Assembly: GCA_973895155.1 (NCBI GenBank)
Contig: OZ316894.1
Span: 17,576,563-17,640,562 of the forward strand
Direction: 5' to 3'
DNA length: 64,000 nt
Source: Marsupella aquatica
Taxonomy: Eukaryota > Plantae > Marchantiophyta
Positions within the stretch are counted from its first letter, which is position 1. Each line of letters begins with the position of its first letter. Shown here piece by piece: positions 1 through 64,000 of the stretch. The notes beneath the pieces were generated by a model. That model was given only the letters and a program-made list of their open reading frames with translations, made no database searches and had not been told where the DNA came from. Position numbers and translations under genes: made by a program.

Positions 1-508
1 ATTGTTGGACATTATGATTAATGTTTGTTATTGTACTCACTGTTTTGAAGGGTCCGAGATTGCTGACTACTGTGAACACCCTTGCCCTAAATCTGGTTGA
101 GGTAGGCCTTTATTTGGTTTTGTAAACTTTTGTCATTTTGATTTGTACAATTCAGGTCTCCTTCAAATACCCAATGCCACTTACAATATGAAATGAGATT
201 AGGTAACGTACCCCAAGTAAATAATTTCTGACCAAGTTGCTAATATGTCATCTGTTTACCTGTTGTTGGCATGCATGAACTATTCTATTGGCAAACGGGG
301 CTAAAGTGGGAGCTGCCTTTACCTCAGTTGGAGTCCAGTACCTCAAATGTATGTCTAATTCTTCACTTGTGCATACATTTGCTTCACATGACGCTCTAGA
401 AGATGGTATGGAAGGGTTTTGGAGTTGTCTAGAACAATTCATATGCTCTGCAAGATGTCAAAGAAGAAAGATGTGCAACTGTGTTTTTGATTAGGTAGTG
501 CTGCAATC

Positions 509-978
509 ATGGCTTCTTCTAGCCAGGTTGGGTCACATAACACTGCATATACAACAGAGGCAGACAACCTGAGAAGTTTACCTCTTTCCCATCCACGTCA
601 AATACAGCGTCGTGATGATAACTTATGGGCTCGGGAACAGACAACTTGCTCTGGTAGTGCTGATCATAGAATGTATTGCTCTTGCATGGAATGCAAAGGG
701 ATTGTTAAGACTACTCGAAAGACCAGTCGACAACATCTTCTTAAATATGGCCGCTACCCTGCCTGTCGAGTGTGGGTAGGAGAGGGTGAAGACTCTTTTG
801 ATGAGGAGTGGAGATCCAATTACATCCGTAACTCTGGTCCAGAGGCACTGAGGGCAGGAATGTCTCGAGAGGCATTCCACTCAGGCCAGCCATCAATAGA
901 TGTTGAAGAGCAGGTCAGAGTTTTACTTCAGGAGACATTGGCAAGAGCTTCTAAAGAGTCTGACGAATATCACTACAA
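509..978 (+). pseudogene. 5' fragment of a CACTA/En-Spm transposase (transposase-associated Cys/His domain), interrupted by a CACTA terminus
   Basis: YCSCMECKG..QHLLKYGRYP..VWVGEGE matches the CxCx2C..HL..G..W..GE N-terminal domain of plant CACTA TnpD. Similarity ends where CACTAC begins at 971/979. Confidence 0.7.
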
Positions 979-1400
979 CACTACCTACACCTTTTGCAAA
1001 CTTGAAAGCATCGCAAACAACAAAGGAAATCGAAAAACAAAACTCGCCTTTGTGAAGTATCGCGCATCGCAATAGAATCGCGAACTGCAAAGCCCAAAGG
1101 TTCGCATCCGGTCTTTTGCAAGACCTTCGCAAGCCCTTTGCAACTTGCGACACGAATAGAATCGCAAAGGACTCACATTTAAGCAACTCCATGGGCATCG
1201 CGATAGGCTTGCGATAATAATCGATCAGTTCCATATTTGCGATTCCACGAGTTTGGTAATATTTTTGCGATATTCAATGAATGGTTGTTATGCCATGAAG
1301 ATCGCTTCGCATTTGTGTGAAGTTATGTGGTTCGCATAATGTTTGCGATACCTTTAGTATGGTAAATATGCGATTTGGGTTGTTCGCATATGTTTTGCAA
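971..1400. mobile_element. CACTA element terminus with subterminal repeats
   Basis: CACTAC at 971 and 979, followed by many direct and inverted copies of (A)TCGCA(A)/TTGCGA. The partner terminus is not seen. Confidence 0.6.
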
Positions 1401-1679
1401 GCTGTCTTGAGGCTAGGATTTAGATTTAGAGTTTTGAACTATGGTTGGGGTCTTGTTGTCCAACACGGAGAATGAGGTCTGAATCAAAATTGCTTTATAG
1501 AAAATTGATAGGTACACAGAAATTAGGGTTTCCTAAACCCTAAACCCTAGATGGGTGTCATATGACAAGCTAGGTCCCTATAAGACTACCCATATCAAAA
1601 CTATATACTACACTAAGTAAATGGGCATCCCATGGGCACTACACCACCAAGCTCTAGCACTAGTACATTTTGAGGCATT

Positions 1680-2100
1680 TTACCGATTGTATTTCCATCG
1701 GACGCCTTCTAGAAATCCGACGCGGAAATCTCACCTGTCTGATACCAAAAAGAATCGCATTTTCCGATATACTTTTTATCGGAAAATGACAATCGGAAAC
1801 TAATCAGAACTACCGATACCAAAACATTCGGGAGTTCCATCGTCTAAACTGTCGGGAAACACTATGTCCGATGCCCGCTTAATCGGATGTCTGTTCCACG
1901 CATTTTCTGTTAATGGAGGCGTTCGATTCTAGACCGATATTCTGGACATGGAAATGCCCGATTGTTTTAACATCGGAATTGTCCGATGTTATTTGGAACG
2001 GAAATTGCGATTATAGTAGAATCGGACTTTGCAATACGTTTGGGATGGAAAAGTACGATGATTGTGGCATCGGATATGGATCGGTATCTACCGGAAACTA
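1680..2100. repeat. CACTA subterminal repeat field (ATCGGA/TCCGAT)
   Basis: Many direct and inverted copies of the hexamer. The motif also clusters at ~4110-4210 and ~5480-5590. Confidence 0.8.
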
Positions 2101-2452
2101 TTTGGCTAGCTTGATTGGGCCTATTTTAAATGGGGGGCTAATTGGGGGTTTAATTGGGGTGCAATTTAATTCTTTAATTGAGTTTTTATCTAGGGTTTAG
2201 AGAGGTCATTTAGTCAAGAGAGACTATCAATTTTGATTGCACACTATGTACCTTGAAACCCGGGCATGACACGGCGTAACTATATCTTATATACAAAAAT
2301 GAAATATCCAGGGCAAAAGTACAAAAAATGGAGAACATCTCCATGCATAGTGCCAGCTATGCTAAAGGCTGGGCATATCAAATGGACATAATGCCCTCCA
2401 ACTGTCCACCTCGCTAGCCTGGTACTAGATCTATACATGTCTACCTAGTCCA

Positions 2453-5428
2453 CTATCCATACAAGCTATGTCGCGCCTTCCTCTTCTTCACACGGGAACG
2501 ACTAGGCTGCTCTGCTCTATGAGTCTCTACCGCTGACACACTAGGTAGCACATCATGGTCGTGGCTACCTGATCTGCCTCCATCGTCATGTGGATGAGGT
2601 GCAGAAGCAATCTCTGGTACTCCCCCACCTCCAGATGCGCCTGAACCATGGGAAGGCACTCCTTCCCCAACACAAGTGTGGAAAGAAGCCCCTCCAGCAC
2701 CACCACCACTACCCCCCTCAGGCCGAGTCTCACCTCCGCCACTATGACGGGAACCTCCCGATTGGGTGCCTACACCACCACTATGAATAGGAGATGGTGT
2801 GGGCACATGACCACCAAGGCCCCCCCCTGGACTGTCGCGAACCAGCTGGTACACTACCAGGGCTAGCCCTAAACTGACGAGGTGCAGCAACTCCACCACT
2901 ACCCCCCTCAGGGCGAGACTCACCTCCACCACTATGGCCGGAACCTCTAGACTGGATGCCTACACCACCACTATGAACAGGAGATGGTGTCGGCACATGA
3001 CCACCAAGGCCTCCCCCGGACTGTCGTGAACTAGCTGGTACACTACTAGGGCTAGCCCTAAACTGACGAGGTGCAACAACTCCACCACTACCCCCCTCAG
3101 GACGAGACTCACCTCCACCACTACGGCCGGAACCTCCAGACTGGATGCCTACACCACCACTATGAACAGGAGATGGTGTGGGCACATGACCACCAAGGCC
3201 TCCCTCGGACTGTCGTGAACCAGCTGGTACACTACCAGGGCCATCCCTAAACTGACGAGGTGCAACAACTCCACCACTACCCCCCTCAGGGCGAGACTCA
3301 CCTCCACCACTACGGCCGGAACCTCCTGACTGGCCAACGACACGACCAGTATGAACACCAGCCCGTTGTTGAGACCCACCTGGTACAACACCAGGGCCAG
3401 TCCTCACTCGACCACCTGTTGCGGCTAGAACTCCGGACTCACTACGAACCCCTCGTGACCTACTGTGGCTGGAACCCGGGACTCACTCCGTCCACTCCTA
3501 CCAGCTAATCTCTAATGAGAAGGAGGCATATCACCTACTCTACGCTCCATCCGGCGAGTGGAGCCACCTACACCCCGACCAGACTGGTGACGTCCACTCT
3601 CTCGGGGTCCTGATCGGCGCGCACCAGTAGAACCTCGTACTGGAGCCTCGGCCACACTCCCCTCTGAAGCACTATCATCCTCCGCATCCTCCTCGTCCTC
3701 CTCGTCCTCCTCCCCCTCACCATCCTCCTCACTCTCCAACTCGCCCCCTGACTCGATCATCCTGCACATAGTAACAATCTCCAATCCATATGTCATTCCG
3801 CAACATACGTACCAGCATGAAGCCATCTTTCAAATCATTCTAATATCCGCACTTACCGAGGCCAACATGTCGTCCATGTGAATCTTCAGTGCCCGAGCAC
3901 CATGCTCCTTTGCCAGCTCTCTCTCTCTGCCGGCAACAATGGTCGTCTGTGCTCTTTCTCCTACACACCCAAACCATATGCCACCCCCAATACTAAGGTC
4001 AATTATAGCGACCCTACCCTGGCCTAATTAAACACCTATATAAACCCTTCACCGTCAAAGACCCATAAGAACACTTAGCCGTTCATGCACAAACTATTCA
4101 AAAATTTGAATATGTCCGATACTAATAGAATCGGTACCCTCGACAGTTCCGATTCTTTTTTATTGTCCGATGTTGCATCCGATACTTAAAGGATCGGACT
4201 AGAATCGGACCTTACATGCCAAAAGCAAAAAAAACTAAGGCATGATTGAGCGACCTACGGGCATACAAAGACCTGTCCCAGGTTTGGAAGGGTTAGGCAT
4301 TCGTCAATTGGCCTCAGGTGATTAGGGAGGAGGAATGTTGCTGAAGGAATGCATGGAGAGGAGGGGAATGGAGCACTTACAAAATCGGCCTTGAGACGTT
4401 GTGATCCGCCTTGCCCCATTCTGTGAGTAACCTTTGGCCTCTTTGTTACTCTCAGCAGAGCTTTCATTAGCTAGGATGGTGGGTCTCCAAGCAGGGCTGA
4501 TTTTGCTGACCATTCTTCAAGTTCTTGATGCATGGGTGCAGTATTCACCATCTCTCCTTGTTTAATCTTCTTCTGAGCTGCTTGAATTTCAGCTTCCCAG
4601 TGTTGTGTGGCTTGCCAAGCTCGAACCTGCAACTCTTCTTCAAGCCAAGCACACCAAGCATCCTCAGGAATCTCACCAACTGGGCTTCCCCCTTTCCTGA
4701 TCACCTCCTCATCTAGTTTGCATTCAGCCAGGTACTTTCGCATCTTCTCTCGTACATGATTTTGCATGTCTGCAAGTGAGACTGAGATCTTTTTGTTTAA
4801 GAATTGATCGTCCACAAACGACCCATTTGAAAATCTCTCTTTGATTAGCTCTCAAAATTCAAAATCTCTCATCCTGCTTCTTCTTCCCCCAGTAGTCCAT
4901 CGGGCCAAAATGAGACCTCACAATCTGCCTAACTTGACTCCCAAACAAACGATAACTCCTGGAGAGTGGAGCACCTCCCTCATTCAGAAACAATTTTGGC
5001 CTCTTGGCCCTATCCTCTGCCTTCTTTCGTTCCTCCTGAATTCTCTATCGTTCTGCAGCCCGAGCCTCCCTCCTTAGGCTCTTCTCCTTTTGTCTTGGTG
5101 ATAGGGCTTCCACTGGCCTCTCTCTCTCGTCCTCCCTAGTGTTACGTTTCCTCTTCCTCTGCAATCTCTCCTCCTCAAGTCTGGCTTGGAAAGCTTTTTC
5201 TGCATCAGTGATGGCTACCTTCTGGGAGTTGTCGATCAGTCCTTGAGTGAGCTGAGCTACCTGCAATGCAACCTCCGGCGAGAGCCCCACCTTCTCCCTA
5301 AATAATTGAGCCATGACTTCACCATAGCTGCTTGATGGCCCGACACCATCTCCCATCCCTCTTGCATTCCCTCCCATCGCTACGAGCTCTGCAAAGGTAT
5401 CATGAAATGCTCCCAATGCTTTTCCCAA
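2453..5428 (-). pseudogene. TnpA-like second ORF of the CACTA element, multi-exon, with stops and a frameshift
   Basis: Collinear minus-strand ORF pieces: charged coiled coil (5045-5428), 4471-4815, KVTHRMGQGG followed by a GT donor (~4380), an acidic exon (3512-3765) and a Gly/Ser-rich repeat tail. Position and orientation fit the CACTA ORF2; family assignment is inference. Confidence 0.55.
2700..3330. repeat. 189-bp coding tandem repeat (~3.3 copies, 63-aa Gly/Ser/Pro-rich unit)
   Basis: CTCCACCACTACCCCCCTCAG recurs at 2891, 3080 and 3269 (period 189), with a partial copy at ~2700. Confidence 0.9.
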
Positions 5429-6405
5429 CTAGAGTGCCTTCGCACTTTAGTCGGGTGACCTAAAAACCCAAAATGCATAACGTCCGATACTTTCTGCATC
5501 GGAAACTCCGATTCTATGTCAATCGGACTTAGTATCGGACCCCTCCTCCAAAGTATCGGACTTAACCCTCCCAATGTATTTTCTGATGGTTTGTGAATCG
5601 CATGACCGTGGCATTTGGACTTTGGCATTTGGATCCCATGTATACTATAATGTCCCCCTTTATGTTAGTTGGGGGTTAATTATACTATATTGTGGGATTA
5701 TTAGGTGTGCGGCGCAAAACGGGCATATCAACGTACAGTTGCCGTGACAAAGCTAGCACACTATTTTTTGGTGGGTATGGATGATCATTGAATGTATGTA
5801 CCCAGATCTATTTTCAGTTTGATTTTAAATGATTCCCATTTTGACCATGAGGCAATGCTATATGCATGGTGCAACTTTTGGGGACTATAAGAAGTCACAA
5901 ATTAAATTAACACTCTAGTGCCGTTTTGTGCAGTTTTGTATTTTTTGTTTTTGGAGGGTCAGGTCGTTGCTTTTCCTTGGTTTTCTTAGTAGGGTTTATT
6001 TTTGCCAATGCATTATGCACAGCGAGAGTATGCGCATCCAAAAGGTATGACATATATGATCCTCCAAAATGTATTGGAAATATTTGACATGATATATGCG
6101 TTACTTGTGGGAGTTTATAATTGGACATCCAACTCGTCATTGATTTTTATTAATTTCATTAATTATTGGTTTGTTACTTAGGTTTGCATGTATGTGCAGG
6201 TTTTTTTGGATTGGCCTTAGCATATAGTCTAAGGCTTAGAGCCTAGTAGGCACTGTAGAGCGTGGATATCATTCAGGTACTAATTAAGTCCAACACTGAA
6301 AATTATTAACATACTATATATTTCCTGTTTGGGTTTACCTCAAGTTAGGGTGATGAATCAATCTTGCATTTTGGTAAAGACTTGTTTGTGTGTAATTGGC
6401 AGACA

Positions 6406-6636
6406 ATGTCGACTTCTGAGAGTTTAGATACAAATTCCGACTCTGACTTGTCTTCCTCTGAGGGGGACATTCCTCCTCCCCCTCAACAGCCTCGAGCACC
6501 CCCTCCATTAGGCCCTATTCCATGCTGGTGTCTTAGATGTAAAGGACTGGTGGTTCGTCAAGCGTGGTAGTCCATTGAACACATCGAAAACTATGGTCGA
6601 CATGAGGGTGATTTACCGGGATATTCAGCTCGCCAG
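6406..6636 (+). pseudogene. Exon 1 of the CACTA TnpD/SET locus (Cys/His transposase-associated motif)
   Basis: ATG at 6406; PCWCLRCKGLVVRQAW*SIEHIENYGRH with an in-frame TAG at 6568; phase-0 donor CAG|GT at 6636/6637. Confidence 0.6.
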
Positions 6637-6750
6637 GTATTGCTTGACATGAACTCCGCTATATACGATCAATACACTATCATAATAGTTGGCTGGTTTG
6701 AGACCTTTTAGGAGACAAGTATTAATTTTTGTTTGTTTATGATTGAATAG

Positions 6751-7713
6751 GTGCCTTGTAGGGCCCGTCCTCCATTGGTCTCTAGTCAACTATGGCATGA
6801 TGCATTCCTAGCTGGTGCTAGACAGTTGCTTGCATCATCAGTTGAAGACCCCAAGCAATCATGTACCCCCGCACATGTTCAAGCAGATGATGTTCATGAA
6901 CCCATAGTGGTAGAGTTGGGGCATGGTAGGGATGATGCACCGCCCCCTACTAGGGTTCTACGCACAAGACCACGTTCTCATAGACATCGACAACAGCATG
7001 TAGTTCTAGACACAAACCCATCCCATGAGCACTTTAGAAGGAGTGTTATGCCTCCACCAGGGGAGGAGTACATAGAAGTTGAAGGGAGGTTGGGCGTATC
7101 ATATGTGACGGGAAAGGCAATCAGTGTCTTCAAGGATTTTGACCCTGAGAGTTTTGCGATTCCTCGTGGCCTAGCCATTGATATCCCTGTACATATATGG
7201 GGTCAACAATGGATAGTGAAGGCATCGACCCTTGGCGGGGAGGTTGGATTAGGCTTATTTGCTTTGGAGGACATTGAGGTCCCTCCAAAGCCTTGGCGTC
7301 GTGGCTATGATGGGGAACACCTTTTCCCTTACATTGGGCCTGTGTATACATCCAAGAGTTGGAACATCCTCTTGCGCCAACATCCAGCTTGGGGGGTATA
7401 AGCATTGCAGATGGACTCAGACCCAGATGAGGTCCTAAGGAGGCCTTGGCATTGTAGGATGATTGATGGGGACCCTGTGCGTTCAGATAACATAGCTGGG
7501 TACATCAATAGTACACATGGTAGAGGGAGTGGACTCCAGCCTAATGTAGAGTGGGCTCAGATTTTTGGCCCACCCACTCCGCCTTACTATGTCACACATA
7601 TGGATGATCATGTTATGACAGTAGCCATACGGACCATTAGGGCGGGTGATGAGTTGTTTTGTGACTATGAATGGAACGCGCCCAAGATGGGCATTCGATC
7701 TGGCCACACTTAG
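6751..7713 (+). pseudogene. SET-domain (lysine methyltransferase) exon carried inside the CACTA element; one premature stop
   Basis: SET motifs in order: VKASTL..GLGLFALEDI, FPYIG, IDG..NIAGYINS, PNV, AIRTIRAGDELFCDY. The two ORF halves are in frame across a single TAA at 7399-7401. Acceptor TAG ends at 6750. Confidence 0.8.
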
Positions 7714-7822
7714 CACATATGTGTATTCCCCATTTTTGAAGTAATATAAGAATATTGTAGTTTTTTTAGGAACCCATGGGCTAACTCAAATGTATATATC
7801 TGTTTTGTGCGTTGTATGATAG

Positions 7823-8840
7823 AATGCATATGTTGAGCCGGATGTTGGGGTGTTACCACGAGCTATGCGCCAACACCTTGTGCAGGCCATGGAAGATTGG
7901 CGACATACCTCTCTACCACCAGATGGCGATCCGGATGTTCCAGAGCAGGAACCAGATGCCTCCCAATCAAGAGTTGATGAAGATAGGGCCATGGATGACT
8001 TGATGCACCAATTCTATGACATAGAGGATGGTGATCATGACATGGCTGATGGGGAGAACATTGAGGTCCCACTTCCACATCAAGAAGGTTCAAGGAGTTC
8101 AGCCTCCAAACAGTGGGAGGAAGCACGTCAACATGCGCAAACTCGGATATTTGATGGATCACGCTTGTCTCGTCTTTCAGCAATAATATTGTTGTTGAAC
8201 TTGCAGCAAAGACATGGAGCAAGCAACCTACTTCTTGATGATCTCTTTCGGACATTGCATGATTGTATCTTGCCAGAAGGAAACAACTTGCCAGACTCTT
8301 GGAAAGAGGCAAAGAAGGTGTTGATCGAAGTCCATAGGTCTGCAGTACGAAGTCATACATGCTTGCGTGAATGATTGTGTTCTATTTAGAGGCACTTATA
8401 AAGATGCAACGTCATGTCCTACATGTGAGAAGCCGAGGTATCGTGAGGACATGTTGACAGGAAAAGTTCCTCAGAAGGTCATGAGGTACTTTCCTCTTAT
8501 ACCTTGTTTGCGCCACCAATATAGATGTGCTGAGTTGGCTGAGTGTATGGTTTGGCATTCCCAAAATCGCTCAGATATGAGTTCACAGCCACCCACCATG
8601 CGCATGATGGTTGACTCCCCTGCAAACAAGTTTGTGGAGGAGAGATGGGGTGACTTCCGAACTGACCCACATCATGTTCACCTAGGATTGGCAGCGGATG
8701 GCATCAGCCCATTTGCACTAGCAGGTAAGGCCCAACCATATTCACTATGGCCAGTGGTCCTTACTAATTACAACATCCCTCCATGGATGTCCATGAAGAA
8801 GGGTCATTTGCTCCTTTCCATGATTATCCCTGGTCCTAAG
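7823..8840 (+). pseudogene. CACTA TnpD transposase, N-terminal half (Transposase_21/tnp2)
   Basis: NNLPDSWKEAKK, HACVNDCVLF..CPTC..PRY, KVMRYFPL, HLGLAADG, YSLWPVVLTNYNIPPW..LLSMIIPGPK. Frameshift near 8330; breaks off after GPK. Confidence 0.9.
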
Positions 8841-9217
8841 CCAATAATCCATGCCCCATATCCATTTTGTTGCACCTCCAGCGAAGCTCCATCCCAGACC
8901 TGCAATTGTAAAACCTTGCAGGAGCACTCAATTTGAGGACACCCGTACACAGAACCCCGACGCAAAATGATGAAAGAACTGGGGAACAAAGTGGGCAGAG
9001 GATACATTTTCATCAGAGAAGAATGCCACATAAACTGGTGTTTTGGTAATTGCGCATCAAAACCCAGCAACCAGACAACAGTCAGCACATGAAGCAATCT
9101 AGAGACTCATTATGAGCCTTTGTACATTGCTGCCGGGGTCATTTCCTCTGCCCCCAAATTTTTTTCCTAACTCTGACCAGCTTTCAATGAACTCCACTTT
9201 TGGGTGGGATCTGTCTG

Positions 9218-9572
9218 GAGGGATATGCTCAATAGACCCCCTCCAGGAGAAACTTTACTTGATCAGCCCCCTCCAAACTTTTTTGCCCCAATCAGCCCCC
9301 TCATTATGGCTCGTACCCTTTTCTCCCGTGTAAGCCAGTTTCCCCCGTATAAAGGCCATACTGCACAGTTGGGAGCCATGCCACCATGCAGGGTCGCCTC
9401 CCGCAGTCGACCATGAGACTCCGCTGCAGTAGGGCGCAACTACGCGGTTTTGCGTTCTCGCACTATGGTCCCTTATGAGTGTGAATACATTGTGGTTTAT
9501 GTATTCAACAAAATTTCTGTTTTAGGGCGCACATTGTCGGGGCGCGGTTTAGGGTCAAGCGCGAGAGTCATT
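9218..9572 (+). repeat. MULE left TIR
   Basis: Reverse complement of ~21727-22086. Confidence 0.93.
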
Positions 9573-9824
9573 TGTCGAGGGTGGGATCGACATTTTTTGT
9601 TGTTTTACGGAGGGGACTGAGGCATCGTTCATGGAGGTGAGGCGTCGTTTGCTGCTGGCGGCTGGCCATTTTGGGGAGGTTCATGCTTTGATCGTGTGCA
9701 CATTTCATTGATCGATGCCAAAGGAGAGCTTGAGGTTTGAGTTGCGGCCCACTGCTAGGATCGAGTAGTGTTCATTCACCCCATTCTCCGAGATTTCTTT
9801 CACATTGTAGCGCCTGCCAGATTG

Positions 9825-11130
9825 TTGGTGGGTTGTTTTGGTTTGGTGAGAGTGTCTCCCTTTGTTGTTCTTCAATTCCACAGGAGGATTGTCCGCCCGC
9901 CAATGTAGCCCAAGAAACTGTTTAGTCCTGCATACCATAACATGAATGACGTCTCCTGCATTATCTTATCTATCTGGTCGTAAGTTTTTCTACATTGTTC
10001 AGTTCTGCATTGTTCAGATTAGTTCAGATCATTTGCAGAGTCTCCTTGTTCTTGTGCATTTTTGTCACCATGAAATCCATGTCCTCTGGTTCTGCTGCAT
10101 AGTTTGAATACGTGGATAACAATGTAGGGCTAGGTTGCATTTGGGAGTTCAATCCTGTTCTTGAATTTGTGGCTTCAGCGGGGGCTTCAGTTTCCTCTCA
10201 GGATTTTGTGGTTGCCTACGAGCTTTAGGCAAAGTGGACTTCACGACAGGGATTAATCTGCATCCCACTTGAACCCGCATGTCTTTGTTTCTTGGTCAAA
10301 GCACTAGGTATGATTTCAGCTCTTTTTGCCAAAGTATAAATCTTGTAGCACCATTGTTTGCAAAGTGCTGAAGAAGTTATTTCTGAATGCTTCATGACGT
10401 GCATTGCATCCTGAATTTTACAAACGTTGTCTAAATGTCGACAAGTTTGAATGTTGTGCATGTTTCGAATACCATGACATGAATGTCTTTGAGTTCTGCT
10501 GCCCTGCTTGAATACCAAGACATTCGTGTGTTCTAGTTTTGCTTATATCTGAACTTGTTATCTTCTTGGTTTGCAAACATTGATGGGTTGTTTTGTTTTG
10601 GTGAGAGTATTTTCCTCTGTTGTTCTTTCAGAGGAGGATTGTCCGTCAATGTAGCCCAAGATACTGTTTCCTGCATTTTTTTGCATCGTGTTGATGCGCA
10701 GAATACCATTACCTGAATGTCTCTTGCATTCTGCAATTTTTGATCACCATCACATCCATGTCTTCCGGTTCTGGCACTACATAGTTCCAATATTACGTGG
10801 ATAACAGTGTAGGGATTGTTTCCAATGGCAGTTGAATCCTATCCTTGAATTTGTGAATGAAGTTTCCTCTCTAGATTTTGTGGTTGCCTGCAAGCTCTAG
10901 GCAAAGTGGACTTCATGACAGGGATTGATCTGCGTCTGACTTGAAGGGGGAGATTCTCGGTCGAAGCACTAGGTATGACTGACTGCATCCTGACTTTACA
11001 AACATTGTCTGCATGTCGACGAATGTTGGAGGTGCATGTTTTGAATACCATGACATGGATGTTTGCGAGTTCTTCTATTCTCTTTGAATACCATGACATT
11101 CGTGTCTTCTAAATTTGCTTATCTGTTGAA
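9825..11130. repeat. Diverged tandem duplication (~750-bp and ~550-bp copies) in the MULE leader
   Basis: GGAGGATTGTCCG..CAATGTAGCCCAAGA, TACGTGGATAACA and TAGGCAAAGTGGACTTCA each occur in both ~9830-10550 and ~10585-11130. Confidence 0.75.
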
Positions 11131-11263
11131 GTCGTCGGCATGAGTGTAGGGACCGCTCTGCTTCCATTAAGGAGTGGAAAGCAATACAGGCTGAAGGTCA
11201 AGGTCATAGGCTGGAGAGGTTGGGTTCAATTTTGAGCCCAACCAAGGTTCATGCTCAGTTTCC

Positions 11264-14200
11264 ATGGCACCACGAATGAGAAGAATTCGGGTAGCAGAGG
11301 AAGAGAATCACTTCTGACATCGTGTCGATGCTGAAGGCAAGCATGTGTTTGTCTGCATAGCTGGTGATCACAAGCCTCGATCATTTTCTTCCTTTGCTGG
11401 TTTCCAGACCCACATGGACGTCACACACAAGTTGGAGTTGCCACCTGCATTACTGGAGGCGGGCAAACCTTGGTTGTTCTCAAAATCCGACTTCTCCACT
11501 CGGATTGCCAAGAAACATAAGGCCCCTGGGCCAAATGTGAGGAAGGACAACAATCAGGCCTCTTGGAACCGGCTTCGATCCACTGTGCGACTTCGGTGGA
11601 GACAGACTAAGTTGCGGAAGAAGACAATGCTAAAGAAGAAGTATGGTGTTGCTGCAGATGAGCCGCTTGTTCCTGCAAAATTGTTGCTTATTCGTGTCAT
11701 CAAGGAAGTGCACATACGTGCAGGGCAGGCTAATGGTTGGTCATCCTTGTTGGATGACAGTGTGTACGAGATGTTGCAAGACTCTGTGTCAGCTGCTGCA
11801 ATTTCTCCTATTTTGTCTCGCTGGGTTGCTTCAATCCAAGCTTTGCCGGTACTCCTACCTAGAGATCGTAAGTTGCAGGCACTTCAATTAGATTGTAGTG
11901 TCCTGCCATGCATTTTCCCCCGGGCAGATGTGGAGGTGCAACCTCCCGAGCTGATGCAATTTGATACAATTCGAGAGGCTCTCATTGCAGATGCCTTGAA
12001 TTACTTGACTCAAAAAAGAGCGCTTCTGCAGTGGAAGCATGGCCCCAAAGAAGTGGACTTCGATGCTGCATACCAAGATTACAAGGAGTGGAAAGAAGAG
12101 CAAAAGCCTGTCAGCATAGCCACAGCCACTAACAATTTGCTACAGGAATACAAAGGTTGGGGCATGACCACTGAAGCTGCACGAATAGAGGTATGACCTT
12201 TTTATTTTACTTCCTGCGATCTTTGCTTGTTGTTTGTACATTCCATTCTCATCTTGTCCCAACCATGTGCAGGCTGGACTAAATGAAGAGTGGGAGGACA
12301 CTTCTGACAATAGTGACTATGAGCCTGGGCCTGAGAACTGGGGTCTGTTGCTAAATGATGCTGATCAACAGCCAGATGAGCCAGACGTTGTATCTGAACC
12401 TGTCCTCAATACTTCAGTTGAGGACCCGCCTCTTGTACAAGATCCTATTCAGGTTCCTTCTCATGTTCAGGATGATGAAGACAGTGATCATCAGAATCCT
12501 TCTCATGTTGAGGATGTTGACCATCTTATTGAGCATCCTGTTCATGATCCTATTCAGGATCCTATTGACCATCCTGTTCAGGATGATGAAGACAATAATC
12601 ATCAAAATCCTTCTCATGTTGAGGATTTAGACCATCTTATTGAGCATCCTGTTCATGATCCTATTCAGGGTCCTATTGACCATCCTGTTCAGGATCCCAT
12701 TGACAATCCTATTCAGGATGTTTATGAACAAGGAATCAGCTTTTCACAACAGCGTCACTTGGTTTCAAGCCTCCAAAATATTCTTTACGCCTATGGAGAG
12801 GGAGAGGACGACTACCCCCTCCAGGTCAGTCTTTGTTTCTTTGCTTCAATTACTTTTGGAATTTCTTTGCAAATTGTGAATACATGAGCCTCATTGTATT
12901 CGGATGCTCCTTGTGTTCATTGCAGGAAGGAGTAGTATCGGAGACTATCTTGGAGTTCGTAGCACCACCAACCCCTACACCTGAGACTCTACTCCCAGAC
13001 TTCATAGCGCCAGTCGCAGCAACAGCACCAGCCCCTGTATCGTGTATATTAGTCTCGGAGTCCTTACCACCACTTGCACCAGCACCACCAGCCATTGCAC
13101 CACAGATTGTACTATTAGAGTCGGTACCAGTAGCAGCAGCACGACCACCACCAGCAGCCCCTGCACCACAGATTGTAAGTCTCTAAAGTGCAAACTTGGA
13201 AGTCATTCAATTGCAATCTAGTCTGAATACTTAAACCCCAATGTCTTTTCACTCCCCTAAGCATTCATTTCATATATTGTAGGGACAAAGACGAAGGGGA
13301 AGGGGTGTACCACTGGAGTCCCCATCCCCAGTACAGAAAGTAGCACCATCCCCTCCAATGTCAACAAACCCCTTCCAGGTTTGCCTTTGTGTTTTTTGTA
13401 AAAACATATGTTTGCAATGCTTTGCAATGTCTGAATACAGCTGCCTCATTGTCTTCGCCGTGCACTGCAATTTCTTCATTCTAGAGACGGAGCGGAAGGA
13501 CAAGTGGAGGGGTCGTAGCAGTGGAATCACCAGCACCAGCCCTCGCACCACGGATTGTAAGTCTCAGAAGTGCTTACTTGGAATTCGTGCAATTGCAATG
13601 TAGTCTAAATACTTCAACCCCAATGTCTTTTCACTCCCAGGTTTGCCTTTGTGTTTTCGGTAAAAACATTTGTTTCCAATGCTTTGCAATGTCTGAATAC
13701 ATCTGCCTCATTGTCTTTGGTGTGCACTGCAATGTCTTCATTCTAGAGACGAAGCGGAAGGGCTCCTGGAGGGGTTGTAGCAGTGGAATCACCAGCACCA
13801 GCCCTCGCACCACAGATTGTAAGTCTCAAAAGCGCTTACTTGGAAGTTTGAATACATCACCCTAATTGTCTTCTGCGTGCACTACAATTTCTTCATTCTA
13901 GCCCATGCACGGGAAAGAAATTTGATATAGGTCAGCCTGGTTTGCCTTCCTGTACAAGGCCACATTCCTTTCTATTCATATTACTTTGCATGGGTTAAAT
14001 ACACAACCCTCGGTGTATTCAAGTCACTTAATGATATTCTCCATTGTAGAGAGGAAGTAAAAGGGGAAGGGGTGTATCAGCGGTGCCCCCAAAACCAGTA
14101 GCAGCACCAGCACCGACAAGCAACCCCTCCCAGGTATGTCTTGATGTACCAGGCTAATTTCCTTATCAAACTGCTTTGCAAGGAGTGAATACACAACCCT

Positions 14201-15225
14201 CACTGTCTTCTATGTCAATTAATAATTTTGTTCATTGTAGGGAGGAAGACAAAGGGGAAGGGATGTGTCAGCAATGTCCTCAGCACCAGTGGCACTAGCA
14301 ATCCCAGTACCAGCTACCAACCCCTCCAAGGTACGCCTTTGTGTCTTAGGCCACATAATTGAATTCCTTCTCATCAGCGGCGTCCAATTGTTGAGTAATG
14401 TGAATACCTCTTTGTCAATGTCTTTTGATGTTGCTTTGGATTGTAGGAAGGGCAACAACGGGAAAAGGCAAGCAAAAGGCGAAAAGGAAACCGAAATTTG
14501 GTGGAGCAATCCCTTGCACCTGCCCCAACCCCTATCCCAACAAATGAACACTCAGCCCCTGTCCCTGTAACAACACCAACACATGCACCTGCCGGTATCC
14601 CTGGACCACCACTAGCACATGCCCCTACACCAGGACCAGCAGAAGCACCAGCCCCTATACCAGTGCCAACACCAGGCCCTGCACCGGCTACGAACTCCTC
14701 ACAGGTGCAGCAGCAAAATTCCTCTACTTCATTGTGGAATGTGAATACCTCTTTGTCCATGTATTCTAATGTCTTTGTGGGTTGTAGGTACCACAAGGAG
14801 GAGCTGCTTTGTCCTTAGTACCTGTTCCTATCTCAAGGAAGAGGAAGGAGGCCTCTAAATCAAGCAAGGGTATGAGCCAGGCATTGCAGGTTGTTCCTCT
14901 ATTGGCAGTCAACCCCAAAACAAAAGTTGTGTTTTTGCACCCCGAAGATGATGACTTAGCAACATCAGAAGTTGAAGACAGAGTGAGAGGCAAGCCAAAG
15001 CGAAGTAAAATCGCGACAAGTAGAGGCGGGGGGCAAGGGAGAGGAAGAGGAGCACAGTCTTCTACTCAACCAACTCCCTTGCATGAAATCCAGCTAGATG
15101 ATGGTGACAATGTAGACACATTTGGGCCATCACAACTTTTGCATGATTCCCAAATGACTGCTTCACAAGATACATTCAGGGAGGTTATTGGCCAACTCCC
15201 GCACCCTTCCCAGTATGCTGACTGA
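11264..15225 (+). pseudogene. MULE cargo gene of unknown function, convergent with the transposase; multi-exon
   Basis: ATG at 11264 is in frame with the 11345-12190 ORF across one TGA (11315). Has an N-terminal C-x4-H..H-x4-H Zn-finger-like motif and a basic helical region, then an acidic repeat exon and several Pro/Ala-rich exons with GT-AG boundaries. Confidence 0.55.
12460..12720. repeat. 111-bp (37-aa) coding duplication built partly from 12-bp subunits
   Basis: QDDED..HQNPSHVED.DHLIEHPVHDPIQ.PIDHPV occurs twice. Confidence 0.85.
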
Positions 15226-15494
15226 GCGTGGACACCCTTCCCGTGTGGTACTAAGCCATTTTTGTGGTAGCTTCAATGGTCTTTAGATGCAATGTAGCTT
15301 GAGGTAGCTTCAAATACAATGTAGCTTCATTGGAAGGCAAGGAGGCCCGTGATACATCTACATTGCAAGGTCACAACTCGACTTGCAACTTGTACTGGAA
15401 ACATTTATGAATAAAAAGCAAGTTGCATTCACTGTGTTCTGATGTATAAAAGTTATTCATTCTGCTGGATACTACCTTCAGTTTGCACCTTCAG

Positions 15495-15875
15495 TTTTGG
15501 AAGACATTGTCCACATTGTCGACAGGATATTTCGCTTGAAGAAGCCATTTGAGCAGGGGTAAATGACCGTGGATGTTGTGGGTTTTGGAAGACATTGTCC
15601 ATATAGTCTTCGCACCACACTTAGCCATTTTTCCAACGACAGGATATTTTGCTTGAAGAAGCCATTTGAGCAGGGGTAAATGGTGGATGTTGTGAGTTTT
15701 GGAAGACATTGTCCATATAGTCTTCGCACCACACTTAGCCATTTTTCCAACGACAGGATATTTTGCTTGAAGAAGCCATTTGAGCAGGGGTAAATGGTGG
15801 ATGTTGTGAGTTTTGGAAGACATTGTCCATATAGTCTTCGCACCACACTTAGCCATTTTTCCAACGGCAGGATAT
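15495..15875. repeat. 114-bp tandem repeat (~3 copies) between the convergent MULE genes
   Basis: TTTTGGAAGACATTGTCC at 15583, 15697 and 15811, plus a partial unit at 15495. Confidence 0.9.
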
Positions 15876-16104
15876 TCGATTCTGCTTCAAGAAGAAATTT
15901 GAGCGGGGGTACGTAAATGGCCAACACTAGTGGTTTCACACAAGATGCACATGACAACTGCAAAATAGTTTCAAAATTTGTAGAACATCTCTAAATTGTT
16001 GGAGTACAATGCTGTTGCAGACTTCAATGTCTGCAACTAAATCAAAATTGCAATTGCTACTTCCTGTGAGCTATTATTTGAACTTGTTACCACTGTGGTG
16101 TAAA

Positions 16105-16836
16105 CTAAGTCAAGAGCTCATTGCTACAAAATACTTCCCCACAATAGGTGCACCTAAATACTTCATGCCCAGACTCATCTACTCCCAGCAACTCAACATT
16201 AACTCTATGACCATCTGCTTTGATAGGAGCCCTCCATTGTGCACCCATTGCACTAAATTGTCGTTGAAGCCATGCCTCCGCCTCAGAATGGGACCTAAAA
16301 GACTTGTGACTAGCTCCACTGAATCCGCTCACCTGACATTCTGCCTCCTCCCAAGTACGATATATTCCAGGACTGCGCCCCCTAGCAATGGCATACCATT
16401 TCTTCTTTGAGGTAGAGCCTAGATCACAATTGTATGGAAGAGCAATTGACTTAGAGCGAGAGGACAAAGTCTGTGATTGTAATTTCACCCTTGTGGCAGG
16501 CTGAGTTTGCGCAACGTCAACCAATTGTGCTTGTGAGGCTGACAAAGATGGACCTGCATTAGCACCCTGGCGCCGAGCCAATACAGGTTTTGGTGGGCCA
16601 ACAACAGCCACTACAGGGGAATCGTGACCCTCTGATTTTGATGGCACTATACTTTGAGCAAGGGGAGGCAGCCTATCTCGATTCCACACTGAAGACAAAC
16701 ACAAAATCCGTTCCAACATGCGATGGAGGAAGAAGAGTAGTGCACTCAAACCTGCAAATACGGTCCATATGGCGAACCCCAATGCCCAAAACAACTGAAC
16801 TACAAAACCAACACTGCATTCGTTGAACTTTGCCAT
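16105..16836 (-). CDS. MULE cargo protein with an RNase H1 N-terminal hybrid-binding (caulimovirus viroplasmin-like) domain
   Basis: KWYAIARGRSPGIYRTWEEAECQVSGFSGASHKSFRSHSEAEAWL matches the hybrid-binding-domain consensus. Also has a hydrophobic N-terminus and a C-terminal CTYC motif. Confidence 0.75.
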   Translation of the reverse strand: MAKFNECSVGFVVQLFWALGFAIWTVFAGLSALLFFLHRMLERILCLSSVWNRDRLPPLAQSIVPSKSEGHDSPVVAVVGPPKPVLARRQGANAGPSLSASQAQLVDVAQTQPATRVKLQSQTLSSRSKSIALPYNCDLGSTSKKKWYAIARGRSPGIYRTWEEAECQVSGFSGASHKSFRSHSEAEAWLQRQFSAMGAQWRAPIKADGHRVNVELLGVDESGHEVFRCTYCGEVFCSNELLT

Positions 16837-16859
16837 TGCCAAATGGCAATCCTATCCTT

Positions 16860-16990
16860 GGCGCTCTCGTTGTCGCTCTCCTGTCCCTGGTGCTCTTGCT
16901 CTCTCTGGCGCTCTCGCTCTCTCTGGCGCTCTCGCTCTCTCTGGCACTCTCGCTCTCTCTGGCGCTCTCGCTCTCTCTGGCGCTCTCGGG
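16860..16990. repeat. 18-bp CT-rich minisatellite (CTCTCTGGCGCTCTCGCT)n
   Basis: About 5-6 tandem copies visible directly. Confidence 0.9.
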
Positions 16991-17409
16991 CGCTGCACAA
17001 TCTACTCAGACCCCTCTCTCTGGCGCTGCAGTGCTGTCCTGTCCGTCCTCTACTACACTGGTCTCCTAAGACCTCCTCCCTTTGTTGTCACTCACGTGGA
17101 CGACTTCAAAGACTCCGCTTTAGTCCGCTCGCAAAACGCGCACATTCTCCATGGAACACTCAATGTCGACCAACGGTCCCGCACGCCAATATCATTGCGG
17201 AAGTAGATTCAAATTTGAAGACATTATGGTCAATGTCTTCAATAACAATGAAGGAAGTTAAGAAGACAACATGGTCGCTGTCTTCAAGTGCAAGGATGGA
17301 AGATAAACGGAAAGACAACATGAATATGTTGTATTCATCAGAGAATAATGGTGGAAAAAAGTGACAAGAGTCTGTTTTGATGCACAACCAAAGTTCAGTA
17401 AATAAGTAA

Positions 17410-20400
17410 CTAGTAAGGTTCAGTAATATCAACATGATATTGTGACCCAAATCCCTGACACTCTATTGCAGCCTCATTGGCCAATTCCATGCACCTATCA
17501 ATGAAAGCTTGTGGCAATTGTTGTTCACTATTTTGGACAATGCTCTGGATTGGTCCTGTGCCTGCTGTTGGTGCGGTCGATTCAATACTATATTCAGTCT
17601 GCGGTAGTTGGTCTTCCCAAGGAAAGGGTGACACATATGGGTGCTCCAAATTGACTGCATCACCATTATCCACCTGCATATGAAGGCAATTTTAAAATTT
17701 GTCCCTAGCATGAGACCACACATGCATGAAGCCCACAAGTAATGATATATACTTGTAAGAAGACTGTTAATGTTGGAATCCTTACTCTTGCTGGATCTAT
17801 TGGCGTTACACTATGGACTTTATCACAAGATCTTCGGTTATGTCCAACCTGCCCACACTTACTGCACCTGCACTTCCCAGTGTTAGGCCCCGCTTTCTTT
17901 GCCCTCGATTGAACAAGAACAATTGGAAGTCCAACAATAGTGTTTGCTGTTGAAAAAGGTTCCACCCTGTTTGGATCATCATCTAGTGGATATCTCAAGA
18001 ACAGTTGTCCAAGGGAGTCAATCACTGATTCTTCGCCTTCTCCAAGAGCCCTAGGTGGATGCCTCCCTCCACGACCCTGTTCGATGCGGACCATTCTATG
18101 TCTGCCCCTTTTCACAGCAGCCACAGGAGCAACACAATTTGGACTTGGCATTAAGTCTGATACAATAAAGCTAGGTAAAACATTGTCATACAAGGCCCTA
18201 ATTGAAGCAGTCCGCCAACATTTGTGAAAATGAGCAGAAAAATTTCTGCCTTCCTGGTCATCCCAAGCCATTATATGCTCACATGGCCACACCATCTCTT
18301 GCAGCTCCCAACAAGTGCAACATTTCTTTGGTGACAGTGACACTAGATACTCCTCACTTTGGGATGTAGTTTGAACCTTGGCTGTGGACGCACCATCATC
18401 AAACACCTGAGCATATGAAAACTTGGATATAATTACTAAACTATTCAAATAAAGAATACATTCATACTAGTGTATTTTAATTCAACACCGAGCTATTAAG
18501 AAGACATTGATGTTACAGTATATACAGAACACGTAGCTAGTAATGCATACACAGACCAGGCATGAAGATTACCTGCCATTGACCAAACGTCTTGAGATTC
18601 TTGTTGTACCTGAGCAGGGCTGGAATAGTGAGTACTTCCTGTCTCGTCAACGTAGCTACTTTCCTTTCTTTAAACTTTTGCTGAACATATACCCACATGC
18701 GCTCCATCAACTTGCAAGGAGCAAATTCGCGTAAGGGGAGTAAGCCTGAATTTGCTTGCTCAGCAGGGTTGCTTGTAACCTTTGCCATGCGGGGAAGTGG
18801 AAAGGCATGCCTGGCATAAAGTTTTGCATCAAAACTTCTGATGTAGTCTACAGCATTTGCATTCTCATATGCCTTGACGGACTCTGCCAGTCGCTTCAAA
18901 CATGCTTCAAATCTGATACAGGTGCACAGGGAAAACATTGATGTTAATGTATACAATCATGTCATACACAGAGAAAACATTTGCGTGAGTGATATGTACT
19001 TCACATTCTGTATTCGAGGAGAGGTAATATAATTATTGTATTGAACACTGAGTATGCGGTGTATACATAAGAAGTCAAATGTATGTAGAATCAAAGCAAT
19101 GAAGGTTTTTGGACTTACTGTCTTTCATCGTTGGCATATATGCATCTTGTAAAAATATCTGCTGCTGCCTTGCCATGCCTGTTCTTGACATTAGCTCTCA
19201 GGTGGTTTGCACATGCTGCATGTATCTTACCTGGCCACACATAACTCACAGCGGCAAGTAGGCCTTTCTGTCGGTCTGATATGAGTGGCATGTGAGGCAA
19301 TTCAATGCCGTAGAGTGATCTATCTACCAATTCCAGAAACCAGATCCAATTATCTGTGTTCTCAACTGGAGCTACTGCGTAACATAGAATCAATCCTTGG
19401 CCATTTCCATCCAAACATGTAGCTAAGAACAGTTGAGTGGGGTACTTCCTGTTCTTTGCATGACATGCATCAAGAGAGATGAGAGGTTGAATGTAGGTAC
19501 ATGCTTTTCGTGTAGCTGATGGGCAAATGAATGCTCGACAGAAAATGTTGGAGTTTTCCATTGGGGACCAGACTGCCACTGCACCAGGATCAATCTCTCT
19601 CACCCTGGCAATTAATGTCAGAATCATTTGAAATGTGTCTTCCTGCCCACCAAGGTGCAGATCCCGTACATAGTCTTTTGCTCGCCACATTTGGTGGTAA
19701 GTGCTGTTCTTTTTATAATCCCCTTGAAATCCACAGAGTAGTTCTTTGACCGGCACCTTCAGATTTCTACACACTCTAGGCGCCAGTGTGTCTCCTAACC
19801 ACACTGCCTTTTGTGTTGGGCCCCTCCACTTGTGTTTAGATGCTGGACAATTGTGTTTCAGCTCACACACAGTAATGATATGAGCCCCACTGTGAGCTTG
19901 CCTGTGACATCGGACCCTGAATGGGCAGTAGGCTGAACAATCAAAACCATCTTCATCGTACTCTGGCGGGGGCCTAAACCTAGAAAACTCCCCGCATACT
20001 CCTGTGGTAGATATCTTCCTGACTTTTACCGTGCCAGGGGCATGTGACCCAGGTAGCCACACACTGCTATGCTGCACTACTGTGCGTGGTTTCTTTGCCA
20101 TCGTTGTGTTCCTCTGGAGACAGTTTGGATCCAGAGGTCCAAGGGGTGCACGAACCTCCTATTGCAATCCACACAGAACATATTCATGTTATTGTATATG
20201 GAAACACAGAAGACAGTGGTGTCATTGTATACAAAATACACACCACAATGGGGATGTTTATATGAAACATAGAAGACACTCATGACGTCGTATACAAAAC
20301 ATTGATGGTAAAATGCAAAGAAGACATTCCGGTTTAGGTATACCTGTGGAGCATTTGTGAGAACGATTGCTCCAGACTGGTTTGTTGATCTTGCCATCTG

Positions 20401-21332
20401 TTGAATAGCAATTTGAAACTCACGGTCTTCCATCTGCAATGGCAGCACAAACATACCATGCATCAAAACACAGAGTGACAAGTATTACATTTCTAACCCT
20501 TCAAAAAAACCACAATGATATAGGTATGGACTCTTCAAAAGCTTTACCTCTTCCGCTGTCAATAATGGTTCTGCATAGGCATTGTGTGTCCTTCGTGTCC
20601 CCCTTGGTTCGGATGTCATTCCTCTGTCACGGAACCCACTATACTCACCGTAACGACTGTTATAGTGCCAATCTAATTCATGTTCATGTTCATCATCCAA
20701 TTCATGGATATATAGTGAATCTTCATCTTCTGAACTATCACTACATTCAAAACTGTCTGGCCCAGGTCTGATGTCACCACTTGACTTCCTTTCATGTCGA
20801 TGAGCAATCTTACTAAATCGGCAAACCCTTGTTCGAAAATTGGGGGAGGTTTTAAGTCTATACACTACTCGGCCATGCATGACAGCCCACGAGTCCAAAC
20901 ATCTATCAAATTCATCAAAATTGTTAAAATGCTCGCCCAGATGAATGCGAGCCGCCTCTGCTTCCACTGCCAAGAGCATTGTAGAATACATAATGAAGAA
21001 CGTCTATGGGAGCTCTCCACTTCAACAGTGCAAAACTTATGATTCATACGGGAGCAACTTCATACTTAAGCCAAACAAATCCTCCAAATACTAACTTGAA
21101 GCACAGTAGATTCACCTTCTTCGGGACTCTTCCCATCCAGGATTGATTTCAGATTTTTCAGATGTCTTCGTGTTGTTCCCCGCCTTGCTCTTTGTGGTGA
21201 TTGCCTGTCAGAATCGGGAATGTCCACCTCACAGACATCCCCTCGACGCCAAAGATTGATGTCACTTACATCATTTGCCATCCTGTACTTCAATGTGCAT
21301 ATGAGTACTGTGCAGAGGTTAGTCATGTCCAT
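17410..21332 (-). CDS. Mutator (MURA/MuDR-like) transposase, multi-exon; outer exon limits approximate
   Basis: MULE domain ISLDACH..LFLATCLDGNGQ..ENTDNWIWFL..ISDRQKGL..CANHL, then TSNPAEQAN, SWIM finger CTCWELQEMVWPCEH and zinc knuckle CSKCGQVGHNRRSC. GT-AG introns lie between the ORF pieces. Confidence 0.9.
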
Positions 21333-21726
21333 TTAACGTAAAGCTCAAAAACATTTACTAAGCCACATGCGAAAGGGCTCTGCAGCCCATGAACTGACGT
21401 CATTTCCTGACAGTGTTTGTGCCTTCAATTTACACATTCTAACATCTGCACAGTAGTACCTTGTTTTCCTCTGCAATCGATGGTGGCAGGTGCGTGCGCC
21501 GTGCGCCGTGCGCCTCGTGGAAAGTTGAGTGTACTTGTTATCGAGCATGGACAAAAGTTGGGATGGGAGGATATTAAAAAATTATGGAGATCAGTTTACA
21601 AATAGAATACAATCATGTCAATGTATTCGCATTCGCGTAACATAACCCTAATGTTGATCGTGGCGGCGTGGATGGGCAAATGCCCGATTTTGAGTTCTAA
21701 TTACGAGGTCCCGTTGCCTGATTACT

Positions 21727-22086
21727 GCGCGCTTGACCCTAAACCACCCCGACAATGTGCGCCCCGACAATGTGCGCCCTAAACAGAAATTTTGTTGAAG
21801 ACATAAACCACGAAGTATTCACGCTCATAAGGGACCATAGTGCGAGAACGCAAAACCGCGTAGTTGCAGCCCTACTGCAGCGGAGTCTCATGGTCGACTG
21901 CGGGAGGCGACCCTGCGTGGTGGCATGGCTCCCAACTGTGCAGTATGGCCTTTACACGGGGGAAATTGGCTTACACGGGATAAAAGGGTACGGGCCATAA
22001 TGAGGGGGCTGATTGGGGCAAAAAAGTTTGGAGGGGGCTGATCAAGTAAAGTTTCTCCTGGAGGGGGTCTATTGAGCATATCCCTC
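21727..22086 (-). repeat. MULE right TIR
   Basis: Reverse complement of 9218-~9572, with a small internal duplication (CCCCGACAATGTGCG twice). Confidence 0.93.
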
Positions 22087-22631
22087 GATCTGTCTGAAAA
22101 GACTTTCCACCAGCAGAATTTGAATCCAGAATCTGGCCCACCCCACTCGACCCCACTAGAACAGCCTACCATTGCACCAGCATGGGACACACTTTCTGAC
22201 TTTCAGGATTACTTTGCAACTATATATATAGCATGTTCATCTGGGAACATGCTTCATTTTTTGTTTTTTAGTGTAATGCAGATGATCTAATTCGTTTGTG
22301 GCATTTACTGTGAAGACATACAGTCTATGATATTGAAATGTTGTGCACATAACATACAAGAATAAAAGTACACATATAAAAAAAGTAATAATGAATAGGA
22401 AAAGTTTAAGTCTATGGGGCTACGCACATACTGTACACCAATAGAGATACTTGTGTACTTACCTTAGGTAATGACACTCAAATTAATTAAAACCATAAAT
22501 TTAGGACACAAAACCATGAGTAGAACTTAGAGACACAAGGAGAGCACTTAATTTAGATAATTTCTTCTTCACTAAAGAGAAGAAGGGCTAGAAATTCCCT
22601 GACCTTTGTTAAAGGGTGGATGGGAACTTAA

Positions 22632-22991
22632 GGCCAGGATAGACACAAACGTTTGAGAAAAAGCTCCCATGGACAAACACAACCTGGATGGACACAGAAC
22701 AAACCTAAGATTGTGCTTATATAACACATTTTTCACTTGTGCTCCAATGGTGACCTGTAAGGAGCTGTTTGACCGGGAGCAGGAAGTTTTTGGTTGTTTC
22801 TTCCCGTAGTCTGTCCAGGCAGGAGCAACGGAGGAGGTTAAATGTACTTAACATAATGTCTAAATCTTGGTTAGCTTCCGTTCATAAGACACCTGTAATC
22901 CATTTTGTGTGTTGTTAAGGATTGGTGTGACAGTGTCAACAGGCTATGTCCATCCGGGTTGTCCCTACAAACGTTTGTGTCTATCCCGGCT
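22632..22991. mobile_element. MITE (~360 bp), Tourist/PIF-Harbinger-like
   Basis: TIR GGCCAGGATAGACACAAACGTTTG ... CAAACGTTTGTGTCTATCCCGGCT, with TTAA on both sides. Confidence 0.75.
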
Positions 22992-25041
22992 TTAAGTTTG
23001 GGTGGATGGTCTTAAATATAGCAAAGATTAAAAAATTTAGAGGGGTGCCAGAAATAAATTAAAAATCTAAACTATACAAGGGATGCACCTTGGTAAGACA
23101 CATTAAATTAAAAATACATAAGAAAAAAAGTTTAATAAAACAAAATACTGGAAAGTGGATTCACCATATAGCAGTTTTCAGGATTGCTTTGCAACTAATA
23201 TTTATCCTATATTTTTGTCAGGTATAGGTGGGCAACAGGCAGCTAAGTCACTACGTGTGTGCTTAGTAATGATGATCCACATTAATTAGCCTGGAGACTG
23301 CCTGTTTTTAATCGAGACACCCAGTCAATGACATAACAATTCATATGGACCATCAAATTTTCCAATTGGGTATGGCAAATTGGACCAACCTGTGCCCCTA
23401 AAGTGGTGGACATGCTTAGAAAATCTGGTTTTCGACTTGTCGACTACTAGAAAAAAAAGTTGTGTACGTCGAAGCAACTCGGGATCGCACCGTACATCCT
23501 GGGCGGAAATCCCGTAGCTGGGAAGGTCGGCGGTGGCCTTCGCTCCCCCTGCCCCATAAGAATTTCTTACATTCTATAGCGGTAGAGTTGTTCGGGATTC
23601 GAGGGAGTGGATTGACCTGTTTGGCCGTCCGGCAGCATTGTTTCTGCTGAATGAAAATTTTGAGTCAAATGAATGACTTTTCAGTCGATGTGGAAGGGCA
23701 GGGCGTTTTCCAACACTGCACTTTGATCAGTCCATCGCTTACGGTGGAGTCTGCAGCGTTTTGTCACGGGAACCCGCAATATCAAAAGTTGTTGATGCCC
23801 ATGAAAGTTTCAGCTGGAAGAAGAGCCTGTGAAAGTTCGGGCAAGTCAATCTCGTTGAGAAAGCATGAATAGCTTGAATTTTCTGATTCTGGCGCATGCG
23901 TTGATTGGTTTCGAATTCTCGAGCTACAATCATGTTGCTGAGAGAGTGAAGTTTAAGGGTTTTGGAACCTCTCTAGTCGTTTCTTAGAGGTATATTCAGA
24001 ACCTTTCTGCCAGGTCATCGTGCAGGATTCCTATCTGGAAATGTTCAATCGATGGTAAAGAGCAGGAACGTGTAAACCCTTATGTTCAATTTATAGTTTA
24101 GGATGTAGGTGGCCGAGAGCCGGCTTTTCTGTTTTTGAGCGGGCAAAATTAAATGCATCCAAGAGCATAATACGTTGTGACTTCTACTAATCTCGTGCAG
24201 AAAGAGGCACACCAAGTTTTGGCCCGGTCCACCAAAAGGTCTCTGAGATGCATCACTGAAAAGATAATTTTATACATTTCTGCAATGCACCACTCCAATA
24301 TTTTCGAGGGTTTCAGTCTAAAGAGGCCCCAATTCACTTCCACGTGGATCTCGCCGGCGCTGCACCTTTTGACACAATCCATCAGAACTTTAGGGATTCT
24401 TCAATTGGACCGGATGACTTTCCTGATCGCTTTACAAGGTGAAAGAGCCACAAAGACTCAGTAGTCTTCCTTCCGATTACGAGAAAGGGCCGCAAAGACC
24501 ATAGTAAACAATCGTCAAGTAATTGGGTTTCTCCCTGTGAACCGTGTTGGCAGAGTCAACCCTCCCTTTGCCCAGCGGAGGTGACAATTCTGTCACATTT
24601 GCTTTTGGGTTTAGGGTTTGTTGCTCTTTGCTTGCAAGAAAGCAGCGATAAGGAACCAGTATTTGAGGAAAGTACCAGCAAGGGAGCAAACTAGTAAAGG
24701 CGAACAGAGGGCACGAGCAACTGAGGAAATACGAGACAGGGAAGCCACTCTCATTCCTTGTTAGGGTTTCTACAAAGAGAGAAAGAGACACCCCGATTGA
24801 ATCCTAAACCAAGCAAGGTTAACAAGTAGTACACATTAACCTTGCTTGCCATTATGTAACCACCAGACCAGATACAATGAGAGTTTTGTGACAACCTTCT
24901 GAAACGACATTTTGAAGATGGTATGGATGGAAGTAATTGATTCAAAGACCAAAACAAATTCAATCTCTGTATTTCTGGTCCTCAGTTAACCCAGTGGCTC
25001 AATACCACACAACACAATCGAAGACATGATACGACGAAGAA

Positions 25042-26685
25042 ATGATAGAACGTCTCGGCCGCATTTTGAGAAGGGCCGTCCTCTTGAGTGGAGGTGGTCT
25101 GAGTGTGGGTTTGGGGATTGCATATGCCACAGACGACGGAACGAAGAGGGCTGTGAGACTATGGACTGGTATTGGCCCAGTAATTGCACACTACAGATTA
25201 GTGGAGTTCAAACAAAAGATTTTGAAGCAATCGAGACAATCCTTGTTTGCAAAAGCAGAATGGAGCAGATTGCATCATAAATACTCAGATCACGTCCTTC
25301 AAACAATCCAAGAGCTCGGTGGATTCTACATCAAGATAGGGCAGGTCTTGGCCAGCCGCAAGGATCTAATGCCCAAACTGTACATTGAGAAACTCCGAAC
25401 GCTTGAAGACCAGGTTCCCCCTTCTGCTAGTCCGCAGATCATCGAGAACATCTTGAAGACATCTCTGGGAGTCACGAATTTGGAGGACATTTTTGTGGGT
25501 CTGTGCATCGAAAGCCCTTTGGGAACTGCTTCAATTGGGCAAGTATTTCGTGCGAGATTGAAGGAAAATTTGAGTGCCGACGTGGCCATAAAAGTTCAAC
25601 TCCCGGGCGTTGAACATCTGTTCCGATCTGACATCAAGACGGTAAAATCATTTTGCAAAGTACTTGCTCCAGAGCAAGTCGCCGTGTTCGATGAGATCGA
25701 ACGCCAATTCATGACGGAGTTTGACTACAGGAAAGAGGCGGGACACTTGGCTCAAATTCACAAAAACATGAAGAGATTCAAAGAAGTGGTAGTCCCAAAA
25801 CCTTGGATGAAATACTGCACCAAGGAAATTCTAGTCATGGACTATTTGCCTGGTCCCAAACTGATCGATGGAATTAGAGCACAAGGTAGAAAGTGGGCAG
25901 CCAACCAAGGAATCAATTATGACGACTTCGAGAAAGAAATCATAGCCAAGTACGAGAAAGAGGGGCTGCCTCCTGCGTACAATGCACCAGATGTTCATTT
26001 CCTAGACATATATCGTAGAATTTCAATCATTCAAGAACATTTTCTCAATTCTTCCCTTCTTTTGTACAATATCATTGCGCATGTAATCAAAGCTATCTCC
26101 TTTGGAATCATATCCCTTCCTTCACTACCGTACTATGACTTCTTCATACCATTGAATTCGGCTCGAATTATGAACACTCTTCTTAGCGTGCATGGCCACC
26201 AAATTCTTGTGGATGGATGTTTCAATGCGGATCCACACGCTGGGAACTTCCTCCTCCATCCTGATGGCAGGATTGGGTTGATTGACTATGGTCAAGTGAA
26301 GAGATACACTAGACAAGAGAGACTTGAAATTGCAAAGATCATTGCTGCAATGTATAAGAATGATCAAAGATACATCCCTCACATGGTGATAGCAAATGGG
26401 TATAAATCGAAGTACTGTAATCCTGATGTGATTCGCAAGATGATTGTGGTTGTGCTTGATAGAGATGGGAGAGACGTCACTGATGGACTGAATGTCCAGG
26501 AATTCATGGATAAAATGTATGCCCTAGATCCCTGGGAGAAAACGGGAGATTTATTCATCATGCCCTCTAGAGTGTCATTTCTGTTGAGAAGCATTGGGCT
26601 CATGATGAACAATCCTGTCTCTGTATTGCAAGTGTGGGGGCCAATAGCAGAGAAGGTCTTGAAGTCTGAGGGAATGATGAGTTGA
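25042..26685 (+). CDS. ABC1/UbiB/ADCK atypical kinase, intronless, 547 aa
   Basis: LGGFYIKIGQ (KxGQ), PLGTASIGQVFRARL, VAIKVQ.PG, EFDYRKEA, FNADPHAGN, GLIDYGQ. One uninterrupted ORF with an organellar-type N-terminus. Confidence 0.93.
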   Translation: MIERLGRILRRAVLLSGGGLSVGLGIAYATDDGTKRAVRLWTGIGPVIAHYRLVEFKQKILKQSRQSLFAKAEWSRLHHKYSDHVLQTIQELGGFYIKIGQVLASRKDLMPKLYIEKLRTLEDQVPPSASPQIIENILKTSLGVTNLEDIFVGLCIESPLGTASIGQVFRARLKENLSADVAIKVQLPGVEHLFRSDIKTVKSFCKVLAPEQVAVFDEIERQFMTEFDYRKEAGHLAQIHKNMKRFKEVVVPKPWMKYCTKEILVMDYLPGPKLIDGIRAQGRKWAANQGINYDDFEKEIIAKYEKEGLPPAYNAPDVHFLDIYRRISIIQEHFLNSSLLLYNIIAHVIKAISFGIISLPSLPYYDFFIPLNSARIMNTLLSVHGHQILVDGCFNADPHAGNFLLHPDGRIGLIDYGQVKRYTRQERLEIAKIIAAMYKNDQRYIPHMVIANGYKSKYCNPDVIRKMIVVVLDRDGRDVTDGLNVQEFMDKMYALDPWEKTGDLFIMPSRVSFLLRSIGLMMNNPVSVLQVWGPIAEKVLKSEGMMS

Positions 26686-28100
26686 TATTGGTTGAGACTC
26701 AAATCTATTTATCAAAGAAATTAAAAAAATGCTCTCCACAACTTCACAATCTTAGTCACATGGACATAAAACATTGTGAGCATAACTTTTCAATGGACCG
26801 CCAATCAGCTCACTCGACCTGACTCATGGTTGCTTTAAGTTCCATGACTACAACGATCATGTTAAGAATGTTGTTTGTCACAGGGAAAATCATGCTGGAT
26901 AAGAGGCCATACAGTTTACTATTGGAAATATTAATACTGTGCAAACACATATTAATTACTAAAAATAACCAAAAGGAAGCAGTGGCCTTAACCCTTTAGA
27001 ATTCCTTCCAACTATCAGAGGCTTGTATGGTTTGGCCCCTACATGAGGGGGTTTGAGCATTTCATTATTTCCATGGCTACTTTGTGTTTCAACAAAGCTA
27101 GTGAACAAAGTGCTTTGATACAAAATATAAAACTACTCTTTGGGTTGAGGGTGATGCTTGAAGGTATGGCCTTGTGCATGGCATAAATGTCAAGCTCATT
27201 GATTGAACCCACAAATCTCAGCTTCACTAACTATGCACAATTCTGCCTCTTCATGTGTGGTACCTAACCAGTTCTCTACTTCTTAGTTTATCATGAAGAG
27301 GGGCCTCCTGCAGTAAGTTTACTCTCACAACAATGTAGTAAGCCTATGCCAACGTTTATCTATGAGTGCATATAACGGGAAGAGACTGTTGCACATTGTT
27401 ACACTAGTTGGTCGTTTCCAAATCAGCCTGCACTAGCGGTTCCTTTTGGAATCCTCAAATTAACCAGCCCCAAACTCCCCTCTCAAAAGTGGGTATTGAA
27501 CTGCCAGAAAAACGCTCCTCTTTATCACCAAGTCAGCGGAAAAGTTGTTTTAGGAAAGTTTATTTTTTGCGCTGCAAATGAATTTGTTTAACTTTTATTT
27601 ATCTACTGGGACTTTTCGAGTTCCTTCTGGATCCTTAGGATCTCCCTATCAAGTCTGTCAAAGTATAAGTTGGTCAGGAAAGTGTGTGGCCAAACTTCAC
27701 ATGAGGGGTATATAGCTCACTGGGAGCTGGTAATTGCAGAGGAACCAAAGCATGCCATAGAAACATCCGGGAATACCATAGGGGAGAGACAGGTGGGGCG
27801 ACAAAGCCCATCTGAATTAAACAATGGTGAAAACCTTCAAGGAGCACTACAAAGAGACCAAAAATCAGTCAGCAAGCTAGAGAGACGTGAGGGAAAAGTG
27901 AGGGAAAGGGAGGCATGTCAAGGGAAAGAGACCAGTCTTGAATATTTGAGGGTACTAGCCCCGACTACCCATTCTTTGAACGAGCAGAGATGACAATAAA
28001 ACTATTATCAAAATATATTCTCTATTCGTATTCTTTCAAGGTTAATGAAATGGAAAGAAACCAATCATTTTAATAATCATATATAATATACCATCCATCT

Positions 28101-28445
28101 TGTTGAGCATAGACAACAATCGCAACGGCAAGCCCATGAACCATCCAACGCACAAGAGTCAACACAGAGAGATACGTGGTTCACCTCCACATGAAGCTAC
28201 GTCCACGGGAACACACAAGAGCTTTACTGCACTCTAGGCCGACCGGCCATACCAAGCATCCACAGCGCAAGCTCTCTCTATCTCTCAACTCTCTCCATAA
28301 CAATGAGCCTGAGTTCTCACTCTCCAAGCAAACACCGCTTGGGTATAGAGTGTGCACAGCATGACTAACCTAACCAAGTCTGCGACTAAGGTTAGCCTTA
28401 ACTACAGTACAGTCGTTACTCTAGATCTAAGAGTAAATCTTAACA
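28101..28445 (-). mobile_element. Ty1/Copia 3' LTR (~345 bp)
   Basis: Minus strand reads TGTTAAG...CTCAACA, directly after the polypurine tract AAGGGGGAGA (~28447-28456). Confidence 0.75.
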
Positions 28446-28660
28446 ATCTCCCCCTTGACTCTGGTCTAGGGGAGGGTAAAGACTGCTACCAATATGATTG
28501 CTCAACGGGAAGTTCTAGAAAGAAAAACCAAACCGGTTTTTCCCTCTTTATACGAGAGTAGACCAGAACTAAGTCGTAGCATATACAAGGAATGAGCAAG
28601 AGCATATCTCAGTATCTACACAAATGTTAAGTAACCCTAATCGTGAGGCAATTGCAGAAC

Positions 28661-29755
28661 CTACAACACATCACGGTGTCTAGAAAAACTCTCCAAATGA
28701 ATCATTTTGGTAAAAGCGTCAGCCGGGTTGAGTTTACCGTCAATCTTGACTAGCTCAAACATATTATCAGACATAGTCTGCCTGATAAAATGGTACCTGA
28801 CGTTGATGTGCTTCACTTTGCTATCCATCACCTGGTTCACAACAAGGTGGAGCACACTTTGACTATCACAATGGAGCTTCACATTCCCCTATGGCAATCC
28901 CATCTCAGTGATCAGTCTATCCAACCAAATCGCTTCCTTTGCTGCTTCCGCTGTTGCAACATACTCCACTTCTGTAGTAGACTGAGCAATACACTTCTCC
29001 AAAGTAGACCTTCAACTTATGCATCCACCACCAAGTGTGAACACATAACCTGTTGATGACCTCCTCCGATTCAGATCCTATGCATAGTCAGCATCTGTAC
29101 ATAGCCCATCAATGATCTAGCACTATTAACATGTGCATCAAACAATAGACCATGATTCATGGTACCCTTCAAATACCGAATAATCCACTTCATTGCTTCC
29201 CAATCTACCTTTCCTAGATTCGACATGTACCTGCTCACCTTGCCCATAGCTATGGCAAGATCAGGTCTAGTGCAAGTCATCAAATACATGAGACTCTCCA
29301 CTGCCTTGTCATAAGGAACTTTGACATCAGCCCCTTCTCTGTCTCATCCGTAGGACAAAAAGCTGATGACAACTTGAAATATGGAGCCAACGGGGTACTT
29401 ATTGGCTTGCTATCCCCCATGTTAAACCTTGTAATTACCTTCCTTGCATAACTGCCCTGCGTCAATCATAGCTTGGTAGCCTCCAAGTCCCTAGTGATCT
29501 CTATACCCAAAATCCTCTTAGCTGGCCCTAACTCTTTCATCTTAAATTCTGCACTTAGCAGTGCCTTGAGCTTAACAATCTCAGACCTATCCTTGGCCGC
29601 AATAAGCATGTCATCCACATAAAGTACTAAAACAATGAATCCAAAGACAACATTCTTCACTGATTTAAGATACACACAAGGATCAAACACACTCCTATGA
29701 AAGTCTTGTGCACGAATCCAATCATCAAACCGCTTATTCCATTGTCTTGGTGACT
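28661..29755 (-). pseudogene. Ty1/Copia pol fragment (RT and RNase H), degenerate and 5'-truncated
   Basis: QSPRQWNKRFD, DPCVY, LYVDDMLI, SLMYLMTCTRPDL, LHCDSQS, KHINVRYHFIR, NPADAFTK; several frameshifts. Confidence 0.92.
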
Positions 29756-31488
29756 AACAAGAAGCCTTAAGGGATGAGTCCAAAGCCTTATTTCTCTTTT
29801 CAAAATCTTCATGATATTAAAAAATGTGTACCAAAAAACCACCAAAAAATGGTATGTATTTTCCAAACTAGACTCAAGAGAATTTTACCACCAAAATCTA
29901 AGCATATCTTATATGATATTCTCACAATTGTATAAACCTTGAAATATGCACTTTATAAAAGTAATCAAAATCAAACTCATCGATCAGAGTTTAAGTCAAA
30001 CTCAAAGTTTTACAAAATATAACCCAACTTAAGCCCAAGTGGTTTCAAATGCTACAAGTCCCTCTATTTATCTAGTCTAATCCAAAGGGACCGCTTCCCC
30101 TTCCTCGGTTCCGGAAGTCCTTGTCGTCAATTTTGGAACAATTGTGGCATCGTCAACCACGCTATCCTCTCCGGCCTGAGGAATGTCTTCCTCACTCTCC
30201 TCATCCGTCTCCCCCTGTCCGTCTTCCTCTTCAATGTTATCTGCAAGGTTAAGAATCCTCCCTTTCAACACACTGCTCTGTCGCTCGTCAATCTCAATGG
30301 CAACGCAATGTCTCCCCATGGCCAAGGAGGAGGTTGTCCCAGTCCCTGATCCTGAACAAATATCCAAAACCCAGTCTCCAACCTGACTAAAATGACTCAC
30401 TTCCCAATCTAACAATGCACGTGGTTTCTGATAAACATTCACTGCCTTGTTATCCCCGTTGTGTTTCAGCTTCTTAGTCACAGCTGCGCATACAACCACA
30501 TTGTTCCTTGATTCATTTGTGTCAAAATTGAAGTGCTCCAATGACCGTTTACCATCCTGGCTGTGAAAGCCAATTGTAAAGCACTCAAAGTTGTTGTTCA
30601 ATCTTGGTCCACCAGCATTCTTCACATTATCCTTAACCCTGAAAAGTCACAAAAAGTCAAGGAGTTATTTAAACTTAGAAACATGGTTCATGAAATCATG
30701 AATAACTAATAGTTGTTTTTTTCAAAAACAAATATTTCTTACCACACACAATTCTGGAACTCTCCATTACACTCCGCTTTCAAAACGGTCTTGATGGCCT
30801 CATATTGGTCAAGGCTGTGGTGAATGATAATACGCCACAACTTTGCAGTAGTAGCCACCTTGAACGATTGGACCATTTTTGTGATCTCCTCAGTTCCTGG
30901 GCATCCAATAGTGTCCTCATGAAGACATCCAGGCAATGCAAACCCGTAGGGAATATCCACTAAAGCTAATGTGTAAGCCCGACCCGGAACCACCTCATGT
31001 AATCGCTGAGCATCATGAGTAAAAATATCATAGTGCACATCACCAAACTCTGGATGCTCAAACGAATTTGGATGAAGTTCCCCCTCTTGGGTTTGCCGAC
31101 TAGAAGTCTTCATGGATAGCCAATTTTGGGCTTGCACAATATGCGCATTGAATTTGTCCGGGAATGACTTGAGATCTTTGCCTTCCTCATCTCCCTTCTT
31201 TTTCTGGGAGGTGGTATCTTTCTACAAAAAGGAACTATAGAATTAGAAACAAGGATTCCAAATATTAAATGAATTCAAACAATCATTCAAAGAAAGGTGA
31301 CAGAATCTTACCCATGTCTGGAAAACAGGTACGAAATTCTTAAGCACATTGTCTGTGCAATGCTCAGGGTACTTGGTTTTACAACCTGACCAACTCTCCT
31401 CGTGTAGACACGTGAGGAAGGCCTTCTGCACCTGCATCTGAAATTTGTGTCGAGTAAATTCGTGACCCATTTCCTGTAAAGAGAGTTC
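29756..31488 (-). repeat. Left arm of a large inverted repeat
   Basis: Near-identical reverse complement of 38612-40217. Confidence 0.95.
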
Positions 31489-31747
31489 TTTAGTAAGAAC
31501 TCTCTTTAACACTGGGCAAATCATATCAGGATCTTTCAAGGCCTGGATGTGTCTCCACTCTATTAATTTCATGTCCTCATAAGGCAATTTGGCATCTCCG
31601 GACTTAGAGACTTTCTTCTTGCCCTTGTCTCCTTTTTGACCTTTGATCTCACACATCTCCCACTTGTCACAAATCTGCCTCACAAATGACCACACAGGAT
31701 CTTGTCGGAATGCCAACTGAAATAGGTTATCATTGGCATTAAGAACC

Positions 31748-34700
31748 TGTGATGCCTAGCCAGGAATCACTCGGCCAGTGAAGTGGGTAAAGCAGGAATG
31801 CACCCTAGAAACACCTTAGTATAGAGACAAAACAAGGAAAATATAAACAATTAGGGGCGACTATGGAACCCAGGCCGAGGCTGGGGGTAAGGACGCTGGG
31901 GGTGAAAACTCAATTAGGGTTAGGGCGCGTTAAGCGTCGGCGGCTAGGAAGGATCAACGGGAGGAAGGACCTGAAGAGGAGAGGGGTAAGGAGCGCTTGC
32001 AGGAGATGGTGGCTCATTTGTGAGCACGAACTAGGCAGACGACTACGGGAGGCCAACTACTGACAGCTGCTTAGGCAAGCACTCGGGGAGAGAGTAGATA
32101 CCGACGATCGACCTAAGGAGGGTATGAGCAACATCAATCAAGCAGCACATTTCTGGGGATGCCTGTTCGAACGGGCAATTGAGTACATCAAGACTTACGA
32201 GGACGAGGAATCAGAAAGGGCAGCTCAAGAACGGCAGGAGCTCGCTCGATTGTGGGAGCTGCAGAAGACGGCTTTCTTAGGAGGCGAACTCATCAAGGAC
32301 AAGTTCTTGTGGACTCCTACTTCCAATCAGCTCGACGATCTTCTGTTTTGCAAAGACAACGTTGTCGGCATCCGAGAGGCCATCAAGAACTGCAACGACA
32401 TACACTGGGAATTGAAGGGTAGCACGGAAAGGTGGACCCAGGCAACGGTGCTAGGAGAAACCTCCACGGCAGCAGAGATGAAGAGGAAGGGAGCCGTCAA
32501 CGATGAAGCCACCCCGGCAAAAAGAACGAGGTCGGCGGCACCAAAGAAGCCAACCGAGCAGCAGAGCAGGAGGCAGGGAGAAGCCGAAGAGGAGGAGGTT
32601 GATCCCATCAAGGCCATTCCAACCAGGGATGACACCTGGAAGGGCTGGGCGGCAACCCTACCGGTGGAGGTGCAACTACATTTTGCACGGGAGGAGGATG
32701 CATGCTTTACGGCCATGCAGACCAAGAAGTACCAAGGCTTCATGGCCGGATCCGGCTTAGAGGCCTTTGTAAGATTACCATGGCTAAAGCCGGAGGTACC
32801 GGAGTCAGACCTATTAGAATTCGTGGGGTCATGGGAACCCGAGACCAATTGCACGAGGATATATGGGAAGGATTTCTATCTTACTCCCAAAGTGATTGCC
32901 GAAGTGTTTGGCTTGCCGATAGGCAATAAGACCAAAGTTGATACCGGGAAGACCTTGCCTGACAAGGAGTTCCGGTCGTTCCTCAGGCCATCAACGAAGA
33001 ATGGCTTCTTCCGGAACACCTGCACCAACCCGCACATAGGAGAGATGATCGACTTCTTGCGAGTGACCATGCATTGTAACTTGTCAAGGGCAGAGATCGG
33101 CAAGGCACAGGTCTATCTGACAGAGAGGCCAGACCCAAGCCGGGACTACAACGGGTACCTCCTCAACCAATTGAAGAAAATCTTAAAGGAGGAGCAGCAG
33201 GTAATCGGCATGGGGAGCGTGTCGCGGCTTGGCTATCACATGCCGTTGTTGTGCCGGTATGCCAGAGGTCAGACTTTTGCCCCAGTACTTCCCCTGCAGG
33301 TAAGGGCACCCGAGGAAGCTCCAGCACCGAGGCCGGTAGCAGAGAAGCCTCAAACACCTATTAGCCCTACGATCGAGCAGGTGTTTAGGCCAAGGAAGGA
33401 GGACTTGCCGATGCAGCAACCAGGCATGCAGAGTCTGCTGAAACTACTGGAGAAAGAAAAGAGATCGGCATCGGCAATGACAACGGCAACGGCAACAATG
33501 CAGGACACTACTCCTGAGGTAGGCCTACACCGGCTCACAAGAGAAAACCCCTTTGCTGGAGACAAGGAGAGAATCAGGCCGGAATCCAAGCCAGGTGTTC
33601 GAATGTATGTGGGAGTCTCAAGCTCTGAATCTGAGGCTGAATTGCCTGAAGCTCCTACGGATGAAGAGGAGAGGGAGAAGCCGGAAGTCCAAGAAGTAGA
33701 GGAGGCAGTGGAGGACTGCAGCCATGATAACTCCGACTATGGGTCGGACCATCACGTTCCAAGAGTAAGGACCTGTGGCCGGTTTGTCCCCACACTTCCA
33801 AGGGTAGTACGAGGGGACCCCAACCAGCAGAGTAGCCCTGAGTCTCCCCCACCAGATGTTGCTCCCCCGAGCTTTGACGGCATAAAACAGATGGCGCAGG
33901 AATTTCAGGAGCGAATCAGGCAGGAAGAGGAGGCAGCCCTGGCTAAAGAAAAGGATTTGCCAGGAGGAGATTGGCCGGAGGACATCAGGCGGCTAGCCGA
34001 AAAAGGAAGCAAACCTCTAGCCACGATTGAAGTGATCCGCAAGACGGCTTGGGAGCAGAGGCCGCGATGGGCGATGCCGATCACTTCTACTTACTCCACC
34101 TACGCTAAGAATAGAGCCATGGAGTATGGTGAGATGTGTGGGGAACTTGCGCTCGGCATCTTTGGAGAGGAGTTGGAGGTAGGACCCTTTTTCCATAGGG
34201 AGCAGTTGGAGAAGCACCAGTTAGAAGAAGCGGTGGCTTTAGAGAGAAGCAAGAAGGACGAGGTCATTCGGCGGCTTAGGAGGATGGAAGCCGAGATTGA
34301 AGATCTAAGGGCGGCCAAGAAAGCCCAAGATGAACTGCGGATTAAACGGCATGAGCTGAACATCATGCAGGGGCAGTTGGACACCGCGCAAGCTGATAAT
34401 CAGAATATCAAGGATAAACTGACTCAAACGCAGGGAGAGTTGGCCGATATGATCAAAGAGAGGGAGAAGTGGAAGCAAGAGCTGAGGAATGCAGAGGAGG
34501 CCCACATAACAGCCAACAGCCGGGCCATGGCGAAGACCCAAAGAAAGGAATGGGCGTTGAAGGGGGAGCTTGAGAAAATCCGCGGAGCCCTTGAGCAGAA
34601 GGAGGCCGAGTTAGGAAAATCCTATCAAGGGATTATGGCGCTGCAGCAGGAGCTTGCGTCCCTGACGGCCAGCTTCAAGGCCGACCTAAGGGAGAAGGAC

Positions 34701-36417
34701 GAGATGCTCGATCAGACTTACGCCAAGATGAATCAGATGGAGTCTGTCATCATTGCAGAGCTCGACAAGGAGCTAAGAGCAAACCGGGAGGAGAGGGCTA
34801 CCTTGAAGAAAGAACGGGAGGAAGCCCAGAAGGAACTAGAGGAGGCGCGCAAGGACCTGGATGAGACCCAGGAGGAGTTGGAGGAAATCACGAGGAAGAT
34901 GGAGAACCTCCAGCGGCGGGCCGACAACCAAACAGAGCGGCTGAAGAAACAAGCCGCAGTATTTAAGTGCTTGTCTTCATCAGGCCCAACTCCAATTGGG
35001 GCAACCAAGTTACCAGGAGTGGTACTGGCCGAAGAAAAAGCCATGCCACCTGCACCAGTGCCGGAAGTAAGTGGGAAGGGGAAGGGACCAGCTGCCGAAC
35101 CAGAAAAGAAGAAGAAGCGGAAACCTTCAGGGTCAAGGAGTAATACGACTCCACTAGCCGTGGTGACCAAGGAGGTAGACCCAGCACCAACCTCCGGCAT
35201 GAACACGGCAATAGATCCCGCTATCACCAAGGGTGGGGAAGGTGCGGCCCAAGCCGAACTACTCAATCATGAGGCCGGTATCCCAGATCCGTCTCTTGAG
35301 CAAGCCGGGGAAACCGTAGCCGAGGCTGAGGCCGTAGCCGAGAATGATTCCTGAGCCGATGCCGACGCCGATGGTGGACCCAGTTAGGCCGATGGAGAGT
35401 TGACTCAGTCAAGGGTAGGTAATCTGTCAGAAAATGAACCTACGGCAGTGGCTGAGGAGGAAGCGTTGGGGGCGTCCATTGAGGATCCACCACCGGTGTC
35501 GTGACGGTGCAAGGGCGCCGTTCCTTTTAGGAAGGGCGGACGTGGAGGGAGGAGGCGTGAGTGGGCAGGGCGGGCGCTGATCTCCAAGTTTAGGATTAGG
35601 ATCACGACCAGGAGCGGCCCTGACACATAGCTTAGTGGGATTGCGGTTCCACTGGTAGGAGCAACACTTGTGCTCCTGCCTTGCTGTACATAGGTAGATC
35701 CGGGCAAGTAGATTACTGTTAGGTAGATTAGGCTTACGCTGCAAAGAATTAGGCGGATCCACTACCAGGATAAGTACCTGGGCAGCGGGGAGCTCAGGGC
35801 CTCTTCTTTAGCAAGTTTTTAGTTGCACCAGCCGGGCTCGGATCAAGTAGTAAGAGAAGCTCTCGGTTAGTCATACAGTGACCCTTGTGTATATTCATGT
35901 TTCCTCATGCCTAAGAGCTGAATAGAGTTGGCCTCACGGCTTAGTTCATAGAGCTTGTGTATGAGATGTACTGTTTGTATGGCAAGTGCATGGTATGACT
36001 CAGTCAGAATGAGTCATTTTGCTATTTGTGTGTCGCATTAACTTGTGTGAAGAGTGCCCACATCAACTAGAAGGAAGGAAAGTAAGCACGGGAGTGAGAG
36101 TTGGATGTGTCGAGCTGAGAGAGGTCTTAGCGGCTTAACCAAGCCTATTGGGGATCATTCCAGTGGCGGAATCCAAACATACCTAACAAGACGGAGGGGA
36201 AGACGAGGGAAGGCCTAGATTAGGCCGGCTACGTATCTCATGACCCGATGAAGGATCTGTCTAGTATATGTGTGTAAAATGTTAATAGTAGTAGTAGAAG
36301 GTTAGCAGCGTCCCATGCCGCTAAGCCACGGAAACGGCCTCGCCAAGCGCGAAACCTGCGGGAATCGGCTGGAGCTGGGGGATTTCTTGGGTTTAGGGAG
36401 CCATGGGACGCACCACA
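31748..36417 (+). mobile_element. 4.67-kb TG..CA insertion (solo-LTR-like) with a 5-bp TSD
   Basis: Starts TGTGATGC and ends GCACCACA (imperfect inverted termini); GAACC at 31743-31747 and 36418-36422. No paired LTRs, gag or pol seen inside. Confidence 0.85.
32124..35354 (+). CDS. 1076-aa retroelement accessory protein (plant-transposon-protein-like domain plus long coiled coil)
   Basis: Intact intronless ORF. GLEAFV..LLEFVGSW..IYGKDFYLTPKVIAEVFGLP resembles extra ORFs of plant Ty3/Gypsy elements. A ~250-aa heptad coiled coil and a basic KKKKRK motif follow. Confidence 0.75.
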   Translation: MSNINQAAHFWGCLFERAIEYIKTYEDEESERAAQERQELARLWELQKTAFLGGELIKDKFLWTPTSNQLDDLLFCKDNVVGIREAIKNCNDIHWELKGSTERWTQATVLGETSTAAEMKRKGAVNDEATPAKRTRSAAPKKPTEQQSRRQGEAEEEEVDPIKAIPTRDDTWKGWAATLPVEVQLHFAREEDACFTAMQTKKYQGFMAGSGLEAFVRLPWLKPEVPESDLLEFVGSWEPETNCTRIYGKDFYLTPKVIAEVFGLPIGNKTKVDTGKTLPDKEFRSFLRPSTKNGFFRNTCTNPHIGEMIDFLRVTMHCNLSRAEIGKAQVYLTERPDPSRDYNGYLLNQLKKILKEEQQVIGMGSVSRLGYHMPLLCRYARGQTFAPVLPLQVRAPEEAPAPRPVAEKPQTPISPTIEQVFRPRKEDLPMQQPGMQSLLKLLEKEKRSASAMTTATATMQDTTPEVGLHRLTRENPFAGDKERIRPESKPGVRMYVGVSSSESEAELPEAPTDEEEREKPEVQEVEEAVEDCSHDNSDYGSDHHVPRVRTCGRFVPTLPRVVRGDPNQQSSPESPPPDVAPPSFDGIKQMAQEFQERIRQEEEAALAKEKDLPGGDWPEDIRRLAEKGSKPLATIEVIRKTAWEQRPRWAMPITSTYSTYAKNRAMEYGEMCGELALGIFGEELEVGPFFHREQLEKHQLEEAVALERSKKDEVIRRLRRMEAEIEDLRAAKKAQDELRIKRHELNIMQGQLDTAQADNQNIKDKLTQTQGELADMIKEREKWKQELRNAEEAHITANSRAMAKTQRKEWALKGELEKIRGALEQKEAELGKSYQGIMALQQELASLTASFKADLREKDEMLDQTYAKMNQMESVIIAELDKELRANREERATLKKEREEAQKELEEARKDLDETQEELEEITRKMENLQRRADNQTERLKKQAAVFKCLSSSGPTPIGATKLPGVVLAEEKAMPPAPVPEVSGKGKGPAAEPEKKKKRKPSGSRSNTTPLAVVTKEVDPAPTSGMNTAIDPAITKGGEGAAQAELLNHEAGIPDPSLEQAGETVAEAEAVAENDS

Positions 36418-38611
36418 GAACCTCAGCATCCTTTCGTACACCCCAATCCTTGAGATTGATTTCAGTAGCACACTCTTTCTTGAAATCCTGGTTGGACAAC
36501 AATCCATTCTCAACAAATCTCATGTGAATATAATTTACTCTCTGGATTGTCGTCCGGATTGTCGTCATCTGTTGTCGAAATTCAGAATCAATATTGTGAC
36601 TCCACGCCAGGTTTCTTGCCTCTTGCACACTCAATCCCGCAAATATCCAAGATTGCACTCTCCGAAATGCCTTGTTGTTAGGGAACTGAAGAGCAAGGTC
36701 TGCTTTGGCACAGGCTGAATGGTTGCCCCCAATCACATAATAATGGTAATCAGCTTTCCTTGAAAAATCAAAGTCTTGCCTAGTAGCACACTCCTTCGGA
36801 TCCACCAAGAGGACAAACGGAGCTGCAAGTGGACTGGCACCTACAGTCTTCATACGCAAGGTCAATTGGGTCAAGAAATATGGTTGGATGTGTCGGACCT
36901 GGTAAATGGGCAAGCCCACAGCCTTCTCTCTCACTGGAGGGTAAAGTTGACCAATGTCAACGGTCACGGTCTCCTCTTGAACACCACATCTTCCCAGAAT
37001 CTCCTCCTGGTACAATACCCGTGCATCCATTGACATTGATTGAGCCTTTTGCTCCAAATGCGTTGGAATTTTCTCCAAAGTCTTCTTTTTTGACTTTGGA
37101 GCACTGGGCTCGGTAGGCTCAGGAGTCATAGCAGGTCACTTCTTTGAAGAAATGCGAGTTCCAGTCGTACCTTGTGCCGACCCACCAGTCAAAGCCGTTC
37201 CCTAGGATGATCTGCCAACTTGAGATCCCCCTCCAGATGCTGCTGCTTCCTGGGAGGTTGTAGGCGCTACCACGGTCAAAATATCATCGGGTAAAATGCT
37301 AGGCCTGGATCCAGAAGGAACACCGGAAGCCCCAGATTTGGGTGGATGACTTACCCCCTTCTCTGCCGACCTTTTCCGGAGAATCTCTCTTGATTTTCGG
37401 ATTGCACTCTTTAAAGTGCTAGCGTGAAATTCAAACACAAAACCGGAAATCTTTCCTGCGACGTCGTGGTAACGTTCCTCACTCGAAAGAGACTTGACAG
37501 TCTCAATGATGCTATCGATGTCCTCATCGAGATAGCAGGTGGCAGCCGTTCCAGAAAACCTCTCCACATCCATGACAATCAAAGTTGATGTTTCCTTCGT
37601 TGTGATCAACATGTTCACAACTTCGTCGCCCCGTCAAAATACATCGATGCGGCCGTAATTTACCCACCTTAATGCCCCCGATGGAAGCCCCTCAAATACA
37701 CACAGCATTAGGAAGGGCTTCTTCCATGTTTCCGTCCCTAAGGAAATCATCCAGGATGAGTTGTGGAAGTCCGTCAAAGGATGGCGCGAAAAGATGTCAT
37801 CCACCAGCTCTTCTTGCGACATTGTCATGCTTTTGCCTGATCTTCAAACCTGAGAACATACCACAAAATCAGTCCACTTCAACCCCAATCTGCGAGACAA
37901 AGTGCCACAGAACCAAGGAATGTGCCAACAAATGGCTAAAGCCGTGTCCTTACGGATCTAACAATGCTCTCGGCCACCCCAGGACTCCTATCATGAATTC
38001 ATGAAGGGAGTCTCCCTCTCGCTCTGACCTTCATGAATTCATGAAGGGAGTCTCCTCTCTCTTTGCTTGTACACCTCGGTGATGCAGAAGGGTATTTAAA
38101 ATAGTGTTCGGAGGGGGGGGGGTGACGTGAAGAAATCACCCAGGGCCTAAATTACTACCTAAAACAGGGTCGAAATGAAGTGCGACCGCGACAACTCGCG
38201 ACACGTCGCCGATGAGTGCTGAAAATGGCACGAAATTGGACAACGAGATTGTTTTTCACTCTTTTACAAAGGAAATCCAAATGACATTGAGTGAAAATGA
38301 ATGGGCTGCCCCGTGTTCCTTGGTTATACATACTAATCACGGATCAGGCGCGACTTAGTAAAATTAACCCCGAATCATGATAAATCAATGTTTTCGGGCC
38401 AATTATTCATGAATATTTTGGGATATTAACGGGAAAAAGCTTGCAAATTTCATGAATATTTGATATTTTTGAAGTTAAAAAGTCCCAACAATCCGTGAAA
38501 AACTATAAATAGGCTCGTTTATTCATGACTCTTGGTCATTATTTTGAGAAGATTTGTTAGATTTTACTGATTTTCTGAGTTTCTTGTCAATTTGCACTAG
38601 TTTTTCCAATG

Positions 38612-40217
38612 GAACTCTCTTTACAGGAAATGGGTCACGAATTTACTCGACACAAATTTCAGATGCAGGTGCAGAAGGCCTTCCTCACGTGTCTACACGA
38701 GGAGAGTTGGTCAGGTTGTAAAACCAAGTACCCTGAGCATTGCACAGACAATGTGCTTAAGAATTTCGTACCTATTTTCCAGACATGGGTAAGATTCTGT
38801 CACCTTTCTTCGAATGATTGTTTGAATTCATTTAATATTTGGAATCCTTGTTTCTAATTCTATAGTTCCTTTTTGTAGAAAGATACCACCTCCCGGAAAA
38901 AGAAGGGAGATGAGGAAGGCAAAGATCTCAAGTCATTCCCGGACAAATTCAATGCGCATATTGTGCAAGCCCAAAATTGGCTATCCATGAAGACTTCTAG
39001 TCGGCAAACCCAAGAGGGGGAACTTCATCCAAATTCGTTTGAGCATCCAGAGTTTGGTGATGTGCACTATGATATTTTTACTCATGATGCTCAGCGATTA
39101 CATGAGGTGGTTCCGGGTCGGGCTTACACATTAGCTTTAGTGGATATTCCCTATGGGTTTGCATTGCCTGGATGTCTTCATGAAGACACTATTGGATGGG
39201 GAACTGAGGAGATCACAAAAATGGTCCAATCGTTCAAGGTGGCTACTACTGCAAAGTCAACTATTAGTTATTCATGATTTCATGAACCATGTTTCTAAGT
39301 TTAAATAACTCCTTGACTTTTTGTGACTTTTCAGGGTTAAGGATAATGTGAAGAATGCTGGCGGACCAAGATTGAACAACAACTTTGAGTGCTTTACAAT
39401 TGGCTTTCACAGCCAGGATGGTAAACGGTCATTGGAGCACTTCAATTTTGACACAAATGAATCAAGGAACAATGTGGTTGTATGCGCAGCTGTGACTAAG
39501 AAGCTAAAACACAACGGGGATAACAAGGCAGTGAATGTTTATCAGAAACCACGTGCATTGTTAGATTGGGAAGTGAGTCATTTTAGTCAGGTTGGAGACT
39601 GGGTTTTGGATATTTGTTCAGGATCAGGGACTGGGACAACCTCCTCCTTGGCCATGGGGAGACATTGCGTTGCCATTGAGATTGACGAGCGACAGAGCAG
39701 TGTGTTGAAAGGGAGGATTCTTAACCTTGCAGATAACATTGAAGAGGAAGACGGACAGGGGGAGATGGATGAGGAGAGTGAGGAAGACATTCCTCAGGCC
39801 GGAGAGGATAGCGTGGTTGACGATGCCACAATTGTTCCAGAATTGACGACAGGGACTTCCGGAACCGAGGAAGGGGAAGCGGTCCCTTTGGATTAGACTA
39901 GATAAATAGAGGGACTCGTAGCATTTGAAACCACTTGGGCTTAAGTTGGGTTATATTTTGTAAAACTTTGAGTTTGACTTAAACTCTGATCGATGAGTTT
40001 GATTTTGATTACTTTTATAAAGTGCATATTTCAAGGTTTATACAATTGTGAGAATATCATATAAGATATGCTTAGATTTTGGTGGTAAAATTCTCTTGAG
40101 TCTAGTTTGGAAAATACATACCATTTTTTGGTGGTTTTTTGGTATACACTTTTTAATATCATGAAGATTTTGAAAAGAGAAATAAGGCTTTGGACTCATC
40201 CCTTAAGGCTTCTTGTT
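38612..40217 (+). pseudogene. Inverted partial duplicate of the methyltransferase 3' half (right arm)
   Basis: Translations are almost identical to those of 30077-31488. A ~130-bp deletion at ~39256 removes an exon end and its splice donor. Confidence 0.92.
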
Positions 40218-41110
40218 CTTGTAGGAAATTGCATAGACCCTATGCGTTTGCGAAACTCGGTCCGCTCACCTCGTGTCAAAACCCAAGGAGGATGAATAGT
40301 AAGGGGGGCATTATCGGGATCCATAGATGGCCAAAAACCATGAGGGCCATGCATCCCCATCTCTTCACAACTCTCTCTCCAGTTGTTGTCTTTCTCTCCA
40401 TATAGGTGGCAAATCAAGGACCTCCCAACATTTCCCTCAAAGTGCATAGGGTCAAATAAATGGTTAAGTGGCATCTCAGCCCAATAAGGCAGTTGTGACA
40501 ATGCAGACAAACAAGTCATGCCACACCGGGCATACTGCAATGGGTCATCTGGATTAGATACTCTTTCCCATACCTCTTTCCAATATGCAGGATCTTTTGG
40601 AATAGGTTGTGGTCGTCTGTCTGGTTGGCCATCCTCAGTGTCATATAAAAAGGGGTCTCTCCTCCAATCATGGTCTGGAGGGAGGTACTTGGTGTGACCA
40701 ATATACACTTCTTCCTCAAGGTCTTTGACTTTGGCCGCGCTATTCCTTCCAAATCAGGTCCACAAGTTGGGCAAGCTCGATATCCTGATGTGGTCAGGCC
40801 AGAAATATATCCAAACCCTGCATATAAATATATATCCCATGCATAAGTAAATAAGTTTATTAAAAGATATATGTGCTCCTAGCTAACTCAATACATAACA
40901 AAGTATGCTAGGTACGGTTGCCTAGCTATGGGAAGGGATAATTTAACAAAGATTCATACCTGGAAGATCATGTATGGTCCACATAAGAATGGCCTTCAAC
41001 TTAAATTCTCGACGTAAGCCCCCCGTTTGCACTTGACCATCATAGCAATCCACACCCCTCCAAAGCTTTTGTAGCTCCTCAATCAATGGTTGCAAGTACG
41101 TACATCAATT
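40196..41110 (-). pseudogene. CACTA TnpD transposase, central part
   Basis: YLQPLIEELQKLW..LKAILMWTIHDLPG, intron 40959-40818, then FGYISGLTTSGYRACPTC..YIGHTKYLPPDH..QLPYW..HLFDPMHFEGNV. Confidence 0.9.
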
Positions 41111-42859
41111 TTTCTGATAGCAATACAGTGAATGGGTCAGGCACGACTTTTTGCATTCATTAGGGGTTCTGTCACCAGTAGGGGAGTTAAGTGAGACTTT
41201 CTGTTGGAGATCCTCTAGGGCTAGTTAAACCACAGTTGTCATTATATAAGGGCCTTGCCTCTAACCAGCCAGTGTTCATTTGCCCATGAACAGTAGGCCT
41301 GTCCTCCTGCACTCCCATCACTTCTCATCATAGGACCCATACTCTTAATACATTTTTGTGGTGATCTCTTAAAACTACGAACTGTTTTTAGTTGCTGTTT
41401 TTTCTGGAAGGTAGATCTACATAGTGAACAGCAGATTGCCCCCTATGACAAACGAGTGAGATACCACTGATACAAGAATATAGTAGGAGATGCTATTTTG
41501 TCTACATGACAATTGTACTACCTGTAAAATGGCTACTACAGGTTATTCAGAGTACTCTAATGTAAGGAACTTATGGTTCAAAACCTTGGTGAACCAATGA
41601 GTTGACGTTGATATTGAAAAGTTCCCAAATCTATGAAATGTTCTTTTGTGTACAGGATTGCTCATTACTAATTTGACTACCGGTTCCTTGAAAGTGAATA
41701 GAGGTGACAACAACAGAAGACATTGAAAGAAAAATCATTACTATTTCTCATTCATCTTTGCATCCTCACTTTCAGCTATTGGTTTCCCAGAGTCACTGTC
41801 TAACCATATTGATCCATGTTTTTTATCGGCACTCTCACTTTCAACTATGTCCTAAGAATCACAGTCGAGAGTCATCAATCTAGAAGATAGGATGACTCTA
41901 GAAAATAGGCCCCAGCAATTGCTTTTGATTGCCATCATATAGATATATAGATGTGAAATGAGTGATGCCTATACAATATTTGATTTGAGTACTACCAATC
42001 TTTTATGTGAATTTACTGTTGGTTTCCCAGAGTGCTTTATATGAGAACTGTATGTGACAGAAATGAGTATCAAATGCTACACGAAGTAATTTACATGGGC
42101 ACTGTAACTGAAATGAAATGAGTACTACATATTCCCAACTTACTTTCTATGGGAAATGTATGTGAAACGAGCACTATACCCAGAGAAATTCATATGTGAC
42201 CCGGAGTACTTTATATTGGAACTTGTTATTAAACCATCACTGGCCATATACAAGGAGAAATGTCCAAATTTTTTACCTTTTTCACATTCCTCTCCTCTAT
42301 AGTGAGACTTTTCACACAATTTCAGGAAAAAATACTAAAAATGGTGAAATCTATGGAACCAGGTTTTGTCATGGCTAGTGGCTCTTGAAAAGAAAGTAAA
42401 CCCATTATAAAAGAAAAGTAGACCCATTATAAAATACTCTGTCTTCATCCTTACTATGAAAAGGTAGACGGACTATTTACGGACCCCCATGAGAGAGGTC
42501 TCTTTCAAATTCCCTGCTTTCAAATTCCCTGCACGAGGTTGCGCCACATCATCACAACCAGTCACAAATAGGAAAGATCATATTTTTGAATGTAACAAAA
42601 GTGCACATTCATGTTGGATGCAAAAGCAATGTAATTTTTGGGGCGTCATGCCATAAGTATTAAGCGTAAAAAAAACCAGAATACAAAGAAAGAGATCTCA
42701 TATAGTAAAATAAAGTTACCATTCTCATGTTTGTCAATGATATATCAGTGTTTTACATCAAAATACTTGTATTTTTTAATTTCTTGCAAGTTTGAAAAAA
42801 CCAATCGATAGAAATGTACATATATAGTTAGAACCCCTTTGGCTCCACATTGTAAAACG

Positions 42860-43260
42860 AAATAATCAATCTCCTTAGTACTTGATGGAATCTGTCAATG
42901 TTTGATTCATTGGAAAGCTCAAGATCAAGATTTAGAAACTCATGACCTTTTTTAGTCTGTGCAGTCTTGATAAAATCTGTCAATGTCACACTCATTGGAA
43001 AGGTAGAGTAAAATTAGAAACTCATCATCTCCTTAGTACGGGACAAAATCTATCAATGTTAAGTTCATTGGAAAGCTAGAGAAATTCAGATACTCATGAT
43101 CTCTTTAGTAATGTAACAAAATTTGACATGAAATTTGTCAATTTTGGACTCAAGGTTGGAAAGCTAAAAGAATTCAAGAACTCATGATCAAAATTTCTTA
43201 TCAGTGTTAAGTTCATTGGAAAGGCAGAGAAATTCCAAAACTCATTCAAAACTTGACAAA
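42860..43260. repeat. Degenerate tandem array (TCATTGGAAAG..AGAAACTCAT units, ~70-85 bp)
   Basis: About five recurrences of (TCA)TTGGAAAG followed by A(A/T)ACTCAT. Confidence 0.7.
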
Positions 43261-43954
43261 ATTTATTTGAGGCTCATTGAAAACCCTTTCTCGATTAAGA
43301 GATGTCACAATCTCATCACCATCACAAACTTAATTAGCTGCTGCAAATTGATTTCTTCGATTATGTCAACATCGCTTGTCCGCAATGCTTGCTTCCCGGC
43401 TTGAATTGTTTGCGTCCCTTGTGTCTTCAACTGAAGCTCACTCTAAACACAAGTTAACATCAAATGCAGCCTCTATGTTGAAGAAACAATCGTTGGTCTT
43501 CCCCTCACACCATAGCTTTCTTACATTAAAAAAACTACAAAACTCTCATGTGAAGTGATGGCTTGTCCGTTTTGTGCATTCTTCCCACCGAAACGACAAA
43601 CACTCTTTTGCCAACAGTTGAGTGTTGTCCTCTAGTCTGTCTTGTGGCGGTAATGCTCAGACAACATAACTCACAAACGATCAATCAGGAATGGTAGAAA
43701 CACGATTTCTCCAATGTGTAAGTAAAAACTGTCAAACAATTCAATTCCTCCACATTCAACCTTCCATTTGATAAACCAGAGAGATAATCTCAACCAGATT
43801 GATCTCCTCTATCTTTTGAGTATTCTCTTGTCTACGAGCACACACCAAGATCACCGGGAGACTCAAAACCATCAATTACGGTCTTGCTAAAAATTGATTT
43901 CGCTTAATCACACACACATTCTTTGGATGAACATGGGGGTCCATGGATTAATTT

Positions 43955-46215
43955 ATAAAAGGCAGAATGAATAGTTTATATGGGAACTTGTTATGAAAAA
44001 AAGGCAGGCGGAGTATTTTAGAAAGGTATTTGTGCTAAAAACAAAAGGCAGACTTAGTGTTTTATATCAAACTTGCTACTTAAAAATGACAGACGGAGTA
44101 TAATATGAAGATATAATTGTGCTTAAAAAGAAAAGACAGACTGAGTAGTTTGTAAGGGAAGTTGTAATTAAGAAAACGGGCAGACAGAGTATTTTATGAA
44201 GGTACTTGTGCTTAAACAAAAGGGTAGGCTGAGTAGTTTGTAAGGGAACTTGTGGAATTAGCACAACCGGGCAATCAAATTATTGTCAGGCTGGACAGCC
44301 ACATTTAAAGCTATTACCAGCCCTCCGAACCCCATCACCTAATGTCCTATTAATGGGTTATTTCCCCCTCTCAACATAGTACTGTACTTATTTTGGTGTC
44401 TTTGGGGAGACAATGATCCAGAAGGGTTTAGGCCCCTGCGCATTTAGCTGATCTCTCAGTTTATTATTAAAAAAATGACAGACAGGAGTATTTTATAAGA
44501 ACTTGTGGTCGTGCTAGGGAGAGGGAATAGGTTATGAGGCCTTGTTATTCAAAAAAGGGCAGAAGGGGTATTTTATATTATTTAGGGGAACTTGTGGTTG
44601 GGAACGGAAAAAAAAGGCAGACAGAGTATTTTATAAGGGAACTTGTGCATAGAAAAAAAGGCAGACGGAGTATTTTATAAGGGAACTCATGCTTAGGAAA
44701 AAAAACAAGGTCCCGGCACCCCTCCAGGCACAGGGGTGTGAAGGGTATATTTGTGTGTGGGATGAATTTGTGGGTAGTGGATGGGAATTGAATTCTGACT
44801 GATTATCTTTTCAGCCTTGGTTGACGGCTTTGTGACCCTGATTTAATATTCTCTCCCTCCTGGTGCACGTCCTTCTCAAATCAATGGGGGCTCACCCTAA
44901 ATTGGGTTCCTTAATATATGTCACTATTGGGGTGGAGAGAGTCTAGTGAGTGTTCTTCCTCATTTCCTTTGAAGCCAAAACAGAAAACAGGCAGACTGAG
45001 TATTTTATAAGGGAACTTGTGCTTAGGAAAAAAAAGACAGGTGAAATATTAATCCACAAATGCCCCTATAGAGAGCTACGGGTTACCCCAATAGAGTGTG
45101 CAGGTTCAGGAATGTGCCAAGGTGGTGAGACATATTTATATGGGCAGGTGTGGTTTAAGTATAGGTGAACTTGTGCTCAGAAGGGCAAAAAGGGCAGACG
45201 AACAGCTCTTGGTGCACACAGCTAGGTCTTGCCCACACTTGTCAAAAACGTGTCTGACTATTGGGGAAAAAAAGGCGAGAAGACCAGTCAATTTTGAGAT
45301 GCTTTTTGCTTCTACAGTTGTCATGGTGTTGCGATGGTGTTGTGATGACCTGAATGCCACTCCGCAAGCTGCGAGGGATTTGCGATCAGTGTCTGTTTGC
45401 AACCGCCAGAATTCTAGAAATTGGGCACTTGTTTGGCTTTGCAAAAGAGCTGATAGTGTTGTAGCGACTGCATGTCTTGTGGGGACCAAAGGGCAAAGGC
45501 TAGAAACTTTCCGTCCCTTAAAGCTTGCAGGTCCCAACCTTCGGGGGCCTCATTCTAAATGGGGTCTCATATCATGCTCAACATTTTTAGCTAATAAACA
45601 CCCTAAAAAATAAGAACAAAAAGTGTTTAAAAGTGTTTTTCTATTTTCAAAATTCATTTCTAAAACACTATCTTTTCTTATAATTCTCAACATTGAATTT
45701 AAAAAAACCTAATATTCTTCTACAGAAATTTTAAAATATTTTGCTCAACCCAATAAACAAACAGTATATTTACTTTTGCATATGGGTAGAAAGTAAATAA
45801 GTGAATATCACGGGCCCAATCTTTGCTTTGCAAATAAACAAACCCTGCATAGTGCTGCCACTTCCCTACATAGTGCTGCCACTTCCCTACATAGTGCTGC
45901 CACTTCCCTGCATAGTGCACTCCATAATCCCTTGCAGTTTAACGACAAAGATGAGTGCCAAGAAAGAAGATTTTGTTGTTTTCAAGACGCAAGGGCAAAG
46001 GGCAGCATTCTGAAGGACAGATGACCACAAGTGTTCTTCCTCGTATCCTTTCAAGCCAGGGAAGAAAAAAAGAGAAAAGGGCTGACGGAGTATTTTATAA
46101 GGGAACTCAAGCCAGAAAAGAAAATAAGGGAAAAGGGCTGACGGAGTATTTTATAAGGGAACTTGTGGGTAGGGGAGAAAAAAAGGCAGACGTAGTATTA
46201 AATAGGTGAACTTGT
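43955..46215. repeat. Clustered ~43-bp repeat family (AAAAGGCAGACGGAGTATTTTATAAGGGAACTTGTGCT)
   Basis: More than a dozen degenerate same-orientation copies at ~43960-44255, 44475-44700, 44990 and 46080-46215. Confidence 0.8.
45848..45918. repeat. 21-bp tandem repeat (CATAGTGCTGCCACTTCCCTR) x3
   Basis: Visible directly. Confidence 0.9.
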
Positions 46216-46567
46216 GCTCTGGAAAAAAAAAAGGGGGCCGAGGGAGAGCTCTTGGTGCACACGGCTATGTCGTCTTCCAACACTCGTCACGAATGTGTCC
46301 GACTATCGGGGCGAAAAAGGCAAGAAGACCGGTTCCGAGGCTCATCAGCAAAAAAAGGACCTGGGTTTTGGATCCCATCGAGATCAATTACTCGGAAAGC
46401 CGCCATCCAGGGGAAGTCGAATCTCTAGCCTTTGCCTTTTCCTGTGAGGCCGCCTCGTCTTTCCCGTGAGGCTGCCCCATCCGATGAAACATGGTGGTCT
46501 CTCGATCGTCGACAGCGTTGCCACGGTCAACGTGCAATGCGTCTTTTGGCTACGACAGCCCCCTACT

Positions 46568-47064
46568 GGCGGATCGGTCCAGTATCGGGAGCACCAAACA
46601 AGGCACACCTTGGCTTCTCTCAGCCAGATCGAGGAATTCCCGATTCGTAGCATAGATGAATTCAGGTGTATGAATTTCGGTGGAGCAAAATGAATGTTGG
46701 GGCTGAATTTCGTTGAAGGACTTGTTAGCTAGCGATTTTGGAGACGGAGTGAGTAGACGTGACTGCAACTTACAGATGGGTTCTTGAAGAAGCTCGATCG
46801 AAGTTGATGCTCGAACCGGCGGATCGGTCCAGTATCGGGAGCACCAAACAAGGGACAGCTTGGCTTCTCTCAGCCAGATTGAGGAATTCCTGATTCACAG
46901 CATAGATTCAGGTGTATGAATTTCGGTGGAGCAAATGAATGTTGGGGCTGAATTTTGTTACAGGACTTGTTAGCGAGTGTAGTGATTTTGGAGACGGAGT
47001 CAGTAGACGTGACTGCAACTTACAAAGGGTTCTTGAAGAAGGTCGATCGAAGTTGATGTTCGAA
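46568..47064. repeat. ~250-bp tandem duplication immediately upstream of the receptor-kinase start codon
   Basis: GGCGGATCGGTCCAGTATCGGGAGCACCAAACAAGG at 46568 and 46818; identity continues to CGAAGTTGATG.TCGAA. Confidence 0.9.
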
Positions 47065-47099
47065 TTTCTGTGACAATTGGAGCGAAGGAAAGGAATGGG

Positions 47100-55910
<8,811 letters not shown>

Positions 55911-58900
55911 TCCTGAAATTTTGTAGCACTATGCTAGTTGCTTAGATCACATTGTTGTAAGCCCTTTGTAAGCTGAATTTGAATTTGGTGAAGAGTAGAT
56001 TTGAAGAATTGATTGGGCTCTGTGAAAAGACTTAGGAATTCAGGTTGTTCAGTGAGACCCAACAAACTAGCTTAACTTCAGGCAGGTAACTTCACCCAAG
56101 TACTAGAGTACATTAGCTTCTTTCAAGAAAGAGAATTATGTTAACTTTCTTTCTGAAGAGAGTAACAGATAGTTTTGTACCTCCTTTCAGTCCAACATTC
56201 TGAGGAGCAGCTTCAGAGGGGTAACTTCTCGGCTAAGCCCGCGGGCTCTAACTGCAGCGAAACGGCCTTACTCGCCCTTGTCGAACAAAGCTGATCAAGA
56301 TTGAAGTCCTCTATAATTGATAGATACGAAAGTTCCATTAAAGGTAGCAGATCAAACTAAGGTCTATCTGCCGGTAAGTCTTATTGTCTAGGTAGCCGCA
56401 CAATGTATTGATACGTACGGGAAGTTCTGCGCTTAATTAGGTACTGTGTCCGAAATCTTTAAGGACCACGACGAGTTAATTTTCGACCGGGGCTTACTAT
56501 ACTCCTGTTTATGTACAATTATGATCAATGATATCCTCTGGAAGCCATCAAGCACCAGATTTGATCATTTTAAGATTTAGTGTTTGTGTATTTGAAGCAC
56601 ACATTTGAAGAGTTTTGGGTAGGCCAGCTTGGACCTTGCTTTCTTTGGGGTTTTCGTCATCAACCTGCAGGCAAGTGCGAGATCTGTGAACTTTTCGGGG
56701 GCATTGTCGCTACATCATCTTGGCGCTGTCCCAAGGTTGGGAGGACTTGAGCCAGGCTGAGCCTTTACTGGATCCTATCCGATGCAAAGCATGTTATGAA
56801 TGGCTAGCTAGTTCAGCTGAAGTACGAGACGGGTGGAGCATCAACCAGCCACTCAGCCAGGTCAAGTACGGTACAGTGTATTGTTAGTGGCCGCAATATA
56901 TTCAAGGCTGTTCATTCACTCGTACCTAAGATCTGAGCCTGACTTAAGTTGCCCTCTCTAGATTATCTGTGGTTGGGCCTCTATCTTCACTAATTAAAGC
57001 ACGTATATTATACACTCCTGATGATTGCTTCACAGCTAATGAGATACGTTCTGTAACAGTACAGGTTGCAACTGTTTTTGTCGACAAGGACGGGGACAAG
57101 GAACGAGTCTCCGTTTATTGAGTAAGATCGACGAAACAACCTGGCAAGATTGGTGTTCCAAATATATATGACAACCTATCTGCGAGGGTGAGCTAACTTA
57201 GAACAAATCTCTATGGATCGATCGGCGGACAAGCTAGAGCCACAAGATCCAGTCCAGACAACGGCGCGATGGGCCACAGACAACCAAATCAGGCGAAATG
57301 TAATTATAGGAGGTCGACCTGGCTCATATATAGCTCACCAATGTTGCAACTACATCTATCTCTCTTGCATCCATTTTCAGTAGGGAATGGCTTCGACTGC
57401 CAAAACTTCCACTGGCAGACGAGGTCTAACCAGTACTGTAGGAGCAAGGAAGACAATACCTGATCGAGACATTTGAATCAGGCTTTGTCGACCAGAAGCC
57501 AGTGGAAACAGAAAATAAAGCTTCTTCGTTACCATGCACAAAATTTTTATGGCTCGAGGCAAGATCAACTTTGTGCCTTCTTTAAGGTGTTCACTCTTGT
57601 CTTGCACTCTTTGTAAGCAATTGGGTATCTGCGCCTTGATTGCATGTACGAGCTGGATGCTTAGCCTCCAGCTGCGAGTTCGTTCAGACCTGGACAAGTT
57701 GTGTAAGTTGTAACAGACTAGCATTGTCCGCACGTTGGCCTATTATGTAAGTGGTTTGCAGGTTTGGACACAGCACGCCCAGGAATGCCCGAGGTTCACT
57801 GCTCGTGCACAGTAATAATATATTGAAGGGTCCAACATTGAAATTGAACTGTCTGTGTTTTCAACCTGAAGGTTCGACGGAGGCAAGTACAGGTCTATCT
57901 GCCTATGCTCTGTTCTAATATAACAAAGCTAAAGAGCTTTACTGGTCCCCTGGCTTGCTTTCCTGAAACCACTAATTAAATTTTCTTAAAAGTGTAAAAA
58001 ATAAGGTGTGCCTTAAGTAACATGCTGAAAAAATTGAATTGAAAATATATTGAGATAATTACCCTATGGCTGACATCCACAAAGTGGGTTACGATGAACT
58101 TGTAAATCTAGTGTGCGGTTTAAATATAATCATGCACATGTCAATTCATATATCATCCTCGACTCGTGGATAACTGAGATTGAAATAAGTGCACATTAAT
58201 GCACACCGTGTATTACATCAAGGTTTACACTTCAAGAACTGTGGGTCGTTCACAGAATGATGCTGATCGATTCAAGTCTCATAAAGGACTGTGACTGTCC
58301 ATCATGATTGAAGCTCTTCGGCATCTGAGTCATTCGTTCATGCATGCAGATCCACCCAGAAACCATTCAAGTTTCTGTGAGGCGTTCCATTCATGTACTG
58401 TACCTTCAGTCACGTTGCCGACTCGCAGCATTGTACTGTATGTTCATGGACCCGGAAGCCTGTCACGCAAGCTAATATTCCTCATGAATCAAGGTCCAGC
58501 TAAGGTTTGAAACTTAATTGCAGATTCGAAGGGACACGACCCAATGGAGCGCGTGGGGACTTAACCCAATCAGATCTTACCAGAGCTGGACGTGGCAAAA
58601 GACCTTGTGCATTGAGTTGTCTGAAAAGGGTTGCAGCCCCTGAGGTCCCTTCCCTTCCCTTCTTCCCTCCGATGCGATGCGATGCCAAGAGTACATGAGT
58701 TAAGAAAATCGGAATCAGATATGTTTTTAGACACCGCTTAGTTAGAAGTACTCACCAGTTCAAAGCAGTCAGTACCGTACTTCTAAATGTATAGAGAAGG
58801 AAAGTAGCATCCAATGATAGTTGGAGAAGGTCGTGCCAGAGTCCATCCCGGTGTTTGTGGAGGTAACACCTCTAGGATGGTGGGCTGCAGGGTCCTCTCA

Positions 58901-58975
58901 CAATTTCCGTATCAAAGAAGGAAACGAAGGAAAGACGTCAGGCAGCAGCAAAACTCGTGAGATTGATTTGCAATT

Positions 58976-59164
58976 ATGCCAAACAACTCAGAATGTGATT
59001 GTCCGTGTCACTGGATGCCCAAATGGATGAAACGGCCAAAGTTTCTGAGGGGTTGGGAGTGGGAAGACACATCAGCGTGCTTTGCGGTCTTGGGTGCCGC
59101 CTTCTGTGTCATTGTGGCCTTCAATCTCTACAAACCTTATCTTAATTTGCACAAATCGAGTTGA
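58976..59164 (+). CDS. Possible small single-pass membrane protein (62 aa)
   Basis: ATG-started ORF with a Cys/Trp-rich N-terminus and the hydrophobic segment ACFAVLGAAFCVIVAFNLY. No homology recognised. Confidence 0.25.
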   Translation: MPNNSECDCPCHWMPKWMKRPKFLRGWEWEDTSACFAVLGAAFCVIVAFNLYKPYLNLHKSS

Positions 59165-59876
59165 TCATGCAGCATATCGGTGAGCCAGCGTGGGAATAGC
59201 AGATCTGGTCTGGGCTGATCAATCAAGATTCTCATTTGCGTCGATTGAACGGTCCCTTTATCTAAAACAATTGGCCTTGGATAATCGATAGTCTGATTCT
59301 TAATCGTGTCCAGATATCGATATCAAGAGTGGCGTCATTTGTAGTTTCTTCAATGAGATAATGGACATTTAGTTGATGGTCACCTCGAGAAATTCAATTG
59401 AGATACTCTCGCAACTTTCAATCGCGAACTCTTGGATGCGAGAATCCAGCCCTCATCAATAGTAATATTTGATTGGAGGCTCTGATCAAGCTGTAAGAGA
59501 CCAATCGACCGTATAAGTATCTAGAGTGTACACATTTCGAGCAATTTTTACAGTCAAGGCAACCATGTCCTCGTCCTACCCTAATTCAGAAATGCGGTGT
59601 TTCAAATCTCCCAGGCTCAACGTGCGGCCGCGTAATTTGATCTCAAGCTTCAGGGCGCAAATCTCATTGAGCATCCGCCATGCAGCGGAGGGTGACGGAT
59701 AGCATTGGGCACAGCATCAATATGCAGGCTGCTCCATCTGGTTTGGCCAGAAGAATCTGGTACCCGAGTTTGGGTTTCGTGGACAGGATAAATCACAAGT
59801 TGGACACTGTCAATCATAAGGTTGCAGTAATACAGTGGTGGATTGTCTTGAAGAAGCACGATTTTGGATTTTGGTG

Positions 59877-62800
59877 ATGTCTTATTTTCTCTGTTGTGCA
59901 ATTAGAAGGGCACCATGGCAGCGGGCTTCGAGAGTAAGCTCCAAAAAGATGATTGTTCTCAAGAGGCTTGCCATAGTAGCTCTTAGTCTGGGCGCGAGCA
60001 ATCACGGAGGATGTCTTCAAGGAACAGGAATTTTGATTCACAATTCCTTGGTTCTGACGAGCCATATGAATCTCCCGAACAAGGAGAGGGCCGGGGACGG
60101 TGAACTTGTGCTGACTGATGGCTGTCTGGAAGCAACCAGCTGCAATACAGCTCCACTCAACGAACGCCCCTCTCGAGTACTGACAAGGAAGCTCCTTCCG
60201 TCAAGGTTGAAGCCGGACTGACAAACTTGTACATGGCCTCTGCCTATTAAATTACAATTGCAATAAAACTCTAATGACCAATCTGCTAGTCCAACTTGTC
60301 ATCATGAATTTTCCCCTGCTTTTTATTTTGTGTTATGCACTTGTGAGGAGACAACTTACTCTGGATTTGAGCAAAGTCAGATCAATATTTCTCTCGGTAG
60401 CCTTCTTTCAATGAGATATCGTATTCTAGAGGAGCAATTTCAGTTTCTGGATAGATTCTCTATTATGCTTTGTGACTGTCCATGTAAATTAGGATGAGCA
60501 ACTGTGCATTTAAAATGGTAAAATGAAAAACTGCGCCAAACGAAAGTTTTCAATGTGGCAATAGAATGCTCGAGCAAATACTCTGTACTTCCACTATCGT
60601 ACGTTCACTGGCGTCCAGGTAATGCTAAAACATTCGTTCACCTGGGAAAGGAGATACATTGGCGCTGCCAGTAATGTCATGATCGAAATGCTTCGAATTA
60701 CGCCGTATGAAGCTTCTGATTTGAACCTACCAAATATCGATTCATCACTGTGCGTCTGGCGTTTGTTTCCATCTCTAGCTTTCACGTTAGCGCATCTCCA
60801 CCTATGCTCGCTGTATATGATCTACTCTCTTGGATAAAATCACTGTTGAGAGATATTAGTTTTTATTTTGAATATTTAGATCGTCTGTCCTTACAAAAAG
60901 AAACTACATCCAGCGATCATGTCTTTCTGTGCTCTGTACTTTTCCTGCCTTACACATGCACAGAAGTTACAGTTAGTTCCGATTCTCCTCCTGCAAATAG
61001 TTTAGTGCTCCACAATTTGAGGTCAAACGTACTGATTGCTGAAAACATGTAGTCTAATATCTCAAATATAGCAGTGCGAGTGATTAGCACGCGTATTAAG
61101 AGAATATATGCGTAGTCCAAGATCTCATTTGTAGGAGTCAGGGTAAATAGCAAGTCTGATATCTCAATTGTAGTAGTTAGAGTAATTAGCACGCCTGGTG
61201 GAAAGAGGATAAATGCACTTGGAAGCTCAAATCCCTGAGTTAGATGCTTCAGAAAGACTATAAAGACGACTTCGCTGCTTAATCCACTCTGTACATGACC
61301 ACCTTTATAACCCCTTCGCAGAAGTTTCATGGAACTTCATAAGCCCTTCAGATCGAAACCAATTATTGTAAGTACAGTAATATCAACCTAACAACACTGA
61401 CTTGGCTTGAAATTGCCTAGTTTTTGTCTGCATGGGATCGATGTTGGCAACTCTGGCTTTCAATCCATGAATGGTTTGCTCACACCAGATTGTGTGCTGA
61501 GCATGCAGATGCTTTCTCACGAACCCCTCACTTGGTGTGACAATAGTTGGTTGTGAACCGGTCACCTCTGTGGTGCCTCTCGACATTGAGTCTGCCAAAG
61601 TGCCTCGGGACATTCTCAACGTAGGTCGCAGCATTTACGTTCTAGGACACATTGAACATGATGACAAGCAAAAGGGACTCATCATGTTTGGCGAAGGACG
61701 GATCTCCTCAGAGGATGAACAGGTTATCGAATTTTATTCTCTGGATGGCAAGGTTTGGGCACCTGGGTCTGCCGGTTTTGATGAACAGGGAAACTTCGCC
61801 TTCGTGGTTGGGGAATCTCTATCGCCTTCCGGAGCGAAATTCGGTGTTTCTTCTATGCAGAAAAGACCGTCCAAGAAGGATCCAGGTCTGAAGCAGCCTG
61901 GAATACTGGTCGAGTTTGTTCGAGAGTGGATGCGAACAGTGTGGGATTTGAGATTCGATGAATTGAGTACGAAGAGACCCAACGCAATGAGCCGGACTCT
62001 ACCGGTAAGCAACATGGAAGAGTTGGATTTATGTCCAAGCACACCTAATGACACTGCGGGCGAAACAGTCGAGGAAGTTCTGAGTGCTTGCAAAGGTGCG
62101 AACGGTGCGAAGGGTGCGAAGGGCTGGGTCAGGGATCAACCGAGGGAACAACTTACCAGCAGAAGAAATTCTAAAACAGTAGATTGCAGGTTTACATCGT
62201 GGGGCTCACCGGTTCAGGCCACTACAGTGTCTTCAAACAATTCTGCAAATGTTGCCAGTTCCAAAGGTTTGGCATCCAACTTGGGAGGTATTGCTGATTT
62301 AGCTGCTGACGAATTGACGACGAAAGGAGTAGTCGAGCCAAAACATGAGCCGGAAAAAGGATTCTCAAGAACTACCGAACTTAGTAATCGTCGTAGCCTT
62401 CACAACGACTTTGTGACAGGATTTGTCAAGGTGAAGTACTTCAACGAAAACATATTCTCACCAGATCGGATGCCTGTAATTGACCGTCCGAACCAAGATC
62501 CCAATGGAGATTCCTGGTTCAATTGGGGAAAGAGAGCACCGGCATCACATGATCCAGGTTTGTCTCCAAAAGAGGTCACGGCAGACAAAGCTCCCAGAGG
62601 ACGTAAAGTGGAGGTGCGGCTGCAGTTTCGCGATAAACCAGAGCGCAGCGACCGAATCGGTGGCCAAGATGCTCTGCACATGCCTGTCATTGACGCTCCG
62701 ACGCAAGATCTTAATGGCGGTTCTTGGTACGATTGGGGAAAGAAAGCGCTTCAAAGAGCTGTTACTGACATCCCACAGGACTTCGATCTAAATGGGGACT

Positions 62801-63459
62801 CCTGGTATGGTTGGGGAAAGAGAGCGCCGCCATCTGGTCCTTTGTCTCCGACAGAAACGGGACAAACTGCTTCTGGACTGCATCCACCGGAGGTATGCCT
62901 GCCAGAGTTTCAAAATAATCCGCGGGACAACTTGGCAGAATTCCAAACTCCAGACCCGTTGATCATCAAAGAAAGCCCACGAGATTCTGGCCTGCAACCT
63001 TTACGAACAGAAGAAGCGGAACCTACTCCCGAACGAAGCACGTCCCCGTGGAGAGAGCTTCATGTGCACTCCCAATCAGGTGAAGCGCCCAGTGAATCTC
63101 ATCAACGATTGCCTCCAATCTCATCACCCGTGCTATATTCTCCCATATCTCGTTTCGAAAGACCGAAGCCTACTCGTCATGAAGTAGTCAATCCCCCTCG
63201 TGAGTTAGTATTTGGCCAAATATACAGGTCTACCACGTCTCCACGATCCCCCAATCTCGTGGTGGCGCCCTGGAAAGGACCAGGAACCTCCGGATCCCCT
63301 GTACAAAACTTGAAGTTAGTGTTTGAAGAACGAAAGGTAATGCCTGTGGCATCCCCGCGACAAAGAACTCCTCGTTTCCTCTGTGAGGTGAGGAAAGAAA
63401 GCTATGACCAGAAGAAGCCAGCAGAGGCTGGAGCCGCGCGAAAGGTTGGAAAACATTGA
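59877..63459 (+). CDS. Plant trypsin-like-peptidase-domain protein with a long disordered C-terminus (exons 59877-60205 and 61509-63459)
   Basis: GTGILIHNSLVLTSHMNLP, LLPSR|CFLTNPSLGVTIVG, GEGRI, WAPGSAGFDEQGNFAFVV match a conserved plant family with a trypsin-like fold. A phase-2 GT-AG intron joins the frames. Confidence 0.8.
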
Positions 63460-64000
63460 ATTGGCTCTTTGATTTTCGTACGTCACAGAGTCATCGAATT
63501 GTCCTTGCCCCTACCAGTTCAACCACAGTGTCGTCGGCCGTCATCCATTTCTCATCTCTTAAAGGACCATAGCCAGGAAAGGTAAGTTGTGTCTTGGTCA
63601 TCTTCTTGAATGGCATGCCGTGGTTGCATTCACGATGTTTCGTTTTCTCCGTCACCTTAAGTAGCACATTCGAATTCAGACTTCTGGTCTGTCAAACCGT
63701 AAAGTATCATATAAGCTGACTGTCGCAAATTGCTTGATCCCGATTCTAGTCTTGTAGGCCTCGAAGTAGAGCTGAGAGCCAAGAGCTCATGAATTTTTGG
63801 TTTCCGTGACTATTAGAATACTTTCGATGGCCAGACAGCCGTCAGTCGTTGGAAAGTGCTTGACGCCCAAGGGTAACAATGTCGCAGTGTGTATACTTGT
63901 CGAAACTGTCGGACCCCATACGCTGTCGCTAATGTTATTATATTTTGATCGGCAACACAGTAAGTGCACAAAATGTCAGACAGTGCCTATTCTAGCTCAT

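Follow-up and report, generated by a model that had tools for sequence, protein, structure and literature searches.

How does the domain of a predicted protein-lysine methyltransferase come to lie between the exons of a transposase gene, and could such a domain act on behalf of the transposon that carries it? These questions are raised by a locus in a 64,000-nucleotide stretch of the Marsupella aquatica genome (hereafter the window), which is plant DNA with many nested transposons. The reading that we favour, with moderate confidence, is that the locus belongs to an old bryophyte CACTA/EnSpm family in which a SET exon is nested within the transposase gene, that alternative splicing would decide between the two products and that the SET product would be a lysine methyltransferase by which the element resists silencing.

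Results

The locus comprises a Cys/His-rich first exon, a SET exon and the TnpD exon of a CACTA transposase in this order (Table 1), and inspection of splice sites and reading frames revealed that all three can be joined in phase 0. As claimed in an earlier note made from the bare sequence, exon 1 (231 nt, with a GT donor directly after it) ends in phase 0 at 6636, and an AG acceptor is found immediately 5' of each of the two following exons, at 6751 and at 7823, in phase 0 with the respective ORF; by itself, such agreement of phase is weak evidence, the chance being about 1 in 3 per acceptor. A second AG at 7769 is preceded by a better pyrimidine tract than that of the 7823 acceptor, and its use would lead to a stop after four codons. 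The interval given in the same note is 6406..8840: the exon layout in it holds, but the element runs past 8840, as its transposase resumes on the minus strand (41110-40217). The copy is damaged in all three of these exons, with an in-frame TAG in exon 1 (6568-6570), an in-frame TAA in the SET exon (7399-7401) and a change of frame in TnpD near 8325, so that neither product can come from it: the window copy is dead for the SET protein as well as for the transposase.

Upstream of exon 1 we noted two candidate leader exons. The first (A) resembles locus L001 with a local alignment score of 44 that was reached by 0/500 shuffles, for a region picked after the alignment had been viewed, and the resemblance of the second (B) to L001 is not significant, its score being matched by 94/500 shuffles. 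Likewise, no significant similarity to L001 was detected for intron 1 or for the 3' spacer (scores reached by 363/500 and 160/500 shuffles, respectively).

Table 1. Features of the SET/TnpD locus and its surroundings (window coordinates; position 1 is the first nucleotide of the window).
Feature	Position	Strand	Remarks
Candidate CACTA left end	1658..2025	+	CACTAG, followed by a cluster of palindromic subterminal repeats of the CCGAT-N9-ATCGG type
Further copies of the palindromic repeat	4116..5526	.	At 4116, 4179, 5484 and 5508, the last two just 5' of the SET/TnpD transcription unit
Candidate 5' leader exon A	5990..6044	+	GT donor at 6045; start uncertain; resembles the same position in L001
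Candidate 5' leader exon B	6200..6276	+	AG before 6200, GT at 6277; likeness to L001 by eye
Coding exon 1	6406..6636	+	Ser/Pro-rich start, then CxCxxC...H..YGR motif; phase-0 donor; premature TAG
Intron between exon 1 and SET exon	6637..6750	+	GT-AG, 114 nt; spliced out in the Calypogeia fissa model of the closest homologue
SET exon	6751..7713	+	320 codons: about 100 low-complexity residues, family-specific N-flank, SET domain ending a few residues past the last Tyr; terminal
TnpD 5' half	7823..8845	+	Acidic linker, Cys-rich region, start of PF02992, first Asp at 8697; frameshift; break at about 8845
TnpD 3' half, inverted	40217..41110	-	PF02992 positions 91-199; intron 40959-40818; more frameshifts; cut at 40217

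The element is classed as CACTA/EnSpm from its TnpD-type transposase (PF02992), recognisable by profile in four consecutive pieces, of which the first (profile positions 4-82) is matched by 8325-8933 with an E value of 2.7e-21 and the others cover positions 91-133 (E 1.8e-9), 126-158 and 158-199. Homologous transposases can be aligned with the plus strand as far as about 8845 and pick up again, five residues on, on the minus strand at about 41100; the simplest reading is that a 32-kb inversion, or a misassembly, has divided a single transposase gene. The TnpD core is 66-82% identical to its homologues. Of the DDE triad and the C(2)C and H(3-4)H motifs of CACTA transposases, a pair of Asp motifs and one CxxC can be recognised; the gene is cut at 40217, and the final Glu was not located.

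This truncation coincides with the end of another element bearing a PF01555 methylase gene. We considered whether this N6/N4 methylase gene (30077-37633) is itself part of the SET element, which would make it a counterpart of PAG2 (see Discussion), and rejected the idea: one and the same end of the methylase unit borders on the transposase (at 40217) and on a fragment of a Copia RT (at 29756), as expected of an independent insertion. A Mutator element occupies 9218-22086. All ten window matches to the palindromic repeat of the candidate left end fall within 1147-5526, whereas shuffles of the whole window give a mean of 2.8 and a maximum of 6 matches. No right end that would pair with the candidate left end at 1658 as CACTA...TAGTG terminal inverted repeats was found in the window (best other match, 12/16 bases), the minus-strand ORFs at 2456-5428 gave no informative Pfam match that would mark a second ORF of the TnpA/ORF2 type, and DUF4218 was not matched by any of 150 ORFs of at least 62 aa located in 1-51.5 kb outside the Mutator interior (150 of the 325 such ORFs in the window).

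The SET exon encodes a predicted SET domain with conserved active-site residues

The four SET motifs that the earlier note listed as a complete set lie in the same frame of the SET exon (7246-7263, 7324-7338, 7489-7512 and 7651-7668); the third departs from the canonical form in having Ser instead of His after the Asn. Domain assignment by profile was confirmed: when read through its stop with X, the exon scores 29.6 bits against the PF00856 HMM (cut-off 22.4; E 9.5e-7). An AlphaFold model of the exon product (pLDDT 87, pTM 0.84) retrieved 290 PDB chains, SET domains, at E<=0.001 with Foldseek, and VIA-align superposed the model on SET domains with Z scores of 11.6-8.0 and rmsd values of 2.2-3.8 A over 107-145 residues (top match: Z 11.6, rmsd 2.9 A, 125 residues). 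By its PF00856 profile and its predicted fold, the product of the SET exon is thus a SET-domain protein. The best structural matches (Z 11.6-10.4) are tied across MLL/Set1, SET8, EZH2 (PRC2), SET7/9, NSD2, PRDM5 and LegAS4, so that a substrate cannot be named from them. At the level of sequence, the best PDB match of a profile built from 58 family members is LegAS4, over the whole domain (E 8e-7), and the best host-type PDB sequence reaches only E 4e-4 over about 25 residues.

The accessible text of a recent study of LegAS4 lists six active-site positions, among them Tyr135, Tyr159, Asn181 and Tyr220 (bioRxiv 10.64898/2026.05.29.728679). LegAS4 has no His in its NH motif and yet methylates H3K14. 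Counting residues along the profile alignment in the numbering of that text, we found Tyr or Phe in 58/58 homologues (37 Y, 21 F) in the column of Tyr135, which is the Tyr of the YxG motif, Tyr in 55/58 at Tyr159, Asn in 51/57 at Asn181 and Tyr in 53/55 at Tyr220, the final Tyr, which belongs to the ELxxDY motif. It is the Tyr of the Tyr159 column that the premature TAA replaces in the window copy. The GxG glycines are retained in 53/57 and 57/58 homologues and the glycine of the YxG motif in 56/58, while the His of the cofactor-binding NH(S) motif is a Ser in 55/57 of the homologues with a residue there; LegAS4 and the family have in common an Asn-Leu/Ile-x-x-Tyr-Ile-Asn segment without the His. 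The position of the Phe/Tyr switch is occupied by small residues, and a small residue at this switch would allow di- or trimethylation and favours multiple methylation. The SET fold and the active-site tyrosines are likewise those of the stand-alone SET methyltransferases with which we compared the family (LegAS4/RomA, SETD8, SET7/9, Set1/MLL, PRDM and giant-virus SET), but identity to these is 15-27%, and neither ankyrin nor pre-SET modules nor a post-SET cysteine cluster was found in the SET exon product. From the retained residues we predict, as fairly probable, that the SET product of intact copies would methylate lysines in a SAM-dependent manner.

A conserved SET product need not write on histones, as it could instead bind methyl-lysine or have a methylation target other than histones, for example the transposase or a silencing factor of the host. 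The exchange of the NH His for Ser, the Phe that takes the place of the YxG Tyr in 21/58 homologues, the large family-specific insertions and N-flank and the fact that no host SET subfamily stands out are all compatible with such a role, whereas the GxG, the Asn that binds SAM and the last catalytic Tyr hardly vary and the best sequence match, with the same departure from the NH motif, is a histone methyltransferase known to be active, which leads us to regard this alternative as rather unlikely.

Exon 1 resembles the N-terminal module of the transposase

When six homologous first exons were used as a profile against the six-frame translation of the window (12,780 fragments), just two matches emerged, exon 1 (E 1e-11) and an exon of CACTA type at 491-1072 (E 7e-9). 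The latter matches PF13963 below the cut-off (E 1.6e-5), and a direct search with PF13963 yielded no match to exon 1. Exon 1 thus resembles, transitively via the exon at 491-1072, the transposase-associated domain (PF13963-like), which is located N-terminally in plant TnpD proteins, and it therefore looks like the transposase's own N-terminal module. The SET exon, in turn, looks like an insert within the first intron of the transposase gene, and the likeness of exon 1 to the transposase-associated domain makes it likely that a single exon has two alternative partners. An exon-1-like motif also precedes SET in 15 of the 212 family proteins.

All exon joins rest on gene predictions. In the C. 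fissa gene model CAM6082608.1, exon 1 and SET are connected exactly where the window sequence predicts, and L001 has the same exon 1-intron-SET layout, its intron likewise being in phase 0 and in the corresponding position; L001 ends six bases past a candidate acceptor and hence does not reach into its transposase. For intact copies, we consider it likely that two alternative mRNAs, exon 1-SET and exon 1-TnpD, would arise from one upstream promoter.

The TnpD exon could also be expressed without exon 1. Its first in-frame ATG is at 7865, the C. fissa TnpD model begins at this ATG and metagenome TnpD models also start inside the TnpD exon, so that a separate TnpD start is possible; conservation of codons ahead of the ATG was not detected, as the exon start at 7823 was missed by a profile built from seven homologues. 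The locus would then consist of two tandem genes, one comprising exon 1 and SET and the other TnpD with its own start (ATG 7865 or another leader), in the absence of alternative splicing, and the accessible text of bioRxiv 10.64898/2026.08.24.746577 does describe separately transcribed accessory genes in some Arabidopsis Spm elements. Against such an arrangement stand the homology of exon 1 to the transposase-associated domain, the 14 open in-frame codons ahead of the ATG and the mere 109 nt between the SET stop and the TnpD acceptor, which offer little room for a promoter. We thus find tandem genes quite unlikely and retain alternative splicing as the better reading.

SET and TnpD recur together, with SET as the terminal exon

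TnpD sequence was found in 7/212 SET-family proteins, always C-terminal and never N-terminal of the SET part; the 212 are redundant and many derive from short contigs, and the 205 without TnpD are mostly single-ORF calls on short contigs. The TnpD-linked members are spread over two or more separate, well-supported clades in a quick, midpoint-rooted tree (129 rows covering at least 125 profile positions), which has long branches and was used for well-supported clades only. In two metagenome SET/TnpD pairs, the SET protein and the TnpD homologue come from contigs of the same length (5790 in one pair, 5627 in the other), which suggests that SET and TnpD may be adjacent there as well. Across eight pairs, the SET and TnpD identities co-vary (Spearman 0.69 over 19/28 comparisons, which are not independent; the other 9/28 were dropped for a SET overlap of <60 residues). 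The SET-TnpD order recurs in Riccia models and probably also on two metagenome contigs, and the association spans the two main liverwort lineages.

All seven of the TnpD-containing proteins, three of them named Riccia sorocarpa, are gene models that join SET to TnpD, as they would if the working product were an exon 1-SET-TnpD fusion, a SETMAR-like chimera carried by the transposon. These models are predictions with inconsistent joins, however, several of which cut the SET domain mid-way or before its last Tyr. Furthermore, the window copy has no GT between the last SET Tyr and the stop, so that a fusion retaining the whole SET domain is unavailable to this copy, and the SET frame of L001 stops three codons after the last Tyr, most homologues also ending within a few residues of it. 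Judged from these sequence features the SET exon is a terminal exon, and a fusion product is improbable.

The SET exon belongs to a divergent family under purifying selection

In the earlier note, its reading was to be refuted by a SET sequence present in this copy alone, or by a neutrally evolving, captured fragment of a host SET gene. Neither turned out to be the case: the SET exon belongs to a divergent family with 166 representatives, evolves under purifying selection as judged by codon position and has no host-class domain in its 62 examined homologues. A word-based search uncovered 21 homologues among 380 candidates, with identities of 38-69% to the SET exon. When 1.84 billion representatives were searched with a profile, the 166 were returned at E<=0.001, with 150 among the matches listed (where P0171 looks spurious and P0191 is a conventional tandem SET protein). 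The closest named relatives of the SET exon and of the transposase are from C. fissa (69% and about 76% identical, respectively), and the organisms named among 30 proteins looked up are C. fissa, Riccia sorocarpa, Adiantum nelumboides and Ginkgo biloba, the rest being metagenome or Logan calls. Short-pattern scans found no relatives in 75 candidate stretches from IMG/VR or in 93 from GTDB genomes and two loci, both short, from 176 stretches of JGI metagenomes; the 58-sequence alignment is too diverse for pattern scans. Among the look-alikes in the ESM Atlas are two SET clusters, one from streptophytes and one viral, and a bacterial cluster that bears the name 'Type III effector protein'; these are leads that show no donor.

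Over 204 codons, the SET parts of the window copy and L001 are 50% identical in amino acids, and nucleotide identity at codon positions 1/2/3 is 0.59/0.69/0.37, with 15/42 four-fold sites identical; L002 exhibits the same codon-position pattern relative to the window. The SET exon is under long-term purifying selection between lineages, a result that does not bear on the recent history of the window copy. None of the flanking domains of host plant SET classes (SRA, pre-SET/CXC, AWS, PHD or post-SET; SUVH, E(z), ASH1, TRX or ATXR5/6) was found in the 62 homologues at E<=0.01. That the exon is part of a host SET gene which was captured recently and is decaying neutrally, as the stop in this copy might suggest, is very improbable in view of this selection, the intact homologues at 36-69% identity, the host-type architecture in 0/62 homologues and the equal decay of the transposase in the same copy.

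Discussion

In the scheme that we propose for intact copies, one promoter near 5.9 kb would give rise to a pre-mRNA in which exon 1 follows the short leader exons. Splicing of exon 1 to the near acceptor would yield a Cys/His-SET protein, whereas skipping of the SET exon and use of the far acceptor would yield the transposase. The SET protein would then methylate lysines, most likely those of histones at the element, and thereby may help the element to withstand silencing. Within this scheme, a histone target at or near the element, with recruitment via the N-terminal module common to SET protein and transposase, is a tentative proposal that could well fail. More doubtful still is the full picture of bryophyte CACTA elements whose transposase gene has for hundreds of millions of years also encoded, through a second splice form, a histone methyltransferase of their own, sharing the Cys/His module and aimed at the element, where its mark would counter silencing and the splice choice would switch between 'write chromatin' and 'jump'.

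SET domains, which the earlier note did not recognise as standard cargo of CACTA elements, are already in print as cargo of transposons, including in the EnSpm/CACTA superfamily (Plavaka PAG2), and the idea is therefore less new than it had supposed. According to the accessible text of bioRxiv 10.1101/2025.02.11.637652, the accessory gene PAG2 of red-algal Plavaka elements (EnSpm/CACTA superfamily) encodes a fusion of an N6-adenine DNA methylase with SET (PF00856) and is proposed there, much as here, to modulate chromatin. Both cases present a DNA transposon of the CACTA superfamily with a long-carried SET domain. They differ in that PAG2, as described in that text, is a separate gene beside PAG1, PAG3 and the Plavaka transposase, whereas here a compact single SET exon lies in a plant-type TnpD (PF02992) gene and is joined to a transposase-associated Cys/His exon; PF01555, the methylase of PAG2-type fusions, was found in 0/62 SET homologues, which sets the family apart from PAG2 by domain content. 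SET genes are further mentioned for HarbingerS and Phytophthora MuDR elements (a statement in the accessible text of PMC12730594) and for Helitrons (a statement in that of bioRxiv 10.1101/2025.02.11.637652). These are likewise DNA transposons with a SET lysine methyltransferase-like cargo gene, but they belong to other superfamilies and hosts (oomycetes), the accessible texts mention no shared-exon arrangement for them and, unlike in HarbingerS, the transposase linked to SET here is PF02992 and not Harbinger. In the open-access literature, Repbase Reports and preprint supplements lying outside this search, we came across no description of a land-plant TnpD gene with a SET exon nested in it.

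The closest parallel for the expression scheme is En/Spm of maize and Arabidopsis, in which TnpD and TnpA are produced by alternative splicing (bioRxiv 10.64898/2026.08.24.746577, accessible text), TnpA of Spm being a sequence-specific anti-silencing factor (bioRxiv 10.64898/2026.08.24.746577; PMC4158355; accessible text of both). The transposase family is the same, and so, if our scheme holds, is the principle that alternative splicing lets a single locus encode an accessory chromatin regulator besides the transposase. On the other hand, TnpA as described there is a DNA-binding regulator without a SET domain (the term 'SET domain' occurs 0 times in the main text of bioRxiv 10.64898/2026.08.24.746577), while in the liverwort element the predicted alternative product is an enzyme and the alternative exon lies upstream of the transposase core. 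If this reading is true, the family would have a TnpA-type accessory product in which an enzyme replaces the DNA-binding regulator.

The anti-silencing factors of plant transposons that have been shown to work, VANC and TnpA, are DNA-binding proteins that lower DNA methylation, and the reports found on transposon SET genes in oomycetes and red algae give no test of function in their accessible text. With a compact, conserved SET enzyme and intact natural copies in liverworts, histone marks written by a transposon would become testable. Many liverwort transposons carry H3K27me3, according to the accessible text of bioRxiv 10.1101/2022.10.24.513474. Finally, many 'SET domain-containing' models in the annotations of Riccia and Calypogeia, and perhaps in those of the fern and Ginkgo, may be transposon cargo rather than host genes.

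Split of the transposase gene and neighbouring elements

The transposase gene of the SET element was probably divided by a 32-kb inversion or by a misassembly (window 8845-41110): the two halves, one on the 8845 side and one on the 41110 side, are consecutive, and short stretches of similar bases lie at each of the two breakpoints. Further features of the window are collected in the table.

Features of the window outside the SET and TnpD exons
Feature	Position	Strand	Size	Basis or remark
Second CACTA-type first exon	491-1075			PF13963, E 1.6e-5, below cut-off
ORF pieces amid the repeat clusters	2456-5428	minus
Mutator-like element	9218-22086		~12.9 kb	inverted ends and MULE transposase
ABC1 atypical kinase ORF	25030-26685		551 codons	PF03109, E 1.3e-47; intronless
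Copia RT fragment, decayed	28600-29755	minus		PF07727
Methylase element, apparently distinct from the SET element	29756-38600 and 38599-40217	minus (first part)		PF01555
GC-rich ORF within the methylase element, intact	32064-35354	plus	1096 codons
Dispersed repeat family	42000-46250		25-65-nt units	9-10 copies
Exons resembling a receptor kinase gene	51900-55910			judged by eye

The methylase element carries a multi-exon gene whose C-terminal end is an N6/N4 DNA methylase domain (E 1.4e-8), and its 3' 1.6 kb is present twice, the second time as an inverted copy (98-99% identity). By analogy, the element may be likened to Plavaka PAG2/PAG3, accessory genes of red-algal EnSpm/CACTA-superfamily elements, of which PAG2 is an N6-methylase-SET fusion. 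A connection with the 4mC methyltransferases of liverworts may also exist. An upstream ORF of the element (36305-37135) contains a putative ParB-like motif, and this ORF has no match in Pfam or PDB. The 1096-codon ORF, which sits as an insertion inside the methylase element, has a long coiled-coil region and no clear Pfam family.

The second CACTA-type exon is truncated at ~970-1000 by a TCGCA/TGCGA repeat cluster (1001-1500), and directly after it there is neither SET nor TnpD. The minus-strand ORF pieces at 2456-5428, which include four 189-nt tandem repeats (2631-3387) and an acidic stretch and lack a Pfam match, may represent a second accessory gene belonging to the SET element and transcribed in the divergent direction.

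In the Mutator-like element, the inverted ends (~330-350 nt) are 93% identical, the MULE transposase and a SWIM finger lie on the minus strand, and one of the cargo ORFs, at 16108-16851, matches PF01693 (E 1.9e-19), the N-terminal domain of RNase H1. The ABC1 kinase ORF may be a retrocopy or the product of horizontal transfer because it is devoid of introns, and the dispersed repeats match no ORF.

Divergent members of the SET family

Six divergent SET-family proteins from Calypogeia, Ginkgo and Adiantum (P0102, P0199, P0115, P0206, P0158 and P0165) carry other N-termini. The divergent members of these genera may reside in other transposons or may have been domesticated; Cys/His motifs are found in P0102.

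Follow-up and report, generated by a model that had tools for sequence, protein, structure and literature searches.

What carries a gene that joins a ParB-fold domain to an amino-methyltransferase in a liverwort, and what would its protein do to DNA? The question is raised by the 64-kb stretch of DNA analysed here (the window), in which such a gene runs on the minus strand from 37828 to 30077. Its coding frame could be rebuilt as the original prediction had proposed, by removing a 4.67-kb insertion and two GT-AG introns; the spliced frame comprises 2,883 nt, or 960 codons, and contains exactly three internal stops. The gene copy is laid out as follows:

37829-38612, minus strand: upstream region of the gene, multi-copy
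36418-37828, minus strand: exon 1, 5' part, with an unnamed N-terminal domain, a low-complexity linker and the ParB/Srx-fold domain (start about 37012; GGNH at 36730-36719)
37634-37636, minus strand: internal stop 1, TGA
37202-37204, minus strand: internal stop 2, TAG
37136-37138, minus strand: internal stop 3, TGA
36542-36565, minus strand: in-frame 12-bp tandem duplication, missing in relatives and in the high-depth family contig
31748-36417, plus strand: insertion of 4,670 bp, very high copy, with TG...CA ends and the 5-bp target-site duplication GAACC on both sides
31312-31742, minus strand: exon 1, 3' part, helical region
31222-31311, minus strand: intron 1, GT-AG, 90 bp, position identical in L001 and L002
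30743-31221, minus strand: exon 2, methyltransferase N-half, catalytic motif IV DIPY at 30957-30946
30639-30742, minus strand: intron 2, GT-AG, 104 bp, position identical in L001 and L002
30077-30638, minus strand: exon 3, with QKP, the SAM-binding motif I DICSGSG (30364-30344), an acidic tail and the stop
29756-30076, minus strand: 3' non-coding region, common to both window copies; a truncated Copia element is joined at 29755

In the spliced frame the motifs fall at aa367 (GGNHS), aa703 (DIPY), aa774 (WVK), aa843 (YQKP), aa866 (DICSGSG) and aa882-891 (GRHC..AIEID), and the codon positions of both introns are identical in two independent relatives, L001 and L002. With its three in-frame stops and 4,670-bp insertion, the window gene is a dead copy, as had been predicted, of a multi-copy, intron-bearing gene for a ParB-fold and amino-methyltransferase protein. 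The 12-bp duplication, an inverted partial copy at 38612-40217, a set of palindromes and a link to a transposase go beyond the earlier description.

The methyltransferase assignment held up well. Exon 3 scored above the cut-off of Pfam N6_N4_Mtase (PF01555; 35.4 bits versus 26.7, E 1.4e-8), the motifs stand in the permuted order of the beta class, with motif IV (DIPY, aa703) ahead of the target region and motif I (DICSGSG, aa866), and the predicted model of a Calypogeia relative (P0083) is closest in fold to CcrM (E 3e-13), followed by M1.HpyAVI and M.RsrI, with the Adineta N4CMT at rank 10. The original prediction had left the mark between 6mA and 4mC. Across the covering rows, the motif IV Asp was present in 20 of 20, whereas Ser, as in the SPPY of the MpDN4MT1 and N4CMT type, was found in 0 of 20. 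Because the Asp is constant and the Ser of the Marchantia and bdelloid enzymes is absent, 4mC is the less likely mark, and the Asp-type DIPY favours 6mA as the mark of a predicted methyl transfer. An Asp at motif IV is not a strict exclusion of 4mC, and L047, annotated as N4, carries DLPY. The full D-x-P-Y motif was kept in 13 of the 20 rows, the other 7 having DIPH, DFPC, DIPS or DALY variants, and the animal family members lack a D-x-P-Y motif IV. Many database rows of the family are decayed copies. We predict that intact copies probably encode an active adenine methylase.

The profile check divided the original prediction: N6_N4_Mtase was matched, but the GGNH domain of the window gene had no Pfam match at E<=1, and sequence searches of Pfam, NCBIfam, PHROGs and the PDB gave no ParB match for the plant domain. 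Its ParB identity came from folding alone, where the comparisons agree with the predicted ParB/Srx-like fold. The best 10 Foldseek matches are all ParB, Noc or PadC (E 3e-4 to 2e-3); against 48,161 VIA chains, ranks 1-8 are all of ParB/Srx type, including PadC (Z 9.2, rmsd 3.1, 95 aligned), and rank 9 falls to Z 3.9; the ESM Atlas placed the domain in a ParB_N cluster at 0.93. One relative, P0199, matches the ParB-like phrog_1033 (E 3e-4). The CTPase clamps ParB, Noc and KorB carry an arginine-patch motif, GxxRxxA, which reads GERRLRA in L035. In the family GGNHS stands in its place in 67 of 90 motif rows, and the Arg is missing in 90 of 90. Since the arginine patch is replaced, CTP-clamp behaviour is uncertain. 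The helical region that follows could be aligned colinearly with the bacterial ParB helix-turn-helix over 175 columns by hhalign, although not significantly (P 0.077, probability 0.7%), and a second ESM Atlas search on the helix-turn-helix question returned nothing at >=0.9.

The gene occurs in roughly 25-45 copies per genome, many of them without the insertion. Contig depth is only a rough measure of copy number, but gene contigs in X1 have depths of 540-621 versus 14-21 for flanking zero-mismatch contigs, which bears out the predicted multi-copy nature. A 1,134-bp contig over the upstream region has a depth of 484; the family sequence has a loose end at 38612 in both X1 and X3, and its upstream continuation past that point is absent from the 64-kb window. 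What follows 38612 instead points to the carrier:

38612-40217, plus strand: inverted partial gene copy, from the end of exon 1 through the 3' region
40220-41100, minus strand: CACTA/EnSpm transposase (Transposase_21), an intron-bearing fragment that meets the gene's 3' region tail to tail

Over 1,606 aligned bases the inverted copy shows 14 substitutions; it has also lost about 124 bp, including the intron-2 donor. The neighbouring fragment matched Transposase_21 at 37.6 bits (cut-off 28.6). The junction between the two is repeated: a contig from X4 with a depth of 403 bridges 40189-40276, although its gene side comprises 31 bases only and it is among the matches listed in 1 of 4 runs. Contigs of the intact transposase have depths of 258 (X1) and 1,141 (X3), the same order of magnitude as the gene. 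Both gene copies in the window end within 1-5 bp of one point. A scan of the rearranged window for CACTA termini and 3-bp target-site duplications gave no convincing pair around the gene unit, and none of the contigs examined covers an intact gene together with an intact transposase. From the adjoining transposase and the repeated junction, which support the DNA-transposon carrier of the original prediction, we consider it highly likely that the gene is transposon cargo, with a CACTA/EnSpm element as its likely carrier.

A further feature of the element is a palindrome, TCATG-N4-CATGA, which in the window gene and in both L001 and L002 is found twice upstream of the gene, with one further site in intron 2:

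37991-38004, no strand: TCATG-AATT-CATGA, upstream site 1, 40 bp from site 2
38031-38044, no strand: TCATG-AATT-CATGA, upstream site 2, forming the core of a perfect palindrome of 20 bp
30688-30701, no strand: TCATG-AAAT-CATGA, in intron 2, aligned with the intron-2 sites of L001 and L002
39272-39285: palindrome in the inverted copy

The window element, L001 and L002 have 3, 4 and 3 perfect sites, where 0.01, 0.014 and 0.002 would be expected, and these counts were reached in 0 of 500 simulations for each element; the pattern is based on these three elements only. The motif occurred 0 times in the remaining 53 kb of the window and in 48 of 50 fetched loci. It was not found in three distant loci, L003-L005, of which L003 and L005 are short; the family match in L004 sits among LINE and Gypsy remains. 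A TCATGA hexamer was rejected as the conserved signal, with 13 occurrences in the window element and 12 in L001 but 0 in L002; the conserved unit is TCATG-N4-CATGA. The cores differ between elements and match within each (AATT/AAAT in the window, ATTT/ATAT in L001, CTAG three times in L002), as might be expected of sites like parS or the VANC targets. Since they lie near the gene in 3 of 3 close elements, as the cognate sites of ParB clamps do, they are candidate cognate sites, and on balance we predict that the ParB and methyltransferase protein binds them.

Based on these findings, we propose a mechanism. A dimer would use its ParB-like helical region to recognise TCATG-N4-CATGA, in the way ParB recognises parS; loading would take place at the intron site and the two promoter palindromes, perhaps followed by clamp-like spreading as in ParB; the C-terminal beta-class domain would move a methyl group from SAM to adenine N6; and the mark or the bound protein would keep the element promoter open or regulate the gene, as VANC does for VANDAL. 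The suggestion that the enzyme writes on its own element thus gains a concrete basis in the palindromes, self-methylation being predicted from sequence. For the whole chain, in which CACTA cargo binds the palindromes of its own element and adds methyl marks to that element's adenines as protection from host silencing, we would put the chances slightly below even. A broader version is rather doubtful: streptophyte CACTA elements may have carried a one-protein partition-and-methylation device since before land plants, with parS-like loading, spreading, a 6mA self-mark against 5mC silencing and co-evolution of site and protein.

Several other explanations share part of this evidence. The gene could be cargo with an active methylase while another element protein, TnpA-like or the product of the divergent L001 gene, binds the palindromes, with transposition intermediates or a short site as the methylase's target. 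In CACTA elements TnpA is known to bind repeated motifs, the divergent ORF of L001 holds two further palindromes, and the helix-turn-helix match of the methylase protein is weak; but the sites lie at the gene's promoter and intron in 3 of 3 elements, the second CACTA remnant and the Mutator element of the window lack them, and palindromes fit a ParB-type dimer, the red-algal ParB gene likewise lying beside inverted repeats, so this reading seems unlikely. Alternatively, the protein may bind the palindromes mainly as a regulator, methyl transfer being lost or incidental, as proposed for the DIRS methylase domains. The DIRS1 domains are termed likely inactive in the accessible text of PMC4738411, and the missing motif IV of the animal members and the DIPH, DFPC, DIPS and DALY variants in 7 of 20 rows agree with such a role. 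The Asp in 20 of 20 rows, the retained QKP and motif I and a methylase dN/dS of about 0.05-0.11 speak against it, as does the decay of many database rows, and we regard it as improbable.

Two further explanations concern what the gene belongs to. The conserved introns, the strong purifying selection and a plant sub-tree that roughly follows lineage order would suit a domesticated host methylase, comparable to the MpDN4MT1 of Marchantia sperm, from which CACTA elements captured fragments and multiplied them. Such an origin is very unlikely, given near-identical full-gene copies in tens, element-specific palindromes, and many divergent, often broken paralogues per genome in several subfamilies. 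Scarcely more probable is cargo of another mobile unit, such as an endogenous DNA virus or a cassette hopping between transposon superfamilies, with the CACTA junction secondary. Phage ParB-methylase fusions have the identical domain order (phrog_498; a Vibrio phage gene), the window copies end near one point like a cassette end, and red-algal PAG genes, in the accessible preprint text, shift among Plavaka, Mutator and Zisupton (bioRxiv 10.1101/2025.02.11.637652). Against this, 34 pattern matches among viral contigs included no ParB-domain relative, viral genes were not found flanking the gene in the window or L001-L005, and the gene has spliceosomal introns. We retain the CACTA-cargo reading.

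The original prediction also envisaged a sporadic, horizontally acquired enzyme, and here it must be revised. Of the 20 long relatives looked up, 15 carry an organism name, and 15 of 15 are eukaryotes, including Chara, Riccia, Adiantum, Ginkgo, a hemichordate and a sea anemone; in the tree, a long 100/99 branch separates the 14 eukaryotic rows from the rest, and no donor is identifiable. The family is therefore not a sporadic or recent transfer. It is old, present in Chara, liverworts, a fern and Ginkgo and in degenerate animal forms, with no close prokaryotic donor. The plant sub-tree runs roughly in lineage order: Chara, Ginkgo, Riccia and leafy-liverwort-like rows. Paralogues are numerous (7 in Chara, 4 in Riccia), many of them divergent and often broken within a genome, and the several subfamilies show 55-80% identity. 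Among the window, L001 and L002, dN is 0.12-0.28 in both domains versus a dS of at least 2.26 or saturated, and dN/dS of the methylase domain is about 0.05-0.11; by this substitution pattern the family is under purifying selection. A recent bacterial donor was rejected: pattern matches in prokaryotic genomes relate in 30 of 128 cases, each over just 45-120 residues near the SAM motif (28-43%). The plasmids searched gave no match to the family, and in viral contigs the ParB part had no relative among 34 pattern matches, the methylase one weak match among 51.

Among known systems, the Bostrychia Plavaka elements have accessory genes, PAG2 and PAG3, with inverted-repeat arrays (bioRxiv 10.1101/2025.02.11.637652). 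As described in the accessible text, they too have a carrier from the EnSpm superfamily, cargo that includes a PF01555 methylase and a ParB-like domain, and inverted repeats beside the ParB gene, self-modification there being a proposal. Compared by description, two separate Plavaka genes with arrays of tandem repeats encode a methylase-SET fusion and a fusion of ParB with a 2OG oxygenase, whereas the window family has ParB and methylase in one protein, three discrete palindromes, a Transposase_21-type transposase and streptophyte hosts; SET or oxygenase matches were absent from 45 relatives and the window exons. Phage fusions at ParB-terminase loci likewise place a ParB-fold domain before an amino-methylase (phrog_498, L044), but methylase-domain identity is only 21-30% among the 20 phage matches listed, and the window family lacks a terminase context. 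CcrM, M.RsrI and M.MboIIA (beta-class N6-adenine enzymes) and ParB, Noc and KorB provide the closest structures of the two halves, at 12-21% identity, and the window family differs in its altered arginine patch, introns and eukaryotic mobile context. Group-1 clade 6 of Iyer et al. and the chlorophyte-type Dam also include amino-methylases with ParB-type fusions; each eukaryotic clade in the accessible text either has an FHA fusion and comes from haptophytes or joins ParB to an HTH and belongs to a different structural group, with no land-plant family among them (PMC4738411). MpDN4MT1a/b of Marchantia and the bdelloid N4CMT share the beta-class fold in a eukaryote, but these are host genes whose enzymes carry SPPY and write 4mC, with ParB unmentioned in the accessible text (10.1101/2021.02.12.428880, PMC8885841); the window family has D-x-P-Y and the ParB fusion. 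DAM-carrying retrotransposons are mobile elements with prokaryotic-type adenine methylases that have been linked to 6mA on their own copies, but their DAM domains belong to polyproteins, and ParB, PF01555, Plavaka and land plants are unmentioned in the accessible preprint text (bioRxiv 10.64898/2026.05.21.726589). VANC of the VANDAL Mutator elements is alike in model only, an element-encoded protein with short motifs co-evolving in introns and intergenic regions; as the accessible text has it, 5mC is removed by VANC, whose binding motifs lie in tandem and in one orientation, whereas the window family is a predicted writer with palindromes (PMC5735166).

In the literature searched, outside which most subscription papers lie, the plant family and its palindrome are not described. 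If the broader version of our model is true, land-plant nuclear DNA would have its first known case of sequence-targeted adenine methylation. The family would add a writer-type anti-silencing strategy alongside the VANC type, and the red-algal ParB and methylase cargo would have a green-plant counterpart in which both are fused in one protein. In liverworts, ferns, Ginkgo and Chara, the family provides a candidate writer whose predicted addresses are the three palindromes of each element, with tens of copies in a genome. A methylase naturally targeted to sites with swappable cores would be a useful epigenome tool.

Of additional note, the 4,670-bp insertion holds one ORF of 1,096 codons (32064-35354), for which profile searches gave just coiled-coil-type matches, all under cut-off; we infer an LTR-type element, non-autonomous or solo-LTR-like. 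Its empty site (joint 31741->36417) is present in contigs from 2 of 4 runs, and in X3 this joint has a depth of 1,371 versus 39-53.

The window contains a genuine, dead copy of an old streptophyte gene, apparently undescribed and probably transposon cargo, that carries a specific self-targeting signature open to testing. Its surroundings, a receptor-like kinase and Copia, Mutator and CACTA remains, mark the host as a plant. The gene frame and insertion were located by script on the window sequence:

37828 (start) to 30077 (end), minus strand: gene frame
31748-36417: insertion of 4,670 bp, TG...CA ends, GAACC flanking each side
31311-31222, minus strand: intron 1, GT-AG
30742-30639, minus strand: intron 2, GT-AG
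38612-40217: second, inverted partial gene copy, its 3' region adjoining a CACTA transposase fragment

The spliced frame of 960 codons contains all the motifs named in the original prediction, together with three internal stops (37636, 37204, 37138). These stops, the 4,670-bp insertion and a further lesion, an in-frame 12-bp duplication (36542-36565), uphold the claim that this copy is dead. By codon context, each stop is a single C-to-T step from a CGA or CAG codon, which would fit decay under host CG/CHG methylation. Because contigs from two of four public sequencing runs connect 31741 directly with 36417 (depth 574 and 1,371), the insertion-free site is real. The insertion itself is present in very many copies (in run X1 the depth sums to 20,000-64,000), has an 8-bp imperfect inverted repeat at its ends and contains an open coiled-coil ORF of 1,096 codons, with neither an internal LTR pair nor pol. 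At 30895-30905 the main gene reads Gly-Cys-Pro-Gly, the inverted duplicate Gly-Trp-Gly and relatives Trp-Gly; the difference is a local alteration in the main gene. Two close relative loci with both introns, L001 and L002, have an additional 5' intron (2073-2310 and 1008-1124, respectively) that the window copy lacks, and introns have therefore been gained or lost inside the family.

Exon 3 passes the N6_N4_Mtase profile (PF01555), in line with the original prediction, and a profile built from its relatives matches PDB entries of the beta class, among them M.MboIIA, CcrM and M.RsrI. For P0083, a relative from Calypogeia, the AlphaFold model (mean pLDDT 65, core about 90) has CcrM as its top structural match (E 3e-13), followed by M1.HpyAVI, M.RsrI and M.PvuII; bdelloid N4CMT ranks tenth. 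A scan of 239 family proteins gave methylase matches in 53 rows, and motif IV was covered in 20 of these: Asp is present in 20/20 and D-x-P-Y in 13/20, and DIPY occurs in the window, L001 and L002. Pairwise among these three, dN is 0.12-0.28 and dS at least 2.26 in both domains. We consider methylase activity of intact copies fairly probable; that the enzyme is catalytically dead, a state that the animal members without motif IV call to mind, seems improbable beside the Asp in every covering row. Asp-type 4mC enzymes exist. Judged from motif IV, with Asp in the family versus SPPY in the Marchantia and bdelloid 4mC enzymes as given in the accessible text of 10.1101/2021.02.12.428880 and PMC8885841, the predicted product would more likely, if not certainly, be 6mA; of the 6mA/4mC originally suggested, 4mC is the less likely.

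For the ParB half, a Pfam search with the GGNH domain gave no match, and the ParB/Srx-type fold held in Foldseek and VIA-align, where the domain model (pLDDT 72) matches ParB, Noc, PadC, KorB and sulfiredoxin, as well as phage ParB proteins (BFVD). A profile of this domain and the following helices aligns, short of significance (P 0.077), with a six-protein bacterial ParB profile; the match is colinear over 175 columns and takes in the two nucleotide boxes as well as the HTH region, and the ParB arginine patch is exchanged for GGNHS or similar in 90/90 motif rows. Taking fold, alignment and altered patch together, the protein resembles ParB in its core and has a possible DNA-binding region; with a GGNHS-type patch, CTP-clamp chemistry is putative rather than established.

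In X1, gene contigs reach depth 540-621 beside 14-21 for zero-mismatch contigs of the flanks, and in X3 1,371 beside 39-53, which suggests about 25-45 gene copies, contig depth not being a copy number. An 88-base X4 contig (depth 403; one difference from the window; 31 bases gene-side) bridges the junction of the duplicate with the CACTA transposase, and other contigs in X1, X3 and X4 carry the transposase frame beyond it (depth 258 in X1 and 1,141 in X3); the X4 comparison also gave a rare deletion joint at depth 45. In our reading, gene and transposase sat tail to tail in a parent CACTA element, and a deletion derivative was amplified; carriage of the gene by a CACTA transposon is probable. 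Element ends were not found at the window locus, because it is rearranged and the gene family runs on beyond 38612 in sequence absent from the window. Carriage by a different mobile unit is unlikely; a domesticated host gene, in the face of the amplified depth, is slightly less likely still. The end points of both gene copies (29755/29756 and 40217-40220) agree within 1-5 bp, one end joining a broken Copia RT and the other the CACTA transposase; this coincidence may reflect a hotspot of breakage or the end of a cassette.

The self-targeting signature is the palindrome TCATG-N4-CATGA:

Window 37991, 38031: 40 bp apart, 170-210 bp 5' of the start
Window 30688: intron 2
Window 39272: duplicate copy
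L001 1233, 1273 (40 bp apart), intron 2, and 346
L002 316, 358 (42 bp apart, within 32-bp hairpins), and intron 2

About 0.01 would be expected per element, and the observed number was reached in 0/500 simulations. The motif was defined post hoc, after inspection of the same sequences; that three elements share it at homologous positions is no multiple-testing artefact. It is absent from the other 53 kb of the window, from 48 of 50 fetched, mostly prokaryotic loci and from the distant loci L003-L005. The intron-2 palindrome aligns among the window, L001 and L002, with the remaining intron and synonymous sites saturated. Since the four central bases vary among elements yet match inside each, over sites about 3 kb apart, they point to co-evolution with a putative binder encoded by the element. 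We find it somewhat probable that this binder is the fusion protein, which would act through its ParB-like region; binding by another protein of the element seems rather unlikely. The fusion protein would then methylate adenines within its own element, and this methylation may counter 5mC silencing or control the gene itself. Self-binding with self-methylation is the most economical model, held tentatively as a whole chain, at slightly under even chances. In L001, a divergent ORF upstream of the gene (1-703, minus strand; no match in a Pfam search) carries the palindrome twice in its coding part.

With an exon-1 profile, 427 representatives score at E<=0.001. Among the matches listed (150 of 427), 20 longer representatives were looked up and 15 were named: Chara braunii (7), Riccia sorocarpa (3), Adiantum nelumboides (2), Ginkgo (1), Ptychodera (1) and Exaiptasia (1). 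Other searches added Calypogeia (2), Riccia and Ginkgo; the leafy liverwort Calypogeia is the nearest named relative. Annotated proteins that unite ParB and methylase in one chain occur in Riccia (P0088, P0104), Ginkgo (P0089), Chara (P0100, P0149) and Adiantum (P0117). The hemichordate and sea-anemone proteins P0199 and P0238 keep this architecture and lack catalytic motif IV, and in the ESM Atlas clusters from molluscs and sponges, as well as the fungal DUF3723, are linked with the ParB domain. Phage matches reach 21-30% identity in the methylase part only (among the matches listed, n=20), and prokaryotic genome matches are confined to the SAM-motif region. In a 35-row tree (14 eukaryotic and 21 prokaryotic or phage rows picked from search matches; fragmentary proteins excluded, as were five loci either redundant or outside PF01555; root not inferred), a long-stemmed branch (100/99) separates the eukaryotic rows from the others, and no donor emerges. 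Of the proposed horizontal acquisition, ancestry in a phage-type ParB-methylase fusion (phrog_498; the phage fusion gene L044) stays plausible, but it would be ancient.

In Bostrychia, EnSpm-superfamily Plavaka elements carry a PF01555-SET gene and a ParB-oxygenase gene adjoining inverted-repeat arrays, and self-modification was proposed (bioRxiv 10.1101/2025.02.11.637652, accessible text); these are two genes, whereas the window family is a single fusion. In the accessible parts of their sources, VANDAL intron and intergenic motifs are bound by VANC proteins (PMC5735166), fungal DNA transposons carry TET/JBP genes, retrotransposons carry DAM domains (bioRxiv 10.64898/2026.05.21.726589), Iyer et al. 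give ParB-linked eukaryotic methylase clades of haptophytes, chlorophytes and chytrids (PMC4738411), and PMC12344493 adds nothing beyond known 4mC cases. The compared portions of this literature describe neither a streptophyte ParB and beta-methylase fusion family nor the palindrome; the Bostrychia supplements may hold further homologues.

The window also contains:

491-1075 and 7823-8936: second CACTA remnant (Transpos_assoc, Transposase_21), without palindrome
43957-46333: motif of roughly 35 bp, scattered in several copies
45848-45917: 21-bp unit, about four repeats, ending TAGTG
9218-22086: complete Mutator-like element, 12.9 kb, about 350-bp terminal inverted repeats, 10-bp TSD GATCTGTCTG
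17705-21003, minus strand: its MULE transposase
11318-13186 and 16105-16851: its extra ORFs, the latter with an RNase H N-terminal domain
25030-26685: ABC1 atypical kinase ORF without introns (Pfam E 1e-47), transposon blocks on either side

The X1 depth of 43957-46333 resembles that of intact transposase contigs, and this stretch is therefore possibly a subterminal region of the family of those contigs. The ABC1 kinase ORF lies in DNA that seems to be single-copy, and may be a retrocopy or a transferred gene.
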